DNA from: an uncultured Alphaproteobacteria bacterium
GTDB taxonomy: Bacteria > Pseudomonadota > Alphaproteobacteria > HIMB59 > GCA-002718135
Direction: 5' to 3'
DNA: 64,000 nucleotides
Assembly: GCA_902596065.1 (NCBI GenBank)
Contig: CACJSL010000001.1
Span: forward strand, 48,782 to 112,781
In this document: one piece after another, positions 1-64,000 of the stretch
Position numbering within the stretch: position 1 is the first letter of the stretch
How the letters are laid out: each line of letters opens with the position of its first letter
Notes under the pieces: model-generated
What the model was told of the DNA's origin: nothing
The model's input: the letters and a program-made list of their open reading frames with translations, nothing else
Databases searched by the model: none
Position numbers and translations under genes: made by a program

Positions 1-1711
1 TACATTTAAATAGAGTTATGTTTTTAATTTTTTTTGGATTAATTTTATAAATCCATCTAGGATACTTTGAATCAATCAGTTTACAATTATTTTGTGAAGA
101 AAAATGTTTCGAAGTATCAAAATCTTTTGTTAAAATTAATACATCAGATTTAATTTTTTCCTTTTTGGTTAAAGATTGCATTTCATTAATGTTATCAGAT
201 TTAAATAAGTGAACAAAAAATTCATTTTTTTGATTATTTTTTAAATTTATATTAAAATTTATATATCCATTATTATTTTCCCATAGTTTATGTTCAAGTT
301 CTACACATGTGCTTTTTTGACAAAAACTGTTTGTTATAAACATTTGTTTATTATCAACTTTTTCAAAATAAGATATTTTGTCAAATTTAAAATAATAATT
401 AGTTGTTATATTTTTAATGTTAAATGGATTTAAAGATTCATAACTCTTAACTGAATTACTAGAGTTAATATAATATATTTCACTAATTTCACTAAAATAA
501 ATTTTATTTAAAATTTTAAGTTCTGAAGTTTGGCTTGTAAAAGTAAAAAATATTAATCCAAAAAAATTTAAGACTAAAGTTATTTTAATAATAAAATTTT
601 TAATTTTTTTATTGATGTTAGTTTTATCAAGAAAATAACAAATAAAAAAAGGAGCAAATACTAAAACTGGATAAATATATCTTAGTTCCTTGTGAGGAAC
701 TAATGAGTGGATGATAAAATAAGGTAAAGTTGCCCAGACAATTATGTTTCGATAACCAAAAAACCAAGTATATAAAAGGCTTATAACCAGTAAAATGCTA
801 ATCGGTGGAAAATATTTATATAGGGTTAAATAAAAGTAACCAAAAAAAGGATGATTAGACCAATCTGAACTAGAATAAAAATCGTTACCACTTCCGTACA
901 AGAAAAATTGAATGGATGGTGTTCTATCAATTATATAATTTAAATCAAAAAAATTTATTTTAGTTATAAAATTTTTTCCTTCTATGCCCCAGAAATTAGT
1001 AAGTTGTTCTATGAATATTAATATAATAATTCCAAATATTATAAAAATCAGATTAGATATTTTTTTTCTAAGAAAATTATTTTCAAAAAATAAAATCCAA
1101 AACAATATAAAGGCTATAGATATGCCTACATTGTATCTAAACACAAATGCACAACCTAAAAGCACGCCAAAGTTTATTAGTTTTATTATATTTAATTTAT
1201 TCGTGTTTATTAAATAGTAGGATAAGGCAATTATTAAAAAAGATGTTGATAAATTTTCTGCTGAAGTTCTGGCATGTAAAAGTGGAAAAAACCAAAAAAG
1301 AAAAATAAAAATAAAATAAAATTTTTTTATATCGTTGTCTTTAATATATTTTTTTGTTGCTTGATAAAAAAAATATATTGCCCCAAATCCCAATAGAGAA
1401 CTAACTAGTTTTAGAATAAATGTGATTGAAAAGAAATTTGTTAGATTAAAAAATAATAGTATTTTTGCAATAACAAAATATATAAAGGGCTGAAACCAGG
1501 ATCTAATTATTAAGCTAGAACTATTTACAGAATCTTTATCAGTATTAAGAAAACAAGGATCTGATTGATAACCTAATTTAAAGTTAACATATTCCAAAAC
1601 ACATGACTGCTCATCTGCATTTAGCCAACCTGTACTAAAATAACTTGCCAAAATATGGGAAAAAAAAGAAATTAAAATTATTAAATTAAATTTACTTTTT
1701 ATTAAGTTCAT
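1..1711 (-). CDS. Integral-membrane GT-C glycosyltransferase, Alg9/PIG-B (GT22)-like; 3' end runs off the window
   Basis: Absent from the ORF track because it is open at the window edge. My own translation from ATG at complement 1709-1711 (MNLIKSKFNLIILISFFSHILASYF...) stays open to base 1. Many hydrophobic helices. Motif PHKELRYIYPVL resembles the HKE(E/F)RF(I/L)YP loop of GT22 mannosyltransferases. Confidence 0.6.
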   Translation of the reverse strand, partial: MNLIKSKFNLIILISFFSHILASYFSTGWLNADEQSCVLEYVNFKLGYQSDPCFLNTDKDSVNSSSLIIRSWFQPFIYFVIAKILLFFNLTNFFSITFILKLVSSLLGFGAIYFFYQATKKYIKDNDIKKFYFIFIFLFWFFPLLHARTSAENLSTSFLIIALSYYLINTNKLNIIKLINFGVLLGCAFVFRYNVGISIAFILFWILFFENNFLRKKISNLIFIIFGIIILIFIEQLTNFWGIEGKNFITKINFFDLNYIIDRTPSIQFFLYGSGNDFYSSSDWSNHPFFGYFYLTLYKYFPPISILLVISLLYTWFFGYRNIIVWATLPYFIIHSLVPHKELRYIYPVLVFAPFFICYFLDKTNINKKIKNFIIKITLVLNFFGLIFFTFTSQTSELKILNKIYFSEISEIYYINSSNSVKSYESLNPFNIKNITTNYYFKFDKISYFEKVDNKQMFITNSFCQKSTCVELEHKLWENNNGYINFNINLKNNQKNEFFVHLFKSDNINEMQSLTKKEKIKSDVLILTKDFDTSKHFSSQNNCKLIDSKYPRWIYKINPKKIKNITLFKC

Positions 1712-1742
1712 TTATCTTTAGAGTAAGTTTATAAATTTTATT

Positions 1743-2690
1743 ATGAACACTATCAAACATACGAATAAAAAAATATCTATAATTGCACCTTTTTTCAATG
1801 AAGAAGAAAGTTTGCCAATTTTTTTAGAAGAAGTTTTAAATATTGTTGGAGAGCTGGCTGAGTATAATTTTGAAATTATATTTATAGATGATGGAAGTAC
1901 TGATAATAGCCTTGTTTTTCTAAAAGAAAAGGCCAAAGAAAACAAAAATATTATTGTTCTTGAGCTATCAAGAAATTTTGGGAAAGAGGCAGCTTTAACT
2001 GCTGGGATAGATATAGCTGTTGGATCGGCAATCATTCCAATAGATGTTGATTTACAGGATCCTCCAAATTTGATTAATAAGATGATAAAAAAATGGAAGT
2101 CCGGATCAGATGTTGTTCTTGCAAAAAGAGAAAATAGACTAAATGAAAATTTTTTAAAAAGGGTATCTGCAAGTTTTTTTTATAAAATTTATAGTTTCTT
2201 TGTCGGTAATTCAAAAATCTCAAATGTGGGTGATTTTAGACTGATTGATAAAAGAGTAGTAGATAATATAAAAAATCTAAAAGAAAAAAATAGGTACATG
2301 AAGGGCTTATTAAGTTGGCCTGGATTTTCATCTGCAGAAATCCCCTATACTCGCAACAAAAGAAAAGCAGGAAAGTCAAAATTTACTTTTTTAAAATTGT
2401 TAAACCTGGGTTTTGAGGGAGTTACTTCTTTTAGTGTATTACCTTTAAAATTTTTTATGTTTATAGGTTTTATAGGTATTATTTTTTCTTTGTTTTTTGC
2501 AATTATAATTTTGTTTCAAAAAATATTTTATGAAAATTTTATTGAGGGATATGCTTTTCTGATTCTATTAATTTTATTTTTTGGAAGTTTTCAATTATTG
2601 GGTGTTGGAATTCTTGGTGAATATATAGGTAAAATATACATAGAGACTAAAAACAGACCAATATATATTATTAAAAACAGATATAATTAG
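1743..2690 (+). CDS. GT2 polyprenyl-phosphate glycosyltransferase (ArnC/GtrB/DPM1-like) with two C-terminal TM helices
   Basis: ISIIAPFFNEEESL, IFIDDGSTDNS, DVDLQDPP motifs; hydrophobic C-terminus. Confidence 0.85.
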   Translation: MNTIKHTNKKISIIAPFFNEEESLPIFLEEVLNIVGELAEYNFEIIFIDDGSTDNSLVFLKEKAKENKNIIVLELSRNFGKEAALTAGIDIAVGSAIIPIDVDLQDPPNLINKMIKKWKSGSDVVLAKRENRLNENFLKRVSASFFYKIYSFFVGNSKISNVGDFRLIDKRVVDNIKNLKEKNRYMKGLLSWPGFSSAEIPYTRNKRKAGKSKFTFLKLLNLGFEGVTSFSVLPLKFFMFIGFIGIIFSLFFAIIILFQKIFYENFIEGYAFLILLILFFGSFQLLGVGILGEYIGKIYIETKNRPIYIIKNRYN

Positions 2691-2698
2691 AGATAGTT

Positions 2699-3427
2699 TT
2701 GGATTCAGAATCTTTTTTAGAAATGTCAAGATTTGAAAAAGATCATTGGTGGTTTTGTGGACGTAGAAAAATTATTGATTTATTTTTAAAAAAAATAAAA
2801 TTAAAAAAAAATGCTAAAATTTTAGAAATTGGTTGTGGCACTGGTTCGAATATAAATATGTTAAAAAGTTATGGCTTTGTTTCTGCTATAGAGCCAAGCG
2901 ATGAAGCCATTCATTATTTAAAAAAAAAAGATCTAACTTCAGTAAATTTCAATAAAGGTAAGTGTCCAGAAGATTTGGATTTTGAAAATAAATTTGATTT
3001 AATTTGCATGTTTGATGTTTTAGAGCACATTGATAAGGATAGTGAAACTTTATCAAAAACAATTAAAGGTCTAAAAAATAATGGTAGATTATTTATAACT
3101 GTCCCAGCTTATCAATGGTTATGGAGTCAGCATGATATTAATTTAATGCATAAAAGAAGATATAACAGCAATACATTAAAAAATTTAATAAAAAATTTTG
3201 ATATTAAAATAGAGCATATAACGCACTTTAATACTATTTTATTTCCCTTAGCATTATTAGATAGGATGATTCAAAAAATTGTAAAAAATAATAGTAAAAA
3301 TAATAAATTTCCCAATTATTTTTTAAACGTTTTATTTAAAATTATCTTTAATTTTGAAAAAATATTGCTAAAGTTTTTTTATTTCCCTTTTGGTCTTTCA
3401 TTGTTGTTAATTATCAAAAAAGTTTAA
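2699..3427 (+). CDS. Class I SAM-dependent methyltransferase (TTG start)
   Basis: LEIGCGTGSN glycine-rich SAM loop; DLICMFDVLEH motif. Confidence 0.8.
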   Translation: MDSESFLEMSRFEKDHWWFCGRRKIIDLFLKKIKLKKNAKILEIGCGTGSNINMLKSYGFVSAIEPSDEAIHYLKKKDLTSVNFNKGKCPEDLDFENKFDLICMFDVLEHIDKDSETLSKTIKGLKNNGRLFITVPAYQWLWSQHDINLMHKRRYNSNTLKNLIKNFDIKIEHITHFNTILFPLALLDRMIQKIVKNNSKNNKFPNYFLNVLFKIIFNFEKILLKFFYFPFGLSLLLIIKKV

Positions 3428-3831
3428 CCTGGCGACCATTTTGGGGGTGCTAATTCAAAATCTTTATAGTCAAAAGCTGGAGAAACAGTACATCCTATTA
3501 GGGAGTATTTCCCATTACTTTTCATACTAAACCATGAACCTGCCTTAATAATCAAATGATTATTCTCATCCTTTTCAATATTGTGTCCAAGAATTTTGGT
3601 CACTGAACTTTTTCCGTCTTCTGAAATAAATACAGACAAAGTGTCTCCACTATAAAAATGCAATATTTCATTTTTAGTTAATTTATGCCAATGGGAATTT
3701 TGATCTTTTTTAAGTAAATAATAAATTAAGCTAACATTGTTATCTATGTCACGAAATGATTCTGAAAAATATCCACCTTCAGGGTGGGGAATCATTTTTA
3801 ATTTTTCAATTAATTTTTCTGGATCACTCAT
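3424..3831 (-). CDS. Cupin-fold protein, DUF985 family
   Basis: N-terminal IPHPEGGYFSESFR signature typical of DUF985/YML079w-like cupins. Confidence 0.7.
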   Translation of the reverse strand: MSDPEKLIEKLKMIPHPEGGYFSESFRDIDNNVSLIYYLLKKDQNSHWHKLTKNEILHFYSGDTLSVFISEDGKSSVTKILGHNIEKDENNHLIIKAGSWFSMKSNGKYSLIGCTVSPAFDYKDFELAPPKWSPG

Positions 3832-3849
3832 AAATAAAACTTGGTATTA

Positions 3850-4440
3850 CTATATTAAATGACCAAGTTTTTTTATTTTTGTTGATATATATTTTTCATT
3901 ATATTTATTAGTGTCTGAAGTAATAGAAACTCTTTGATTAACGACTATACCCATATTTTTTAATGCATTTATTTTTTTTGGATTATTTGTCATTAAATCT
4001 ATTTTTTTTATTCCAAGAAAATTAATCATATCTGAAATATTTTCATATTCCCTTTCATCTTCTTTAAATCCTAATTGATGATTTGCTTCTACTGTATCAA
4101 ATCCTTTATCCTGAAGATTATAAGCCCGAATTTTGTTAGATAATCCAATTCCTCTTCCTTCTTGTTGCAGATAAAAAACTACACCACGACCCTTTTCAGC
4201 AATTTGTGTCAAAGATTCTGTTAATTGATACCTGCAATCACAGCGCATACTAAAAAATGATTCTCCTGTTATACATTGAGAATGCACTCTACATAGAACA
4301 GGTTCATTAGTTAATAAGTCACCCATACTTATTGCTAAGTGATCTTTAGAATTCTCTTCATCAGTAAATGCATGAACTTTAAATTCACCTAGGTCAGTAG
4401 GCAGTTTACTTGTTTCAATAAATTTCAATTTTTTTTCCAT
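3850..4440 (-). CDS. ribA: GTP cyclohydrolase II
   Basis: CRVHSQCITGE, MRCDCRYQL zinc site, GRGIGL, FDTVEAN motifs. Confidence 0.9.
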   Translation of the reverse strand: MEKKLKFIETSKLPTDLGEFKVHAFTDEENSKDHLAISMGDLLTNEPVLCRVHSQCITGESFFSMRCDCRYQLTESLTQIAEKGRGVVFYLQQEGRGIGLSNKIRAYNLQDKGFDTVEANHQLGFKEDEREYENISDMINFLGIKKIDLMTNNPKKINALKNMGIVVNQRVSITSDTNKYNEKYISTKIKKLGHLI

Positions 4441-4481
4441 TTTTAACTATGCTTTAATCTTTTATTTATTTTTGTAAATAA

Positions 4482-4958
4482 TTATAATTTAGTAGGATTG
4501 GGTGAGTCACCATAAACATCTTTTGGATCAAAAACCTTTTCTCCTTCTTCAAATTTTAGCTTTATTTTATTAAAATTTTTATTTTCAATAGAAATACTTC
4601 TATAAAAACATGATCTATAACCTACATGGCAACTAGCCCCCCCTTTAACTTGCACTTTGAGCCAAACACTATCTTGATCATCATCAATTCGTATTTCTTT
4701 TATCTTTTGTACAAGCCCACTTGTTTTTCCTTTGTGCCAAATAGTATTTCTACTTCGAGAATAATATACAGCCTCACCAAAAGTAATTGTTTTTTTAAAA
4801 GCTTCCTCATTCATAAATCCTTGCATTAATACTTCTCCTGAATCGAAGTCAGTTGTAACAACAGGTATTAATCCATCTTTATCAAACTTGGGAGCCAGGT
4901 CAGTAGATTCTTCTACTTGCTCTATTGATTTTCTTTTTTTAAATTCAATTTCAGACAT
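4482..4958 (-). CDS. hisI: Phosphoribosyl-AMP cyclohydrolase
   Basis: GLIPVVTTD, YYSRSRNTIWHKGKTSG, DDDQDSVWLKV, CHVGYRSCFY motifs. Confidence 0.9.
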   Translation of the reverse strand: MSEIEFKKRKSIEQVEESTDLAPKFDKDGLIPVVTTDFDSGEVLMQGFMNEEAFKKTITFGEAVYYSRSRNTIWHKGKTSGLVQKIKEIRIDDDQDSVWLKVQVKGGASCHVGYRSCFYRSISIENKNFNKIKLKFEEGEKVFDPKDVYGDSPNPTKL

Positions 4959-4964
4959 AATCTT

Positions 4965-5966
4965 TTATTTCAATTTTTTTGCTATATCTTTTGCAAAATA
5001 AGTTAGTATACCATTTGCGCCAGCTCTTTTAAAAGATAAAAGACTTTCCATAATAACCTTATCGGAATCTAACCAATTTTTTTTAATAGCAGCCATTATC
5101 ATCGCATATTCTCCAGATACTTGGTACACAAACGTGGGTATGTTAAAAGTATTTTTTACTTTATGAACTATATCTAGATAAGGCATACCTGGTTTTATCA
5201 TTACCATATCTGCACCTTCTAATATATCTAACTCAACTTCTCTTATAGCTTCATCGCTGTTAGCAGGATCTAGTTGATAGGTTGATTTTGTTGCTCCTGC
5301 TAGTTTTGAGCCAATTGCATCTCTGAAAGGTCCATAAAATCCTGATGCATACTTTGCTGCATAGGATAATATTTGAGTATTAATAAATCCTGCCTCATCA
5401 AGAATTGACCGAATATGTCCTACTCTTCCATCCATCATATCAGAAGGAGCAATAATATCACATCCAGCTTGTGCTTGGATTAAGGCTTGTTGTCCTAAAA
5501 CCTTTAATGTTTCATCATTATTAACTTCATCATTTATGACTAAGCCATCATGTCCATGATCAGTAAAAGGATCTAGAGCAACATCAGTAATAATTCCTAA
5601 GTCAGGAAATTCATTTTTTACTGCTTTAATTGATCTACAAATCAAGTTATTGTTATCAATAGCATTTGATCCTTTTGAGTCTTTTAATGAAGAATCTATA
5701 TGGGGAAAAATTGCTATAGCTGGGATTTTTAATTTAACAGCTTGTTCTGCTTCTTTAATTAGTTCGTCTATAGAATTTCTATAAATTCCTGGCATTGAGG
5801 AAATTTTATCTTTAATTTTGTTTCCTTCAGTTACAAAAAGAGGCCATATTAAATCATTAGTTGTTAAAATGTTTTCTGAAATAAGTTTTCGTGAAAATGC
5901 TTTCATACGGTTGCGCCTTAAACGTGTAGAAGGAAAAGAAAAGGTATTTAAAGATTTTTTTTTCAT
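4965..5966 (-). CDS. hemB: Porphobilinogen synthase (delta-aminolevulinate dehydratase), Asp-rich (Zn-independent type) metal site
   Basis: RLRRNR, PLFV, active-site stretch DVALDPFTDHGHDG (Asp-rich instead of Cys-rich), MVMIKPG, YQVSGEYAM. Confidence 0.95.
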   Translation of the reverse strand: MKKKSLNTFSFPSTRLRRNRMKAFSRKLISENILTTNDLIWPLFVTEGNKIKDKISSMPGIYRNSIDELIKEAEQAVKLKIPAIAIFPHIDSSLKDSKGSNAIDNNNLICRSIKAVKNEFPDLGIITDVALDPFTDHGHDGLVINDEVNNDETLKVLGQQALIQAQAGCDIIAPSDMMDGRVGHIRSILDEAGFINTQILSYAAKYASGFYGPFRDAIGSKLAGATKSTYQLDPANSDEAIREVELDILEGADMVMIKPGMPYLDIVHKVKNTFNIPTFVYQVSGEYAMIMAAIKKNWLDSDKVIMESLLSFKRAGANGILTYFAKDIAKKLK

Positions 5967-5968
5967 AA

Positions 5969-7891
5969 TTAATTTTTATTTAATGTTTCCTTTTTTAATG
6001 ATTTAATAAACTCATCTAATTTATAAACCTTAGATTCTTGACTTCCTAATCGTCGAACAGAAACAGTTTGTTCTTCTGCTTCTTTTTTACCTATAGCCAA
6101 AATTGCTGGAACTTTTAAATTACTATGTTCTCTAATTTTATATCCAATCTTTTCGTTACGAGTATCTATTTCTGCGCGTATTTTTTCTGATTTCATTTTA
6201 TTTAGTACTTCGTAACCATAATCATCAGTATCAGATGTAATAGTTGCTATAACAACTTGAACTGGGGATAACCAAATTGGCAAATGACCAGCATAGTGTT
6301 CTATCAAAATGCCTGTAAACCTTTCTAAAGAGCCAAAAAGAGCTCGATGTAACATTACAGGAGTTTTTTTCTGACCATCCTCATCAACGAAAGTAGCGCC
6401 TAAACGTCCCGGTAAATTTAAATCCACTTGCAAAGTACCACATTGCCAATCTCTACCTATGGCATCTCGAAGAACAAACTCTAATTTTGGCCCATAAAAT
6501 GCACCTTCACCAGGGTTTAAAGAATATTCCAAATCAGTTGCTTCCATAGCATCTTTTAATGCTTGTTCAGACTTATCCCAAACAGCATCATCACCAACTC
6601 TTTTATCTGGCCTGTCAGAATATTTAATTCGAACATCATTAAAGCCAAAATCTTTGTATATACTTAAAATTAAGTCACAAACTTTTTTACTTTCGCTTGT
6701 GATTTGATCTTCAGTACAAAAAATATGTGCATCATCTTGAGTAAAAGCTCTAACCCTCATTAATCCATGCAGTGCACCTGAAGGTTCATATCGATGAACT
6801 TTTCCAAATTCAGACATACGAAGAGGAAGGTCACGATAACTTTTTAAGCCTTGTTTATAAATTTCTACTGCACCTGGACAATTCATGGGTTTAATAGCAA
6901 ATATTTTTTCTTCTTTGGCTTCTGTTGTAAACATATTCTCACCAAATTTCTCCCAATGTCCTGATGTTTCCCATAAAGATTTATCCATCATATCCGGGGT
7001 GTTAGTTTCAACATAATCTTCTTTGTCTTGCCTATCCCTCATATAGTTTATGAGTGATTGAAATAGTGACCATCCTTTAGGATGCCAAAAAACAGCCCCA
7101 GGCGCTTCCTCTTGAAAATGAAACAAATCCATTTCTCTACCTAATTTACGATGGTCTCTTTTTTCAGCCTCTTCAAGTTGATGCAAATAATCTTTAAGTT
7201 CTTGATCATTTCTCCATGCAGTACCATAAATTCTTGTTAACATAATATTACTTGAATCACCTCGCCAATAAGCTCCAGCAACTTTCATAAGTTTGAAACT
7301 TTTACCAATATGTTTTGTTGAAGGCATATGAGGTCCTCTGCACAAATCCAACCACTCCCCTTGTTTGTAAATTGTAATTATTTCATCTTTTGGCAAATCA
7401 TTAATAAGCTCAACTTTAAACTTCTCTCCCTTTTCTGAAAAAAAGTTAACAGCTTCATCTTTAGACCATTCTTCTCTAACAAAATTTTCATTTTTATTAA
7501 TTATTTCAACCATCTTTTTTTCAATTTTTTTAAAATCATTTGTGGTAAAAGGTTCTTTTCTCGCAAAATCATAATAAAAACCATTTTCTATAGATGGTCC
7601 AATTGTAACTTGAGTTCCTGGGAATAATGTTTGTACTGCTTCTGCCATTACATGAGCGCAGTCATGCCGGATAATATCTAGGGCTTCACTATTTTCTTTT
7701 GTTAAAATTTGAATTTCAGAGTCGTTTTCAATTGTTCTTGATAAATCTAATATTTCTCCATTAACTTTAAAAGCTATAGCTGCTTTAGATAGAGACATTG
7801 AAATTTGTTTAGCAATATCATGGCCATTTAATCCCTTCTCTATTTTGGTAGATTTTCCATCAGGAAATTTAATATTTATTAAATCAGCCAT
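5969..7891 (-). CDS. thrS: Threonyl-tRNA synthetase
   Basis: Full-length ThrS similarity (TGS, editing, class II core, anticodon domain; HRALFGSLERF). The track start at 7906 is TTG. The ATG at complement 7889-7891 follows GGAGAAG and forms a TAATG stop/start overlap with cysS, so I prefer it. Confidence 0.93.
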   Translation of the reverse strand: MADLINIKFPDGKSTKIEKGLNGHDIAKQISMSLSKAAIAFKVNGEILDLSRTIENDSEIQILTKENSEALDIIRHDCAHVMAEAVQTLFPGTQVTIGPSIENGFYYDFARKEPFTTNDFKKIEKKMVEIINKNENFVREEWSKDEAVNFFSEKGEKFKVELINDLPKDEIITIYKQGEWLDLCRGPHMPSTKHIGKSFKLMKVAGAYWRGDSSNIMLTRIYGTAWRNDQELKDYLHQLEEAEKRDHRKLGREMDLFHFQEEAPGAVFWHPKGWSLFQSLINYMRDRQDKEDYVETNTPDMMDKSLWETSGHWEKFGENMFTTEAKEEKIFAIKPMNCPGAVEIYKQGLKSYRDLPLRMSEFGKVHRYEPSGALHGLMRVRAFTQDDAHIFCTEDQITSESKKVCDLILSIYKDFGFNDVRIKYSDRPDKRVGDDAVWDKSEQALKDAMEATDLEYSLNPGEGAFYGPKLEFVLRDAIGRDWQCGTLQVDLNLPGRLGATFVDEDGQKKTPVMLHRALFGSLERFTGILIEHYAGHLPIWLSPVQVVIATITSDTDDYGYEVLNKMKSEKIRAEIDTRNEKIGYKIREHSNLKVPAILAIGKKEAEEQTVSVRRLGSQESKVYKLDEFIKSLKKETLNKN

Positions 7892-9297
7892 TATATACTT
7901 CTCCAAATAGTACCCTCAGAAGTATCTTCAATTTCAACTCCTTCTTCTTTAAGTTTTTTTCTAATTTCATCTGCCATATCAAAATTTTTGTTGCGTCTAG
8001 CTTCATTACGATCTTTTATCAACCTTTCTATAGTATCTTGATTAATATTTTTTGATTGACCATAACCAAGCCAAGTATCTGGGTTTTCTTGGAGAATTCC
8101 AAATATTTTTCCTATCTCTAAAAGATTGAACTTAATTTTTTGTTTTGTTTTTACATCAGCATTATTAATACCATTAGTTAGCATATTGAGCTCAGCAATA
8201 ACTTTAGGTGTATTGAGGTCATCATATAGCCCATTTATAATTCTTTCTTCTATTTCATTTTTTTCCGCATAGGCATCAATCTTTTCTAGATCCTTTAGGG
8301 TCCTATACAATCTATCTAACATGGTACTGTTTTGCTTAATGATATCTCTTGTCCAATTAAGAGGCTGGCGATAGTGAGCTGATAGCAGAGTTAATCTTAG
8401 CACTTCGCCTTTATATTCTTTTACCAAGTCATGAACCAATTTAATATTACCAATAGATTTGGACATTTTTTCTCCCTCTACATTTACAAACCCATTGTGA
8501 AACCAATACTTTGAAAAGGATTTTAAATCATCATTACTTTTATGTGCTGCACATGTTTGCGCAATTTCGTTTTCGTGATGAGGAAAAATTAAATCAGCTC
8601 CTCCACTGTGTATATCAAATGGTAAGCCCAAAGTTTTTTCTGACATAGCGGAACATTCTAAATGCCATCCTGGCCTTCCCAGTCCCCACGGAGATTCCCA
8701 TCCCGGTAGAGGTGAAGGACTCGGTTTCCATAACACGAAGTCTGTAGGATCTTTTTTATATGGTGCAACTTCAACTCTGCTTCCAGTAATTTGTTCATCT
8801 CTGTTTCGGCCAGATAACATGCCATAATTTTTAAATGATGGAACATGAAATAAAACATGGCCATCCTTTTCATAAGCAAAATTATTTTTAATTAATTTTT
8901 CAATAAGATTAATCATTTCTTTAATATAATCAGTTGCTTTTGGTTGTATATCTGGTTGCTTCACACCTAGAATAGACATGTCTTCATTATAAATTTTAGT
9001 ATATTTTTCAGTTAATTCTTTTATAGAAATTTTATTTTCTTGAGATGCTGTAATTATCTTATCATCAATATCTGTGATATTAGAAACATAAGTAACTTTT
9101 GGATACAAAGTTTTCAAAAAGCGAATTAACAAATCATTTACCACTGCCATTCTAGCATTTCCAATATGAGCGTAATTATAAACTGTAGGTCCACATGCAT
9201 ATACTCTAACATTTAAGGGGTCTATTGGCTTAAACTCCTCTAAATTATTACCTAAGGTATTATGAATTTTAAGTGTTTTCATAAAATTAAAACTCAC
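7891..9297 (-). CDS. cysS: Cysteinyl-tRNA synthetase
   Basis: HIGNAR (HIGH) and KMSKS class I motifs, WHLEC zinc site. Confidence 0.95.
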   Translation of the reverse strand: MSFNFMKTLKIHNTLGNNLEEFKPIDPLNVRVYACGPTVYNYAHIGNARMAVVNDLLIRFLKTLYPKVTYVSNITDIDDKIITASQENKISIKELTEKYTKIYNEDMSILGVKQPDIQPKATDYIKEMINLIEKLIKNNFAYEKDGHVLFHVPSFKNYGMLSGRNRDEQITGSRVEVAPYKKDPTDFVLWKPSPSPLPGWESPWGLGRPGWHLECSAMSEKTLGLPFDIHSGGADLIFPHHENEIAQTCAAHKSNDDLKSFSKYWFHNGFVNVEGEKMSKSIGNIKLVHDLVKEYKGEVLRLTLLSAHYRQPLNWTRDIIKQNSTMLDRLYRTLKDLEKIDAYAEKNEIEERIINGLYDDLNTPKVIAELNMLTNGINNADVKTKQKIKFNLLEIGKIFGILQENPDTWLGYGQSKNINQDTIERLIKDRNEARRNKNFDMADEIRKKLKEEGVEIEDTSEGTIWRSI

Positions 9298-9332
9298 CTT
9301 ATATTATCCACAAAGGTGTTTTAAACTTTTAT

Positions 9333-9776
9333 TTAAAAAAAAGGATTATATGCCCATTGTAGCAAAGCTTGCCGCTGTTTTTTTCTACAACTAAAATATT
9401 TTTTTGGACAGTTTTTTTTAATTCCACCAATATGTCTTGGCCCAAAAGCTTTCCATCGCATTATTTGTATTCTATCTATCTCGGGAATTCTCCTACCAAT
9501 TGAAAAGCGACAGTACCACTGAAACCACCCTCTAGGATCTTCTTTCATAATCCATCCTTTAGATTGCCACTCTTTTAAGCTTTGCCCAGACTTAATTTGA
9601 AAGTAGTTTAAATTTACATCAAATGATTTGCTGATTTTAGCTTTTTTAAACCATGACTCTGGAAATTCATTAATTGTATCTCCTAAATATGAACCGCCAA
9701 ACACTCCGTATTCTAACATTTTTTTTGGACTTAATTCTGGTTTGAATTCTAAATAAAAATCCTTTTGTTTCTTCAT
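9333..9776 (-). CDS. Conserved hypothetical protein, Trp- and Arg/Lys-rich
   Basis: 147-aa ORF with DPRGWFQWYCRF and IMRWKAFGPRH blocks; no family I can name with confidence. Confidence 0.45.
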   Translation of the reverse strand: MKKQKDFYLEFKPELSPKKMLEYGVFGGSYLGDTINEFPESWFKKAKISKSFDVNLNYFQIKSGQSLKEWQSKGWIMKEDPRGWFQWYCRFSIGRRIPEIDRIQIMRWKAFGPRHIGGIKKNCPKKYFSCRKKQRQALLQWAYNPFF

Positions 9777-9793
9777 ACAAGAAAACTAAATAA

Positions 9794-10624
9794 TTAATTA
9801 ATAAAAAAATCTTTTGGCTGTTTTGAAATTTGAATAATATTTTTCTTTAATTTTTTTAAGGCAGCTGATTCTATTTGTCTTACTCTTTCTTTGCTAATAT
9901 TTAATTTTTTTCCAATCAGATCAAGTGTTATTTTTTTATCATTTAAATTTCTTGAAAGAATTATTTCTCTTTCTCTACTATTCAATAGTTCAATAGATTT
10001 TGCTAACCATTCATTTTTTAATTTATTATCATTATTTTTTTCAACAACTTCATCAGGTGTAAGAGAATTAGCTTTTAATATAGATAATAAATCTGGACCA
10101 TCTTCGTTATCTATAGTTTTATTTAAAGATAGATCCCCTAAGGCAAGCTTGTTTTCCATATGCTGAACTTGTAAGGGTTTTACATTTAAAAAATTAGATA
10201 TTTTTTCCACTTCTTCTTGGCCCATAAAATTGTGGGAGTCAAAATTGATTTGTTTTTTTAATTTATTTAAACCAAAGAATAATGTTTTTTGTGCAGCATT
10301 ATTACCATTTTTTACAATTGACCAATTTTTTAGAATATAGTTTTGAATTGTAGCTCTTATCCACCACTGGGAATAAGTTGATAATCTAAAACCTTTTGAT
10401 AAATCAAATTTTTCTAATGCATGCATAAAACCTATTGTACCTTCTTGCATTAAATCAAAGTGACTTAATCCATAGGAAGAATATTTTTTGGCTATTGAAT
10501 TTATTAATTTATTGTAAGCTCCTATTAATCTTAATAGAGATTTTTGATCATTATCATTTTGCCATTTTGTAATTAACTCATATTCTTCTTTTTTTTCTAA
10601 TGATTTTTGATTCATAAAATTCAA
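9794..10624 (-). CDS. rpoH: RNA polymerase sigma-32 (heat-shock sigma factor)
   Basis: Sigma-70 regions 2-4. STYSQWWIRATIQNYILKNWSIVK matches the alphaproteobacterial RpoH pattern. RpoH-box-like QKTLFFGLNKLK. Confidence 0.88.
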   Translation of the reverse strand: MNFMNQKSLEKKEEYELITKWQNDNDQKSLLRLIGAYNKLINSIAKKYSSYGLSHFDLMQEGTIGFMHALEKFDLSKGFRLSTYSQWWIRATIQNYILKNWSIVKNGNNAAQKTLFFGLNKLKKQINFDSHNFMGQEEVEKISNFLNVKPLQVQHMENKLALGDLSLNKTIDNEDGPDLLSILKANSLTPDEVVEKNNDNKLKNEWLAKSIELLNSREREIILSRNLNDKKITLDLIGKKLNISKERVRQIESAALKKLKKNIIQISKQPKDFFIN

Positions 10625-10825
10625 CCTATTATTTTTTTTAATCTTTTAACTTATAATGACATTAGAATGATTCTAATGTGTTAGCCATTAAAAAGGGTCA
10701 TATGTGACAATTTGGCAATAACACCTATTATTTTAAGTAGTAATTTTAAATAATATAAATTTACATATCTTGCTATTTGTTAATTACGCCCTAATTAGAA
10801 ACCTAAACAAATTTTTATAAAACTT

Positions 10826-11545
10826 ATGGAATATTTTTTACAATCGACGGATTATGTAGGGGTATCATTTTGGCTAGTTTCTGTAGCAATGGTAGCTGCT
10901 ACTGTTTTCTTTTTATATGAAGGTATGCATGTGAAAGAATCATGGAGAGTCTCAATGCTGTTAATGGGATTAGTGACATTGATAGCAGGAATTCACTATT
11001 ACTATATGAGAGATTATTGGATAACTTCTCAAGAGTCACCCATAGTCTATCGATATATAGATTGGCTACTTACTGTGCCACTTCAAATGATTGAATTTTA
11101 CCTTATTTTGGTTGCTGCAGGCTTGGCTGCAAGATCTGGTATTTTTTGGAGATTATTAGTTGGCACTTTAGTGATGCTTCTTGGTGGATATGCAGGAGAA
11201 AATAATTGGATTCACCCAACATTAGGTTTTGTTATTGGTATGGTTGGATGGATATATATTGTTTATGAAGTATTTAGAGGAGAATCAAGTGTCATTGCGA
11301 GTAAAAAAGATTCAATTAATAAAGCATTTAAAGCTCTTGGATTAATAATTGTTTTTGGCTGGGCTATTTATCCTATTGGATATATTTTTGGTCTGTTAAG
11401 TCCAATGATAGGAATGGGCACAGTCAATATAAATTTTTTAAATGTCACATACAATCTAGCAGACTTTGTTAACAAAATATTATTTGGATTAATAATATGG
11501 GACGTGGCTAGAAAAGATTCTTCTAAAGATTTAAAAGATGTCTAA
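10826..11545 (+). CDS. Proteorhodopsin (proton-pumping, Gln at the spectral tuning position, blue-absorbing type)
   Basis: RYIDWLLTVPLQMIEFY carries the D/T/E proton acceptor-donor set. Q87 (CAA 11084-11086) aligns with L/Q105 of reference PR. Retinal Schiff-base Lys lies in YNLADFVNKILFG. His in IHYYYMR. Confidence 0.95.
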   Translation: MEYFLQSTDYVGVSFWLVSVAMVAATVFFLYEGMHVKESWRVSMLLMGLVTLIAGIHYYYMRDYWITSQESPIVYRYIDWLLTVPLQMIEFYLILVAAGLAARSGIFWRLLVGTLVMLLGGYAGENNWIHPTLGFVIGMVGWIYIVYEVFRGESSVIASKKDSINKAFKALGLIIVFGWAIYPIGYIFGLLSPMIGMGTVNINFLNVTYNLADFVNKILFGLIIWDVARKDSSKDLKDV

Positions 11546-12263
11546 AAAGAAAATAATTGTAATCGGTGGGTCAGGCTCAATAGGATCAGCTATAGCACGA
11601 GATTGTATAAATGACGGTTTTGATGTTTGTCTTATAGGCAGAAATTATGCATCATTAGAAAAAGTATCAAAAGATCTTAATTGTACTTTTGAAAAAGCAG
11701 ACGTTACTCAGAATGAAGAATTAAAAAAAGCTATTAGTAATTGTGGAGACAATATTTATGGACTGGCCTACTGTGTTGGTTCAATAAATATGAAGACTTT
11801 ATCTTCTGCTCATGAAAATGATTATATAGATAGTTTTAAAATCAATGTTCTTGGAGCTATCACTGCTATTCAACATTCTAAAGATATGATTCTAAATAAC
11901 AAGGGATCAATATTATTGTTTTCTTCGGTAGCTGCTCAACAAGGTTTTATTAATCATACCGTGATATCTACTGCAAAAGCTGCCGTTGAAGGTTTAACTG
12001 TTTCATTAGCTGCAGAATTATCTCCTAAAGTGAGAGTAAATTGTATCGCTCCAAGCTTAACAGAATCAGGCATGTCTGAATCTATTCTATCTAATGAAAA
12101 TATGAAGAATGCTATAGCTTCTTTGCATGCTATTCCAAAAATTGGCCAAGCTGATGATCACAGTAAGCTTGCATCTTTCCTGCTTGGAGAAAAGAATTCA
12201 TGGATAACTGGGCAAATATTTCACGTTGACGGAGGTCGATCTACCGTTAGAAAAAAAGGGTAG
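11538..12263 (+). CDS. SDR-fold oxidoreductase with atypical active site (catalytic Tyr replaced by Ile)
   Basis: GGSGSIGSAIA Rossmann loop, FSSVAA Ser. The YxxxK position reads ISTAK (ATA 11964-11966). ATG 11538 overlaps the proteorhodopsin stop by 8 nt. Confidence 0.8.
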   Translation: MSKKKIIVIGGSGSIGSAIARDCINDGFDVCLIGRNYASLEKVSKDLNCTFEKADVTQNEELKKAISNCGDNIYGLAYCVGSINMKTLSSAHENDYIDSFKINVLGAITAIQHSKDMILNNKGSILLFSSVAAQQGFINHTVISTAKAAVEGLTVSLAAELSPKVRVNCIAPSLTESGMSESILSNENMKNAIASLHAIPKIGQADDHSKLASFLLGEKNSWITGQIFHVDGGRSTVRKKG

Positions 12264-12266
12264 TCT

Positions 12267-12767
12267 TTAGTAATTTAGCTCAATTGTAATTGGCTCACCA
12301 TGAATAAGATTAATAGAAGCTTTAGAAAATTTTGGTGGACCTTTGGGTTGGTAGTTATTGCTAAAAGCAAAGCCTTCTTTAGGCCTCCAAAAAAGTCCAG
12401 TTTTTAGCTCATTATTTGAATCCTCATCATGATAAACTACTACTGCTATTTTTCCTTCGTGTATTTTTGTTAAGGGAATTATCGTTTGTCCTTTGACAGC
12501 TTTTTTTCTTACAGATTCAATTGCAAGATCTTCTTTTAAAAAATTTTCTTTATTATTATAAATCTTAAGGTCTATATATCCTTCATCATGTTCAACATTT
12601 GTAATAATTATTGTCCCATGGGCATATACTGTAGTAGGTAAAAAAAATATAAAGAGTATTAACAAACGCACAAAAAACCTTTTCTTATTAAATTCAAAGA
12701 TATAATACTTAACTTTGTTAAATAATAAAGAATATTTAGAACGTCTTTTTGACTCCGATAAACCCAT
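12267..12767 (-). CDS. DUF2141 family exported protein
   Basis: VVVYHDEDSNNELKTGLFWRPKEGFAFSNN is the DUF2141 pattern. A GTG at complement 12669-12671 would give a clean signal peptide (MRLLILFIFFLPTTVYA-HG) and remove the overlap with pabB, so the true start may be 12671. Confidence 0.65.
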   Translation of the reverse strand: MGLSESKRRSKYSLLFNKVKYYIFEFNKKRFFVRLLILFIFFLPTTVYAHGTIIITNVEHDEGYIDLKIYNNKENFLKEDLAIESVRKKAVKGQTIIPLTKIHEGKIAVVVYHDEDSNNELKTGLFWRPKEGFAFSNNYQPKGPPKFSKASINLIHGEPITIELNY

Positions 12768-13944
12768 AGTTATATACAGGGTTACAAACGGATTTGATGT
12801 ATATACTGATTTTTCAAAAAGAATTAAACTGACAAAAAAAAATGCAAAACAGTTTTTTGAAAAAGAGGTAAGAAAAAAAAATCCTAAAAATAAATTTTTT
12901 GATGGTTATATTGGTTTTTTAAGTTTTGAACTTCAGTGTAAGTTAATAAATGTTAATCTACCTAAACAAAAAACAAATGGTTTCAAAGACAGTATTTTTT
13001 ATAAACCAAATACACTAATTAAAATTAGAAAAAATATACAAGTTTTTAGAACTACAATTTATAGTACGATTAGTAAAGCCGAAAGAGAAAAAAAAATTTC
13101 TATTTCTAAAAAAAAATTTTTTTATGATAAAAATTTTAATGTAAATATTTCTTTAGAAAAATATACAAAATTATTTAATCATTTTTCAAAAAAAATTCGT
13201 GAAGGCAAAACATATCAAATAAAAATTTGTCAAAAATACAGAAATAAATCAAATATTGATGCGGTTCAATTTTTTTGGAAACTAATGAAAGTCAATACTT
13301 CACCGGAGTCATTTATGATTAGAGATAATAATTTTTCAATTATAAGTTGTTCCCCAGAAACACTAATTGATAAAAAGAAAAATATAATTATCACTAAACC
13401 AATTGCAGGAACTTTAAAAAAAAATAAAAATACATCACTTAGATTTGCAAAGAAATTTTTTGCTAAAAATTTAAAAGAAAGCAAAGAACACAATATGATT
13501 GTGGATATGGAAAGAAATGATTTATCAAGAATTTGTAAAGTTGGGAGTGTTAAGATCAAAGATTTAAAATCTGTTGAGGAATATAAGGATTTATACCATT
13601 ATGTGACTACTATTAAGGGAATCTTAAAAAACAAAATTTCATCATTTGATATCATAAAAGCGATGATGCCTGGTGGATCAGTTATAGGTTGTCCTAAAAT
13701 CAGTACTTTAAATTTATTAAATTTTCAGGAAAAAGATAGTCGCAATATTTATACTGGAAGTTTCGGTTATGTTAAATCTAATGGAGATATGAGATTTAAT
13801 ATCATTATTAGATCTCTTTTAAATTACAAAAATATATCAGAAATTGCTGTAGCAAGTGGAGTGATATTAGGCAGCACTGCAATTAAAGAATATAATGAAA
13901 ACTTTATAAAAGCTAAGTCCTTATTGGATATTTTTAAATCATGA
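12715..13944 (+). CDS. pabB: Aminodeoxychorismate synthase component I
   Basis: Chorismate-binding C-terminal motifs KEHNMIVDMERNDLSRI, MPGGSVIGCPK, YTGSFGY. TTG start in the track; exact start uncertain. Confidence 0.85.
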   Translation: MLNNKEYLERLFDSDKPIVIYRVTNGFDVYTDFSKRIKLTKKNAKQFFEKEVRKKNPKNKFFDGYIGFLSFELQCKLINVNLPKQKTNGFKDSIFYKPNTLIKIRKNIQVFRTTIYSTISKAEREKKISISKKKFFYDKNFNVNISLEKYTKLFNHFSKKIREGKTYQIKICQKYRNKSNIDAVQFFWKLMKVNTSPESFMIRDNNFSIISCSPETLIDKKKNIIITKPIAGTLKKNKNTSLRFAKKFFAKNLKESKEHNMIVDMERNDLSRICKVGSVKIKDLKSVEEYKDLYHYVTTIKGILKNKISSFDIIKAMMPGGSVIGCPKISTLNLLNFQEKDSRNIYTGSFGYVKSNGDMRFNIIIRSLLNYKNISEIAVASGVILGSTAIKEYNENFIKAKSLLDIFKS

Positions 13945-14498
13945 TTTATATTATAGATCACGAAGATTCATTTACATTTAATTTGGCTCATCTGCTTGGT
14001 GCTTATGATACTGTTCAAGTATCTAATTTTTATGAAATTAATAAATCACAATTAAAAAAAGCTGATATGATTGTTTTATCTCCTGGGCCTGGGGAGCCTA
14101 AAAATTATCCAACAACAACAAAAATATATCATGAATACAAAGGAAAGAAAAAAATTCTTGGAATTTGTTTAGGATTCCAACAAATATTATTTGCAGAGGG
14201 TGGTCAAATTGTACAACAAAAAAATATTTATCATGGCTACCAATCTATAATTAATGTCTTGCCAAGAAGTTATTTATATAAACATTATAAAAAATTATCA
14301 GTTGGAAGATATCATTCATTAAAATTAAAAGAACCTTTTCAATCGTCTTCAATAGATATAACAATGCGATGTCAAAAAACTAATGTAGCTATGGCCCTGG
14401 AGGATAAAAAAAATAAGATATTTGGATTTCAATTTCATCCTGATTCTTTTTTAACAAAAAATGGAAAAAGTATTATACAAAAAATCGTATCAGCTTAA
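13941..14498 (+). CDS. pabA: Aminodeoxychorismate synthase component II (glutamine amidotransferase)
   Basis: ILGICLGFQ nucleophile elbow, FQFHPDS catalytic His; ATGA overlap with pabB. Confidence 0.85.
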   Translation: MIYIIDHEDSFTFNLAHLLGAYDTVQVSNFYEINKSQLKKADMIVLSPGPGEPKNYPTTTKIYHEYKGKKKILGICLGFQQILFAEGGQIVQQKNIYHGYQSIINVLPRSYLYKHYKKLSVGRYHSLKLKEPFQSSSIDITMRCQKTNVAMALEDKKNKIFGFQFHPDSFLTKNGKSIIQKIVSA

Positions 14499-15213
14499 TT
14501 CTTTCGCACCTAAAAGATACAATGATCTTTTGGGTAAGAGGGGTATTTTTTCAACTATTAGAGTTCTAGGCAAAAAACCTAAATTCATTTTAATAGATTT
14601 TCATATAAAAAATATGAATATAGCTTTGAAAAAAATGAACATTAATTTTTATATTTCTGAAAAACTGATTTTAGATTTTTTGCAACCCGCATTTAATAAA
14701 TTGAATAATAAAGATAGTTTATTAAGAGTGGCTATTAATTCTAATACAATCTCTTTATCTTTAAGAGCTAGACCAAAATACTATAAAAATTTTATTGGTG
14801 TATTTTCTTTTTATAAACGCCCAATCCCTCATGTAAAAAATTTATATTATAAAAAGGTCATGACGCTTATCAACTCAATTTATCCTAGAAAACAAGAGAT
14901 AATTTTATGCAATAATGGCCTTATATTAGAGGGGTGTACAACAAATATTATATGTATAAAGAATAAAAAAATCTATATTCCTAAAGAACACTATTATAAA
15001 GGTTGTACTATTAGTTACCTATTAAAAAATACTAAACGCCAAATACAAAAATCAAATATTGCTATTAATAATCTAAACAAATATGAAGAAATTTTGTTAG
15101 TAGGGTCAGGAAAAGGAGTTGTTAGTTTATCTGCAATACCTGAAATAAATTGGAAATCTAAATCTACTTTAATTTACAAAGAATTTATGAATTTATATAA
15201 AAAAATATTATGA
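14461..15213 (+). CDS. pabC: Aminodeoxychorismate lyase-like (fold-type IV PLP enzyme)
   Basis: LEGCTTNIICIKNKKIYIP matches the class IV aminotransferase/ADCL pattern; position between pabA and folP. Confidence 0.6.
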   Translation: MEKVLYKKSYQLNSFAPKRYNDLLGKRGIFSTIRVLGKKPKFILIDFHIKNMNIALKKMNINFYISEKLILDFLQPAFNKLNNKDSLLRVAINSNTISLSLRARPKYYKNFIGVFSFYKRPIPHVKNLYYKKVMTLINSIYPRKQEIILCNNGLILEGCTTNIICIKNKKIYIPKEHYYKGCTISYLLKNTKRQIQKSNIAINNLNKYEEILLVGSGKGVVSLSAIPEINWKSKSTLIYKEFMNLYKKIL

Positions 15214-16040
15214 AAACCATGATTTTAAATAAAAATAAATTTAATTTTCAATCTCCTCTAATGATGGGAATATGTAATGTAACAAAAGATTCTTTTAGCG
15301 ATGGTGGAAAAAATTACAAAACCTCAGATGCATTAACAAATATAAAAAAAATGTGGAAGGATGGAGCATCTATTATAGATATTGGGGCAGAAAGCACGAG
15401 ACCAGGAAGTGAGCCCATAACATATAAAAAAGAAATTAAAAAACTAGAACCTATTTTAAAAAAACTACCTAAAAATAAATTTATTATTTCTGTAGATAGT
15501 AATAAAATAGAAACACAAGAATTTGCCTTACAGCAAGGTGCTCATATAATTAATGATATATATGGAGGAAATGAAGATTTATTTTTTTTATCAAAAAAAT
15601 ATAAAAGTGGTTTAATATTAATGCATACGCCAGCTCCCCCAAAGTCTATGCAGTTAATGACAGGAAGTTACAAAAATATAATTAATGACATTAGAAAAAT
15701 TTTCTTATCTAAATCAAAATTATTAAAAAAATATAAAATTCCTCAATCTAAAGTTTATTTTGATCCAGGAATAGGTTTTGGAAAAAATCTTAATCAAAAC
15801 TTAGATATCATAAAAAATATTAATAAGTTTAAAATTGCAAAATATGGTTTATTAGTTGGTACATCAAGGAAGAGCTGGATAAGTAAAATCGATAATTCTT
15901 TAATCAACCAAAGGCTGGGAGGTTCGATTGCATCAGTTATATATTGTCTTGAAAAAGGAGTTGATATATTTCGAGTACATGATGTTCAAGAAACAAAACA
16001 GGCAATCAATATATATAATAAAATTTTATGTTCGAAGTAG
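15210..16040 (+). CDS. folP: Dihydropteroate synthase
   Basis: MGICNVTKDSFSDGG, IIDIGAESTRPGS, DPGIGFGK, RVHDV motifs. Confidence 0.92.
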   Translation: MKTMILNKNKFNFQSPLMMGICNVTKDSFSDGGKNYKTSDALTNIKKMWKDGASIIDIGAESTRPGSEPITYKKEIKKLEPILKKLPKNKFIISVDSNKIETQEFALQQGAHIINDIYGGNEDLFFLSKKYKSGLILMHTPAPPKSMQLMTGSYKNIINDIRKIFLSKSKLLKKYKIPQSKVYFDPGIGFGKNLNQNLDIIKNINKFKIAKYGLLVGTSRKSWISKIDNSLINQRLGGSIASVIYCLEKGVDIFRVHDVQETKQAINIYNKILCSK

Positions 16041-16372
16041 AAATAAAAAACTTAAAAACTAAAGCAAAAATAGGAATTAGCTCTAAGGAGAGAAAAAAAT
16101 TTCAAACATTGATAATTACATGTCGTTTTAAATATTCAATAATTAAAAAAGAAAAAATTGATGATATTAAATATCTAAAAGATTATTCTTCTATAGTTAA
16201 GTTTTTAAAAGAATTTGTCCAAAAATCTAAATATAAAAGCATAGAACGATTAACTTTTGAATGTGCTAATATTTTAGAAAAGAAATATAAATTAAAAAAA
16301 GTATTTATAAAAGTTAACAAAGTTGAAGTAGCAAAACGATATGGATGTGAGTCAATAAGTGTCTCAAAATAA
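16028..16372 (+). CDS. folB: Dihydroneopterin aldolase
   Basis: Size, IGISSKER N-terminal block and position between folP and folK. Confidence 0.7.
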   Translation: MFEVEIKNLKTKAKIGISSKERKKFQTLIITCRFKYSIIKKEKIDDIKYLKDYSSIVKFLKEFVQKSKYKSIERLTFECANILEKKYKLKKVFIKVNKVEVAKRYGCESISVSK

Positions 16373-16871
16373 GGTTTTTCTCGCACTTGGCTCAAATGTA
16401 GGAAATTGGAAAGTTAATTTTAATTCTTGTCTAATGGAATTAAAAAAAATCTCCAAACTAAAAGCCATTGCAAATATTTATGTATCAAAACCTTATGGTT
16501 ATAAAAAACAAAATGATTTTTATAATACAGTTGTTGCAGTTAAAACACGCAACAATCCATTTCAATTAATGAACCAAATTAAAATAATTGAAAAAAAACT
16601 TCACAAAAATAAAATATTGATCAATGGACCCAGGCGAATAGATATTGATATTATCTTTTTTAATTCATTAAATATTTCTTATAAAAAATTAATTATTCCC
16701 CACCCAAGAGTTAGTGAAAGAGATTTTGTCTTATTGCCTTTGTTTGATATTGATCCTTTTTTTAAACATCCACAATCTAAAAAATCTATAAAAGCATTAA
16801 CAACTGAATTAAAAACAACTTATATCAAAAAAAGTATTAGGCAGCCGAAAGAGATGTTTGTAATTCATTAA
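16359..16871 (+). CDS. folK: 2-amino-4-hydroxy-6-hydroxymethyldihydropteridine pyrophosphokinase
   Basis: FLALGSNVGN, GPRRIDIDII, PHPRVSERDFVLLPL motifs; GTG start. Confidence 0.85.
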   Translation: MSQNKVFLALGSNVGNWKVNFNSCLMELKKISKLKAIANIYVSKPYGYKKQNDFYNTVVAVKTRNNPFQLMNQIKIIEKKLHKNKILINGPRRIDIDIIFFNSLNISYKKLIIPHPRVSERDFVLLPLFDIDPFFKHPQSKKSIKALTTELKTTYIKKSIRQPKEMFVIH

Positions 16872-17484
16872 GTTTTAATAAAGATATATCATTGTTTTCA
16901 TCTTTGAGACTTCTTGAGACATCTAATCCATTTGGTGAAGCTATCTTTACAATATTCTTAGCATTATTATTATTAATGCCACCCCCAATAAATACTGGAA
17001 TATTGAATGTCTTTAAAAATTGAATGTGATCTAAACAATCATTTAGCGGATACGTAATTATTTCGTTATCTGTATAAACATTTAAATCATAATAATAAAT
17101 ATCAGTTAATGAGTGAATATCGCTAAGATAGGTTCTATCAAATTTTTTTGGATTAATAGCAATACCTATTTTTAATTTTTTAAAAATAGATTTAAGTGAT
17201 TGCAAATCTTCTTTAGGAAAAAAATATGAACACGAAATAGTTTTAGGTTTAGTAAAATCTATTTGAGCAATTAACTCTTTAAGTGTTTGATGACGTGTTA
17301 ATAGAACTGACTCAATTTTATAATAGTCACATTCTTCAATTAAATTTTTAATTTCTTCGTCATTACATGTATTAGGACCAGGAAGGTTATTACTAGCGAA
17401 ACCCAATAATTTCACATTATTTTCTGCAGCAATTTTTATTGATGAGACAGAAGTAATGCCGCAAATTTTTAAATTAATGTTCAT
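16837..17484 (-). CDS. Phosphoribosylanthranilate isomerase-like TIM-barrel protein
   Basis: MNINLKICGIT N-terminus typical of TrpF. The track start at 17511 is TTG; I prefer ATG at complement 17482-17484. No other trp genes nearby. Confidence 0.55.
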   Translation of the reverse strand: MNINLKICGITSVSSIKIAAENNVKLLGFASNNLPGPNTCNDEEIKNLIEECDYYKIESVLLTRHQTLKELIAQIDFTKPKTISCSYFFPKEDLQSLKSIFKKLKIGIAINPKKFDRTYLSDIHSLTDIYYYDLNVYTDNEIITYPLNDCLDHIQFLKTFNIPVFIGGGINNNNAKNIVKIASPNGLDVSRSLKDENNDISLLKLNELQTSLSAA

Positions 17485-17575
17485 ACTTACTAATATAGCA
17501 GATTTTGCCAAAAATTATTCAAGATTTAAATTATTTTTCTACATTCAATGTGTATTTTGATGTTAAATAGAACTA

Positions 17576-17977
17576 ATGATTTCAGAAAATTTTAATAAGT
17601 TATTTGAGGCTGCAAAAAAAGTCCGAGAAAGTGCACACGTCCCATATTCAAATTTTAAAGTTGGTGCTGCTTTATTGGTAGAAAATGACGCTATCGTTGT
17701 TGGGTGTAATGTTGAAAATGCCGCTTATCCTCAATCACAGTGCGCTGAAGCTAGTGCTATTGGGAATTTAGTTAGTCAGGGATTTTCTAAAATTAAAGAA
17801 GTAGTTGTAATAGGTTCAGGATCTTTATTATGCTCACCTTGTGGTGGCTGTAGACAACGTTTAAGAGAATTTGCATCATTAGAAACACCAATTCATATGT
17901 GTAATAGTGACGGTCATTTAAAAACTTCTACACTTAAAGAATTATTGCCTGACTCTTTTGGTCCAGAAAATTTATAA
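17576..17977 (+). CDS. cdd: Cytidine deaminase
   Basis: CAEASAI and PCGGCRQ zinc-binding motifs. Confidence 0.9.
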   Translation: MISENFNKLFEAAKKVRESAHVPYSNFKVGAALLVENDAIVVGCNVENAAYPQSQCAEASAIGNLVSQGFSKIKEVVVIGSGSLLCSPCGGCRQRLREFASLETPIHMCNSDGHLKTSTLKELLPDSFGPENL

Positions 17978-18807
17978 TGCATAACTCCGCTAAAATATTT
18001 TTAGAAAAAACAAATAATATTAATCCAGACATAGCTGTTATTTTAGGAAGCGGTCTAACTAATTTTTTTGAAGATAAAAATATTATCAACTCAATTTCTT
18101 ATGAAGACCTTCCAGATTTTCCAAAACCTACTGTTAAAGGTCACGCTGGTAAACTCGTTATAGGAAAAATTAGTGAAATGAATATTGTTTGTATGTATGG
18201 GCGCTCTCATATTTATGAAGGTCACGAACCACAAAGTTTAGCAAAACCCATTAGGGTATTGAAAGATATTGGATGTAAGTTATTAATTGTTACAAACGCT
18301 GCAGGAAGCCTTGATCAAAATATGCCTGCTGGAAGTTTAATGGCCATTACTGATCATATTAATTGGAGTGGATTTAATCCTTTAATTGGTATTAATGCTG
18401 ATGCTTATGGACCGCGCTTTAATGATATGAGTGATGGCTATCATAAAAAGTATAGAGACCAATTAATTAAAACAGCAAACAAAATAGATCAAAAGGTATA
18501 TGAAGGAATTTACTGTATGTATTCTGGACCAAATTTTGAAACACCTGCTGAAATCAATGCTCTTAAAGTTATTGGAGGAAATGCAGTAGGAATGTCAACT
18601 ATTCCAGAAGTCTTAGTGGCTAATCATTGTGGTCTTCCAGTGATTGCGATTAGTGTAATTACAAATTTAGCAGCAGGAATGAATAAAACCAAACTAAGCC
18701 ACCAAGAAACATTAGAAAATGCTGCACTAGCAGAAAACAATATAATAAATCTTATTAAAAACTTTATTCACGATGTAAAATTAGATGATTCCTCAGGAAA
18801 TAATTAG
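17977..18807 (+). CDS. Purine nucleoside phosphorylase (trimeric PNP/PunA type)
   Basis: GRSHIYEGH, NAAGSL, GMSTIPEV motifs; TAATG overlap with cdd. Confidence 0.88.
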   Translation: MHNSAKIFLEKTNNINPDIAVILGSGLTNFFEDKNIINSISYEDLPDFPKPTVKGHAGKLVIGKISEMNIVCMYGRSHIYEGHEPQSLAKPIRVLKDIGCKLLIVTNAAGSLDQNMPAGSLMAITDHINWSGFNPLIGINADAYGPRFNDMSDGYHKKYRDQLIKTANKIDQKVYEGIYCMYSGPNFETPAEINALKVIGGNAVGMSTIPEVLVANHCGLPVIAISVITNLAAGMNKTKLSHQETLENAALAENNIINLIKNFIHDVKLDDSSGNN

Positions 18808-20098
18808 AAAAAAAAGAGAAGGCCATTCTTTAACAGAAGAAGAAATAAAATTTTTTGTTAATGGTCTAACGGACAAATCATTTTCCGATATACAGATTGC
18901 AGCTATGAGCATGGCAATCTTTTTAAATGATATGTCATCCGAAGAAACTGTATGGATGACGCATGCTATGAAAAATTCAGGCGATACTTTAGAGTGGGAA
19001 AAAATAGTAGATAGTGATTTAGTTTGTGATAAACATTCTACTGGAGGTGTTGGAGATAAAACAAGTCTTTTGTTAGCACCAATTTTAGCTGCCTGTGATT
19101 TATTTGTCCCTATGATTTCTGGAAGAGGACTTGGGCATACCGGAGGGACACTTGATAAGTTTGATGCAATACCAGGATATAATACTCAGCCAGATATTGA
19201 AACTTTTAAAAAAGTTGTCAGGGAAGTTGGGTGTGCAATTATTGGACAAACTTCCAACTTAGCTCCTGCTGATAAAAAATTATATTCTATAAGAGATGTT
19301 GTTGGGACGGTGGAGTCACTTCCACTTATCACCTCATCTATTTTGTCAAAAAAAATTGCATCCGGAGTTACATCTTTAGTTTTAGATGTAAAAGTAGGCA
19401 ATGGAGCATTTAATTCTACAATACAAATTGCAGAAAAATTAGCAAAATCCTTAGTGAATGTTGCCAAAGGTGCTGATCTAAAGTGTGAAGCTCTTATTAC
19501 TGATATGAATCAAGTTTTAGGAAAAAGTGCCGGCCACTCCTTAGAGGTTATTGAATGTATTGAATATTTAACAACAACAAAAAGAGACAAGAGACTAGAA
19601 ATTATTACCAATGATTTAGCATCTTCCCTTTTAATGATGATAAAAAATATTTCAAAAGAAGAAGCTTTAAAAAAAATAAATTCAGTTTTAGATAATGGAT
19701 TAGCTGCAGAAAAATTTGAAAAAATGGTTCATGCATTAGGGGGTAGCAATTCTTTTTTAAGCACATATGAAAAACAATTAGCCGGCAATTCTTATTCTGA
19801 AGATATTTTTTTAAATAAAAGCGGCTGGATTAAAGAAATAGATACACGAAAACTTGGCTTAACCCTTATTCAGCTTGGGGGAGGAAGAAAAAAAGTAGAT
19901 GATAAAATAAATTATCAAGTAGGTTATAATAATATTTTAGGAATAGGTGAGTATGTTGAAGAAAAAAAACCTGTATTAAAAGTTTTTGCTGATACTGAAG
20001 ACTCTTTTAAACAAATTAAAGATCAAATTATCAACTCTTTTGTTTTAACGAATCAAGAAGTAAAAAAACCTAAAAATATATATCAAGTGATAAATTAA
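18785..20098 (+). CDS. deoA: Thymidine/pyrimidine-nucleoside phosphorylase
   Basis: QEIIRKKREGHSLTEEEI N-terminus, DKHSTGGVGDK, SGRGLGHTGGTLDK. Confidence 0.9.
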   Translation: MIPQEIIRKKREGHSLTEEEIKFFVNGLTDKSFSDIQIAAMSMAIFLNDMSSEETVWMTHAMKNSGDTLEWEKIVDSDLVCDKHSTGGVGDKTSLLLAPILAACDLFVPMISGRGLGHTGGTLDKFDAIPGYNTQPDIETFKKVVREVGCAIIGQTSNLAPADKKLYSIRDVVGTVESLPLITSSILSKKIASGVTSLVLDVKVGNGAFNSTIQIAEKLAKSLVNVAKGADLKCEALITDMNQVLGKSAGHSLEVIECIEYLTTTKRDKRLEIITNDLASSLLMMIKNISKEEALKKINSVLDNGLAAEKFEKMVHALGGSNSFLSTYEKQLAGNSYSEDIFLNKSGWIKEIDTRKLGLTLIQLGGGRKKVDDKINYQVGYNNILGIGEYVEEKKPVLKVFADTEDSFKQIKDQIINSFVLTNQEVKKPKNIYQVIN

Positions 20099-20755
20099 AT
20101 GAGTACACAAATAGAAATAGATAAAAAGCTTACAAAATATTTACAAGAGATAGGATATAGATCTGATAAGATAATTGATGAATTAGTTGCTGAAACACTT
20201 GCATTAGGAAATGTTGCACGTATGCAAATTGCTCCGGAGCAAGGCCAATTTCTCGAAATCATTGTCAAAATTTCTCAAGCTAAAAATTGTTTAGAAATAG
20301 GAAGGTTTACTGGGTTAAGTTCTTTATGTATTGCAAAAGGTCTTCCTGAAAATGGGAAGTTGGTTGCCATAGATAATTCAGATGAATTTCTTTTAATGGC
20401 TGAGAAGTATTGGAAAATGGCAGAGGTAGATTCCAAAATAGAATCTATTATTGCTGATGGGGTAGAGGCAATGCAAAGTATGATTGACCGCAAGCATTTT
20501 TTTGATTTTATATTTATTGATGCTGATAAAAATAACTATCCTCACTACTATGAACTATCATTACAACTACTTAGTCCAAACGGAATTATCATTATAGATA
20601 ACATGTTATGGCATGGTGATGTAGCTGATGATAAAAAACAAGATACGCAAACCAATACAATCAGAGAACTTAATCTAAAAATACAAAAAGATGACAGAAT
20701 AAATTACTCACTTTTACCTTTATCTGACGGTCTGTCTTTTATTCAAAAAAAATAG
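20099..20755 (+). CDS. Class I SAM-dependent O-methyltransferase (family 3, caffeoyl-CoA OMT-like)
   Basis: LEIGRFTGLSSL SAM loop, FDFIFIDADKNNY motif; starts directly after the deoA stop. Confidence 0.8.
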   Translation: MSTQIEIDKKLTKYLQEIGYRSDKIIDELVAETLALGNVARMQIAPEQGQFLEIIVKISQAKNCLEIGRFTGLSSLCIAKGLPENGKLVAIDNSDEFLLMAEKYWKMAEVDSKIESIIADGVEAMQSMIDRKHFFDFIFIDADKNNYPHYYELSLQLLSPNGIIIIDNMLWHGDVADDKKQDTQTNTIRELNLKIQKDDRINYSLLPLSDGLSFIQKK

Positions 20756-20763
20756 TTCATCGT

Positions 20764-20791
20764 CTTGAAAATTATATAAAAACTCCCACAT
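20764..20791 (+). promoter_or_regulatory. Sigma-32 (RpoH)-type heat-shock promoter
   Basis: CTTGAA (20764-20769), 14-nt spacer, TCCCACAT (20784-20791), versus consensus CTTGAA-N13-15-CCCCATNT; sits upstream of hsp20. Confidence 0.55.
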
Positions 20792-20798
20792 TAGTAAT

Positions 20799-20852
20799 GT
20801 TGGTATGCCATTATGGGTGCTAACAAATTAACTTGCTTATAAAGGAGTTTTT
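20799..20852 (+). promoter_or_regulatory. ROSE-like RNA thermometer in the hsp20 5' UTR
   Basis: Hairpin 1 spans 20799-20824. Hairpin 2 spans 20830-20849: AAC-UUGCU-[UAUAA]-AGGA-GUU, the UYGCU anti-SD with a bulged G (20835) pairing the AGGAG Shine-Dalgarno. ATG at 20853. Confidence 0.55.
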
Positions 20853-21290
20853 ATGACTAGAAACCTATCCGTATGGAATTCGCTAAGACCATTTTCAGTA
20901 GGATTTGACTCTATTTTTGAAGAGTTTGATCGTATGTTAGAATCTACTGAGCGATATAATTCTAACTACCCACCTTATAACATTCGTAAAATAAATGAGA
21001 ATGATTATAAAATTGAAGTTGCTCTTGCTGGTTATAGCAAAGACGACATAGAGTTAGAATTAAAAGACAGCACATTGACTGTTCGCAATAAACAAAAAGA
21101 AAAAGTTGTTAATGATGATTCTAATGGAGTAATCCATAAAGGAATTTCCACAAGACAATTTGAGCGAGCATTTACAATATCTGAGGATATTAAAGTAAAA
21201 AATGCTGAACTACAAAATGGTCTCTTAAATATTGATTTAGAGCGTATTATTCCAGATGAAAAAAAAGCACGACTAATTAACATTAGTTAA
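20853..21290 (+). CDS. ibpA: Small heat-shock protein, Hsp20/alpha-crystallin family
   Basis: YPPYNI, alpha-crystallin domain (YKIEVALAGYSKDDIELE ... GLLNIDLER). Confidence 0.9.
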   Translation: MTRNLSVWNSLRPFSVGFDSIFEEFDRMLESTERYNSNYPPYNIRKINENDYKIEVALAGYSKDDIELELKDSTLTVRNKQKEKVVNDDSNGVIHKGISTRQFERAFTISEDIKVKNAELQNGLLNIDLERIIPDEKKARLINIS

Positions 21291-21300
21291 TTACATGGAT

Positions 21301-21327
21301 AGGGGCCTTGAAGGCCCCTTTTTTTTA
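21301..21327 (+). terminator. Rho-independent terminator
   Basis: AGGGGCC-TTGAA-GGCCCCT stem-loop followed by a run of nine T. Confidence 0.85.
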
Positions 21328-21342
21328 TTTATATAAAGTTTA

Positions 21343-22407
21343 ATGTTTTTTCGATTAATCATTATCATTTTTTTTTATTCGAGTTCTCTCTATTCATTAA
21401 CTTTAGAAAAATTTAATGTTGATCTAAGTTATCCCTGGGGAATGACGTGGGTGGATTCAACCAAGCTTTTGATTACACAAAAAAAATCTGCAGAAATAGT
21501 TTTAATTGACCTTACTAAAAACACATCAACAATTATTGATCATCAAATTCCTGTAGCGGCCTTTGGACAAGGTGGATTGCTTGATATTATAAGTGAAGGT
21601 AATGATATTTGGATTTCCTGTTCAGTTTTAAAAGAACGTCATCTGACAACAGCTATATTTAAATCTAGATTAGAAAATAATTCTTTAGTTGATTCAAAAT
21701 TAATTTTTGAAGCCGAACCATATTTTATGAATGCTAAACATTTTGGATCAAGATTAGTTCTAAAAGATGATTATCTATTTGCTAGTATTGGGGAGAGAGG
21801 TGAAGGGATGATTGCGCAAGATCCAAGCAACGCTATAGGAAGTATTATTCGTATTCACAAAGATGGAAATCCTCCAAGTGATAATCCCTATGTTGAAAAT
21901 GCCAATTGGTTACCAGAAGTGTTTCAAGTAGGAGTTCGAAATCCGCAAGGAATGAGCTTAGACCCTTTAACTAACACAGTGTATATTTCTAATCACGGTC
22001 CAAAGGGGGGAGATTTTATAGGTCCTGTTTTAAAAGGTACAAATTATGGATGGAAACGAGTTGCTTGGGGTGGAACAAATTATTCAGGAACGAAAGTTGG
22101 AGATGGTAATGCATGGGAACCGGGGTTACTTAAACCAGATTATATCTGGGTTCCTTCTATTGGTGTAGGAGGTATAAAATTTTATGAAGGTGATTTATTT
22201 CCTGAATGGCAAAACTCCTTATTAGTGGGTTCTTTAAAATTTAAATATTTATCTATTTTACACAGATCAGAAGATGGCTTTACAGAGGAAGAAATTATTT
22301 TTAAAGATAAAATTGGCCGCATAAGAGATATTGAAATTAATCAAAAAGGAGAAATATTTTTATTAGCTGATGAACCTAAAACTAGTTTATATAAACTTAC
22401 TCCTTAA
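21343..22407 (+). CDS. PQQ-dependent soluble sugar dehydrogenase (YliI/sorbosone dehydrogenase family), exported
   Basis: Signal peptide, GLLDI, RNPQGMSLDP, HGPKGGD, NYGW beta-propeller motifs. Confidence 0.82.
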   Translation: MFFRLIIIIFFYSSSLYSLTLEKFNVDLSYPWGMTWVDSTKLLITQKKSAEIVLIDLTKNTSTIIDHQIPVAAFGQGGLLDIISEGNDIWISCSVLKERHLTTAIFKSRLENNSLVDSKLIFEAEPYFMNAKHFGSRLVLKDDYLFASIGERGEGMIAQDPSNAIGSIIRIHKDGNPPSDNPYVENANWLPEVFQVGVRNPQGMSLDPLTNTVYISNHGPKGGDFIGPVLKGTNYGWKRVAWGGTNYSGTKVGDGNAWEPGLLKPDYIWVPSIGVGGIKFYEGDLFPEWQNSLLVGSLKFKYLSILHRSEDGFTEEEIIFKDKIGRIRDIEINQKGEIFLLADEPKTSLYKLTP

Positions 22408-22412
22408 ATAAA

Positions 22413-22766
22413 ATGTGGTATTTATTAATTAAAACAATACTTACAGCAGTTGTTGTAGTTCTAGTTGCTGAAATAGCTAAAAGGTCATCGCTTCTGGCAG
22501 GATTACTTGTTTCTATTCCTCTTACATCTTTCTTAGCTTTAATGTGGGTGTACTTTGATACAAAGGATAATCAAAAAATAATTGATCTATCTAACGCAAC
22601 ATTTCTAATGATTATTCCTTCTTTGGCTTTTTTTATTTTTCTACCTATTTTACTAAAGCTTAATCTACCTTTTTTTCTATCTATGGCAGCCGCAGTTTTA
22701 TTAACAGCTGGGTGTTATTGGCTTTATGTAACGATTTTAAGCAAATTGGGGCATGCTGGATTTTAG
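22413..22766 (+). CDS. Small 4-TM membrane protein (DUF3147-like)
   Basis: 117 aa, four hydrophobic segments; family assignment from recollection only. Confidence 0.45.
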   Translation: MWYLLIKTILTAVVVVLVAEIAKRSSLLAGLLVSIPLTSFLALMWVYFDTKDNQKIIDLSNATFLMIIPSLAFFIFLPILLKLNLPFFLSMAAAVLLTAGCYWLYVTILSKLGHAGF

Positions 22767-22814
22767 TATTGTTATCTATAAAAATTACTGTTAATTTTCT
22801 TCTTTAAAAGTAAC

Positions 22815-23501
22815 ATGAAACTGCTGCTATTTATTTTATTTTTATTCTGTATGCCTTTGCAGGCACACCAACCAAAGTTAATTAATTATTCTCCAACAAT
22901 TGATAATCCTCATGCTGTTATTTTTCCTGAAATATCAAAAGCTTATTACAGCAAACTAACTGGTCAGCCACATTATTATGTCATTAATAGCGAAGATGAT
23001 TTTTTATTTTATACAAGTATCTTAAGTCCAAAAATTAATGAAGAGCCCTCGAGGTTTTCTCTAGAGGTTTCAGATGGAAATCAGAATATTGTTTATAAAG
23101 TTGATGGATCAAATTTTGAATGGACAGCCTGGTATGAACCTTATGCCCGTGATTGGTATTGGAAGGGGCCCGAGATTGGTGTTGAAAGCGGGAAAGAATT
23201 TCAAACAAGTTTTACTATAGACGCTGGCACCTATTACATAAAAGTTTTTAATGAAAATAATATAGGACATTATTCACTGGCTGTTGGTGAAGCAGAATTT
23301 TTTGGATCAAATTTATGGGAACAAATATTAACATGGACACCTATTATTTTATATATCGGTCCCTATATGGATATAGTTCATTGGCAAAAATTTGATATTA
23401 GAGCATTTATCCCACATATTGCATTATTGGTTTTAATTTTTATAATTTATTTTTTAATAAAAAGAATATTTTTTAGAAAAAGAAGATACTTTGCCAAATA
23501 A
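22815..23501 (+). CDS. Exported protein with predicted N-terminal His after signal cleavage and a C-terminal TM anchor
   Basis: Signal peptide MKLLLFILFLFCMPLQA-HQPK, C-terminal hydrophobic helix then RKRRYFAK; overlaps the hupE-like gene by 11 nt. Confidence 0.5.
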   Translation: MKLLLFILFLFCMPLQAHQPKLINYSPTIDNPHAVIFPEISKAYYSKLTGQPHYYVINSEDDFLFYTSILSPKINEEPSRFSLEVSDGNQNIVYKVDGSNFEWTAWYEPYARDWYWKGPEIGVESGKEFQTSFTIDAGTYYIKVFNENNIGHYSLAVGEAEFFGSNLWEQILTWTPIILYIGPYMDIVHWQKFDIRAFIPHIALLVLIFIIYFLIKRIFFRKRRYFAK

Positions 23502-24084
23502 AATTTTTTTATTTTTAATCTTATTATCGTTTCCAGTAAACGCTCATACTTTCACTGGGATGATTGGTTTTTATGATGGACTCTCCCATCCTGTTTTAGG
23601 CATTGATCATTTTTTAGCTATGGTAAGTGTTGGTATTGTTAGTGCACAAATAGGCGGAAGAGCTATTTGGACGGTTCCTAGCACTTTTGTTGTCATGATG
23701 ATTATTGGTGGAATATTAGGGATGGTTGCAGAAATATTTTTATTAAATATTACTGAATTGTTTATTGTAATAGTTGAGATTGGAATTGTCTTATCAGTTA
23801 TTCTACTTGGATTAGCAATCGCTATTGGAAGAAAATTATCGTTAACTATAATGATGTTTTTTGTCAGCATATTTGGATTATGTCATGGGGCAGCACACGG
23901 GATGGAAATGCCATGGGCAGCTAACCCAATACTTTTTGCACTTGGTTTTTCTTCAGGTACCGCAACTCTTCATTTATTTGGTGTCATTATAGGTAGTCTT
24001 TTAATTAAAAATAATTACTCATTATTCCTATTGCGCTTTATTGGTATTGCTTCTGCTTGTTATGGAGCTTATCTTTTTATTTAG
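23491..24084 (+). CDS. HupE/UreJ family metal (Ni/Co-type) transporter
   Basis: Signal peptide ending VNA-HT, GLSHPVLGIDHFLAMVSVG, second HGxAHG motif (CHGAAHGME). Confidence 0.8.
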   Translation: MPNKIFLFLILLSFPVNAHTFTGMIGFYDGLSHPVLGIDHFLAMVSVGIVSAQIGGRAIWTVPSTFVVMMIIGGILGMVAEIFLLNITELFIVIVEIGIVLSVILLGLAIAIGRKLSLTIMMFFVSIFGLCHGAAHGMEMPWAANPILFALGFSSGTATLHLFGVIIGSLLIKNNYSLFLLRFIGIASACYGAYLFI

Positions 24085-24533
24085 ATATTTATTTTTACGT
24101 CAACTTCATCAGATAAAGAATTAGCAACAAAACAGTATCGGTGTGAACGATCTTGCATTTTTATCATTTCTTCCTTTGATACTTCAAAATTATTTGCAAA
24201 AGTGATTTGAGGATTTAATTCAATTTTAGTTACACACATCTTACCTTTTGAGCTTTTGCCAAGAAAGGCAACAGCTTTATCTTTATAATTTGTAACGGGC
24301 CACTTCATTTTAGCGGCTAGAGCTAAAAAAGTCATCATGTGACAACTGCTAATAGACGCTGCTAGTCCTTGTTCAGGATTTAAGCTATTTTTATTTCCAC
24401 CATAATCAGGAGCTGCACTAGATGGCATAGATATATCATCGTTTACAAAGATCATATGATCAGGAGAGTACTTGCCTGGCTCAAAATCTTTACCTGCTAA
24501 ATCCCAGTTTAAATTAATTGATAATTCTTCCAT
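24081..24533 (-). CDS. OsmC/Ohr family protein
   Basis: Size and ASISSCHMMTFLALAAK plus downstream Cys (MCVTKIEL) typical of OsmC-like thiol peroxidases. Confidence 0.7.
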   Translation of the reverse strand: MEELSINLNWDLAGKDFEPGKYSPDHMIFVNDDISMPSSAAPDYGGNKNSLNPEQGLAASISSCHMMTFLALAAKMKWPVTNYKDKAVAFLGKSSKGKMCVTKIELNPQITFANNFEVSKEEMIKMQDRSHRYCFVANSLSDEVDVKINI

Positions 24534-24821
24534 AAAAAAAATTCATTATTACAATTTATAAATATTGCAATAAAGATCTACAAATATTGTCATCCTTTTA
24601 ACTTAAATTTTATATTTAGAATAATTACAATAAAGACTATTTTAGTCCAGAAAATCTAGGTTTTTTTTATAAAATTTATTTTTGTTCATAATCTTGTAAA
24701 TCACATTTGTTCTTTATGAAAGAATGTGGGAAAGACATGCTTATAAGATTTAGGTCTCGTCACGACTTAACTTCCTCTTTTTGTTTTTCCCACAAATTAA
24801 AAAATATTTAAACGGGGAAAT

Positions 24822-26198
24822 ATGAAAAAATTTTTAATATCTATAATTACTTCATTATTTACTTTGGGTTTTGCTTATTCAACTTTTGCAGATGGACATA
24901 AAGTTTATGGTCCATACCCTATTACATTAAAAGGTTATGATGGAGATAAAACGAATTCAGTAAAATATACAGGTCAAATGGCAAGACAAGTTTTGCATGA
25001 CAGCTTAAAAGCTCTTGTTAAGTCAGGTGACGTAGCAAAGATGATGGCCTATTATAATGGTGAAGATAATCTAGAAATCATTGCTCCAAAATCAAAGGAT
25101 GATTTTAAAATAAAACAAACCATGGTTTCTGAAATTGGTAGTGGTAATTTATCTGGCAAAACATACAAAGGTGCTATTGCAGGATGGGGAAATCTTACAG
25201 GGCCAGAAGTATTAGAGCACATGATGAACAAAGCCGGAGAAGTTGAAGGTGGGTTCGATCCAAATACTGGTTTTGACTATACTCAATTAATTTCTAAATT
25301 TGCAATGGGGGCAGTTTTTTATAATCAAGCTGCTAACAATTATCTTGGTAAAAAAATGGAGATTGGTCAAAAACCAAATAGCGAACCATACAAAGAAGGT
25401 TCATATTATACTGGTAAAGAACATAGCTGGGACGAAGCTTTTGGATATTGGGGTTCTGCTGCGCATGCATTAACTTTGAGTGCAGAACAAAATTATAATG
25501 TTGCAAAAAGAAAAGACATGTCTTCTGCTGATTTTAATGGCGATGGAGTTGTAGATCTTTATTCTGAGTATACTTTTGCGCATGCTTATTATGCATCTAG
25601 TTATGACAAGAGTGGTAAAACTAATTATCTTGCCACTGTTAACCAAGCATTTATTGATGGAAGACAAGTAATCACAGATGCTAATGGAAGAAATTTGAAC
25701 TTTGATGAAAGAACCAAATTATTGGCTCAAAGAGATATCATTGTAGATAACTGGCAAAAAGTTATTGCTGAATCTGTTTTTAAATATGCTGGATCAACTT
25801 ATAAAGATATTGTTGCTTTAGAAATTATTATTGAGGCTAATGGTGACACATCAGATGCATTTAGAACATATGCTAAGCATTGGGGAGAACTAAAAGGATT
25901 TGCTTTAGCGCTTCAATGTGGCCCTGAAAATCTAGGCGAAACAGCTGTAAAGCTTAATCGTATGATGGGATTGGGCCCCGTTCTTTTAAATGCTTCTCAA
26001 GTTGTAGGGATAGACTCAAATGGGAACTTTATTAAAGATCAGGCTCAAGACTGGAATGAATTTAAACTTCATATGCTAAAAATTCAAAAACTTATGGTCG
26101 ATGAATTTGGAGTAGTAGCCAAAGCCAAAGATCAACTTGGCGATATGGAAGCTCTTGCTGGTAGCATGGGAAGCGCAGATTCTGCTGAAAACGACTAA
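24822..26198 (+). CDS. Abundant-type exported protein of unknown function, possibly imelysin/DUF4856-like iron-associated
   Basis: Clear signal peptide, GKEHSWDEAFGYWG block, heads an iron-uptake locus. Family assignment is tentative. Confidence 0.5.
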   Translation: MKKFLISIITSLFTLGFAYSTFADGHKVYGPYPITLKGYDGDKTNSVKYTGQMARQVLHDSLKALVKSGDVAKMMAYYNGEDNLEIIAPKSKDDFKIKQTMVSEIGSGNLSGKTYKGAIAGWGNLTGPEVLEHMMNKAGEVEGGFDPNTGFDYTQLISKFAMGAVFYNQAANNYLGKKMEIGQKPNSEPYKEGSYYTGKEHSWDEAFGYWGSAAHALTLSAEQNYNVAKRKDMSSADFNGDGVVDLYSEYTFAHAYYASSYDKSGKTNYLATVNQAFIDGRQVITDANGRNLNFDERTKLLAQRDIIVDNWQKVIAESVFKYAGSTYKDIVALEIIIEANGDTSDAFRTYAKHWGELKGFALALQCGPENLGETAVKLNRMMGLGPVLLNASQVVGIDSNGNFIKDQAQDWNEFKLHMLKIQKLMVDEFGVVAKAKDQLGDMEALAGSMGSADSAEND

Positions 26199-26211
26199 GA
26201 ATTATTGTAAA

Positions 26212-26237
26212 AGTGTGGCTTTTATTAAAGCCACACT
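26212..26237 (+). terminator. Terminator-like hairpin (attenuating, weak U tract)
   Basis: AGTGTGGCTTT-TATT-AAAGCCACACT perfect 11-bp stem, 14 nt after the stop codon. Confidence 0.6.
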
Positions 26238-26256
26238 ATAATTAATTTATCATTCT

Positions 26257-27267
26257 ATGGATTATTTTTTTGACTATACATCGCAAATAACCAATCAATT
26301 TATTGATCCTAAAAAAAGAGTATTTCTATTTTACATATTAATTTCAATATTAATTGCAACTGCTTGGTTTATGATTAATAAAAAACTTTCTCTTAAAAAA
26401 ACTCTAATTAAAATATTTGATAAAAAAATATTTTTTTCTAAATCTGCTAAGTCTGATTATAAAATTTTTTTAATAAATCAGTTAATCATGATGATCGTTT
26501 CACCTTTTTTAATTACACAACTAACAATTGCAACAGCATTGTATTTTTATTTTCATACTATTGATTGGTTAAGTGCTGGAATGTTTGTTGGAATAGCAAA
26601 AATTTATATAATTTTAAGTTTTACAATATTTCAATTTACAATTGATGATTTTAGTAAATATATAGTTCATCGATTTATGCATAAATGGCCAGTATTATGG
26701 GCTTTGCATAAAGTACATCACTCTGCAACTGTATTAACTCCTATGACAGTATTTAGAACACATCCTTTAGAAGGTATAATTTTTTCACTTAGAAGTGCTA
26801 TTACCCAAGCCATAGGAATATCTATTTTTTTCTACCTTTTTGGTAATCTTGTAAGTTTATATACCATAGTTGGTGTTAACATTTTTGTATTTGTATTTAA
26901 TATTCTTGGATCTAACTTAAGACACTCTCATATAGGAATAAGATACTGGAAATGGTTAGAATATATTTTTATTTCACCAGCTCAACATCAATTGCACCAT
27001 TCAATAGCATTTGAGCACCATGATAAAAATTTTGGGGCGGCTTTAGCTATTTGGGATTGGTTATTTGGATCACTGCACCATTCAGTAGAATTTGAAACAC
27101 TTCATTTAGGCATAAAAAAGAATCAACATGATGCAACTCATAACTTAAAAAATTTATATCTTGATCCAATTCATGAAATTAAAAAGCATATTTTTAACAA
27201 AATAAAGAAAATTAAAAATAAATTTAACAAAATAATTTTAAAAGGAAGATATATTAATGAAGTATAG
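26257..27267 (+). CDS. Fatty acid hydroxylase/sterol desaturase superfamily membrane di-iron enzyme
   Basis: Histidine boxes HRFMH, HKVHH, HQLHH plus several TM helices. Confidence 0.8.
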   Translation: MDYFFDYTSQITNQFIDPKKRVFLFYILISILIATAWFMINKKLSLKKTLIKIFDKKIFFSKSAKSDYKIFLINQLIMMIVSPFLITQLTIATALYFYFHTIDWLSAGMFVGIAKIYIILSFTIFQFTIDDFSKYIVHRFMHKWPVLWALHKVHHSATVLTPMTVFRTHPLEGIIFSLRSAITQAIGISIFFYLFGNLVSLYTIVGVNIFVFVFNILGSNLRHSHIGIRYWKWLEYIFISPAQHQLHHSIAFEHHDKNFGAALAIWDWLFGSLHHSVEFETLHLGIKKNQHDATHNLKNLYLDPIHEIKKHIFNKIKKIKNKFNKIILKGRYINEV

Positions 27268-28267
27268 CATTATAATAATCTCACTCATTATGTTATGTGC
27301 AAACAATATATTAGCAAAGGAAATTAATATTTATTCACACAGACAGCCTTTTTTAATCAATCCATTTTTAGAAGCTTTTACAAATGAAACTGGAATTAAA
27401 ACCAATGTTGTCTATTCCAAAACTGGTTTAGCTGAAAGACTTCAAGCTGAAGGTGAAAATAGTCCAGCAGATGTTATTTTGACAGTAGATATTGCAAGAC
27501 TGTATGTTTACAAAGATAAAGATTTATTAGCATCCATAGAATCTAAAAAATTAGAAAAAAATATTCCTCAACATTTGAGAAGTCCAGACAATACTTGGTT
27601 TGGTTTATCCAAAAGATCACGAGTAATAGTAGTTTCAAAAGATAGCAATGCGTTAGAAAGTATTAAAAGAATAGAAGATTTATCCGACCCTCAATGGAAG
27701 GGAAAAATTTGTTCAAGACCTGGAAGCCATGTTTACAACAGAGCATTAATGGCTTCTATTATTGCTGCCAATGGTGAGGCAAAAGCTGAAGAATGGGCAA
27801 ATGGTCTTGTTAGTAATTTGGCAAGAAGACCTCAAGGTAATGATAGGGCGCAAGTGAAAGCAATATATGAAGGACAATGTGAAATTGGCATCATTAATAA
27901 TTATTATTTTGGAAAGTTAAAATTTTCTGATGATCCAAAACAACGAGAGTGGACAAAAAATTTAAAATTGATTTTTCCTAATCAAGAAGAAGGAGATAGA
28001 GGCTCTCATGTTAATATCTCAGGTGGGGGAGTTGTTAAATTTTCAAAAAATAAAAAAGAAGCTATTGCTTTGTTAGAGTTTTTAACAAATAAAAAAGCTC
28101 AAAATCTTTATGGTGAAATTAATTTTGAATATCCAGTTAATCCAGAAATATCTCCTACAAAAGAATTATCAAGTTGGGGTACTTTTAGAGAAGATAATCT
28201 TCAAATTATAAAAATTGCTGAATTAGCACCATTAGCACAAAAAATTATTGATAGAGTTGGTTGGTAA
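27257..28267 (+). CDS. fbpA: Fe(3+) ABC transporter periplasmic binding protein
   Basis: Signal peptide, INIYSHRQP, similarity pattern of FbpA/SfuA/AfuA; SD AAAGGAAG. Confidence 0.85.
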   Translation: MKYSIIIISLIMLCANNILAKEINIYSHRQPFLINPFLEAFTNETGIKTNVVYSKTGLAERLQAEGENSPADVILTVDIARLYVYKDKDLLASIESKKLEKNIPQHLRSPDNTWFGLSKRSRVIVVSKDSNALESIKRIEDLSDPQWKGKICSRPGSHVYNRALMASIIAANGEAKAEEWANGLVSNLARRPQGNDRAQVKAIYEGQCEIGIINNYYFGKLKFSDDPKQREWTKNLKLIFPNQEEGDRGSHVNISGGGVVKFSKNKKEAIALLEFLTNKKAQNLYGEINFEYPVNPEISPTKELSSWGTFREDNLQIIKIAELAPLAQKIIDRVGW

Positions 28268-28314
28268 ATCAAATAAATATTGATAGTAAACAATGTTAAA
28301 CTATAAGATTTGTT

Positions 28315-29922
28315 GTGTTGTCTAATTGGAATACTTGGTCATCAATTGTTGCCCTTATTGCATTAATGATAATAGCACCAGTTGTGGCAATTTTTTATTC
28401 AGCCTTCTTAGGTGATACTTCTCTTTGGCCGCATTTATTTTCAACTGTACTTCCACGTTATACTTATAACACGATTGTTTTAATGTTTGGCGTTGGTTGT
28501 TTAAGTTTAGTTTTTGGTGTTACAACAGCTTGGATTGTTACACGTTATAATTTTCCTTTCAAATTAATTCTTGAATGGGCTTTATTATTACCTGCTGCTG
28601 TACCAGCTTATATTATTGCTTACACATATACCGATATATTTGAGTATGCTGGACCAGTTCAGGGAATGTTACGAGATTTATTTGGATGGAAAACTTCTCA
28701 AGATTATTGGTTTCCAGAAGTTCGTTCGATGGGAGGAGCTATTTTAGTGATGTCATCAGTTCTCTATCCATATATTTACTTATTAACTAGAGCCTCTTTT
28801 TTAACTGTTCCTGTTTCTTTTTATCAAACTAGTTCAATTTATGGTCGGAATACATTTTATTATGTTGCGCTTCCTCTAGCTAGACCAGGGATTATTGCTG
28901 GATTAGCCTTAGTTTTAATGGAAACTATATCAGATTTTGGAACAGTTGATTATTTTGCCTTAGAAACATTAACCCTAGGAGTCTTTAATGTTTGGATGGG
29001 AATGAATAGCTTATCTGGAGCCTCACAAATTTCTTCAGTTTTATTTATTTTTATTGTTGTGCTTTTAACAGTTGAATACCTTGCTAGAAGAAGACAACGA
29101 TTTCATGAAAAAAGCAGCGGACAAGATACTGTTCAATCTGAAGAGATTTCTAATTTTAAAAAGATTGTATGTTTAATTGTATGTTTAATACCCATCCTTT
29201 TAGGTTTTATCATACCGACATTTGTTTTATTAAATTTTGTTTTAAGTGGTTTTTCTATAATTAATTTTACTGAAATTTTAGAAATAGCTTTTTCAAGTAT
29301 AGCTATTGCTGCCGTTAGTGCCTTGGTAGTAATGATAATATCTTTGTTGATGATAGTTGTTGCTAATTACAAATCAAATTCTATTCAAAGAATTTTAATT
29401 TTTCTTGCTTCTTGTGGTTATGCTTTTCCTGGTACTATCTTAGCTGTAGGAATAGTAGTTTTTGTAGGTTGGTTAAATGATTTAATTTATTTTCATTTAA
29501 GTTATTTCGTTGGAGGTTTTATTATTTTAATATTTGCCTATACCACACGCTTTTTAGCAGTTGGTAATGGAGCAATAAATTCAGGTATATTAAGAATTCA
29601 TCCTAATTTATTTGATGCTTCTAGAATAATGGGAATAAGTTTTTTTCAAAGTATAAGAAAAGTTATACTGCCATTAGTTTATGCTAATTTACTAGCTGGA
29701 GGTATATTAGTATTTGTAGATATATTGAAAGAATTACCAATAACACTATTATTAAGACCATTTAATTTTGAAACTTTAGCAACTTATGTATATCAATATG
29801 CATCAGATGAATTGCTAGAAGAATCTTCCTTTGCAGCATTAATTATTATTATTGTAGGGTTAGGACCTGTTATTTTTTTAAGTAATACTATTAAAAATAT
29901 AACTAACAAAAAACAAAGTTAA
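28315..29922 (+). CDS. fbpB: Fe(3+) ABC transporter permease (fused two-domain)
   Basis: 535 aa, 12 TM-type hydrophobic profile, duplicated permease domains; GTG start. Confidence 0.85.
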   Translation: MLSNWNTWSSIVALIALMIIAPVVAIFYSAFLGDTSLWPHLFSTVLPRYTYNTIVLMFGVGCLSLVFGVTTAWIVTRYNFPFKLILEWALLLPAAVPAYIIAYTYTDIFEYAGPVQGMLRDLFGWKTSQDYWFPEVRSMGGAILVMSSVLYPYIYLLTRASFLTVPVSFYQTSSIYGRNTFYYVALPLARPGIIAGLALVLMETISDFGTVDYFALETLTLGVFNVWMGMNSLSGASQISSVLFIFIVVLLTVEYLARRRQRFHEKSSGQDTVQSEEISNFKKIVCLIVCLIPILLGFIIPTFVLLNFVLSGFSIINFTEILEIAFSSIAIAAVSALVVMIISLLMIVVANYKSNSIQRILIFLASCGYAFPGTILAVGIVVFVGWLNDLIYFHLSYFVGGFIILIFAYTTRFLAVGNGAINSGILRIHPNLFDASRIMGISFFQSIRKVILPLVYANLLAGGILVFVDILKELPITLLLRPFNFETLATYVYQYASDELLEESSFAALIIIIVGLGPVIFLSNTIKNITNKKQS

Positions 29923-29936
29923 CAAGAAAAATTCAA

Positions 29937-30989
29937 TTAACTAATTGGGAAAACAAAAGCTTGAGATTTATCAATTTCAATACCTACAGCACTTGACTGG
30001 TTGGGGCTGAAGGTTGGAGGCATATGACTATGAACATGAATGATCTCTTTTTTTTCATTTAAGACAGATAAATGAACAAAGCTATATTCACCCATTAATC
30101 TAGAAGCCATTACCGTACCTTTTATTCCATTAACAGGTGTTGATTCCTCACTTAATTTAATAGCTTGAGGCCTAACATGAATTTCAACTTTTTTAGATTC
30201 TAGTTCTTTTGGAGCCTTTATTACCCCTATTGGAGTTTTTACTTCAGAATTAATAACTGTGCCACTAAATTTATTTGTCTCACCAAAAAAACCTGCAACA
30301 TATGAGTTAAAAGGATTATTGTATAATTCTTGAGGAGATCCAGATTGTATTATTTTACCTCCTTTTTCCATAATATATATTTTGTTTGAAATAAACATCG
30401 CTTCAAAAGGATCATGCGTTACGATTAAAACTGATATATTTGATTTTTGTAATAAGTGAAGCGTATCATCTCTAACTTCTTCTCTTAAATTTAAATCCAA
30501 GCTAGAAAAAGGCTCATCTAAAAGTAATAAATCTGGTTTTGCTATAATTGATCTAGCAAGTGCAACACGTTGTTGTTCTCCTCCACTTAATTCATGAGGA
30601 TATTTATGAAGTGATTTTGGAAGCTTAATTATTTCTATAATTTCATCAATATTATTTGATAAGTCTTTATGATTTTGAATAGCAAAGTTTAGATTTTCTT
30701 TTACAGTTAGGTGAGGAAAAAGAGCATAGTCTTGAAAAAGAAACCCAATTTTTCTTTTTTCTGTTTTTATGTGTTTATTGATTGAACTTACAAGATTATC
30801 ATGAAGATAAATTTCACCAGACTGTACCTTGTCTAAACCTGCAATAAGCTTTAACATCGTTGTTTTGCCACATCCTGAGGGTCCTAGTACACAGGCTATT
30901 TTGTCTTGTTCAAGTTCCAAGCTAACATTTTGTAAAATATCATTATTATTTATTTGGTAGCTTAGGTTGTTAATTTTTACTGCAAGCAT
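29937..30989 (-). CDS. fbpC: Fe(3+)-type ABC transporter ATP-binding protein
   Basis: Walker A GPSGCGKTT, LSGGEQQRVALAR, LLLDEP; C-terminal TOBE-like domain. Confidence 0.82.
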   Translation of the reverse strand: MLAVKINNLSYQINNNDILQNVSLELEQDKIACVLGPSGCGKTTMLKLIAGLDKVQSGEIYLHDNLVSSINKHIKTEKRKIGFLFQDYALFPHLTVKENLNFAIQNHKDLSNNIDEIIEIIKLPKSLHKYPHELSGGEQQRVALARSIIAKPDLLLLDEPFSSLDLNLREEVRDDTLHLLQKSNISVLIVTHDPFEAMFISNKIYIMEKGGKIIQSGSPQELYNNPFNSYVAGFFGETNKFSGTVINSEVKTPIGVIKAPKELESKKVEIHVRPQAIKLSEESTPVNGIKGTVMASRLMGEYSFVHLSVLNEKKEIIHVHSHMPPTFSPNQSSAVGIEIDKSQAFVFPIS

Positions 30990-30995
30990 TTAAAT

Positions 30996-31817
30996 TTATC
31001 CTATAACAGGATATTGTTTTGAAACAATTGGTATCCACTCTTTTAATTTTTTTATTCTATTATCAGGTGATGGGTGAGTACTAAAAAATTCTGAAGGTCC
31101 AGACCCTCCCATATCTTCTTTCATTCTTTCCCAAACTTTATATGACTCATTAATATCATAACCAGCTAAACTTGAAAAAATTAAACCTAAGTAGTCTGCT
31201 TCGGACTCTTGTCTTCTATTAAAGGGTAGATCTAATCCAAATTGTCTTACATATCCAGCAGCCTGTGGTAGTCTCTGTCCTAACACTAATTGTTCTAATG
31301 CCATAATTCCAAGATCAGTTACCATGGCAGTGCTTGCTCTTTCTGCAGAATGTCTTGCTACAGCATGAGCTATTTCATGTCCCATAACAGATGCTATTCC
31401 ATCTTGGTTTTTTAGAATTGGTAATATACCTGAATAAAATGCAATTTTACCACCAGGCATACACCATGCGTTTTTTGTTTGATCATCATCAACAAGAATA
31501 AATTCCCATTGAAAATTAGAAGTAGGATTTTTTTGTGAATTAGTTTCATAATAAACATTAATAGCATCACGAGTTTTAAAACCAATATCAACAATTTGAT
31601 TGTATTCGGAAGTACCAGTTATAAGTTTGGATTGTGATTTAAAATTATTATAGGCAGGAAAGGTTCTTGAATATAAAAAATCATCTGACATAATATTTAA
31701 TTGTTTTCGTTCTGAAAGTGCAACTTCAGTACATGAAGATAACAATAGTGACGCTCCGCACATGCAGCCCCCACCAATAATAAATTTTCTTCTGGATAAA
31801 TTATTTATTTGTGTCAT
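30996..31817 (-). CDS. M48 family zinc metallopeptidase, Tat-signal lipoprotein
   Basis: SRRKFIIGG twin-Arg motif, lipobox LLSSC, HEIAHAVARH zinc site. Confidence 0.85.
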   Translation of the reverse strand: MTQINNLSRRKFIIGGGCMCGASLLLSSCTEVALSERKQLNIMSDDFLYSRTFPAYNNFKSQSKLITGTSEYNQIVDIGFKTRDAINVYYETNSQKNPTSNFQWEFILVDDDQTKNAWCMPGGKIAFYSGILPILKNQDGIASVMGHEIAHAVARHSAERASTAMVTDLGIMALEQLVLGQRLPQAAGYVRQFGLDLPFNRRQESEADYLGLIFSSLAGYDINESYKVWERMKEDMGGSGPSEFFSTHPSPDNRIKKLKEWIPIVSKQYPVIG

Positions 31818-31844
31818 TTAATATATAAATATAAAAAAAATCAC

Positions 31845-32825
31845 ATGAACTCAACAGAACAAATATTTAAATCTGAAATACACGTTCATTTAGAGGCGAC
31901 AATTACCCCAGATTTGTGTCGTAAATTTGCTAAGCGAAATAATGTCAACTTATCAGAGGATCTTTTTGGTACAAAATATGCTTATGAATGGGATGATTTT
32001 TATGATTTTATTAAAAAATATGATTTGATCACCTCTGTTATTCATACACCAGAAGACTACAGAGAATTAACATATCAATACTTAAAAGATTGTGCTGCTA
32101 GTGACACAATCTATGTTGAAGCAATGGTCTCTTCTACCCATGCTAAGAAAAAGGGTATGACTTATCACTCCTTTTTAGATGGTGTCCATGAAGCTTCTTT
32201 ACAGGCTGAAAAAGATTTTGGAATAGTTTCTAGATTTATAATGAATGGCATAAGGCACTTAGGTCCTGAATCTGTTCAAGATACTGCCTATGAAGTTTTG
32301 AAAAATCCTCACCCTTGTCTTGTTGGGTTTGGTTTAGCAGGAGATGAATTGCATTTCCCACCCAATCTATTTGTTAAAACATTTGATATGCTTAAAGAAG
32401 CAAATTTTCCTATTACTGTTCATGCAGGAGAATGGGATGGTCCAGAAAATATTAGAAATGCTATAAAGCTATTACATCCCACAAGATTAGGACATGGAGT
32501 TCGGTCTATTGAAGATGCAAATTTAGTTCAAGAAATTATTGAACAAGAAATTATTTTAGAAACTTGTCCAACAAGCAATATTGCTACAAAAATTTATGAT
32601 AGTTATGAAAATCATCCTGTTAAAAAATTATATGACGCCGGTGTTAAAATAACAGTTAATTCGGATGACCCCCCTTTTTTTAATGCAACAATTCAAGGTG
32701 AATACGACGTAATGTCTAAGTTAGGATTATCGAATGATGAGTTAAGATCTTTAACGTTTAATGCAATACAATCATCTTTTTGCGAAGATCAAATAAAAGA
32801 AAAATTATTAATTAAATTAAGCTAG
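31845..32825 (+). CDS. add: Adenosine deaminase
   Basis: HVHLEAT, VHAGE, NSDDPPFF motifs. The track start at 31809 is TTG; ATG at 31845 gives MNSTEQIF. Confidence 0.88.
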   Translation: MNSTEQIFKSEIHVHLEATITPDLCRKFAKRNNVNLSEDLFGTKYAYEWDDFYDFIKKYDLITSVIHTPEDYRELTYQYLKDCAASDTIYVEAMVSSTHAKKKGMTYHSFLDGVHEASLQAEKDFGIVSRFIMNGIRHLGPESVQDTAYEVLKNPHPCLVGFGLAGDELHFPPNLFVKTFDMLKEANFPITVHAGEWDGPENIRNAIKLLHPTRLGHGVRSIEDANLVQEIIEQEIILETCPTSNIATKIYDSYENHPVKKLYDAGVKITVNSDDPPFFNATIQGEYDVMSKLGLSNDELRSLTFNAIQSSFCEDQIKEKLLIKLS

Positions 32826-33786
32826 ATAATTTTACCAAAGGTCTGGCACCATAATGTGATATTACTTCTGCTGAAGCAACAGATGCTAAATGACCACATT
32901 CTTTAAGTTCTTTTTTTCTCGACATACCAAATAAAAATCCTGAAGCAAAAAGATCGCCTGCTCCTGTTGTATCTACTACTTTATCAACTTTTATAGGTTC
33001 TATTTCTATAACATCATTATTATTGACAATTACTGATCCTTTATCACCAAGAGTAATTGCACAAATAATTTTTAATGATTTAGCATATTCTATCCCTTCT
33101 TCGATAGTTGAAGATTGAGACATAGAACAAATCTCATCACTATTGCCAAATAGAATATCAATGTCATTATGAATTAATTCTGAAAAAGAATCACGATGGC
33201 GATCAACACAAAATAAGTCTGACAAAGTAAATGCAACTTTCTGATCATCTGCCTTACATATATCTACCATTTTTTTCATTGCCTTTTTTGCGTTTTCATT
33301 ATCCCATAGATAGCCTTCTAAATAAGCCATTTTATGATTAACAATTTGATCCTCTTTTATATCTTCAGGACTAATTAAAGTTCCTGCCCCAAGAAATGTG
33401 CACATTGTTCTTGTGCCATCTTCTTCCACAAAAATAGTACAACAACCAGTAGAAATATCAGGAGAAGTAAAGCCTAGAGGAAATTGCAAACCCTCACGTA
33501 TCATATCTTTTTGTAAAAAATCTCCAATATTATCATCTTTAATTTTGCCAATAAAACTTCCATTACCTCCAAAAGAAGTAATGCCAAACATTGAATTTCC
33601 TAAGGATCCGCCCCCAATCATTTCTTTGATTTTATATTCTTGATGTAGATTATTTTTTAAATCTTCATCAATTAGATTCATGGAATCGCGATTAATATTA
33701 TGTTTTTCAATCTCATTTTGATTTGAAGGAATGATTGCATCAACCATTGCATTTCCTATACCTACGACGTCTAATCTTTCACTCAT
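32812..33786 (-). CDS. PfkB-family kinase, adenosine kinase-like
   Basis: GGS di-Gly lid region, DTTGAGDLFASGFLFG ATP/anion-hole motif; adjacent to add. Confidence 0.72.
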   Translation of the reverse strand: MSERLDVVGIGNAMVDAIIPSNQNEIEKHNINRDSMNLIDEDLKNNLHQEYKIKEMIGGGSLGNSMFGITSFGGNGSFIGKIKDDNIGDFLQKDMIREGLQFPLGFTSPDISTGCCTIFVEEDGTRTMCTFLGAGTLISPEDIKEDQIVNHKMAYLEGYLWDNENAKKAMKKMVDICKADDQKVAFTLSDLFCVDRHRDSFSELIHNDIDILFGNSDEICSMSQSSTIEEGIEYAKSLKIICAITLGDKGSVIVNNNDVIEIEPIKVDKVVDTTGAGDLFASGFLFGMSRKKELKECGHLASVASAEVISHYGARPLVKLSSLI

Positions 33787-33787
33787 C

Positions 33788-34672
33788 TTATTTTTTATTT
33801 GTATAAATTGGAATTAGCTGCACTATAATCACTCCTATAAAAATTGCAATACAACCGAGTATTTTATTTGTATCTAAAACCTGGTTTATTAAAATCCATC
33901 CTGCTATTGTTCCAAATACTGACTCCATTGATAAAATAATAGCAGCAGGAGCAGGACTAGCTTTGCTTTGAGCAATGATTTGAAGTGTGTATCCTATCCC
34001 AGCAGAAGCTACGCCTGTATAAATAAGCTCAAACCATTCTAATTTTATATTTGCTAGTGTAGGAGTTTCAAATGAGAAGGCTAAAATCGTAGAACACAAA
34101 AAAACAACTGCATACTGTATAAATCCAAACGTAAAAGGACTATAAAATTGTTTCATAAATACATCGATCAAAATTATATGAATTGCAAAACATACTGCTG
34201 CGATAAACAATAAACTATCAGACCTTTGTATTTCTAGTGCTTGATTAGAAGATAGCAAATAGGAACCATAGATACATAACAAAACAGCTATCCAAACAAT
34301 CCAATGCAATCTGGATTTAAAAATAAACCGTGAAATTAAACTTACTATTGGCACATAAAGAGTACTTAAAAATGAAGCATTAGCAATTTGAGATTTTAGC
34401 AATGCATATTGCTGCAGTCCCATTCCACCAAACAAAGCAAGGCCAGCAAATAAACTTAAATAAATAAAATTTTTATTTTTAAAAAAAATTTCAAAATTCT
34501 GTTTTTCAAAATACAAAGCCAAAGGCAAAACAGTTAAAGCTGCCAAAAAAAAACGTGCAAAACTAAATGTGAAGGGTCCAATAAAACCCATACCAGTTGT
34601 TTGACTAACAAAGGCCGTTCCCCATATTAAGGAAGCGATTAACATTAAAAAATTTGCCTTCATGTGGCTCAT
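33788..34672 (-). CDS. DMT superfamily (EamA) transporter
   Basis: 10-TM profile, duplicated EamA halves. Confidence 0.8.
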   Translation of the reverse strand: MSHMKANFLMLIASLIWGTAFVSQTTGMGFIGPFTFSFARFFLAALTVLPLALYFEKQNFEIFFKNKNFIYLSLFAGLALFGGMGLQQYALLKSQIANASFLSTLYVPIVSLISRFIFKSRLHWIVWIAVLLCIYGSYLLSSNQALEIQRSDSLLFIAAVCFAIHIILIDVFMKQFYSPFTFGFIQYAVVFLCSTILAFSFETPTLANIKLEWFELIYTGVASAGIGYTLQIIAQSKASPAPAAIILSMESVFGTIAGWILINQVLDTNKILGCIAIFIGVIIVQLIPIYTNKK

Positions 34673-34690
34673 ATAAATAATCCTTATTTG

Positions 34691-36496
34691 TTATCTTTGA
34701 AGTTTTGAGGCTTTTTCTGAATTAGCCCACCATGACTCTATAACTAAGCCATACAAGGGAATCTCATCCGGAAATTCCAAAAAATTCCAATAGGCTATAC
34801 GGTCTGTATTACTATGATACAAGGGAATAACATAGTGCCCCCATAATAAAACTCTGTCTAATGCATGGATAGCCGTTGTTAATTCTTCTCTAGTTTTTGC
34901 TCCTATCAAAGTTTCAATTAAACTATCCACTACTGGACTATTAACCCCAGCATAATTTTTACTTCCATCTTTTTTACCAACTTCAGATCCCCAATAAAAT
35001 TGTTGCTCATTTCCTGGACTCAAGCTTACATTCCAAGAAGCTTTAATCATATCAAAATCATAATTTAGCATTCTTGCTTGATATTGAGAAGAATCTACAG
35101 TTCGCACGGACATAGTAATACCTAAAACCTCCAAAGTTTTTTGAAAAGCCAATGCTATTTTTTCTACAGAAGGACTTACGATTAAAAATTCAAAGGCAAA
35201 TTCTTTTCCATCTTTCATTAATTTTCCATCTTCAACAAACCAACCTTCACCTTCAAGAATTTTTTTTGCTATACGCAAATTATCACGAGGCATACCTGAT
35301 CCATCAGAAACAGGCGGTTGATAGGTTTGATTAAATATTTCTTTAGGTAATTGATTCTTCCAAGGATTAAGAAGTTTTAATTCATTTTCAGATGGTAGTC
35401 CTGAGGATGCCAGCGGAGAATTATCAAAATAACTATCTGTACGAGTATAAGCATTATTATATAAAGCTTTATTGATCCATTCATGATCATAGGCATAGCT
35501 TAATGCAAGCCTTACCTGAGGGTTGTTGAAAATTTCTTTTCTTGAGTTCATAACAAGAGCATTCATTCCAGTTGGTCGATCATTTTTCATTTCCTGTAAA
35601 ATGACATCCCCTCTATCTACTGCATCAAAAGCATAATTACTTTGCCATCGTTTAGCATTGTACTCTCTTCTATAATCATATTCCCCAACCTTAAATGCTT
35701 CTAGTAGTACATTCGAGTCTTTGTAGTAATCATAAATTAACGTATCAAAATTATATTGTCCCTTATTTGCTAATAAATCTTTTGCCCAATAATCTTTGAC
35801 TCTTTGATATTTAATTTGTCTGCCAGGCTCTAAACTTTCTATAGTATACGGACCACTGCCGAGAGGAATATCAAGAAAAGTTTTAGTTACATCAATATTT
35901 TCATAATATTTTTTTGGAACAATTGGCAGGAAGCCAGCTATGATTAATGGCAATTCTTTATCTTCATTGTTAACAAAGATCATTTTAATTCCATTTTGAT
36001 CTACGAGTTCTGTGTTAATAACTTTGCCGTATGTTTTCTTTTGATTAGGCGTTCCCTTATTTTGAAAAGTTTCAAGGCTAAACAAAACATCTTCTCTAGT
36101 AATAGGAGAGCCATCATGAAATTTAGCTTTAGGATTTATATAAAATGTTATGGAAGAGCGGTCTTCTGGCATTTCTGCATATTCTGCTATTAAACCATAT
36201 AATGAAAAAGCCTCATCCCATACTCTTCGCATTAAGGTGTCATTTATATAGCCCAACCCTGCTGCTCTCGATCCTTTGAAAGCTATACGATTTAAATTAT
36301 CAAAAGAACCATAAACACCTAAGCGTAAAACACCTCCTTTGGGTGCATCTGGATTGACATAAGGAAGATGCTTTTCATCCGAACTATGCATTGGTAACCC
36401 ATGCATAGCGATCCCATGCATTTTATTTGCTAGACCAGACTGAGAAAATAAAAAAACAAATAAAAGTATAATAAATTTATGACATATAAATTTCAT
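34691..36496 (-). CDS. ABC transporter substrate-binding protein, family 5 (YejA/peptide-opine type)
   Basis: 601 aa, signal peptide, family 5 SBP similarity throughout. Confidence 0.8.
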   Translation of the reverse strand: MKFICHKFIILLFVFLFSQSGLANKMHGIAMHGLPMHSSDEKHLPYVNPDAPKGGVLRLGVYGSFDNLNRIAFKGSRAAGLGYINDTLMRRVWDEAFSLYGLIAEYAEMPEDRSSITFYINPKAKFHDGSPITREDVLFSLETFQNKGTPNQKKTYGKVINTELVDQNGIKMIFVNNEDKELPLIIAGFLPIVPKKYYENIDVTKTFLDIPLGSGPYTIESLEPGRQIKYQRVKDYWAKDLLANKGQYNFDTLIYDYYKDSNVLLEAFKVGEYDYRREYNAKRWQSNYAFDAVDRGDVILQEMKNDRPTGMNALVMNSRKEIFNNPQVRLALSYAYDHEWINKALYNNAYTRTDSYFDNSPLASSGLPSENELKLLNPWKNQLPKEIFNQTYQPPVSDGSGMPRDNLRIAKKILEGEGWFVEDGKLMKDGKEFAFEFLIVSPSVEKIALAFQKTLEVLGITMSVRTVDSSQYQARMLNYDFDMIKASWNVSLSPGNEQQFYWGSEVGKKDGSKNYAGVNSPVVDSLIETLIGAKTREELTTAIHALDRVLLWGHYVIPLYHSNTDRIAYWNFLEFPDEIPLYGLVIESWWANSEKASKLQR

Positions 36497-36586
36497 ATTT
36501 GTTATCTTATCAATAGTTACTATATAAATGAAGTAACTTTATGATAATTTATCAAAGTTAATATTTTAGTATATAGTTTTATTTTA

Positions 36587-37507
36587 ATGAAAAAAATTTT
36601 ACCTTCAGAAATTACCCCATATTCAACATATTTGAATAGAAGAAAATTTGTCAAAACTGCAAGCGCCTTTTCTATAGCTGCATCGCTATCTCTTTCGGCA
36701 AAAGCTTTACATAATAACGATTCATCTAAATACATTTCAAAATTAGATGAAAATGATGAGTTGAATACATATGAAGAAATAACAACCTATAATAATTTTT
36801 ATGAATTTGGGATGGGTAAATCTGATCCGTCAAATAACTCAAGCTTGTTTAATCCTAAACCGTGGACTATTAAAATTGAAGGCTTAGTAGAAAAACCATT
36901 AGAGATAAATTTAGAAGATCTGTTAAAAAAAATTGAGATTGAAGATCGTATATATAGACTTAGATGTGTCGAAGCGTGGTCAATGGTCATTCCTTGGCAA
37001 GGTTTTCCTTTATCAGAGTTAATTAAAATTGCTTCTCCTCTCAGTAACGCAAAGTATATTCAATTTGTCACCATCTTTCGACCTGAAGAAATGCCAGGAC
37101 AAAAAAGACGCCTATTGCCATGGCCTTATGTTGAAGGTCTAAGAATGGATGAGGCAATGAACCCACTAACAATTTTATCAACTGGTTTATACGGCCATGA
37201 TTTATTAAATCAAAATGGCGCTCCCCTTAGACTTGTAGTGCCGTGGAAATATGGTTTTAAATCAATTAAATCCATTGAAACTATTCGTTTTGTTGAAAAT
37301 CAACCAAGCGCAACTTGGTCAATGGTAGCTCCAAATGAGTATGGCTTTTATTCAAATGTAAATAATACTGTAGACCATCCAAGATGGAGTCAAGCAACTG
37401 AAAGAAGAATTGGTGAATTTATGCGCCGTCCTACTCTCATGTTTAACGGATATGAAGAAGAAGTTGCTCATTTGTATAAAGATATGGATCTTCAAACATA
37501 TTATTAA
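36587..37507 (+). CDS. msrP: Protein-methionine-sulfoxide reductase catalytic (molybdopterin) subunit
   Basis: Tat signal [13 protein letters not shown]; [39 protein letters not shown] motifs of YedY. Confidence 0.9.
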
Positions 37508-37510
37508 AAT

Positions 37511-38107
37511 ATGCTTTCGACCAACAGGGTTAAAAAAACAAAACCCCCGATTATAATATTGTTATTTCTTCCAAGTTTTTATTGGATTTATTTATTATTG
37601 ATAGGAAATTTAGGAGTAAATCCTATTGAAAAATTAATGGATAATTTAGGTGAGATGGCTTTAAGATTAATTATTCTAACACTTATTATTTCTTCTCTTT
37701 CCGATTTAAAATTTTTTCGATCCTTAGTTACGCTGCGTCGTACAATTGGTTTATTTGCTTTTTATTATGTATGTTTACATTTTTCGACTTATATTTTTTT
37801 AGATCATTTTTTTAATTTTCAGTTCATCATCAAGGATATTATTAAAAGACCATTTATTACTTTTGGATTTATTAGTTTTTTGTGTTTAATACCTATGGCC
37901 ATCACTTCATTTGATGGCATGATAAAAAAATTAGGTTTTAATTTATGGAAAAAAATTCATTACTTAATTTACCCAGCTGCTATTCTTTCAAGTTTTCATT
38001 TTTTTATGTTGGTTAGGGCTAATAAAACAGAGCCTATAATTTATATAGGTATAATTTTTTTATTATTAAGTTATCGTTTCTATAAAAAAATATTTATTCG
38101 TCGATAG
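37511..38107 (+). CDS. msrQ: Protein-methionine-sulfoxide reductase heme-binding subunit
   Basis: YedZ-type 6-TM ferric-reductase-like protein directly after msrP. Confidence 0.85.
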   Translation: MLSTNRVKKTKPPIIILLFLPSFYWIYLLLIGNLGVNPIEKLMDNLGEMALRLIILTLIISSLSDLKFFRSLVTLRRTIGLFAFYYVCLHFSTYIFLDHFFNFQFIIKDIIKRPFITFGFISFLCLIPMAITSFDGMIKKLGFNLWKKIHYLIYPAAILSSFHFFMLVRANKTEPIIYIGIIFLLLSYRFYKKIFIRR

Positions 38108-39329
38108 GATCAGTAACAGGATTTAATTCCATACCAGCAGCAGTGATATTGCGAGGCAATGGTGTATATTGTGATTCCAAATCTAGTGGCTTTGCTCTTT
38201 TTGCCATTCTGTATAATCCAAAAAGACCAAGCATTGCATGCCCTATTAATAAATAAATAAAAAACCCATTAGCTCCAATCAAACTCATAAAACTAGAAAC
38301 CAATATTGGTCCCATTACCGCTCCTATTCCAACAAGAATAGCAAAAGAAGAACTTGCTGCAACTATTTCATCAGGTTTTAAAAAATCATTCACATGTGCT
38401 ACCGCCAGGGAATACATTGGTAAACAAACAGCTGAATAAAAAGCGACAAAAATAAAAAACATAATTAATGAAAGATAAGAGGAGCCTACAATAAGTAAGC
38501 ATAATCCAGAGGCTATAAAAGTAGTCCCTATTAATATGATTCTTCGGTCAATTCTGTCAGACAAATATCCAATAGGCCACTGGGAAAGTGCCCCAAAAGA
38601 ACTAATTATGACCATAAACATTGAAATTTCAAATAGCCCCAGTTCTTTAGAAGCGGCATACACAGCTCCATATCCAAAAACGGCACTATGAATTAGTCCT
38701 GTAAACAAAGCGCCAATAAATCCAAGTGGTGATATGATATAAAACTCTTTTAAGGATAAAGATTTTGGGTTTGAAAAATTTGGTTGCTCTGTAGTTGATA
38801 ATAATATTGGTAAAAGCGCAAAAGATAATAATACTGAAACTAATATAAATAAATCTACTTTAGCAGGATCACTAATGTTTAAAAGAAATTGACCACATCC
38901 AAGAAATGCAAAAGTTATAATCATATAAACTGATAAAAGTTGGCCACGTGTTTCATTTGTTGATTTGTCATTTAACCAACTTTCCATAATAACAAAAATG
39001 CCCGACAAACTTATTCCAGTTAATATTCTAATACAAAACCAAGAATAAGGATCTAATAAAACTGAGTGAAGAAGAATTGCAATTGATGCCAAAGAAGCCA
39101 AAGCAGCAAATACACGTATATGACCTACTCGCCTTAATAGTATCGGAATTAATAATGATCCTGATAAATAACCAACATAGTATCCTGCCACTATGACACC
39201 TGTAGAAAAAAAACCAAAACCTTCTATTACAGATCTGACTCCTATTAATGTTCCTTGCAGTCCATGTGCTAGACAAATTATTGCAAAGCCAAAAAAAAGG
39301 GCCCACGTTTTAGATAGTATAGTAGTCAT
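38094..39329 (-). CDS. MFS transporter
   Basis: 411 aa, 12-TM profile, LRRVGH loop motif. Confidence 0.8.
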   Translation of the reverse strand: MTTILSKTWALFFGFAIICLAHGLQGTLIGVRSVIEGFGFFSTGVIVAGYYVGYLSGSLLIPILLRRVGHIRVFAALASLASIAILLHSVLLDPYSWFCIRILTGISLSGIFVIMESWLNDKSTNETRGQLLSVYMIITFAFLGCGQFLLNISDPAKVDLFILVSVLLSFALLPILLSTTEQPNFSNPKSLSLKEFYIISPLGFIGALFTGLIHSAVFGYGAVYAASKELGLFEISMFMVIISSFGALSQWPIGYLSDRIDRRIILIGTTFIASGLCLLIVGSSYLSLIMFFIFVAFYSAVCLPMYSLAVAHVNDFLKPDEIVAASSSFAILVGIGAVMGPILVSSFMSLIGANGFFIYLLIGHAMLGLFGLYRMAKRAKPLDLESQYTPLPRNITAAGMELNPVTDPIDE

Positions 39330-39371
39330 ATAAATGAATGTAATTATTTAATAGTTGGTGTTTTATTTAAT

Positions 39372-39728
39372 CTAGTATTCTTCTTCGCCTTCTTCTGTTG
39401 GTTTAATACCAACGTCAACAGCTGGATCGACATCTGTTTCATCTTCAAGAAGTACTGTATCATCTTCTACTTGATCTTCAGTATTATCTAAATCCAAATT
39501 CTCTATGTCTAGATCGTCTTCTTTTTCTTTTGGTTTAGGAGGTATTGGGTTTGTTAAAGGTGCAGCATTTGTTGTGCCAGGTTTACGACCTCTTCGTGGA
39601 CGAGACATTGTTGTAACTTCAATTTCTTTTCCACACTCAGGACATTCCAATTCAGTCCTTCCTAAATCGTAGTATTGTTTGCTACACATAGGACAAATTC
39701 TTTTTAAACCCCAGGATTCTTTGTACAT
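39372..39728 (-). CDS. TIGR02300/FYDLN_acid family zinc-ribbon protein with acidic tail
   Basis: KRICPMCSKQYYDLGRTELECPECG, then an acidic C-terminus. The track start at 39794 is a TTG extension that overlaps the upstream small gene; ATG at complement 39726-39728 is preferred. Confidence 0.72.
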   Translation of the reverse strand: MYKESWGLKRICPMCSKQYYDLGRTELECPECGKEIEVTTMSRPRRGRKPGTTNAAPLTNPIPPKPKEKEDDLDIENLDLDNTEDQVEDDTVLLEDETDVDPAVDVGIKPTEEGEEEY

Positions 39729-39729
39729 A

Positions 39730-39891
39730 TTATTCTTGATCTCTCTCGTATATTTTTCCGCAGTAACTACAAACAATTTTATTTGTTGAACCAAATGTAT
39801 AGTAAACTGCGGGATGTCCTAAACCATCTTGTCCCCCATCGCAACAAATAGTTTCAATATCTGCAGGAACTTTTGTCACTTCTTCATCCAT
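39730..39891 (-). CDS. Small zinc-finger protein, zf-CHCC (NDUFS6-like) family, 53 aa
   Basis: Not in the ORF track. My translation: MDEEVTKVPADIETICCDGGQDGLGHPAVYYTFGSTNKIVCSYCGKIYERDQE. The CDGG..LGHP...C.YCG pattern is the zf-CHCC signature. Confidence 0.7.
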   Translation of the reverse strand: MDEEVTKVPADIETICCDGGQDGLGHPAVYYTFGSTNKIVCSYCGKIYERDQE

Positions 39892-39962
39892 ATGAAAATG
39901 CTATAGAAAAAAAAATTAATAATGTCTACGATAATTGTATAGAATGGATAAATCTAAAACTT

Positions 39963-40802
39963 CTATAACTGGAAATAAACAATACTAATTCCCATGACTA
40001 TTAATATGGAAGGGATAATTCTCTTTTTTGCCTCTTTTTCAGCTAAAAATAATAACCCAATAATTGTTGCAATAACTATACTTATTTCTCTAATACTAGA
40101 CACATAGGCAATTTCAATAAACTGCATTCCCCACACAACCAACGCATAACTACTCGTTGCAAAAAATCCAGCTGCAATTCCAGATTTAATGGTATATGAA
40201 TTCCTATCTCTAAGACCTTTTTTTGAAAAAATTGAAATGATTAAAAGAGGTACTCCGTTCAAGGCAAATAACCAGAATATATAAGTAAAACCATTTTCAG
40301 CTTTTCTTACTCCAATACCATCCACTAAAGTATATAGTGTGATTAATACTGCTGTAGATAATGCTAAAAAAAAAGCGGCTCTATTAAATTTTATTTTTGA
40401 TGAAAATGAAATCAAAAATAAACCTAGGCAAACTATTATTATGCCTCCAAAACCGTATGTATTAATAGAGGTTGATAAAAATATAATACTAAAGAGAGCA
40501 ATTAAAAGTGAAGAGCCTCCTCTAGCTATAGGATAAACAAATGATAAATCTCCATATTTATAAGAATAAATAACATTCAATCTATAGAGTACGTGAATGA
40601 TTACTGTTGCTAATAAAAAAAACCAAATTTCTAAAGTAGGAAAAGGAACATAAAAAGTGAGAGGAATAAAAATTATAATTTCCATCAAAGAAGTTATGCC
40701 CATTAAAGATAAAGGATTAGAACTTGATTTTATAATAGCACTCCATGTTGCATGAAATAGAGCTGATAAAAGAATTAATAAGAAAATAAAATTAATTGTC
40801 AA
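39963..40802 (-). CDS. DMT superfamily (EamA) transporter, paralogue of 53597-54472
   Basis: 10-TM profile. Shares YPIARG, YTLVDGIGVRKAENGFTYIFW and IAYVSSIREISI blocks with the other copy. Confidence 0.8.
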   Translation of the reverse strand: MTINFIFLLILLSALFHATWSAIIKSSSNPLSLMGITSLMEIIIFIPLTFYVPFPTLEIWFFLLATVIIHVLYRLNVIYSYKYGDLSFVYPIARGGSSLLIALFSIIFLSTSINTYGFGGIIIVCLGLFLISFSSKIKFNRAAFFLALSTAVLITLYTLVDGIGVRKAENGFTYIFWLFALNGVPLLIISIFSKKGLRDRNSYTIKSGIAAGFFATSSYALVVWGMQFIEIAYVSSIREISIVIATIIGLLFLAEKEAKKRIIPSILIVMGISIVYFQL

Positions 40803-40830
40803 AATGTTGCTTTCATCAATTAAGTATTTA

Positions 40831-41724
40831 TTACTTCATTCCAGTCAGAGTAATTCCTTCGATAAATCTTTTTTGTGCTATTATGAAAGCAACAATTAAG
40901 GGAACCGTGACAGTAACAATTGATGCCATCATTGGTCCAAATTCATCACTATCTATTCCTCCTCTAAATTCTCTAATTCCAAGAGGGGGAGTAAATAGAT
41001 CTCTATTTCCAGTTATAACCATTCTTGGCCAGAAATAATCATTCCAGTGTGCTACAACTGAGAATATTGCAAATGCAAGTAAAGCAGGTATTGCAGTTGG
41101 TAGCATGACTTTCCACACAATAGAATATTCTCCCATTCCATCCATTCTGGCGGCATCAATTAATTCATCTGGAACTGTCATAAAAAATTGTCGCATAAGA
41201 AAAATTCCAAATACAGATATTGTCCAGGGGAGTATTAAGGCGGAATAGGTATCAACTAGCCCGGCCTGGGCCAGCATTACATAAAGAGGAAGTGCAATGC
41301 CGTGCACTGGTATTAGAAGACAAAACAATACCATTGAAAATACAAATTCCCGTCCATAAAACCGGAGTTTTGCAAGCGCATAAGCACAAGGTAAGGCAAC
41401 AAGAACTTGAATTATAAAAATTGATAAAGTTACTATAACTCCATTCATTAAGTATCTAGGAATTGGAGCTTTCTCAAAAGCAAACCAGTAATTATAAATA
41501 TAAGGTTTTGTCGTACATGTTTCTTCGGAATAACCCGTTTTTACACAAACCGGAAATGTTTGAACTTCTTGTGCACCAATTAGCCCACCAGAAATCGATT
41601 GAATTTCTTGTTGAGATTTTAGTGACATTGAAACCATCATATAAAATGGCAGTAAAACAAGGATTGCACCAATTATTAAAATGCCGTGTTTCCAACTCTC
41701 ACCTATATACTGTTTAGCTTGCAT
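40831..41724 (-). CDS. CUT1-type ABC transporter permease (UgpE-like)
   Basis: EAA loop DELIDAARMDGMGEYSIVWKVMLP. Confidence 0.85.
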   Translation of the reverse strand: MQAKQYIGESWKHGILIIGAILVLLPFYMMVSMSLKSQQEIQSISGGLIGAQEVQTFPVCVKTGYSEETCTTKPYIYNYWFAFEKAPIPRYLMNGVIVTLSIFIIQVLVALPCAYALAKLRFYGREFVFSMVLFCLLIPVHGIALPLYVMLAQAGLVDTYSALILPWTISVFGIFLMRQFFMTVPDELIDAARMDGMGEYSIVWKVMLPTAIPALLAFAIFSVVAHWNDYFWPRMVITGNRDLFTPPLGIREFRGGIDSDEFGPMMASIVTVTVPLIVAFIIAQKRFIEGITLTGMK

Positions 41725-42680
41725 TAATAGTGAACCCTCTTCTCAATGATATACCTCTGAAAAAAAGTTAATATCAATATAAAGCCAATAAAAACAACAG
41801 TAATAGCTGCTCCAATACTCGTTAAGTTTTGTTGGATAGCTTTTTCAAAAATTGCATACATCATAACGTAGGTAGTTTTAGAGGGGCCGCCTTTAGTAAG
41901 TATTTCAATTGTATCAAAAACTTGAAATGTTCTGATTGTTGTAATTGTTACTACAAACAAAGTTGTGGGTCCAAGCATTGGCCAAGTTACAAGTTTAAAT
42001 TGCTCCCATGTTGATTTAGCGCCATCCATTTCTGCTGCTTGATATAGTTCACGAGGTATCCCTGTTAGGCCTGCTAAATACAAAACCATATTAAAACCAA
42101 ATGCTTGCCAAATTCCTATAAAACATATCGTCCAAATTGCTGTATTTTTTTGCTTTAGCCAATAAGGAAAATCCATATTATTTGCACATGCTACATGATA
42201 CCAGCTTTGTTGTGAATCTACCCATGGTAACCAATGAAAACCAAAAATAAACTCTCTTGCGCCTCCACAACCATTAGCTAAAAAACTATTCACTATACCG
42301 AGTGTTGGATGAAGAGTGAATTCCCATGCAATAGCCATAGCAAGAAGGGTCGCCATAACAGGAAGAAAGAAAATTGTTTTATAAATATCAGCTCCAAATC
42401 TAAGTGAATTTAAGAGCATTGCTGCACACAAACCAAGTACAACTGAAATAGGTACAACAACTATTACATAGGTTGCTGTGGCCCAAATCATTTTCACATA
42501 TGTTTTTCTTGAAAACATTTTTTCATAATTTTCAAGCCCTATCCATTCAAGAGATTTATTACCTAAATTATAATCAGTAAAAGAAATTCCCCCAGCAAGA
42601 AACAATGGAAAAATTAATATAATAATCATTAGTATTATTGCAGGTGCAATAAACCAAATATGTGCTTTGGAATTATGCAT
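41724..42680 (-). CDS. CUT1-type ABC transporter permease (UgpA-like)
   Basis: EAA loop ELYQAAEMDGAKSTWEQFKLVTWP. Confidence 0.85.
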   Translation of the reverse strand: MHNSKAHIWFIAPAIILMIIILIFPLFLAGGISFTDYNLGNKSLEWIGLENYEKMFSRKTYVKMIWATATYVIVVVPISVVLGLCAAMLLNSLRFGADIYKTIFFLPVMATLLAMAIAWEFTLHPTLGIVNSFLANGCGGAREFIFGFHWLPWVDSQQSWYHVACANNMDFPYWLKQKNTAIWTICFIGIWQAFGFNMVLYLAGLTGIPRELYQAAEMDGAKSTWEQFKLVTWPMLGPTTLFVVTITTIRTFQVFDTIEILTKGGPSKTTYVMMYAIFEKAIQQNLTSIGAAITVVFIGFILILTFFQRYIIEKRVHY

Positions 42681-43806
42681 TATTAAATTGAACCCTTTTA
42701 CCTTCTTGGTTAAACAATAGTGCTTTATTAGGAGCTCTTTTAATGTTTACTGTTGAACCATTAGAAATTTCATGTGTTAATTGAGGTATGCCTCTAACAA
42801 TAATTCTATTCATCCCATCTTCCGTATTTACATGAAAAAAAATATCTGATCCTAAATTTTCTCTGTAAGAAACTTTTGCACTAAAAGTATCTTCATCACT
42901 TTGATTGGAAATTTCTAAATGTTCAGGTCTAATACCAATATTTAACTCTAGATTTGTTTCTGAACTTTTTCTTTTTAAGTTTAGATTTAGTAAGTTTACA
43001 GTTCCGCTTGAATCTGATGAACCTTTAAAAATATTAATTTTAGGACTTCCAACGAATTGAGCCACACTTAGTGAGGAAGGATTATCATATACTTCTTGAG
43101 GAGTATCAAGTTGTAATAAATTTCCATCAATCATAACAGCCATACGAGAAGACATCGTTAATGCCTCCGCCTGATCATGAGTAACGTATACAAAAGTAGT
43201 TTTAAGTGAACTATGAAGTTCAGATAATTCGGAGCGCATATGAACTCTAAGCGCTGCATCTAAATTTGATAACGGTTCATCCATCAAAAAAGCAACAGGC
43301 TCTCTTACCATTGCCCTACCAAGAGCCACTCTTTGTCTTTGACCACCAGATAGTTGACCTGGTTTTCTATCAAGTAGTTCAGAGATTTTAAGTGTTTCAG
43401 AAGTTTTACTAACCAATTGATTTATAGATTCTGTTTTTTGTTTTTTATTCGGAGATAAATTTCCAATTAAAGGCAATCTTTCAAATGAATTGTAATCTCT
43501 AAGCCTTAAAGGAGTTTCTAAATTTCTTCTTACTGAAAGATGAGGATAGAGAGCGTAAGACTGAAACACCATTGCCAAGTCTCTTTCACTAGCTCTAATT
43601 TTATTTACGTTTTTATTATCAATTAAAACATCACCAGAAGTTTGTTGTTCAAGACCGGCTATAATTCGAAGTAAGGTAGATTTGCCACAACCAGATGGGC
43701 CAACTAATGTTAAAAATTCACCGTCTTTTATATCTACACTTAAATCTTTTAATACCTCTGTGGATCCAAATGATTTTGAAATATTTTTAAGTGATATTGT
43801 GCCCAC
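42673..43806 (-). CDS. ABC transporter ATP-binding protein (UgpC/MalK-like)
   Basis: GPSGCGKST, LSGGQRQRVALGRA, FLMDEP, C-terminal regulatory/TOBE domain. Confidence 0.9.
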   Translation of the reverse strand: MGTISLKNISKSFGSTEVLKDLSVDIKDGEFLTLVGPSGCGKSTLLRIIAGLEQQTSGDVLIDNKNVNKIRASERDLAMVFQSYALYPHLSVRRNLETPLRLRDYNSFERLPLIGNLSPNKKQKTESINQLVSKTSETLKISELLDRKPGQLSGGQRQRVALGRAMVREPVAFLMDEPLSNLDAALRVHMRSELSELHSSLKTTFVYVTHDQAEALTMSSRMAVMIDGNLLQLDTPQEVYDNPSSLSVAQFVGSPKINIFKGSSDSSGTVNLLNLNLKRKSSETNLELNIGIRPEHLEISNQSDEDTFSAKVSYRENLGSDIFFHVNTEDGMNRIIVRGIPQLTHEISNGSTVNIKRAPNKALLFNQEGKRVQFNNA

Positions 43807-43969
43807 AGAACCTCTCTTTTTTTTAATATATACTTTTTATAAAATTTTATGATTTTTTAAATGCATTTATTTCATTTTTATCTAAATTTTATGGACAAAT
43901 ATTCAAATTACTATTGAGTTTAAATAACATATAACTATAAATTCAATTTTTTAACTATATATAATCATT

Positions 43970-45211
43970 GTGACTGAAAATTTATTAATTAACAATAGAG
44001 AATATCCAAGTATATTTTCAAAGACAGCTATAGTTATTTGTCTTGATGGAAGCCAAAAAGAATATCTTGAAGAGGCATCAAAATCAAATCTGACACCTAA
44101 TCTTGACTCATTAATTGCAAGTGGTCAAAATTTATTAGTTCACAGTGCTATACCTAGCTTCACAAATCCAAATAATATTTCAATTGTGACAGGGCAGCCT
44201 AGTTCTGTTCACGGAATATGTGGTAACTTTTTTTACACTCCTGAAACGGGTGAAGAAGTAATGATGAATGATCCAAAATATATGCGTGCTCCAACAATTT
44301 TTGAAAAATTTTATAATTCTGGCTCAAAAATCGCTCTTGTTACTGCAAAAGATAAACTTAGAACCCTTTTGGGAAATGGTTTAAGTTTTGATAATAATCG
44401 AGCAATATGTTTTTCTGCAGAAAAATCTGATCAGGCAACAAAAGAACTTAATGGTATAGAAAATGTTAATGACTGGTTAGGTATGCCGGTGCCAGAAGTG
44501 TACTCCGAAGGTCTTTCTGAGTTTGTCATGGCCGCTGGAGTAAAACTACTAAAGGAATTTAAACCAGACATTATGTATTTATCTACGACTGACTATATTC
44601 AACACAAGTATGCACCTGGAAATGAAATAGCAAATAAGTTCTATGCAATGTTTGATAAATATATTGGCCTTTTAAATAAAGAAGACGTATCAATGATAGT
44701 AACAGCTGATCATGGAATGAAATCTAAATCAAAAGAAGACGGTTCACCTAACGCGATATTTTTACAAGATTATCTTGATAAAAAATTTGAACCGAACTTA
44801 ACAAAAGTCATCTTACCAATCACAGATCCGTATGTAGTTCATCATGGATCATTAGGTTCATTTGCTACAATTTATCTTGAAGATAAAACTAAAGTCAACG
44901 ATGTTATTGAATCAATTAAAGCAATTAAAGATATAGAAGTAGTCTTAACTAAAGACGAAGGTTGCTCAACATATAATCTTCCTCCAGATAGAATGGGAGA
45001 TATAATATGCATGTCTTCTGAATTTATGACAATTGGATCCTCTTTAGATAAACATAATCTTTCTGGATTAAATGAGCCTTTGCGTTCCCATGGTGGTTTA
45101 CATGAGCGAGAAGTACCTTTTATTTCAAATTTAAAAATACAAAATTTAAATAATGAAAAACAGTTATATAATTATGATGCATTCTATTATGCAATCAATG
45201 GAGCTTTATGA
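43970..45211 (+). CDS. phnA: Phosphonoacetate hydrolase (alkaline phosphatase superfamily)
   Basis: [35 protein letters not shown] (Thr nucleophile region), [44 protein letters not shown]. These closely match what I recall of Pseudomonas fluorescens PhnA. GTG start. Confidence 0.9.
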
Positions 45212-46650
45212 TGGAAAAGAAAATTATTAATGAAGCTATGCGCATTGCTGGCAAAAAAGTAAATTTTGAAAAAACAATTGATGTTGAATATCCATTTACA
45301 GGAGAAGTAATTGGTACAGTTCCTGCAGGAAATGCTGAGCATGCAAAACAAGCTCTTGAAATTGCTGCAAACTATCAACCTAAGTTGACACGATATGAAA
45401 GACAAAAAATACTTCAAACCGCAGCTGAGGTACTTGTAAAAAGAAAAGAAGAGATTTCTGACATCATTACCTTAGAACTTGGAATTTCAAAACAAGACTC
45501 ATTGTATGAAGTAGGCAGAGCATTTGATGTTTTTTCTTTAACCGCACAACTTTGTATTCATGATGACGGAGAAATTTTTTCTTGTGATTTAACTCCACAC
45601 GGAAAAGCGAGAAAAATATTTACAATAAGAGAACCATTAACAGCAATTTCGGCAATTACACCATTTAATCACCCTTTAAATATGGTGGCACATAAAATTG
45701 CACCTTCAATTGCAACGAATAATTGTACTGTTTGTAAGCAGACTGAGTTAACTCCATTAACAGCAATGGTTCTTGCTGATGTTTTGTATGAAGCTGGTTT
45801 GCCGCCAGAAATGTTTTCTGTTGTTACAGGATGGCCGCAAGATATCGGCTCTGAAATGATAAAGAATCCAAATATTGATCTTATTACTTTTACTGGAAGT
45901 GTTGGTGTTGGAAAACTAATTGCTGAACAAGCAGGATACAAAAGAACTGTCCTTGAACTTGGTGGAAATGATCCTTTAATAGTTTTAAATGATTTAGATC
46001 CAGATGATTTAAAGAAAGCAGTTGAATTAGCAGTTACTGGAGCAACAAAAAATTCAGGACAACGATGTACAGCTGTTAAAAGAATACTTTTGCAAGAAAA
46101 AATTGCTGATCAGTTTGTTGAAATGGCTTTGGAAAGAGCAAAAAAAATTAAATTTGGTGATCCAATGAGTATGGAAACTGACTTAGGCACTGTTGTTAAT
46201 GCTCAAGCAGCGGAATTATTTGATAAAAGAGTTTCAATGGCAGAGGCAGATGGTGCAAAAATCTTATATCACCCTGGAAGAAAAGGTGCGTTATTGCCTC
46301 CTATAGTAATTGATAATGTTGATCCAAAAAGTGAACTTGTTCTTGAAGAAACATTTGGCCCAGTTATCCCTATTATTAGGGTTCCCAATGATGATGAATC
46401 GGTAATCAAGATTTCAAACTCAACTGCTTTTGGATTATCTTCAGGTGTATGCACCAATAATTTTATGAGAGCTAAAAAATATATTCAAGGTCTTAATGTT
46501 GGAACTGTAAATATCTGGGAAGTACCTGGTTACAGAATTGAAATGTCCCCTTTTGGAGGAATTAAAGATTCTGGCTTAGGCTACAAAGAAGGCGTAATAG
46601 AAGCGATGAAGAGCTTTACTAATGTAAAAACATTCTCACTTCCTTGGTAG
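45208..46650 (+). CDS. phnY: Phosphonoacetaldehyde dehydrogenase (ALDH superfamily)
   Basis: ELGGNDP catalytic Glu, GQRCTAVKR catalytic Cys; ATGA overlap with phnA. Confidence 0.8.
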
Positions 46651-46819
46651 TTTCCTAGAAAAGAAGAGTATTTACTATTAAATAATAATAAATACATATA
46701 AAAAATATAATCAAATTTTACTTTCAAAATGACTTTACTGTTTGTATCCTTTTTAAGACTATTATATCATTAATTAGTTAAACGAAGTTTTAAGGTTTAA
46801 TTATACAGTGGAGGATTAA

Positions 46820-48073
46820 ATGAGAAAATTAATTACAGGATTAGCAGCCGTATTAGCTTTTGGTTTCTATGGTTCTGTTAATTCAGCGAAGTCTATAGAA
46901 ATAGAAGTAGCTTATCCTTATTCAGGTTTATTTGATGTTACCTATCAAGCTATTATGCCTGAGTTTGAAAAAGCTCATCCAGATATTCAAGTAAAATTTA
47001 GAGCAACTTATGAAAACTATGAAGATGCTACTGCTACAATTTTAAGAGAAGCAACTTCTGGTAATCTACCAGATGTTACAATGCAGGGTCTTAACAGACA
47101 AGCTCCTCTAGTAGACAAAGGTATTGCAAAATCTTTAGAGCCATTTATTGCAAAAGAAGCTGATTTTGAAAAAGATGGTTATCATGCTGCAATGTTAAGT
47201 CTTTCAACATTTGGAGGAGAGGTTTATGGTTTGCCATTCTCTGTATCAACTCCTGTTGGATATTATAACATGGATTTATTAGCTGAAGCTGGCATAGACA
47301 GCATCCCAACTAACTGGGATGAAGTTATTGATGCTTGTGGAAAATTAGAGGCAGCTGGAAAAGGTACTTTATATTTTGGTTGGAACATTACAGGTAACTG
47401 GTTCCACCAAGCATTAATGCATACTCAAAATGTAAAAATTGTTGAAGATGGAAAAGTAAACTTAGGTGGAGACGCTGGTTTAGCAACATTACAACAAATG
47501 CACGATATTATGAGTGGATGTAACATGCCTAACTATTCAATTGCTGATGGTCAAGCTGCATTTAATGCAGGCACGATCGGTATGATGTTCTGGTCAACTT
47601 CAAGCTTAGGTTCAGTAAATGCTGCAAAAGCAGATTTCGTACTTAAGACAGCTCCATTCCCTGGAATGGCAGGTGTTAATAATGGAACCCCAGCAAGATT
47701 ACCAGCAGGTGGAAATGCAGCAATGTTAACTTCTACTTCTGATGATCCAGCAAGAGTAGACGCAGCATGGACATTCTTGAAGTTCATTACTTCTGGTATT
47801 GGAGCAGCATTAGTTGCTGAGACTACTGGTTATGTTCCACCAAACAAAGCAGCTAACGATTTATTAGGTGATTTCTATAGTGCAAATCCAAATAAACTTA
47901 CTGCGGTAGAACAGCTTCCACTCTTAGCAGACTGGTTTGCATATCCTGGTGAAAACGGACTAGCAATCACTCAAGTAATTTATGATTACACTGAAGAAAT
48001 TGCCACAGGAAGTGCTGATGATATGGCAGATCTTCAAGAAGAAATGATGGAAGAAATCAACGATCTTTTATAA
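46820..48073 (+). CDS. ABC transporter substrate-binding protein, family 1 (UgpB-like)
   Basis: Signal peptide, family 1 SBP architecture, strong SD GGAGGA. Likely partner of the permeases at 40831-43806. Confidence 0.85.
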   Translation: MRKLITGLAAVLAFGFYGSVNSAKSIEIEVAYPYSGLFDVTYQAIMPEFEKAHPDIQVKFRATYENYEDATATILREATSGNLPDVTMQGLNRQAPLVDKGIAKSLEPFIAKEADFEKDGYHAAMLSLSTFGGEVYGLPFSVSTPVGYYNMDLLAEAGIDSIPTNWDEVIDACGKLEAAGKGTLYFGWNITGNWFHQALMHTQNVKIVEDGKVNLGGDAGLATLQQMHDIMSGCNMPNYSIADGQAAFNAGTIGMMFWSTSSLGSVNAAKADFVLKTAPFPGMAGVNNGTPARLPAGGNAAMLTSTSDDPARVDAAWTFLKFITSGIGAALVAETTGYVPPNKAANDLLGDFYSANPNKLTAVEQLPLLADWFAYPGENGLAITQVIYDYTEEIATGSADDMADLQEEMMEEINDLL

Positions 48074-48103
48074 TAAAGAATACTTTATTATTAACTTTTT
48101 ATT

Positions 48104-48135
48104 ACAGCGGCTTTATAAAAGCCGCTGTTTTATTT
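48104..48135 (+). terminator. Rho-independent terminator
   Basis: ACAGCGGCTTT-ATA-AAAGCCGCTGT 11-bp stem followed by TTTATTT. Confidence 0.8.
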
Positions 48136-48157
48136 CAAATAAAAGGGAGAATAAATA

Positions 48158-49237
48158 ATGCCTCTAACTACAACTACAATAGGTGCTTATCCAAAACCTA
48201 AACAAACTCCAATTCAAGATTGGTTTTTAGGCACTAAATCTGAAGAAGAAAGAAAAGCTTCAAAAGGATTATTATCAAACTGGTCACCCGGTGCATATGA
48301 AAAAGCATTAGAGTCTGCTGGAGAAGAAGCGGAGAAATTATTTTTAGAAGCAATTAAAGAAGTTATTACTGATCAAGTAAATTCAGGCATTGATGTTCCA
48401 ACTGATGGAGAAGTACGAAGAGAAAGTTATGTTTTATATCAATGTCGTTTTTTAAATGGTGTAAGCTTTAAGGAAGTAACACATAGGTCAGTTAGACAAG
48501 GCGCGTTTGAAGCAGATCTTCCAACAATAGTAGCGCCTATTTCAAGTAAAGAAATTCGCTTGCATTTAGATTGGAAAAGCGCGCAACAATTTACAAAAAA
48601 TCCTGTAAAAATTACTCTACCAGGACCTATGACAATTACAGATTCAATTGCTAATAACTATTATGATGACATGAAAAAACTAGGTTTTGATCTAGCACTT
48701 GCTTTAAACAAAGAAGTGAAAGCGCTTGTAGATGCTGGGTGTAAATACATTCAAATTGATGAACCTGTATTTGCAAGAAAACCTGAAGAAGCAAATTCTT
48801 ATGGTATGGAAAATTTAGAAAGAATGATGCACGGGATTCCAAAAGAGGTACAAAGAGTGTGCCATATTTGTTGCGGCTATCCAAACTCTCTTGACTCCGA
48901 GGGTTACAAAAAAGCAGACTTAGATGCTTATGATAGGATTGCTACTTTAGTAGATGATTCTACGATTGATGAAGTGTCATTAGAAGACTCACATAGACAC
49001 AATGATTTAAATCTTTTAGAAAAATTTACTAAAACAAAAGTTATTTTTGGATTTATTGATATTGCCAAAAGCAGAATGGAGTCAGTAGAAGAAGTAAGAA
49101 GTCGTATGAAAGACTCTTTAGAACATATTGACGAACATAGATTGATAGCTGCTCCAGATTGTGGTTTAGGTTTCTTTACAAGAGAACAAGCTATTGAAAA
49201 AATGTCAATATTATCTAAGGCTGCAAAATCAATTTAG
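48158..49237 (+). CDS. Single-domain cobalamin-independent methionine synthase (MetE C-terminal)-like Zn enzyme
   Basis: TDGEVRRE, IQIDEP, H236-I-C238, E276 (SLEDSHR), C335 (APDCGLGF); SD AGGGAGA. Confidence 0.8.
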   Translation: MPLTTTTIGAYPKPKQTPIQDWFLGTKSEEERKASKGLLSNWSPGAYEKALESAGEEAEKLFLEAIKEVITDQVNSGIDVPTDGEVRRESYVLYQCRFLNGVSFKEVTHRSVRQGAFEADLPTIVAPISSKEIRLHLDWKSAQQFTKNPVKITLPGPMTITDSIANNYYDDMKKLGFDLALALNKEVKALVDAGCKYIQIDEPVFARKPEEANSYGMENLERMMHGIPKEVQRVCHICCGYPNSLDSEGYKKADLDAYDRIATLVDDSTIDEVSLEDSHRHNDLNLLEKFTKTKVIFGFIDIAKSRMESVEEVRSRMKDSLEHIDEHRLIAAPDCGLGFFTREQAIEKMSILSKAAKSI

Positions 49238-49241
49238 TAGA

Positions 49242-50354
49242 ATGTGGAATTATTATAATCCTGTTGATGTTGTTTTTGGTGAAAATAAATTTTCAGAGAT
49301 ACACAAAATATTAGAAAATAAAAAATACGTCGTTGTTACCCATCCTGAAGAAATTTTTAAAAAATATACTGATCAATTAAATACATCATCTAATCCTCCC
49401 CTTATGGTTATGACAGAAGTACAACCTAATCCAGATTATTTAGATATTCTTACTCTATTAAAAAATTTTGCTTCTATAGCAAAAGAAGTTGATCATGTAG
49501 TTGCTATAGGAGGTGGATCTGTTACCGATACAGCAAAAGCTTTAGCAGCATTTAAAGGCAATGAAAATCTTTTAACAGATTTTGTTCGCAATAAAAAAAC
49601 TCCTTATGTGGATGACCCTATAAGTATTATTGCTGTGCCTACAACTTCTGGAACATCAAGTGAATTAACTTGTTGGGCTACGATTTGGGATAAAGAAAAA
49701 AATGGAAAGCTATCTTTAGCACACAAGAGCCTTTATCCTTTAAAGGCAATTATAGATCCAGTTATCATGTTAGATAAACCCAAAGGATTAACAATTTCAA
49801 CAGGTCTTGATGCCCTTTCTCATTCAATGGAAAGTATTTGGAATATTAATGCAAACCCAGTTTCTGCTATGCATGGAATAGTGGGCTCTCAATTAATTAT
49901 TGAAAACCTTCCTTTATTAGCTAATGATTTAAAAAACATCACATTAAGAAGTAATGTTGCTCGCGCTTGCGTTCATGCGGGTTTAGCTTTTTCTAATACT
50001 AAGACAGCCATTGCACATAATATTTCTTATCCCATTACTCTTAATTATGGTATTCAACATGGAATTGCGTGTTCTTTTAGCTTGCCTATGATTTTAAGAA
50101 GTATGCTTGATATTAATGATGAAGCTGAAAATCGTTTAAAAATGATTTTTAATGATGATTTAATTAGTTCAGCAACAAAACTTGAATCAATTTTACGACA
50201 ATTAAATATTCCTCTTAATCTTAATGAATTAAAAATCAATAAAGACGAGTGGAATAAAATTGTTGGTGATGCATTTATGGGCGAAAGAGGTAAAAATTTT
50301 TTAGGTAATAAAAATGCTTTTGATAAAGCAGTTGATGAATCAAATTTTTTTTAA
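49242..50354 (+). CDS. Group III iron-containing alcohol dehydrogenase (phosphonoacetaldehyde reductase-like)
   Basis: GGGSVTDTAKA, DALSHSMES, AHNISYP motifs. ATG at 49242 lies 5 nt after the upstream stop; the track start at 49194 is TTG inside the upstream gene. Confidence 0.82.
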   Translation: MWNYYNPVDVVFGENKFSEIHKILENKKYVVVTHPEEIFKKYTDQLNTSSNPPLMVMTEVQPNPDYLDILTLLKNFASIAKEVDHVVAIGGGSVTDTAKALAAFKGNENLLTDFVRNKKTPYVDDPISIIAVPTTSGTSSELTCWATIWDKEKNGKLSLAHKSLYPLKAIIDPVIMLDKPKGLTISTGLDALSHSMESIWNINANPVSAMHGIVGSQLIIENLPLLANDLKNITLRSNVARACVHAGLAFSNTKTAIAHNISYPITLNYGIQHGIACSFSLPMILRSMLDINDEAENRLKMIFNDDLISSATKLESILRQLNIPLNLNELKINKDEWNKIVGDAFMGERGKNFLGNKNAFDKAVDESNFF

Positions 50355-50355
50355 A

Positions 50356-51168
50356 TTAAAATTTTTTAGTTGTCTCAAACCAATTGATATTATCTTTTAA
50401 AAAATCTTCAGTATGGACTACTAGTGAGTTTTTATTAATTAATATTACATTATAATTTGGATCAGTATTGGCCGTTCCCAATCTATAGTTTTTTGAAAAA
50501 TTGGGCACCAATGGAGACCAAGTACTTCTCGGCGCACTAAAAGGTATGTTTAAATAATTTCCTGATACTGTAATATGCTGATGACCAAAAAAAATATGTT
50601 GAATAATTTTTTTAAATTTAATTAATATATCTTTAAACTCATCTCCTTGTTGTAAACCAATATAATCACTAGTGGGCTCTCCTAGGGGTAAAGGATTATG
50701 ATGCATAAAAAGATAAACTTGTTTATTATTATCTGAAGCATTTTCTAGAGTATTTATAAGCCAACTTTGTCTGTTGTTGCAAAAATGCCCTTGATGGGTA
50801 TTTGATAAATTTGTATCTAAAAAAATAAAACGTTTATCTTCAATGTCTTCAAAGTATTGAATAAAACCATTTTCATCTAAAGGTATTTTTGTAAATATTT
50901 GTTTAAACTGTTCTCTATCATCATGATTGCCCATAAGCAATTTTGGAAACAAATGTTTTGGTATTTTGGAATTTAATAATATTTCATTTAATTTATTATA
51001 AGATTCACTATCCCCGTCATGCGTTAAATCTCCTGATATAACAAATAGCTTTGAGTCTAAATGATTGTTGCAAATATGTTGAAGTGCTAGTGAAAATCTC
51101 TCTTTAGCATCATGTTCAAAAAGTTTATCTGGAGAAATATGAGGATCTGATAAGTGGATTATTTTCAT
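50356..51168 (-). CDS. Class III metallophosphodiesterase (GpdQ/CpdA family)
   Basis: HLSDPH, SGDLTHDG, GNHDD, FMHHNPLPLG, FGHQH. These five metallophosphoesterase blocks are spaced as in GpdQ. Confidence 0.85.
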   Translation of the reverse strand: MKIIHLSDPHISPDKLFEHDAKERFSLALQHICNNHLDSKLFVISGDLTHDGDSESYNKLNEILLNSKIPKHLFPKLLMGNHDDREQFKQIFTKIPLDENGFIQYFEDIEDKRFIFLDTNLSNTHQGHFCNNRQSWLINTLENASDNNKQVYLFMHHNPLPLGEPTSDYIGLQQGDEFKDILIKFKKIIQHIFFGHQHITVSGNYLNIPFSAPRSTWSPLVPNFSKNYRLGTANTDPNYNVILINKNSLVVHTEDFLKDNINWFETTKKF

Positions 51169-51194
51169 ATTTAAAAAATATTTTAAATGAATAA

Positions 51195-51824
51195 TTAAAG
51201 TTTTGTTTTAAAAAAAAGATACTTATTAAATTCTTTTTTTAAATCGATGCTAACACGGGCATGTACTTTCCCTTGTTTGCCCATAAAAGAACTTTTCTTT
51301 TGAACAGGGAAAACACCCTCATGCCAAATATTGGGATGAATATATAAACCTTTTGATCCATCAAAATAAAATGCCTTAAAATCTTCTGCTTGAATATCAT
51401 CGCCAGGTAACGCAAGAGGTGAAATAAATGGACCTCTTTCAGAGGGAAAAAATAACTGCCCTCCATCTGGGTGGTAATTAACATGCCATATATAAATCTC
51501 TTCTGGCTCACTATATTCTGTATTGTTTTCAATATTTTCTGGAGGGGCAGAATAGCCTAAAATATATTTTCCATCTATTTCATACTCACTATTATGTTGC
51601 ACAGCATTATTTTGCCCATAAAGAGTTGAGCCTTCCCACCAAGTATCAAACGCACCTTTGGTATAGCCCGCTTCATTACCTGTTCCTTCATCAATTTCTC
51701 GCCAACCTTGTTTTGGCCAAGTTACAATTTCAACATCACTGTTTTCAAATGAGTCTATTAAATAACCATATCCTTTAAGAGTTTCATTTGTAGCTTTGAC
51801 TAAGGGGATTTCAATGGCCTGCAT
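51195..51824 (-). CDS. Ureidoglycolate lyase (AllA) family-like cupin, extended form
   Basis: N-terminal LKGYGYLID, central YHPDGGQLFFP and C-terminal GLYIHPNIWHEGVFP align with blocks I recall from AllA (FSAYGDVIE, RHPLGTQAFIP, VNYHRNVWHHPLF). Confidence 0.55.
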   Translation of the reverse strand: MQAIEIPLVKATNETLKGYGYLIDSFENSDVEIVTWPKQGWREIDEGTGNEAGYTKGAFDTWWEGSTLYGQNNAVQHNSEYEIDGKYILGYSAPPENIENNTEYSEPEEIYIWHVNYHPDGGQLFFPSERGPFISPLALPGDDIQAEDFKAFYFDGSKGLYIHPNIWHEGVFPVQKKSSFMGKQGKVHARVSIDLKKEFNKYLFFKTKL

Positions 51825-51835
51825 AAATATTACTT

Positions 51836-52936
51836 TTAATTAATTTTAATTTGTAATTCATTTACAACTTCTTTTATGGCCTTAATGGTATCATGCATAT
51901 CATTGTCATCTAAATTTCCAATACATCCAATACGAAAAGTATCAGCAACAGTAAGCTTGCCTGGATAAATCAAAAAATCTTTATTACTCAAAGCATCATA
52001 AAATTCTTCAAAATTAAAATTTGAATTTTGAGGCTGCATAAATGTTATAATTATTGGCGCTTGTAATTCATTTGACAGTAATTGTTTAAAACCTATTTCT
52101 TTCATACCATCACAAATTATTTTGCAATTATTTGAATACCTTTTATGCCTTCCTTCAACCCCCCCTTCTTTTGAATGTTCATTTATAGCTTGTTGAAAGG
52201 CAGCTAAAACATGTGTGGGAGGAGTAAAACGCCACTGTTTATTTTTTTCCATCGCCTGCCACTGGTCATATAGATCTAAACTTAAAGAATGTGCATTTCC
52301 TTTTGCTTTTTCGATAATATTATTTTTAACTAAAATAAAGCCTACTCCTGGAACTCCTTCTAAACATTTATTGGAAGAAGCAGCAACAGCATCAAATGCA
52401 ATTGTTTTACTACTAAGAGGAAGAGCGCCAAAAGCACTCATAGCATCAATAAATAATGATAAATTTTTTTTTGCTACTAAGTCAGATATTTTTTGAATAG
52501 GATTTAATATTCCTGAGGTTGTTTCGCAGTAAACAGCAAACACATGAGTTAAATCAGTATTTGAATCTATGATGTTTTCAATTTCATCTAAATCATGTTG
52601 TTCATGTTCCGCAACTTCATAAGCAATACATTCTCTACCAACATAGTCACACATTTTTTTCATACGGTGACCATATGCTCCATTAATTAATATTAATATT
52701 TTTGCATCTTTAGATGTGAGAGAGCCAACCATTGATTCTACTGCAAATGTTCCGCTACCTTGCATTGGAACACATTGGTAATTATTTTCACCATCAATAA
52801 GTTTTACAAGAGACTCACGAATAGAATGGTTCAGATCAATAAATTTTTGATCTCGCGAACCCCAATCATGAAGCATGGCTTCTTTGGTTGTCATGGAGGT
52901 AGTAAGTGGTCCAGGTGTAAGAAGTTTTTTATCCAT
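51836..52936 (-). CDS. phnW: 2-aminoethylphosphonate:pyruvate aminotransferase
   Basis: LLTPGPLTTS N-terminus, class V aminotransferase fold, PLP Lys in SSNKCLEGVPGVGF. Confidence 0.9.
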   Translation of the reverse strand: MDKKLLTPGPLTTSMTTKEAMLHDWGSRDQKFIDLNHSIRESLVKLIDGENNYQCVPMQGSGTFAVESMVGSLTSKDAKILILINGAYGHRMKKMCDYVGRECIAYEVAEHEQHDLDEIENIIDSNTDLTHVFAVYCETTSGILNPIQKISDLVAKKNLSLFIDAMSAFGALPLSSKTIAFDAVAASSNKCLEGVPGVGFILVKNNIIEKAKGNAHSLSLDLYDQWQAMEKNKQWRFTPPTHVLAAFQQAINEHSKEGGVEGRHKRYSNNCKIICDGMKEIGFKQLLSNELQAPIIITFMQPQNSNFNFEEFYDALSNKDFLIYPGKLTVADTFRIGCIGNLDDNDMHDTIKAIKEVVNELQIKIN

Positions 52937-53034
52937 ATTCTTAATTGAGTTAACTATTTAATTCTTAATTAGCTCACTAGCAATTAAATAAAAAATTGAT
53001 TTGCAATTTTTCTTGAAAGTTGTATTTTTTCTAA

Positions 53035-53607
53035 ATGGAAAATATTGTAGATCAACTTCTAAATCTTTTAGTTACAAAGGGGGGAGATATACAATATGGA
53101 AATGAAGATGTTACTCAATTAGAGCATGCCTTACAGTGCGCAGAATTAGCTGAACAACACAATTTACCAGGCCCAACAATAGCAGCTGCTTTATTACATG
53201 ATATTGGCCATCTTTTATATGAAGACAAGGATCCAATTCATGAAGGGAAAGATGGACGTCATGAAAACTTAGGAGCTGATTATTTATCGCAATACTTTGA
53301 TACTGATGTGACACAGCCTATTCGAGCTCATGTAGATTCCAAAAGATATTTAGCAACAGTTGAAGAAGGTTATTATGATCTTCTCTCAGAGGCCTCCAAA
53401 CTTTCACTCGCTGTTCAGGGCGGTCCATTTACCAAAGAGGAGGCAAAAAAATTTATAGATAAACCATTTATGAAGGAAGCTGTAGAAATGAGGCGTTTCG
53501 ATGATATGGCAAAAATTTTAAATAAAAAAACCCCTGATATAAATTATTTTAGACCATATGTAGAAAAAGCACAAAATTCATTTAATTTAAAAAACATTAA
53601 GAATTAA
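53035..53607 (+). CDS. phnZ: PhnZ-type HD-domain di-iron oxygenase (phosphonate-degradation-associated HD protein)
   Basis: LEHALQC, AALLHDIGH, RHENLGADYL, RAHVDSKRYL, RRFDDMAK give the H/HD/H/H/D ligand pattern of the PhnZ/MIOX-like family. Confidence 0.75.
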   Translation: MENIVDQLLNLLVTKGGDIQYGNEDVTQLEHALQCAELAEQHNLPGPTIAAALLHDIGHLLYEDKDPIHEGKDGRHENLGADYLSQYFDTDVTQPIRAHVDSKRYLATVEEGYYDLLSEASKLSLAVQGGPFTKEEAKKFIDKPFMKEAVEMRRFDDMAKILNKKTPDINYFRPYVEKAQNSFNLKNIKN

Positions 53608-54472
53608 ATATAAAATATACTCCAATAAAAAATATTACAGCTGATAAAATTCTTATAAATTTTATTTTTTCACCTAAAAATATAAAGCTGATTAATGAAG
53701 TCATAATGATACTAGACTCTCTTATAGAAGATACATAAGCAATTGGTTGATGATTCATGCTCCATACAATTATTCCGTAAGCAATAAATGACATAAAAGA
53801 TGCAACTGTGATTAATACCAGTTGTTTTGTTCTTATTTTAAATAGGTCATTTTTTTGTGTTAAATAAACATAACTAATAGTTATCCATCCACCTAAAAAG
53901 AAATTCCATACAATAAAAGTAAATTCATTTTTAGCACTTCTTACACCTGCACCATCAGAAAAAGTATATAAAGCTATAAGTATAGAAACAAATATAGAAA
54001 TAATTAATAATTTTAAATTTAATTTATTTTTATAATTTTCTTTGGCTAATAATAATAAGCCAAACACGACAATGCTTATACCAACGTAACCTTTAAAAGT
54101 TATATAATCGTTTAAAAATGTAACTGAGAAGATTGTAACGAAAACAGGAGCAAGTCCTCTAAATACAGGATAGGTTATTGTTATATCGCCACGATTATAA
54201 ATATTTCCTAGAATTAGAAAGTATGAACTATGAAGAAGCAGTGATAAAATCAAAAAAATCCATGTTATTCCTTCTGGCAGAGGAACAAAAAATAATACAG
54301 GAAAAAAAATTATGCTTTGAATTAACATTTGTAAAGCTATTGCAACTTGAGAATTGTTAATTGATTTAATAATAATATTCCAGCTTGCATGAAGAAATGC
54401 AGCAAAAAGTATTAGTAAAAATATTGAAATATTACTCATAGGCAAAAAAAATGGGGATGAAATCATCCCCAT
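53597..54472 (-). CDS. DMT superfamily (EamA) transporter, paralogue of 39963-40802
   Basis: 10-TM profile and shared sequence blocks with the other copy. The true start may be the internal MSNISIF. Confidence 0.78.
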   Translation of the reverse strand: MGMISSPFFLPMSNISIFLLILFAAFLHASWNIIIKSINNSQVAIALQMLIQSIIFFPVLFFVPLPEGITWIFLILSLLLHSSYFLILGNIYNRGDITITYPVFRGLAPVFVTIFSVTFLNDYITFKGYVGISIVVFGLLLLAKENYKNKLNLKLLIISIFVSILIALYTFSDGAGVRSAKNEFTFIVWNFFLGGWITISYVYLTQKNDLFKIRTKQLVLITVASFMSFIAYGIIVWSMNHQPIAYVSSIRESSIIMTSLISFIFLGEKIKFIRILSAVIFFIGVYFIFNS

Positions 54473-54493
54473 AATTTATAATAAATTTGTTAT

Positions 54494-55537
54494 TTAGTTT
54501 TTTGGCTCAGTTTTGCCATCATATCTTTTTTTCCATTCAGCAACTATACGATCTTTGTTTGCCGCTGCCCAAACAAAATCATTATCAATTAATTTTGCTT
54601 GCACTTCGTCATAAAAATCAGGAAGTTCTGGATCTTTAGTTACTTTAGAAGGATCAGCAATAATTGATTGTCTTTGCCCGAATAATTTCATTCCTTCTCC
54701 CAAAGTCCAATCCATTAATGTTTTTGCATCTTCAAGATTATCTGTTCCTTCCATTATAGCCACTACTTGCATTTCCCAACCAATTCCTTCTTCAGGAATA
54801 ATCATATCAATTGGAGCACCAGCTTTAATAACTTTAATTGCTCTACCAGGCCATGAGATACCAATTGCAAATTCACCAGCCCCTGCTTGCTTACAAGGTT
54901 TAGAACCAGAGTGAGTATACACACCTATATTTTCATGTAGTGCATCCATATACTCCCACGCTTTATCTTCACCCCATATTTGCATCCAACTAGATGCATC
55001 CAAGAAACCAGTTCCAGAGGAAGCTGGATTTGGCATAGAAATATGACCTTTATAAATTGGATCAGTTAACTCTGCCCAAGTTGTTGGTTTAGGTAAACCA
55101 AGTTTTTCTGCCTCAATGCGGTTCCAGCAAATACAACCTGCCCAGCCATAATTTCCAACCCAAGTTACAGGTGCAGATTTATCAACATATCGTTGATCAA
55201 TCGCATCCATACCTTTTGGAGTATATTCAACAAACATACCTTCTGCTTCCATATTTAAAGCAACAGTTGCAGCCATCTCAAATAAGAAATCAGCTTGTGG
55301 GTTATCTTTTTCTGCCATCATTTTTGCTGCCATTGTTCCAGTTGATTCACGAACAACGTTAACTTTTATATCGGGATGATCTTTTTGAAATTCATCCATG
55401 TAATATTTAAGATTATCTGCATCAGTACTAGAATATACTAAAAGCTCACCAGCATTAGCTAGATAGCTAAATGTAGATAAAGATATAAAAATTAAAACAG
55501 CACTTAGTGTGTTTAAAATTTTTTTTATTAAAAACAT
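54494..55537 (-). CDS. Putative 2-aminoethylphosphonate ABC transporter substrate-binding protein (PhnS2/AepX-like)
   Basis: Signal peptide, Fe3+/2-AEP-type SBP fold; divergent from the ATPase/permease genes. Confidence 0.78.
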   Translation of the reverse strand: MFLIKKILNTLSAVLIFISLSTFSYLANAGELLVYSSTDADNLKYYMDEFQKDHPDIKVNVVRESTGTMAAKMMAEKDNPQADFLFEMAATVALNMEAEGMFVEYTPKGMDAIDQRYVDKSAPVTWVGNYGWAGCICWNRIEAEKLGLPKPTTWAELTDPIYKGHISMPNPASSGTGFLDASSWMQIWGEDKAWEYMDALHENIGVYTHSGSKPCKQAGAGEFAIGISWPGRAIKVIKAGAPIDMIIPEEGIGWEMQVVAIMEGTDNLEDAKTLMDWTLGEGMKLFGQRQSIIADPSKVTKDPELPDFYDEVQAKLIDNDFVWAAANKDRIVAEWKKRYDGKTEPKN

Positions 55538-55736
55538 AAAATTACCTCCAAATTTAAATGTTATCTTTTATTTAAAAAATGTGATTAAATTTAAACATAT
55601 ATATGACCTATTTGTTAACAATTAATTACAAATTTTGATATTATTTTGAGTATAAGAAGATATAGTATTTTTCAATTTGGCCAAAAACTAATATATTTTA
55701 CTAATACATTTGATTAACTAAAATTTATAAAATTTT

Positions 55737-56816
55737 ATGACTGAACAAAAAAACAATACTTATCTTGCAGTTAATAATTTATCTAAATCTTTTGGTAATT
55801 TTGAAGCCATTAAAAATATAGGAATAGATATAAAAGAAGGTGAGTTTGTTTGTTTTCTTGGACCTTCTGGTTGCGGTAAAACAACTTTACTGCGATGTAT
55901 AGCAGGATTGGAAACACAAACTTCTGGATCTGTTATTCAAAAAGATATTGATATTTCACATGAACCTCCATCCAATAGAGATTTTGGAATTGTCTTTCAG
56001 TCTTATGCATTATTTCCAAACCTTTCTGTTTTTTCTAACATTTCATATGGATTAATAAATAATAAATGGAAAAAAGATGACATCAAAAAAAGAGTAGATG
56101 AATTGCTTGATCTGGTTAATCTTACAGAGCATGCATCAAAGTATCCAAGTCAATTATCTGGTGGGGAACAACAACGAGTAGCTTTAGCTAGAGCTCTTGC
56201 TACATCACCTGGATTATTATTGCTTGATGAGCCTCTTTCCGCACTAGATGCAAAAGTAAGAGTTTTTCTAAGAAAACAAATAAGAGATTTGCAAAGAAAA
56301 CTTGGAGTAACTACTATTATGGTTACTCATGACCAAGAGGAAGCCCAAACAATGGCGGATAGAATATTTGTTATGAATGAGGGTGAAATTATTCAGTCTG
56401 GAACACCTAGTGAAATTTATACAAAAGCTAATTCACCTTTTATTGCTTCTTTTATTGGAAGTATGAATTTTATACCTGCAACAATTGATAGTTCTAAAAA
56501 AGTGAAGTGTAACAATATTGAAATAAATTGTGATACAAGCTCTTTTACAGAAAATGATTCTGTGCAATTAGCTGTAAGACCTGAAGAAATTTATTTTAAA
56601 CAAGAAAACCAAGATGATAATGTTATATCTGCTACAATAAAAGAAATAGAATTTTTGGGTTCTTTTCAACGAGTCTATTTTGAAGCAAAGAGTTTTAGTA
56701 ATGAGTTGATCATAGTAGATGTCCCAAGTGCAAACGCTAGAAAAATTAAATTAATTATTGACGAAGAAATAAATTTGTATTTTTCCAAACAAGATGCACG
56801 AATTTATTCAACTTAA
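55737..56816 (+). CDS. Putative 2-aminoethylphosphonate ABC transporter ATP-binding protein
   Basis: GPSGCGKTT, LSGGEQQRVALARA, LLLDEP, TOBE-like C-terminus. Confidence 0.85.
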   Translation: MTEQKNNTYLAVNNLSKSFGNFEAIKNIGIDIKEGEFVCFLGPSGCGKTTLLRCIAGLETQTSGSVIQKDIDISHEPPSNRDFGIVFQSYALFPNLSVFSNISYGLINNKWKKDDIKKRVDELLDLVNLTEHASKYPSQLSGGEQQRVALARALATSPGLLLLDEPLSALDAKVRVFLRKQIRDLQRKLGVTTIMVTHDQEEAQTMADRIFVMNEGEIIQSGTPSEIYTKANSPFIASFIGSMNFIPATIDSSKKVKCNNIEINCDTSSFTENDSVQLAVRPEEIYFKQENQDDNVISATIKEIEFLGSFQRVYFEAKSFSNELIIVDVPSANARKIKLIIDEEINLYFSKQDARIYST

Positions 56817-56819
56817 ATT

Positions 56820-58523
56820 ATGAATTTATTAAAGTTTGGCAATATTCGTAGAGGAAAAGACTCAAGTGATAGAGTTGGGCAATTTATGCTCATATCATAT
56901 ATCATTCTTTTTTTAATATTCTTAGTTTTACCCTTAGTAGCATTAATTTCAAAAAGTTTACAAAATAAAGAGGGTGAATTTATAGGTTTGGCAAACTATA
57001 ATTTATATCTTCAAGAACCAGCATTATTTCAATCACTTTTTAATAGTTTGTTTGTTGCTATTAGCTCTACAATTATAGTTGTTATATTAGCCTTTTTATT
57101 TTCATATGCGCTTACGCGTACATGTATGCCTTTTAAGGGATTTTTTAAATTAATAGCTTTAATACCTTTATTAAGTCCTTCTATTCTAGCGGCTATTGCA
57201 CTTGTGTATTGGTTTGGAAATCAAGGAGTTTTAAAAGAAGTTCTACTAGGGAAATCCATATATGGCCCAATTGGTATTATTATGGCTTCAGTCTATTGGA
57301 CTTTTCCGCATGCTCTTATAATTTTAACCACTTCTTTATCCTTATCAGACTCGCGATTATATGAGGCAGCTGAAGTATTAAAAACTTCTAAACTTAGAGC
57401 ATTTTTTACTATTACAATTCCTGGAGCAAGATATGGAATTATTAGTACTGCTTTTGTAATTTTTACCCAAGTGTTTACAGACTTTGGTGTTCCCAAAGTT
57501 ATTGGAGGAAATTACAATGTGCTTGCTACAGATATTTATAAAGAAGTTGTTGGTATGCAGAATTTTCAAATGGGAGCTGTAATCTCAATGGTTTTATTAG
57601 TTCCTGCCATGATCGCTTTTTTTATTGATCGTTATTCAAGAAAAAAACAAATTTCTTTGCTTACTGCCAGGTCAGTTGTTTTTAAGCCAAAAAAACATTT
57701 TAAAGTTGATATGATTATGCTCGCCTTTTGTTCGGCGCTAGCATTAATCATTATATTGATGATTGGGATGGCACAATATGGTGCAATAGTAAAATTTTGG
57801 CCTTACAATTTAAATCTTACTTTAAAAAATTATAATTTTGAAGTTGCTGGACTTGGGTGGGATTCTTTTTATAATTCAGTCCGATTAGCTTTTTATGCAG
57901 CAGTATTTGGGACCATTATTATTTTTGTAGGCGCTTATTTAATTGAAAAATTAAGAATTAATGAAGGGACAAGAAATGTAGTACAATTTTTTGCTCTAAT
58001 GCCCATGGCTGTACCTGGATTAGTATTAGGTCTAGCTTACATTTTTTTCTTTAACGCAAAAGACAATCCATTAAACTTTATTTATGCAACTATGATTATT
58101 TTAGTAGTTAATACTATTGTTCATTTTTATACAGTATCCCACTTAACAGCTGTAACAGCTTTAAAACAAATGGATAAAGAATTTGAATCTGTTTCCTTAT
58201 CTTTAAAAATACCTATTTATAAAATGTTTTGGCGTGTTACCTTGCCCGTTTGTTTGCCTCCTATCTTTGATGTTTCTATTTATTTATTTGTTAATGCTAT
58301 GACAACAGTTTCGGGTGTAATCTTTCTTTACTCTTATGATACTACCTTAGCGTCAGTCTCAGCTATTCATTTGGATGAACAGGGTGAAGTTGCTAAAGCG
58401 GCAGCTATGGCCATGTTAATCGTATATGTTTCTATTGCTGTGCGATTAACGCATACAATTATTACAAAAAAAATATTGAGAAAAACTCAGGCCTGGCGCT
58501 ATAATATTATTGATACAAGTTAA
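56820..58523 (+). CDS. Putative 2-aminoethylphosphonate ABC transporter permease (fused two-domain)
   Basis: 567 aa with duplicated permease domains, as in single-permease PhnU2/AepW-type systems. Confidence 0.85.
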   Translation: MNLLKFGNIRRGKDSSDRVGQFMLISYIILFLIFLVLPLVALISKSLQNKEGEFIGLANYNLYLQEPALFQSLFNSLFVAISSTIIVVILAFLFSYALTRTCMPFKGFFKLIALIPLLSPSILAAIALVYWFGNQGVLKEVLLGKSIYGPIGIIMASVYWTFPHALIILTTSLSLSDSRLYEAAEVLKTSKLRAFFTITIPGARYGIISTAFVIFTQVFTDFGVPKVIGGNYNVLATDIYKEVVGMQNFQMGAVISMVLLVPAMIAFFIDRYSRKKQISLLTARSVVFKPKKHFKVDMIMLAFCSALALIIILMIGMAQYGAIVKFWPYNLNLTLKNYNFEVAGLGWDSFYNSVRLAFYAAVFGTIIIFVGAYLIEKLRINEGTRNVVQFFALMPMAVPGLVLGLAYIFFFNAKDNPLNFIYATMIILVVNTIVHFYTVSHLTAVTALKQMDKEFESVSLSLKIPIYKMFWRVTLPVCLPPIFDVSIYLFVNAMTTVSGVIFLYSYDTTLASVSAIHLDEQGEVAKAAAMAMLIVYVSIAVRLTHTIITKKILRKTQAWRYNIIDTS

Positions 58524-58547
58524 TAGGTAAAATGGAATAATCCAATC

Positions 58548-59075
58548 ATGGCAATGCAATTAATTGATTATGTTCAACCAAAAGATGTAAAAGGAAAAAT
58601 ATTTTTAACCTGTTTTCCAGGAAGAAATGGAGAAAAAATTTCTTTTGAGGAAAATATTTTTTTAAAAGAACTAAATAATTTTTCCTCTCTAAATTCTAAT
58701 ACGGTCGTAACTTTGGTAGAGGATAATGAAATTGAAAAACTTTGTGATAAAAAGTTTTTTGTTCGAAAAATTTATTCTCATAATTTTAAATGGATACATA
58801 TGCCAATTGTAGATTTAAAATCCCCTGATCATAAATTTATGGATAAATGGCAAACAACAAAAGTATTATTAAAAAATGATTTAATAGAAGGAAAGAATAT
58901 TATTTTGCATTGTATGGGAGGCAAAGGACGTACAGGTACAATTGCCGCTATTCTCTTAATTGAGTTTGGGGAAAAACATGAAGAGGCTATAAAAATTGTT
59001 AGAGAAAAAAGAAAAGGCGCTATTGAAACAAAAGAACAAGAAGATTTTATTTTTTCTTATAGGCCTGTAGCTTAG
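58548..59075 (+). CDS. Cys-based phosphatase, dual-specificity/PTP-like (CX5R)
   Basis: HCMGGKGRTGT P-loop (HCX5R[ST]); 24 nt after the permease stop. Confidence 0.75.
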   Translation: MAMQLIDYVQPKDVKGKIFLTCFPGRNGEKISFEENIFLKELNNFSSLNSNTVVTLVEDNEIEKLCDKKFFVRKIYSHNFKWIHMPIVDLKSPDHKFMDKWQTTKVLLKNDLIEGKNIILHCMGGKGRTGTIAAILLIEFGEKHEEAIKIVREKRKGAIETKEQEDFIFSYRPVA

Positions 59076-60124
59076 TAATTTACGGTTAAATTAAAAATAT
59101 TTTGTAACACAAATAAAATTATAAAAGATATTAATGCTGCAAGGATTGGCAACAAAACCCAACCCATAGAAATTTTCCTTGCAATTGTCCATTGTACTTC
59201 TTTTCCACCTTTTAATAATCCTATACCAATTACACCACCCACGACTGCTTGAGAGCTTGATACCGGAACAAGAGGAATTGAGGGTAAATTAATTGACTGA
59301 AGAAAATTACTAATACCTTGAGAGGCAAATAGAAATAAAACGATAGAATGAGCTAGTACAACGATAAAAGCGGCTACAGGTGACATCTTTAACAAATCAT
59401 TTCCAACAGTAAACATTACTTTTTTAGAATAAGTAAAAACACCAACTGCTATAGCAATACCACCTAATAGAAAAAGTTGCTCTTTGGACGAGAAATTAAA
59501 ATCATTTAAAATATTAATATCAGTAAAAGGTGAGATAGGGACAAAAACCCCCATTACATTAGCAATGTTATTAGCTCCTAGACTGTACGCTCCAAAAGCA
59601 CCGGCTAATAAAAGAGCTGCTCTCGTATATGCGTCTAATCGCAGAATATGTAATTTTGCTTTTTGTAGAAAATTTTTTGTTATTACAAAAAAAAGCATTG
59701 AAAGCAAACCAGCAATAATAGGACATAAAACCCAAGTCCCTAAAATTGTAATTAAAACTTGAATATTGGTTGAAGATCCAGTGTACAAGTTCCATCCTAT
59801 AATAGCGCCAACAATTGCCTGCGTTGTTGAAACAGGAAGACCAGATTTTGTCATTATATATACTGAGAGTCCCGCAGCAACACATGCAGCAAAAGCTCCA
59901 GGCAATGCATTGATTGATCCGAGCTTGCCCAGTGTTTCGGTTGTTCCAGATCCACTAATAATAGCTCCTAAGATTACAAATATACTACAAACAATTGCAG
60001 CAGTTTTAAATTGTACCATGCGCGTGCCAACCGCAGTTCCAAAAACATTAGCTGCATCATTGGCTCCTAAAGACCATCCTAGAAATAATCCTCCTAAGAG
60101 AAAAATAATAATTGTTAATTCCAT
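59072..60124 (-). CDS. pit: Inorganic phosphate transporter, PiT family
   Basis: GANDAANVFGTAVGT and GANNIANVMG repeats, GLPVSTTQAIVGAIIG. Confidence 0.9.
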   Translation of the reverse strand: MELTIIIFLLGGLFLGWSLGANDAANVFGTAVGTRMVQFKTAAIVCSIFVILGAIISGSGTTETLGKLGSINALPGAFAACVAAGLSVYIMTKSGLPVSTTQAIVGAIIGWNLYTGSSTNIQVLITILGTWVLCPIIAGLLSMLFFVITKNFLQKAKLHILRLDAYTRAALLLAGAFGAYSLGANNIANVMGVFVPISPFTDINILNDFNFSSKEQLFLLGGIAIAVGVFTYSKKVMFTVGNDLLKMSPVAAFIVVLAHSIVLFLFASQGISNFLQSINLPSIPLVPVSSSQAVVGGVIGIGLLKGGKEVQWTIARKISMGWVLLPILAALISFIILFVLQNIFNLTVNY

Positions 60125-60131
60125 AAATTAA

Positions 60132-60794
60132 TTAAACTGATCTTTTGATAGCGTAGATCTGAATTTCATCTGAAATATCTTCTGCTTGATCACAAATACG
60201 ATCAATTTTTTCAACAAAATAACGTAGATGCATTTTTTGATCCAAAGAAAGATTAGAATCAAAAATTTTTCTCGCCAAAGAACTAAATTTTATATCAGAT
60301 TCTTTTTCATAAAATGTCACTTTGTGTGCATTGTCTCTAACAGATTTAATATCTCTAAAAAACGATCTTACTGTTAAACATAGTGCCTCTACACAATTTA
60401 CTACAGTCTCTGTTAAATCAATTAAATCGTCATGAAACTCTTTTGGAAAATTTGGTTTTTGAATAGAGAAATGATAACAATTACCTTGATACATTCCAAT
60501 AACTTCATCAAGATGTTCAAGAACTCTTAATACATCACTTCGAGCATCGGGAATTAATGTTTCTTCATATAAGGTGTGTTCCACTTCTTTGGTTATTTTA
60601 TCAGCCTTACTTTCCATTAATTTAACTTGTTCGACCATTTCATCGAATTTGCCATTGGCAGAACTAGATAAATATGTTGGAATAATAGACTTAAATACCA
60701 AGCCTACTTCAGAGAGAATATCAACAAATTCGTCTATTTCTCTCTCTAATTTTTTGGTTTCACCAAATAAAGATGTACTTTTTAATCCAAACAT
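60132..60794 (-). CDS. DUF47/PhoU-like phosphate transport regulator (PiT accessory)
   Basis: All-helical 220-aa protein immediately upstream of pit in the typical pairing. Confidence 0.78.
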   Translation of the reverse strand: MFGLKSTSLFGETKKLEREIDEFVDILSEVGLVFKSIIPTYLSSSANGKFDEMVEQVKLMESKADKITKEVEHTLYEETLIPDARSDVLRVLEHLDEVIGMYQGNCYHFSIQKPNFPKEFHDDLIDLTETVVNCVEALCLTVRSFFRDIKSVRDNAHKVTFYEKESDIKFSSLARKIFDSNLSLDQKMHLRYFVEKIDRICDQAEDISDEIQIYAIKRSV

Positions 60795-60921
60795 TTGGTG
60801 CTTATAGAACTTTTATTAAAAAAATAAAGCTATGTTACATTTTTGTTACAAACTCGTAGTTTTTCAAATTTTAGCAATGTATAAAATATAAAGTTTTATC
60901 ACTTTATATTAGGGAGAAAAA

Positions 60922-61152
60922 ATGAGTTCTATGTCGTTAAATCAGCTAAAGTGGTTTAGCACTGTCTTAGTTTTATTTGGTATTTTATTAACGAATTTAA
61001 ATTATTATCCTTTAAATATATTTAGTCATGGCCTTGGAGCAGTAGGATGGTGCATGGCTGGATTTATAGCAAAGGACAAGGCACTGCTAACAAATTTTGG
61101 ATTACAAATTCCTCTTTTTATAATTGGGTATTTTAACTATTTTCTTATTTAA
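60922..61152 (+). CDS. Small membrane protein (2-3 TM), unknown function
   Basis: Good SD (AGGGAGA) 7 nt upstream, hydrophobic profile. Confidence 0.45.
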   Translation: MSSMSLNQLKWFSTVLVLFGILLTNLNYYPLNIFSHGLGAVGWCMAGFIAKDKALLTNFGLQIPLFIIGYFNYFLI

Positions 61153-61210
61153 TATTTAAATAGTCATAATAAAACAATTTGTATAAAAGAGCTTTATCTA
61201 AGAAATTTCT

Positions 61211-61699
61211 ATGGAAAAATTGTGGTATAAAAAAAAATCTCGCCTACATGGATCAGGATTATTTGCTCTCAGTAATATTAAAAAAGGTGAACAAGTAATT
61301 GAATATATAGGTGACAAAGTAACTAAAAAAGAAGGCGATAAAAGAGCTGATAAACAAATAAAAAAAGCTGAAAAAAATAAAAAAAATGGAATGGTCTATG
61401 TTTTTGAGCTCAATAAAAAATATGACATTGATGGAGGAGTACCTCGAAATTATGCACGTTTTATCAATCACTCTTGTGATCCAAATTGTGAAGTAGAAAT
61501 AACCAATAATCATATTTGGATATCATCAATTAAAAGAATTAAAAAAGACGCAGAATTAACATATAATTATGGCTATCCCTTTGATAGTGATTTTGAAGAT
61601 CATATTTGTAAATGTGGATCTAAAAAATGTGTAGGGTATATTTTGAGTGATGATGACTGGCCTAAATTAAAAAAAGAATTAAAAAAGAAAAAAAAATAA
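61211..61699 (+). CDS. SET-domain protein (putative lysine methyltransferase) with post-SET Cys cluster
   Basis: SRLHGSGLFA, RFINHSCDPNC, ELTYNYGY, CKCGSKKCVGY. Confidence 0.85.
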   Translation: MEKLWYKKKSRLHGSGLFALSNIKKGEQVIEYIGDKVTKKEGDKRADKQIKKAEKNKKNGMVYVFELNKKYDIDGGVPRNYARFINHSCDPNCEVEITNNHIWISSIKRIKKDAELTYNYGYPFDSDFEDHICKCGSKKCVGYILSDDDWPKLKKELKKKKK

Positions 61700-61703
61700 T
61701 TTT

Positions 61704-62666
61704 TTAAAATCCATTTGGAATGAAAATGTAATGAATGGATAAAACAATTCCAACCGATACAGATAATCCAAAAATCATTTTTAAAAAATCTTTTCCAATT
61801 AATGGAAAAACATAACGAAGTTTATAATTTTTATTCATGGTCGCTATTGCTAATTCTCTACCGCACAGTAATCCAACAAAAACCCAAGTAGTTGACATCG
61901 GAATGTCATTATACTGTTTAAAATAGAGAAGTATTATTGCATATATAAAATCAATAATAGTTGCAGACCTAGTATATCGGGTTCCTGTTTTTGAGTAGAC
62001 TATTTTTTGAATACGCCCCCCTCTATCCCAAAAAATATAAAACAGAAGTACACTCAATAAAATAATGCAGACGATTAATAAATTTACAGGTAATTGACGT
62101 GGAAGAAAAACAGCAATATTAGCAACATCATGACTAAGCCATGTGTACCATAGAAATCCAGTTGTACACCACTGTCCAATCACCCAAGCTCTTCGGTGAT
62201 TATCTTTTACTTTATCAAATTTTTCATTAATAAAATAACTAACTGCTAACCAAACAATATAAGCAACCATAGCAGCTAAACCATAGCCAACAACTGATTT
62301 CATTAAAACTTTTTCAAGAACAACAGTTGAGGCAAAAGCAGATAGGACTAGAAAAGTTGTGGAGACAGGAATTCCAACTCTTGTAAGTATAACAAGTATT
62401 AATGGAGCAGCAGCATGGTACCATTGAATTGTTTGAAAAGGAATTTTATTGAGACGTCCAAAAGTAATATCACCATCATTAACACTCCACCCATAAATTA
62501 AGGTAAAGGCAAGTACTGTAGAGGCTGCGGTAGCTAACCAATACCATTTGAAGCGTTGGTTGGAAGCCATAAATGTACCAAGTGTTTGTACTGAGTCATT
62601 TGCAATAACTGAATATGCCGCTAGACTAAAGCCAATAATGGTATAAATTAATGTGAGGTCCATCAT
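61704..62666 (-). CDS. Divergent PiT-superfamily-like membrane protein
   Basis: Two-repeat pattern: IANDSVQTLGTF plus GIPVSTTF, then SHDVANIAVF plus DIPMSTTW. This echoes the GANDxAN and PVSTT signatures of PiT. Confidence 0.55.
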   Translation of the reverse strand: MMDLTLIYTIIGFSLAAYSVIANDSVQTLGTFMASNQRFKWYWLATAASTVLAFTLIYGWSVNDGDITFGRLNKIPFQTIQWYHAAAPLILVILTRVGIPVSTTFLVLSAFASTVVLEKVLMKSVVGYGLAAMVAYIVWLAVSYFINEKFDKVKDNHRRAWVIGQWCTTGFLWYTWLSHDVANIAVFLPRQLPVNLLIVCIILLSVLLFYIFWDRGGRIQKIVYSKTGTRYTRSATIIDFIYAIILLYFKQYNDIPMSTTWVFVGLLCGRELAIATMNKNYKLRYVFPLIGKDFLKMIFGLSVSVGIVLSIHYIFIPNGF

Positions 62667-62781
62667 TTATCTAATAATCGTGAACTAATTGAATAAAAAT
62701 AGATTCGTCTATTATTTTTTTGCATAATTAAGCCCTAAAATACATTTATACAAATCACTTATCACAATGTAAAATTGTCTT

Positions 62782-64000
62782 ATGCAGGGATTTTTCAGAT
62801 CTTTTTTTACTGTTAGTTTTTATACTTTTCTAAGTCGTATATTGGGTTTTGTCAGAGACATATTAATAGCGAGATTCCTTGGATCCACCGTAACATCTGA
62901 TGCCTTCTTTGTTGCCTTTAGAATTCCCAATTTCTTTAGACGTGTTTTAGCAGAAGGTGCCTATAGCGCCGCACTAATCCCAGTTTTTTCAGGCGTTGTT
63001 ATTGATTCCAAAAATGATCATGAAGCTGCAGACTTTGTGGAAAATACAATGTCATTGTTACTATTTGTTACGGTAATTTTAACCTTCATTTTCTTTTTTG
63101 GCATGCCGTATATTATTCAAGTTTTAGCTCCTGGATTTTCGGCAAACAAAGAAGCATTTGATTTAGCTGTTCATTTTGGAAAAATTATTTTTCCGTATTT
63201 AATTTTTATTTCCCTCGTTGCCCATTTTGCCTCTATTAATAATGTTCACGGAAAATTTGTAGCAGGTGCTTTTGCTCCCGCTATTTTAAATATTAGTCTT
63301 ATTCTTTCTCTTTTTATTTTAACTCCTCAACTCTCTACAGCTGGTCATGCTTTATCATATGGTGTTTTGATTGGAGGGTTATTCCAATTTATTTATTTAT
63401 ATAAAGCGGTATTAAAATTTTATCGTCCTCGTATTCGTATCCCGCACTTTGATAAAAAATTAAAAAAATTTTTACGTTTATTTTTTCCAGGATTAATTGG
63501 TTCAGGTGTCATACAATTAAATATTGTTATTGGAACAATTATAGCATCCTTTCTTCCAATAGGAGCCATTAGTCATATTTATTATGCAGACCGGTTAAAT
63601 CAATTACCACTAGCCATTTTTGGTATTGCCATGGGCATTGTTCTTTTACCAAGTTTATCAAAGGCGATTAAACAAAATAACAAAGAGGAAATTACTACAA
63701 CACAAAATAGATCCTTAGAATTTTGTTTGTTAATAGCCTTACCTTCAGCAGCTGGATTATATATTTTATCTTCTCCTATTATTTATATTTTATTTGAGCG
63801 AGGTGCTTTTTTGCCAGAGGATACTTTTTATACTGCTAAGGTGCTATCGATATTTGCCCTTGGGCTGCCTGCTTATATTTTAATTAAAGTGTTAGTTACT
63901 TGTTTTTTTGCAAGAGAAGACACCAAAACGCCTCTTTATATTTCAGTGATCAGTGTCATAATTAATATTGTTTTATCTCTCTTATTAATAGGAACAATGC
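62782..64000 (+). CDS. murJ: Lipid II flippase MurJ (MviN), 3' end beyond the window
   Basis: My translation from ATG 62782: MQGFFRSFFTVSFYTFLSRILGFVRDILIARFLGSTVTSDAFFVAFRIPNFFRRVLAEGA. Open to the window end, so absent from the ORF track. Confidence 0.9.
   Translation, partial: MQGFFRSFFTVSFYTFLSRILGFVRDILIARFLGSTVTSDAFFVAFRIPNFFRRVLAEGAYSAALIPVFSGVVIDSKNDHEAADFVENTMSLLLFVTVILTFIFFFGMPYIIQVLAPGFSANKEAFDLAVHFGKIIFPYLIFISLVAHFASINNVHGKFVAGAFAPAILNISLILSLFILTPQLSTAGHALSYGVLIGGLFQFIYLYKAVLKFYRPRIRIPHFDKKLKKFLRLFFPGLIGSGVIQLNIVIGTIIASFLPIGAISHIYYADRLNQLPLAIFGIAMGIVLLPSLSKAIKQNNKEEITTTQNRSLEFCLLIALPSAAGLYILSSPIIYILFERGAFLPEDTFYTAKVLSIFALGLPAYILIKVLVTCFFAREDTKTPLYISVISVIINIVLSLLLIGTM

Follow-up and report, generated by a model that had tools for sequence, protein, structure and literature searches.

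An open reading frame that occupies exactly positions 53035-53607 of the forward strand, with an ATG start and a product of 190 aa, encodes an HD-domain protein whose setting is a phosphonate and phosphate scavenging island. Positions are those of the window, that is, the whole 64-kb stretch of DNA that was analysed, which has a GC content of about 30% and also carries a proteorhodopsin gene. These two features, and the fact that the closest genomes are GORG single-cell assemblies of Alphaproteobacteria, suggest a SAR11-like marine alphaproteobacterium. The features of the island, with the matches on which each assignment rests, are the following:

43970-45211, forward strand: PhnA, phosphonoacetate hydrolase (TIGR02335, 467.2 bits, cutoff 407.55)
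45208-46650, forward strand: PhnY, phosphonoacetaldehyde dehydrogenase, not to be confused with PhnY* (TIGR03250, 788.2 bits, cutoff 635.65)
46820-48073, forward strand: UgpB-like ABC substrate-binding protein (SBP_bac_1, SBP_bac_8, weak UgpB match)
48158-49237, forward strand: MetE-like protein, cobalamin-independent methionine synthase catalytic domain (PF01717, E 8e-35)
49242-50354, forward strand: Fe-dependent alcohol dehydrogenase of the phosphonate-associated TIGR03405 type (377 bits, cutoff 423.7)
50356-51168, reverse strand: calcineurin-like metallophosphoesterase, SpdA/CpdA-like, third gene of the phnW operon (PF00149; NF050112, 183 bits, below cutoff)
51195-51824, reverse strand: AllA-like cupin of the ureidoglycolate lyase family, directly downstream of phnW (PF04115, 39.1 bits, cutoff 23)
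51836-52936, reverse strand: PhnW, 2-aminoethylphosphonate:pyruvate transaminase (NF010006, 523.6 bits, and TIGR02326, 475.4 bits, both above cutoff)
52937-53034, no strand: 98-bp intergenic region between the divergent phnW and HD genes, a probable shared promoter or regulatory region
53035-53607, forward strand: homologue of the PhnZ/TmpB-family HD-domain mixed-valent di-iron oxygenases (TIGR03276, TmpB and PhnZ matches, iron ligands and YxxE loop)
53597-54472, reverse strand: EamA-family membrane protein of the phosphonate-associated phn_DUF6 type (TIGR03340, 145.4 bits, below cutoff; PF00892)
54494-55537, reverse strand: PhnS2-type putative 2-AEP ABC transporter substrate-binding protein (TIGR03261, 403.2 bits, cutoff 392.75)
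55737-58523, forward strand: PhnS2TU-type ABC ATPase (55737-56816) and fused permease (56820-58523) (Pfam ABC_tran/TOBE_2 and BPD_transp_1)
58548-59075, forward strand: Cys-based dual-specificity-phosphatase-like (DSP-like) protein (PF22784, E 7.5e-16)
59072-60794, reverse strand: PiT/PHO4 phosphate transporter (59072-60124) and PhoU_div/DUF47 protein (60132-60794) (PF01384 and PF01865 on orthologues)

The island thus holds a complete PhnW-PhnY-PhnA route together with a PhnS2TU transporter, and phnW, phnY and phnA, all above their equivalog cutoffs, are located no more than 9 kb from the HD gene. The Pfam assignment of the transporter ATPase and permease comes from identical genes in three related loci (L006-L008), and the start of the alcohol dehydrogenase (49242) from gene calls in identical contigs; by analogy with PMC13576164 this enzyme is a PhpC-like candidate 2-hydroxyethylphosphonate dehydrogenase. 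The EamA-family gene converges on the HD gene, with an overlap of 11 nt. Much of this arrangement is shared by relatives. The divergent upstream neighbour of the HD gene is phnW in 36 of 48 related loci, the metallophosphoesterase keeps its position, and the gene downstream of the HD gene encodes the DSP-like phosphatase in 39 of 56, in most of them only 1-7 nt away and on the same strand, followed by the PiT/PHO4 and PhoU_div pair that marks a conserved boundary of the island. The succession of phosphatase and phosphate transporter genes beside the HD gene indicates a phosphorus-scavenging context.

That the HD gene belongs to the PhnZ family, as the preliminary description had proposed, is confirmed at the level of sequence. 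The protein matches the Pfam HD domain (E 1.8e-08) and the NCBIfam model TIGR03276, 'phosphonate degradation HD-domain oxygenase' (Phn-HD), with 197.4 bits (E 1.4e-58). This score is below the curated cutoff of 214.6 bits, but so are those of the type enzyme PhnZ (188.1 bits, residues 12-183) and of TmpB (201.9 bits), hence the cutoff leaves out proven members too. Among structures, the protein matches over nearly its full length TmpB of Leisingera caerulea (6NPA, E 2.8e-33, 39% identity), the best PDB match, and PhnZ of HF130_AEPn_1 (4MLM, E 2.4e-26, 34% identity). The ORF is not a chance one, since 4976 proteins match its product at E ≤ 1e-10, and a single cluster of homologues at about 81% identity comprises 2704 member sequences.

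The catalytic apparatus is intact. The five motifs quoted in the preliminary description were all found in the protein: LEHALQC (29-35), LLHDIGH (53-59), RHENLG (75-80), RAHVDSKRYL (97-106) and RRFDDMAK (153-160). They supply the six di-iron ligands, H31, H55, D56, H76, H99 and D156, which, together with H59, are invariant in a family alignment of 30 sequences including PhnZ and TmpB, and which align, in the order H31/H55/D56/H59/H76/H99/D156, with H34/H58/D59/H62/H80/H104 and the terminal Asp of PhnZ. These observations bear on the possibility that the protein is no oxygenase but an ordinary HD phosphohydrolase or an inactive relic. Phosphohydrolases do form the majority of HD-domain proteins (PMC8177086), and older annotations, still found in PDB titles, label PhnZ itself a 'predicted HD phosphohydrolase'. 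The complete H..HD..H..H..D set, the YxxE loop specific to PhnZ and TmpB, the 22 invariant columns of the alignment, the full-length homology to two oxygenases proven by crystallography and biochemistry, and the strong conservation and abundance of the gene make such an interpretation very improbable.

The YxxE loop deserves separate comment. Tyr21 precedes H31 by 10 residues and Glu24 by 7, and the two align with Y24/E27 of PhnZ and with the corresponding pair of TmpB (Y30/E33 in PMC8177086), so the spacing given in the preliminary description is correct; its suggestion that the pair recognises a 2-amino group does not hold as a diagnostic of a primary amine. TmpB, whose substrate, (R)-1-hydroxy-2-trimethylammonioethylphosphonate, carries a trimethylammonium group, shares this loop, whose conservation in the family sample is at least 90%. 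Of the two residues, moreover, the Glu alone contacts the amine, the Tyr being a ligand of Fe2 in the resting enzyme (PMC8177086). Since that Glu touches the substrate ammonium group in both PhnZ and TmpB (PMC8177086), its conservation argues for an amine-bearing 1-hydroxyphosphonate as substrate.

Which 1-hydroxyphosphonate this would be is less readily deduced from homology. In an NJ tree, which sorts HD genes by their genomic context, the gene stands outside the TmpA-associated clades, in a SAR11-type clade that has 100% bootstrap support and contains none of the characterised enzymes; for the sister group of this clade, bootstrap values do not exceed 23%. The TmpB equivalog NF049941 gives 149.5 bits for the protein and 348 bits for TmpB, and the equivalog NF052439 of GmPhnZ1, the hydroxymethylphosphonate (HMP) dioxygenase of Gimesia maris, gives marginally more, 153 bits, as the second-best NCBIfam match; both have a cutoff of 300. 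With such scores and with identities of 34% and 39%, substrate transfer by homology is weak. The same chemistry on another environmental 1-hydroxyphosphonate is a less likely alternative, the candidates being HMP, which would yield formate, N-methylated or trimethylated 1-hydroxy-AEP, 1-hydroxyethylphosphonate and 1,2-dihydroxyethylphosphonate. It is in keeping with the isolated clade and the GmPhnZ1 match, with the ability of GmPhnZ, which is paired with the methylphosphonate hydroxylase GmPhnY*, to take both HMP and (R)-1-hydroxy-2-aminoethylphosphonate (R-HAEP), a sign that family members can be promiscuous (PMC10574752), and with the division of marine phnZ into subclades with different substrates (Murphy et al., PMC8316502). 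On the other hand, Glu24 points to an ammonium-bearing substrate, the close linkage to phnW and to an AEP-type transporter points to aminophosphonates, and the published mutual exclusion of phnZ and pbfA (PMC8154272) fits R-HAEP.

PhnZ and TmpB act on substrates made by Fe/2OG dioxygenases, PhnY* and TmpA, and phnZ adjoins the gene of PhnY*; here, by contrast, the HD gene diverges from phnW, within a PhnW-PhnY-PhnA island, and has no adjacent TmpA. The statement that the island lacks any recognisable Fe/2OG dioxygenase withstood two kinds of search across the 64-kb window. Pfam scans, which took in practically all ORFs of at least 150 aa, detected no TauD, PhyH or 2OG-FeII_Oxy domain, and three profiles built from actual Fe/2OG partners of HD homologues (TmpA, PhyH and TauD-proper types) found no match among the six-frame ORFs of the window, the best E being 1.9. 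An HMM of the TmpA/GBBH type only misses the PhyH-type partners of three other loci (L049, L075 and L076) as well as the TauD-proper partner of L090, all of which Pfam and NCBIfam neighbour scans revealed; with further profiles for these types, the window was still negative. Likewise, no Fe/2OG dioxygenase was seen in about 50 related marine SAR11-type loci (at least 60% identity), within flanks of at most 10 kb.

A complete pathway would nevertheless operate if 2-AEP were converted to R-HAEP by a canonical Fe/2OG enzyme whose gene lies in another part of the genome, or by an unrecognised protein of the island such as the cupin. We consider this improbable. In its favour, the hydroxylase search covered 64 kb of the genome, the cupin is conserved, lies near the HD gene and has no assigned function, and in the Pelagibacteraceae SAG L090 a different HD gene adjoins a TauD-family dioxygenase, so that such pairs exist in the wider lineage. 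Against a distant hydroxylase stands the finding that Fe/2OG partners, where found, are adjacent or fused to the HD gene (33 of 79 loci), as well as the low frequency of phnY* in ocean surveys, 1.6-3% of genomes compared with 9-10% for phnZ (PMC3266647), and the very small number of sites at which the AEP-specific PhnY*Z form occurs (PMC8316502).

The cupin, which the preliminary description had put forward as a possible source of the hydroxyl group, proved ill suited to that role. Besides its PF04115 match, it matches AllA in the PDB with E 6e-07, and AllA structures take the first five places among the Foldseek matches of its AF2 model (pLDDT 69.7), with target-normalised TM values of 0.57-0.63; all NCBIfam AllA equivalogs place it far below cutoff. 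By sequence and predicted fold it is a divergent member of the ureidoglycolate lyase family, not AllA itself. A cryptic oxygenase site of the H-x-D...H kind (H118-P-D120 with H163 or H168) was considered and rejected, the fold search leading to AllA and not to Fe/2OG enzymes; H118, H163 and H168 are common to AllA, and their segments align with its HP.G.Q and H.N.WH stretches. Genomic distribution agrees with this. The cupin gene always directly follows phnW, even in a locus devoid of any HD gene (L012), while HD genes occur without it (L001-L003). L085 has both the cupin and a full pair of TmpA (583 bits) and TmpB-like protein, so the cupin is not a substitute for the hydroxylase.

An HD gene without its partner is, moreover, not the peculiarity that the term 'orphan' had implied. 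An Fe/2OG gene is not adjacent to the PhnZ-family gene in 46 of the 79 genomes sampled, and the arrangement has been published: Zangelmi et al. (2021, PMC8154272) counted 24 phnWAY clusters, out of 75, that have a phnZ homologue and no phnY*, and interpreted these homologues as a branch for R-HAEP, a compound poorly processed by PhnW and PhnX, and found a phnZ homologue in 15 of 1186 phnWX clusters (Table 1 and text). None of those 24 and 15 clusters also has pbfA, which encodes an alternative R-HAEP enzyme. PbfA is an unrelated, PLP-dependent (R)-HAEP ammonia-lyase with the same proposed ancillary role in PhnW-based clusters, but it eliminates ammonia to give phosphonoacetaldehyde and neither needs O2 nor cleaves the C-P bond. 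Pfam scans of the window revealed no PbfA-type class-III aminotransferase, which fits the mutual exclusion. The present locus, with phnW, phnA, phnY and a phnZ homologue and with neither phnY* nor pbfA in the window, has the published configuration and is another example of it, nothing new in kind. Its origin in a marine low-GC alphaproteobacterium is also familiar, phnZ having been annotated in SAR11 strain HTCC7211 (PMC3448164) and Pelagibacterales contributing 45% of marine phnZ sequences (PMC9381506).

Taking into account the catalytic residues, the neighbouring genes and the missing hydroxylase, we lean towards a role of the HD enzyme in the oxidative C-P cleavage of imported R-HAEP, or of a close 1-hydroxy-aminophosphonate, as a side branch of the island. 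Scavenging of pre-hydroxylated phosphonates, one of three explanations offered in the preliminary description, is the best supported of them and coincides with the published reading, the substrate being deduced from context. In the model, R-HAEP or a close N-substituted relative would most likely be taken up from seawater; in an island without a PhnY*/TmpA-type hydroxylase, it would not be made from 2-AEP in the cell. The enzyme, a fold and active-site relative of PhnZ (4MLM, 4MLN and 4N6W) with the same six ligands, the same YxxE loop and H59 as the equivalent of H62, would use an Fe(II)/Fe(III) mixed-valent pair and O2 to cleave the C-P bond of the 1-hydroxylated phosphonate, producing phosphate and a carboxylic acid, which in the case of R-HAEP would be glycine. 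This is the reaction of PhnZ. PhnW, PhnY and PhnA meanwhile deal with 2-AEP, and the Fe-dependent alcohol dehydrogenase probably feeds in 2-hydroxyethylphosphonate; R-HAEP is not properly handled by PhnW/PhnX-type chemistry. A point against this model comes from L001-L003, where the HD gene lies beside a kinase-like gene instead of an intact phnW-cupin operon, with only a short phnW-like match upstream, so that the role of the HD enzyme may not depend on the PhnW route.

The arrangement has consequences for the way marine phnZ is counted. Metagenomic surveys place phnZ among the most abundant marine phosphonate-catabolic genes and often equate it with 2-AEP degradation; PMC9381506 counts it so and leaves the missing PhnY* out of account. 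The SAR11-type clade appears to supply a large part of what such surveys count as 'phnZ' in the ocean, and the common marine phnZ, which has no PhnY*, cannot start from 2-AEP. Loci like the one described here account for the gap between high total phnZ and the values below 1% obtained when phnZ is estimated by subtype (PMC8316502, PMC10574752).

A more radical proposal, which we regard as unlikely, is that the SAR11-type clade may serve neither 2-AEP nor R-HAEP catabolism, and that the HD enzyme, the DSP-like phosphatase that is usually its neighbour and the conserved divergent operon of PhnW, AllA-like cupin and metallophosphoesterase constitute a route not yet described, which would act on some other hydroxy-phosphonate or phosphonate ester that is abundant in the sea. 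Were it true, the survey claim that 'phnZ is the dominant 2-AEP strategy' would be wrong. A minor observation concerns the intergenic region that separates phnW from the HD gene: a regulator linked to its dyad was sought and none was found, and among 36 distinct related loci the region keeps a length of 97-119 bp with a partly conserved dyad resembling ATCAA...TTGAA.

The open reading frame at 53035-53607 (+), whose coordinates agree exactly with those of the preliminary description, starts with ATG and encodes a 190-amino-acid protein that matches Pfam HD (the HD protein). Its strongest NCBIfam match is to TIGR03276, 'phosphonate degradation HD-domain oxygenase' (197.4 bits, E 1.4e-58), while its scores on the GmPhnZ1 (153 bits) and TmpB (149.5 bits) equivalogs fall far under the 300-bit cutoffs. 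In the PDB it aligns over nearly its full length with TmpB (6NPA, E 2.8e-33) and PhnZ (4MLM, E 2.4e-26). The active site is intact: in an alignment of 30 sequences, comprising distant relatives, PhnZ and TmpB, residues H31, H55, D56, H59, H76, H99, K103, R104 and D156 are invariant, and conservation at Y21 and E24 is 90% or higher. With such residues retained, a non-oxygenase role of the protein is very unlikely.

The spacing of Tyr and Glu before the first His is as the preliminary description gives it, Y21, E24 and H31 being equivalent to PhnZ Y24, E27 and H34 (counted along the 4MLM sequence). [quoted passage not shown] In the HD protein the loop favours a substrate that carries a cationic nitrogen. 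The main rival to the reading proposed below, the same chemistry on another hydroxyphosphonate, has to be weighed against this loop.

The gene is located in a phosphonate and phosphate acquisition island with the following features:

43970-45211 (+), PhnA (467 bits, above cutoff)
45208-46650 (+), PhnY, phosphonoacetaldehyde dehydrogenase (788 bits, above cutoff)
46820-48073 (+), UgpB-like binding protein (SBP_bac_1/8)
48158-49237 (+), MetE-like protein (PF01717)
49242-50354 (+), Fe-ADH of TIGR03405 type (377 bits, cutoff 423.7)
50356-51168 (-), metallophosphoesterase (PF00149)
51195-51824 (-), AllA-like cupin (PF04115)
51836-52936 (-), PhnW (524 bits)
52937-53034, 98-bp intergenic region between phnW and the HD gene
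53035-53607 (+), HD gene (TIGR03276, Pfam HD, PDB matches)
53597-54472 (-), EamA protein of phn_DUF6 type, convergent with the HD gene
54494-55537 (-), PhnS2 binding protein (403 bits, above cutoff)
55737-58523 (+), ABC ATPase and permease (related loci)
58548-59075 (+), DSP-like phosphatase (PF22784)
59072-60794 (-), PiT and PhoU_div (related loci)

Outside the island, the window contains a proteorhodopsin gene among housekeeping genes, and its GC content is about 30%, as would suit a SAR11-like marine alphaproteobacterium; the closest genomes among the matches listed are GORG single-cell assemblies. PhpC-like Fe-ADHs of degradative clusters have been assigned to the oxidation of 2-hydroxyethylphosphonate (2026 paper, PMC13576164). 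The UgpB-like ABC importer (40831-43806 (-) and 46820-48073 (+)) shares the island with the metallophosphoesterase; upstream of PhnW, the two may import and then cleave a diester or monoester of phosphonate or phosphate, the AEP (2-aminoethylphosphonate) glycerol ester of phosphonolipids being a candidate. The stand-alone MetE-like catalytic-domain protein, puzzling in a phosphonate context, recurs between the binding protein and the Fe-ADH in loci L004, L005, L013, L014 and L100 of our comparison set.

The claim that the HD gene has no Fe/2OG dioxygenase in its island was borne out across the whole window. Pfam detected no TauD, PhyH or 2OG-FeII_Oxy domain in essentially all open reading frames of at least 150 amino acids. 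Three partner profiles were derived from actual neighbours of HD homologues, namely a TmpA/γ-butyrobetaine-hydroxylase type (29 loci), a PhyH type (L049, L075 and L076) and a TauD-proper seed (L090); none matched the six-frame window reading frames (best E-value 1.9, HMMER filters off), nor about 50 metagenomic and genomic loci with an HD protein at least 60% identical. In the metagenome set TauD matches occurred on two contigs only, where the HD gene is 46-51% identical and outside the clade. A hydroxylase hidden from these searches is less likely than the use of another hydroxyphosphonate.

It had also been suggested that the AllA-like cupin supplies the hydroxylation. The 209-residue protein matches PF04115 above threshold and crystallized ureidoglycolate lyases at E 6e-07; the five best structural matches of its AlphaFold model (mean pLDDT 69.7) are AllA structures, Fe/2OG enzymes appearing only among weak generic cupin matches. 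Wherever the flank beyond phnW can be seen, the cupin gene comes directly after phnW; L012 has the cupin with no HD gene visible, and L001-L003 have the HD gene and no cupin. At L085 (Hyphomicrobiaceae) the cupin (10561-11244) comes after TmpA, which at 583 bits exceeds the 400-bit equivalog cutoff, and a TmpB-like HD gene; since the cupin accompanies a complete hydroxylase-oxygenase pair, it is not a hydroxylase substitute. The AllA-type sequence and fold, the phnW linkage and this coexistence led us to reject the proposal. PhnW is followed always by the cupin and usually by the metallophosphoesterase (window 50356-52936 (-), L009, L010, L012-L016, many of L093-L153), apparently as a single operon. 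No account of the cupin came up in the phosphonate literature searched.

Gene order is nearly fixed across related loci: EamA, PhnA, PhnY, variable genes (UgpB-like, MetE-like, Fe-ADH), metallophosphoesterase, cupin and PhnW on one side, and the HD gene, DSP-like phosphatase, PiT, PhoU_div and a SET-domain gene on the other. Upstream, the HD gene adjoins phnW in 36 of the 48 loci with enough flank; downstream, it is followed directly by the DSP-like phosphatase in 39 of 56. In the four closest genomes the phosphatase gene begins 1-7 nt after the HD gene and shares its orientation, which suggests an HD-DSP operon. An EamA-PhnS2TU cassette comes between HD gene and phosphatase in 13 of the 56, as it does in the window, where it would interrupt that operon. 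The phosphatase (58548-59075 (+) in the window; also in L013-L016 and some 39 further loci) is a Cys-based DSP/PTP-like enzyme with an HCxxGxxR motif. The divergent phnW/HD spacer, 97-119 bp in 36 distinct related sequences, holds a partly conserved ATCAA...TTGAA-like dyad that may be a regulator site, accompanied in the window (52937-53034) by two TTCTTAATT repeats; no regulator gene was found nearby. In L001-L003 a kinase-like gene occupies the usual phnW place, with a short phnW-like match further upstream. In a relative, L009 (2835-5173), phnW and the PhnS2TU transporter are separated by two genes: a GntI-like kinase of choline-kinase/APH fold, the same kinase-like gene that adjoins the HD gene in L001-L003, and a TIGR03329 'putative aminophosphonate oxidoreductase' (618.8 bits, slightly below cutoff).

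The best-supported reading is that the HD enzyme would take an imported 1-hydroxy-aminophosphonate and cleave its C-P bond oxidatively, as PhnZ does. The substrate would most likely be (R)-1-hydroxy-2-aminoethylphosphonate (R-HAEP), yielding glycine and phosphate in a branch parallel to the PhnW-PhnY-PhnA route. The orphan state of the gene was correctly observed, though both the partnerless arrangement and the favoured reading are already in print, as published surveys make clear. In 19,425 complete genomes, Zangelmi et al. (PMC8154272) found phnZ homologues in 24 of 75 phnWAY and 15 of 1186 phnWX clusters, never with pbfA; they showed poor handling of R-HAEP by PhnW/PhnX and proposed a separate R-HAEP branch via PhnZ or PbfA. 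A phnZ is annotated in the SAR11 strain HTCC7211 (Grote et al., PMC3448164). GOS genome equivalents are 9.4% for PhnZ vs 1.6% for PhnY* (Villarreal-Chiu et al., PMC3266647, who quote 10% vs 3% from Martinez et al. 2010). [quoted passage not shown] The value left in the locus is the substrate of its phnZ type, which may be the commonest in the ocean.

HMMER against 1.84 billion representatives gave 1806 clusters at E <= 1e-10. Species-representative genomes yielded at least 79 usable loci, a sample that is not unbiased and in which part of the contigs are short, distributed as follows:

TmpA-type gene adjacent or fused to the HD gene, 29 loci of 79 listed
PhyH-type gene adjacent or fused, 3 loci of 79 listed
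TauD-proper gene adjacent, 1 locus of 79 listed
HD gene with no Fe/2OG gene in the fetched flanks, 46 loci of 79 listed

Despite these sample limits, PhnZ-family genes without a partner are plainly common. Many of the 46 have FAD-dependent amine oxidases and MFS transporters as neighbours, or belong to C-P lyase/PhnCDE clusters. In a neighbour-joining tree, the phylogenetic placement that the preliminary description had called for, sequences cluster by genomic context and the window gene falls in its own clade (100% bootstrap, no resolved sister). Loci L013-L092 form context-coherent clades (TmpA-type/PhyH-type, some fused; FAD amine oxidase with MFS; C-P lyase/PhnCDE), and the latter two, also without a hydroxylase, have no characterization that we found in the literature searched.

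Two hydroxylase arrangements deserve mention. At 24822-30989, some 26 kb away from the HD gene, an SBP_bac_6-type ABC transporter is preceded, with an 11-nt overlap, by a DUF4856 protein and a member of the membrane fatty-acid-hydroxylase family (PF04116); such a coupling of an importer and an O2-dependent di-iron hydroxylase is unusual. At L090 (2061-5011, Pelagibacteraceae SAG AG-447-E19) an apparent operon comprises, in this order, a TauD-proper-type Fe/2OG dioxygenase (taurine dioxygenase model: 230 bits, under cutoff), another HD gene, 45% identical, and a BetA-like GMC oxidoreductase; this could be an uncharacterized hydroxylase/HD pair of SAR11 relatives.
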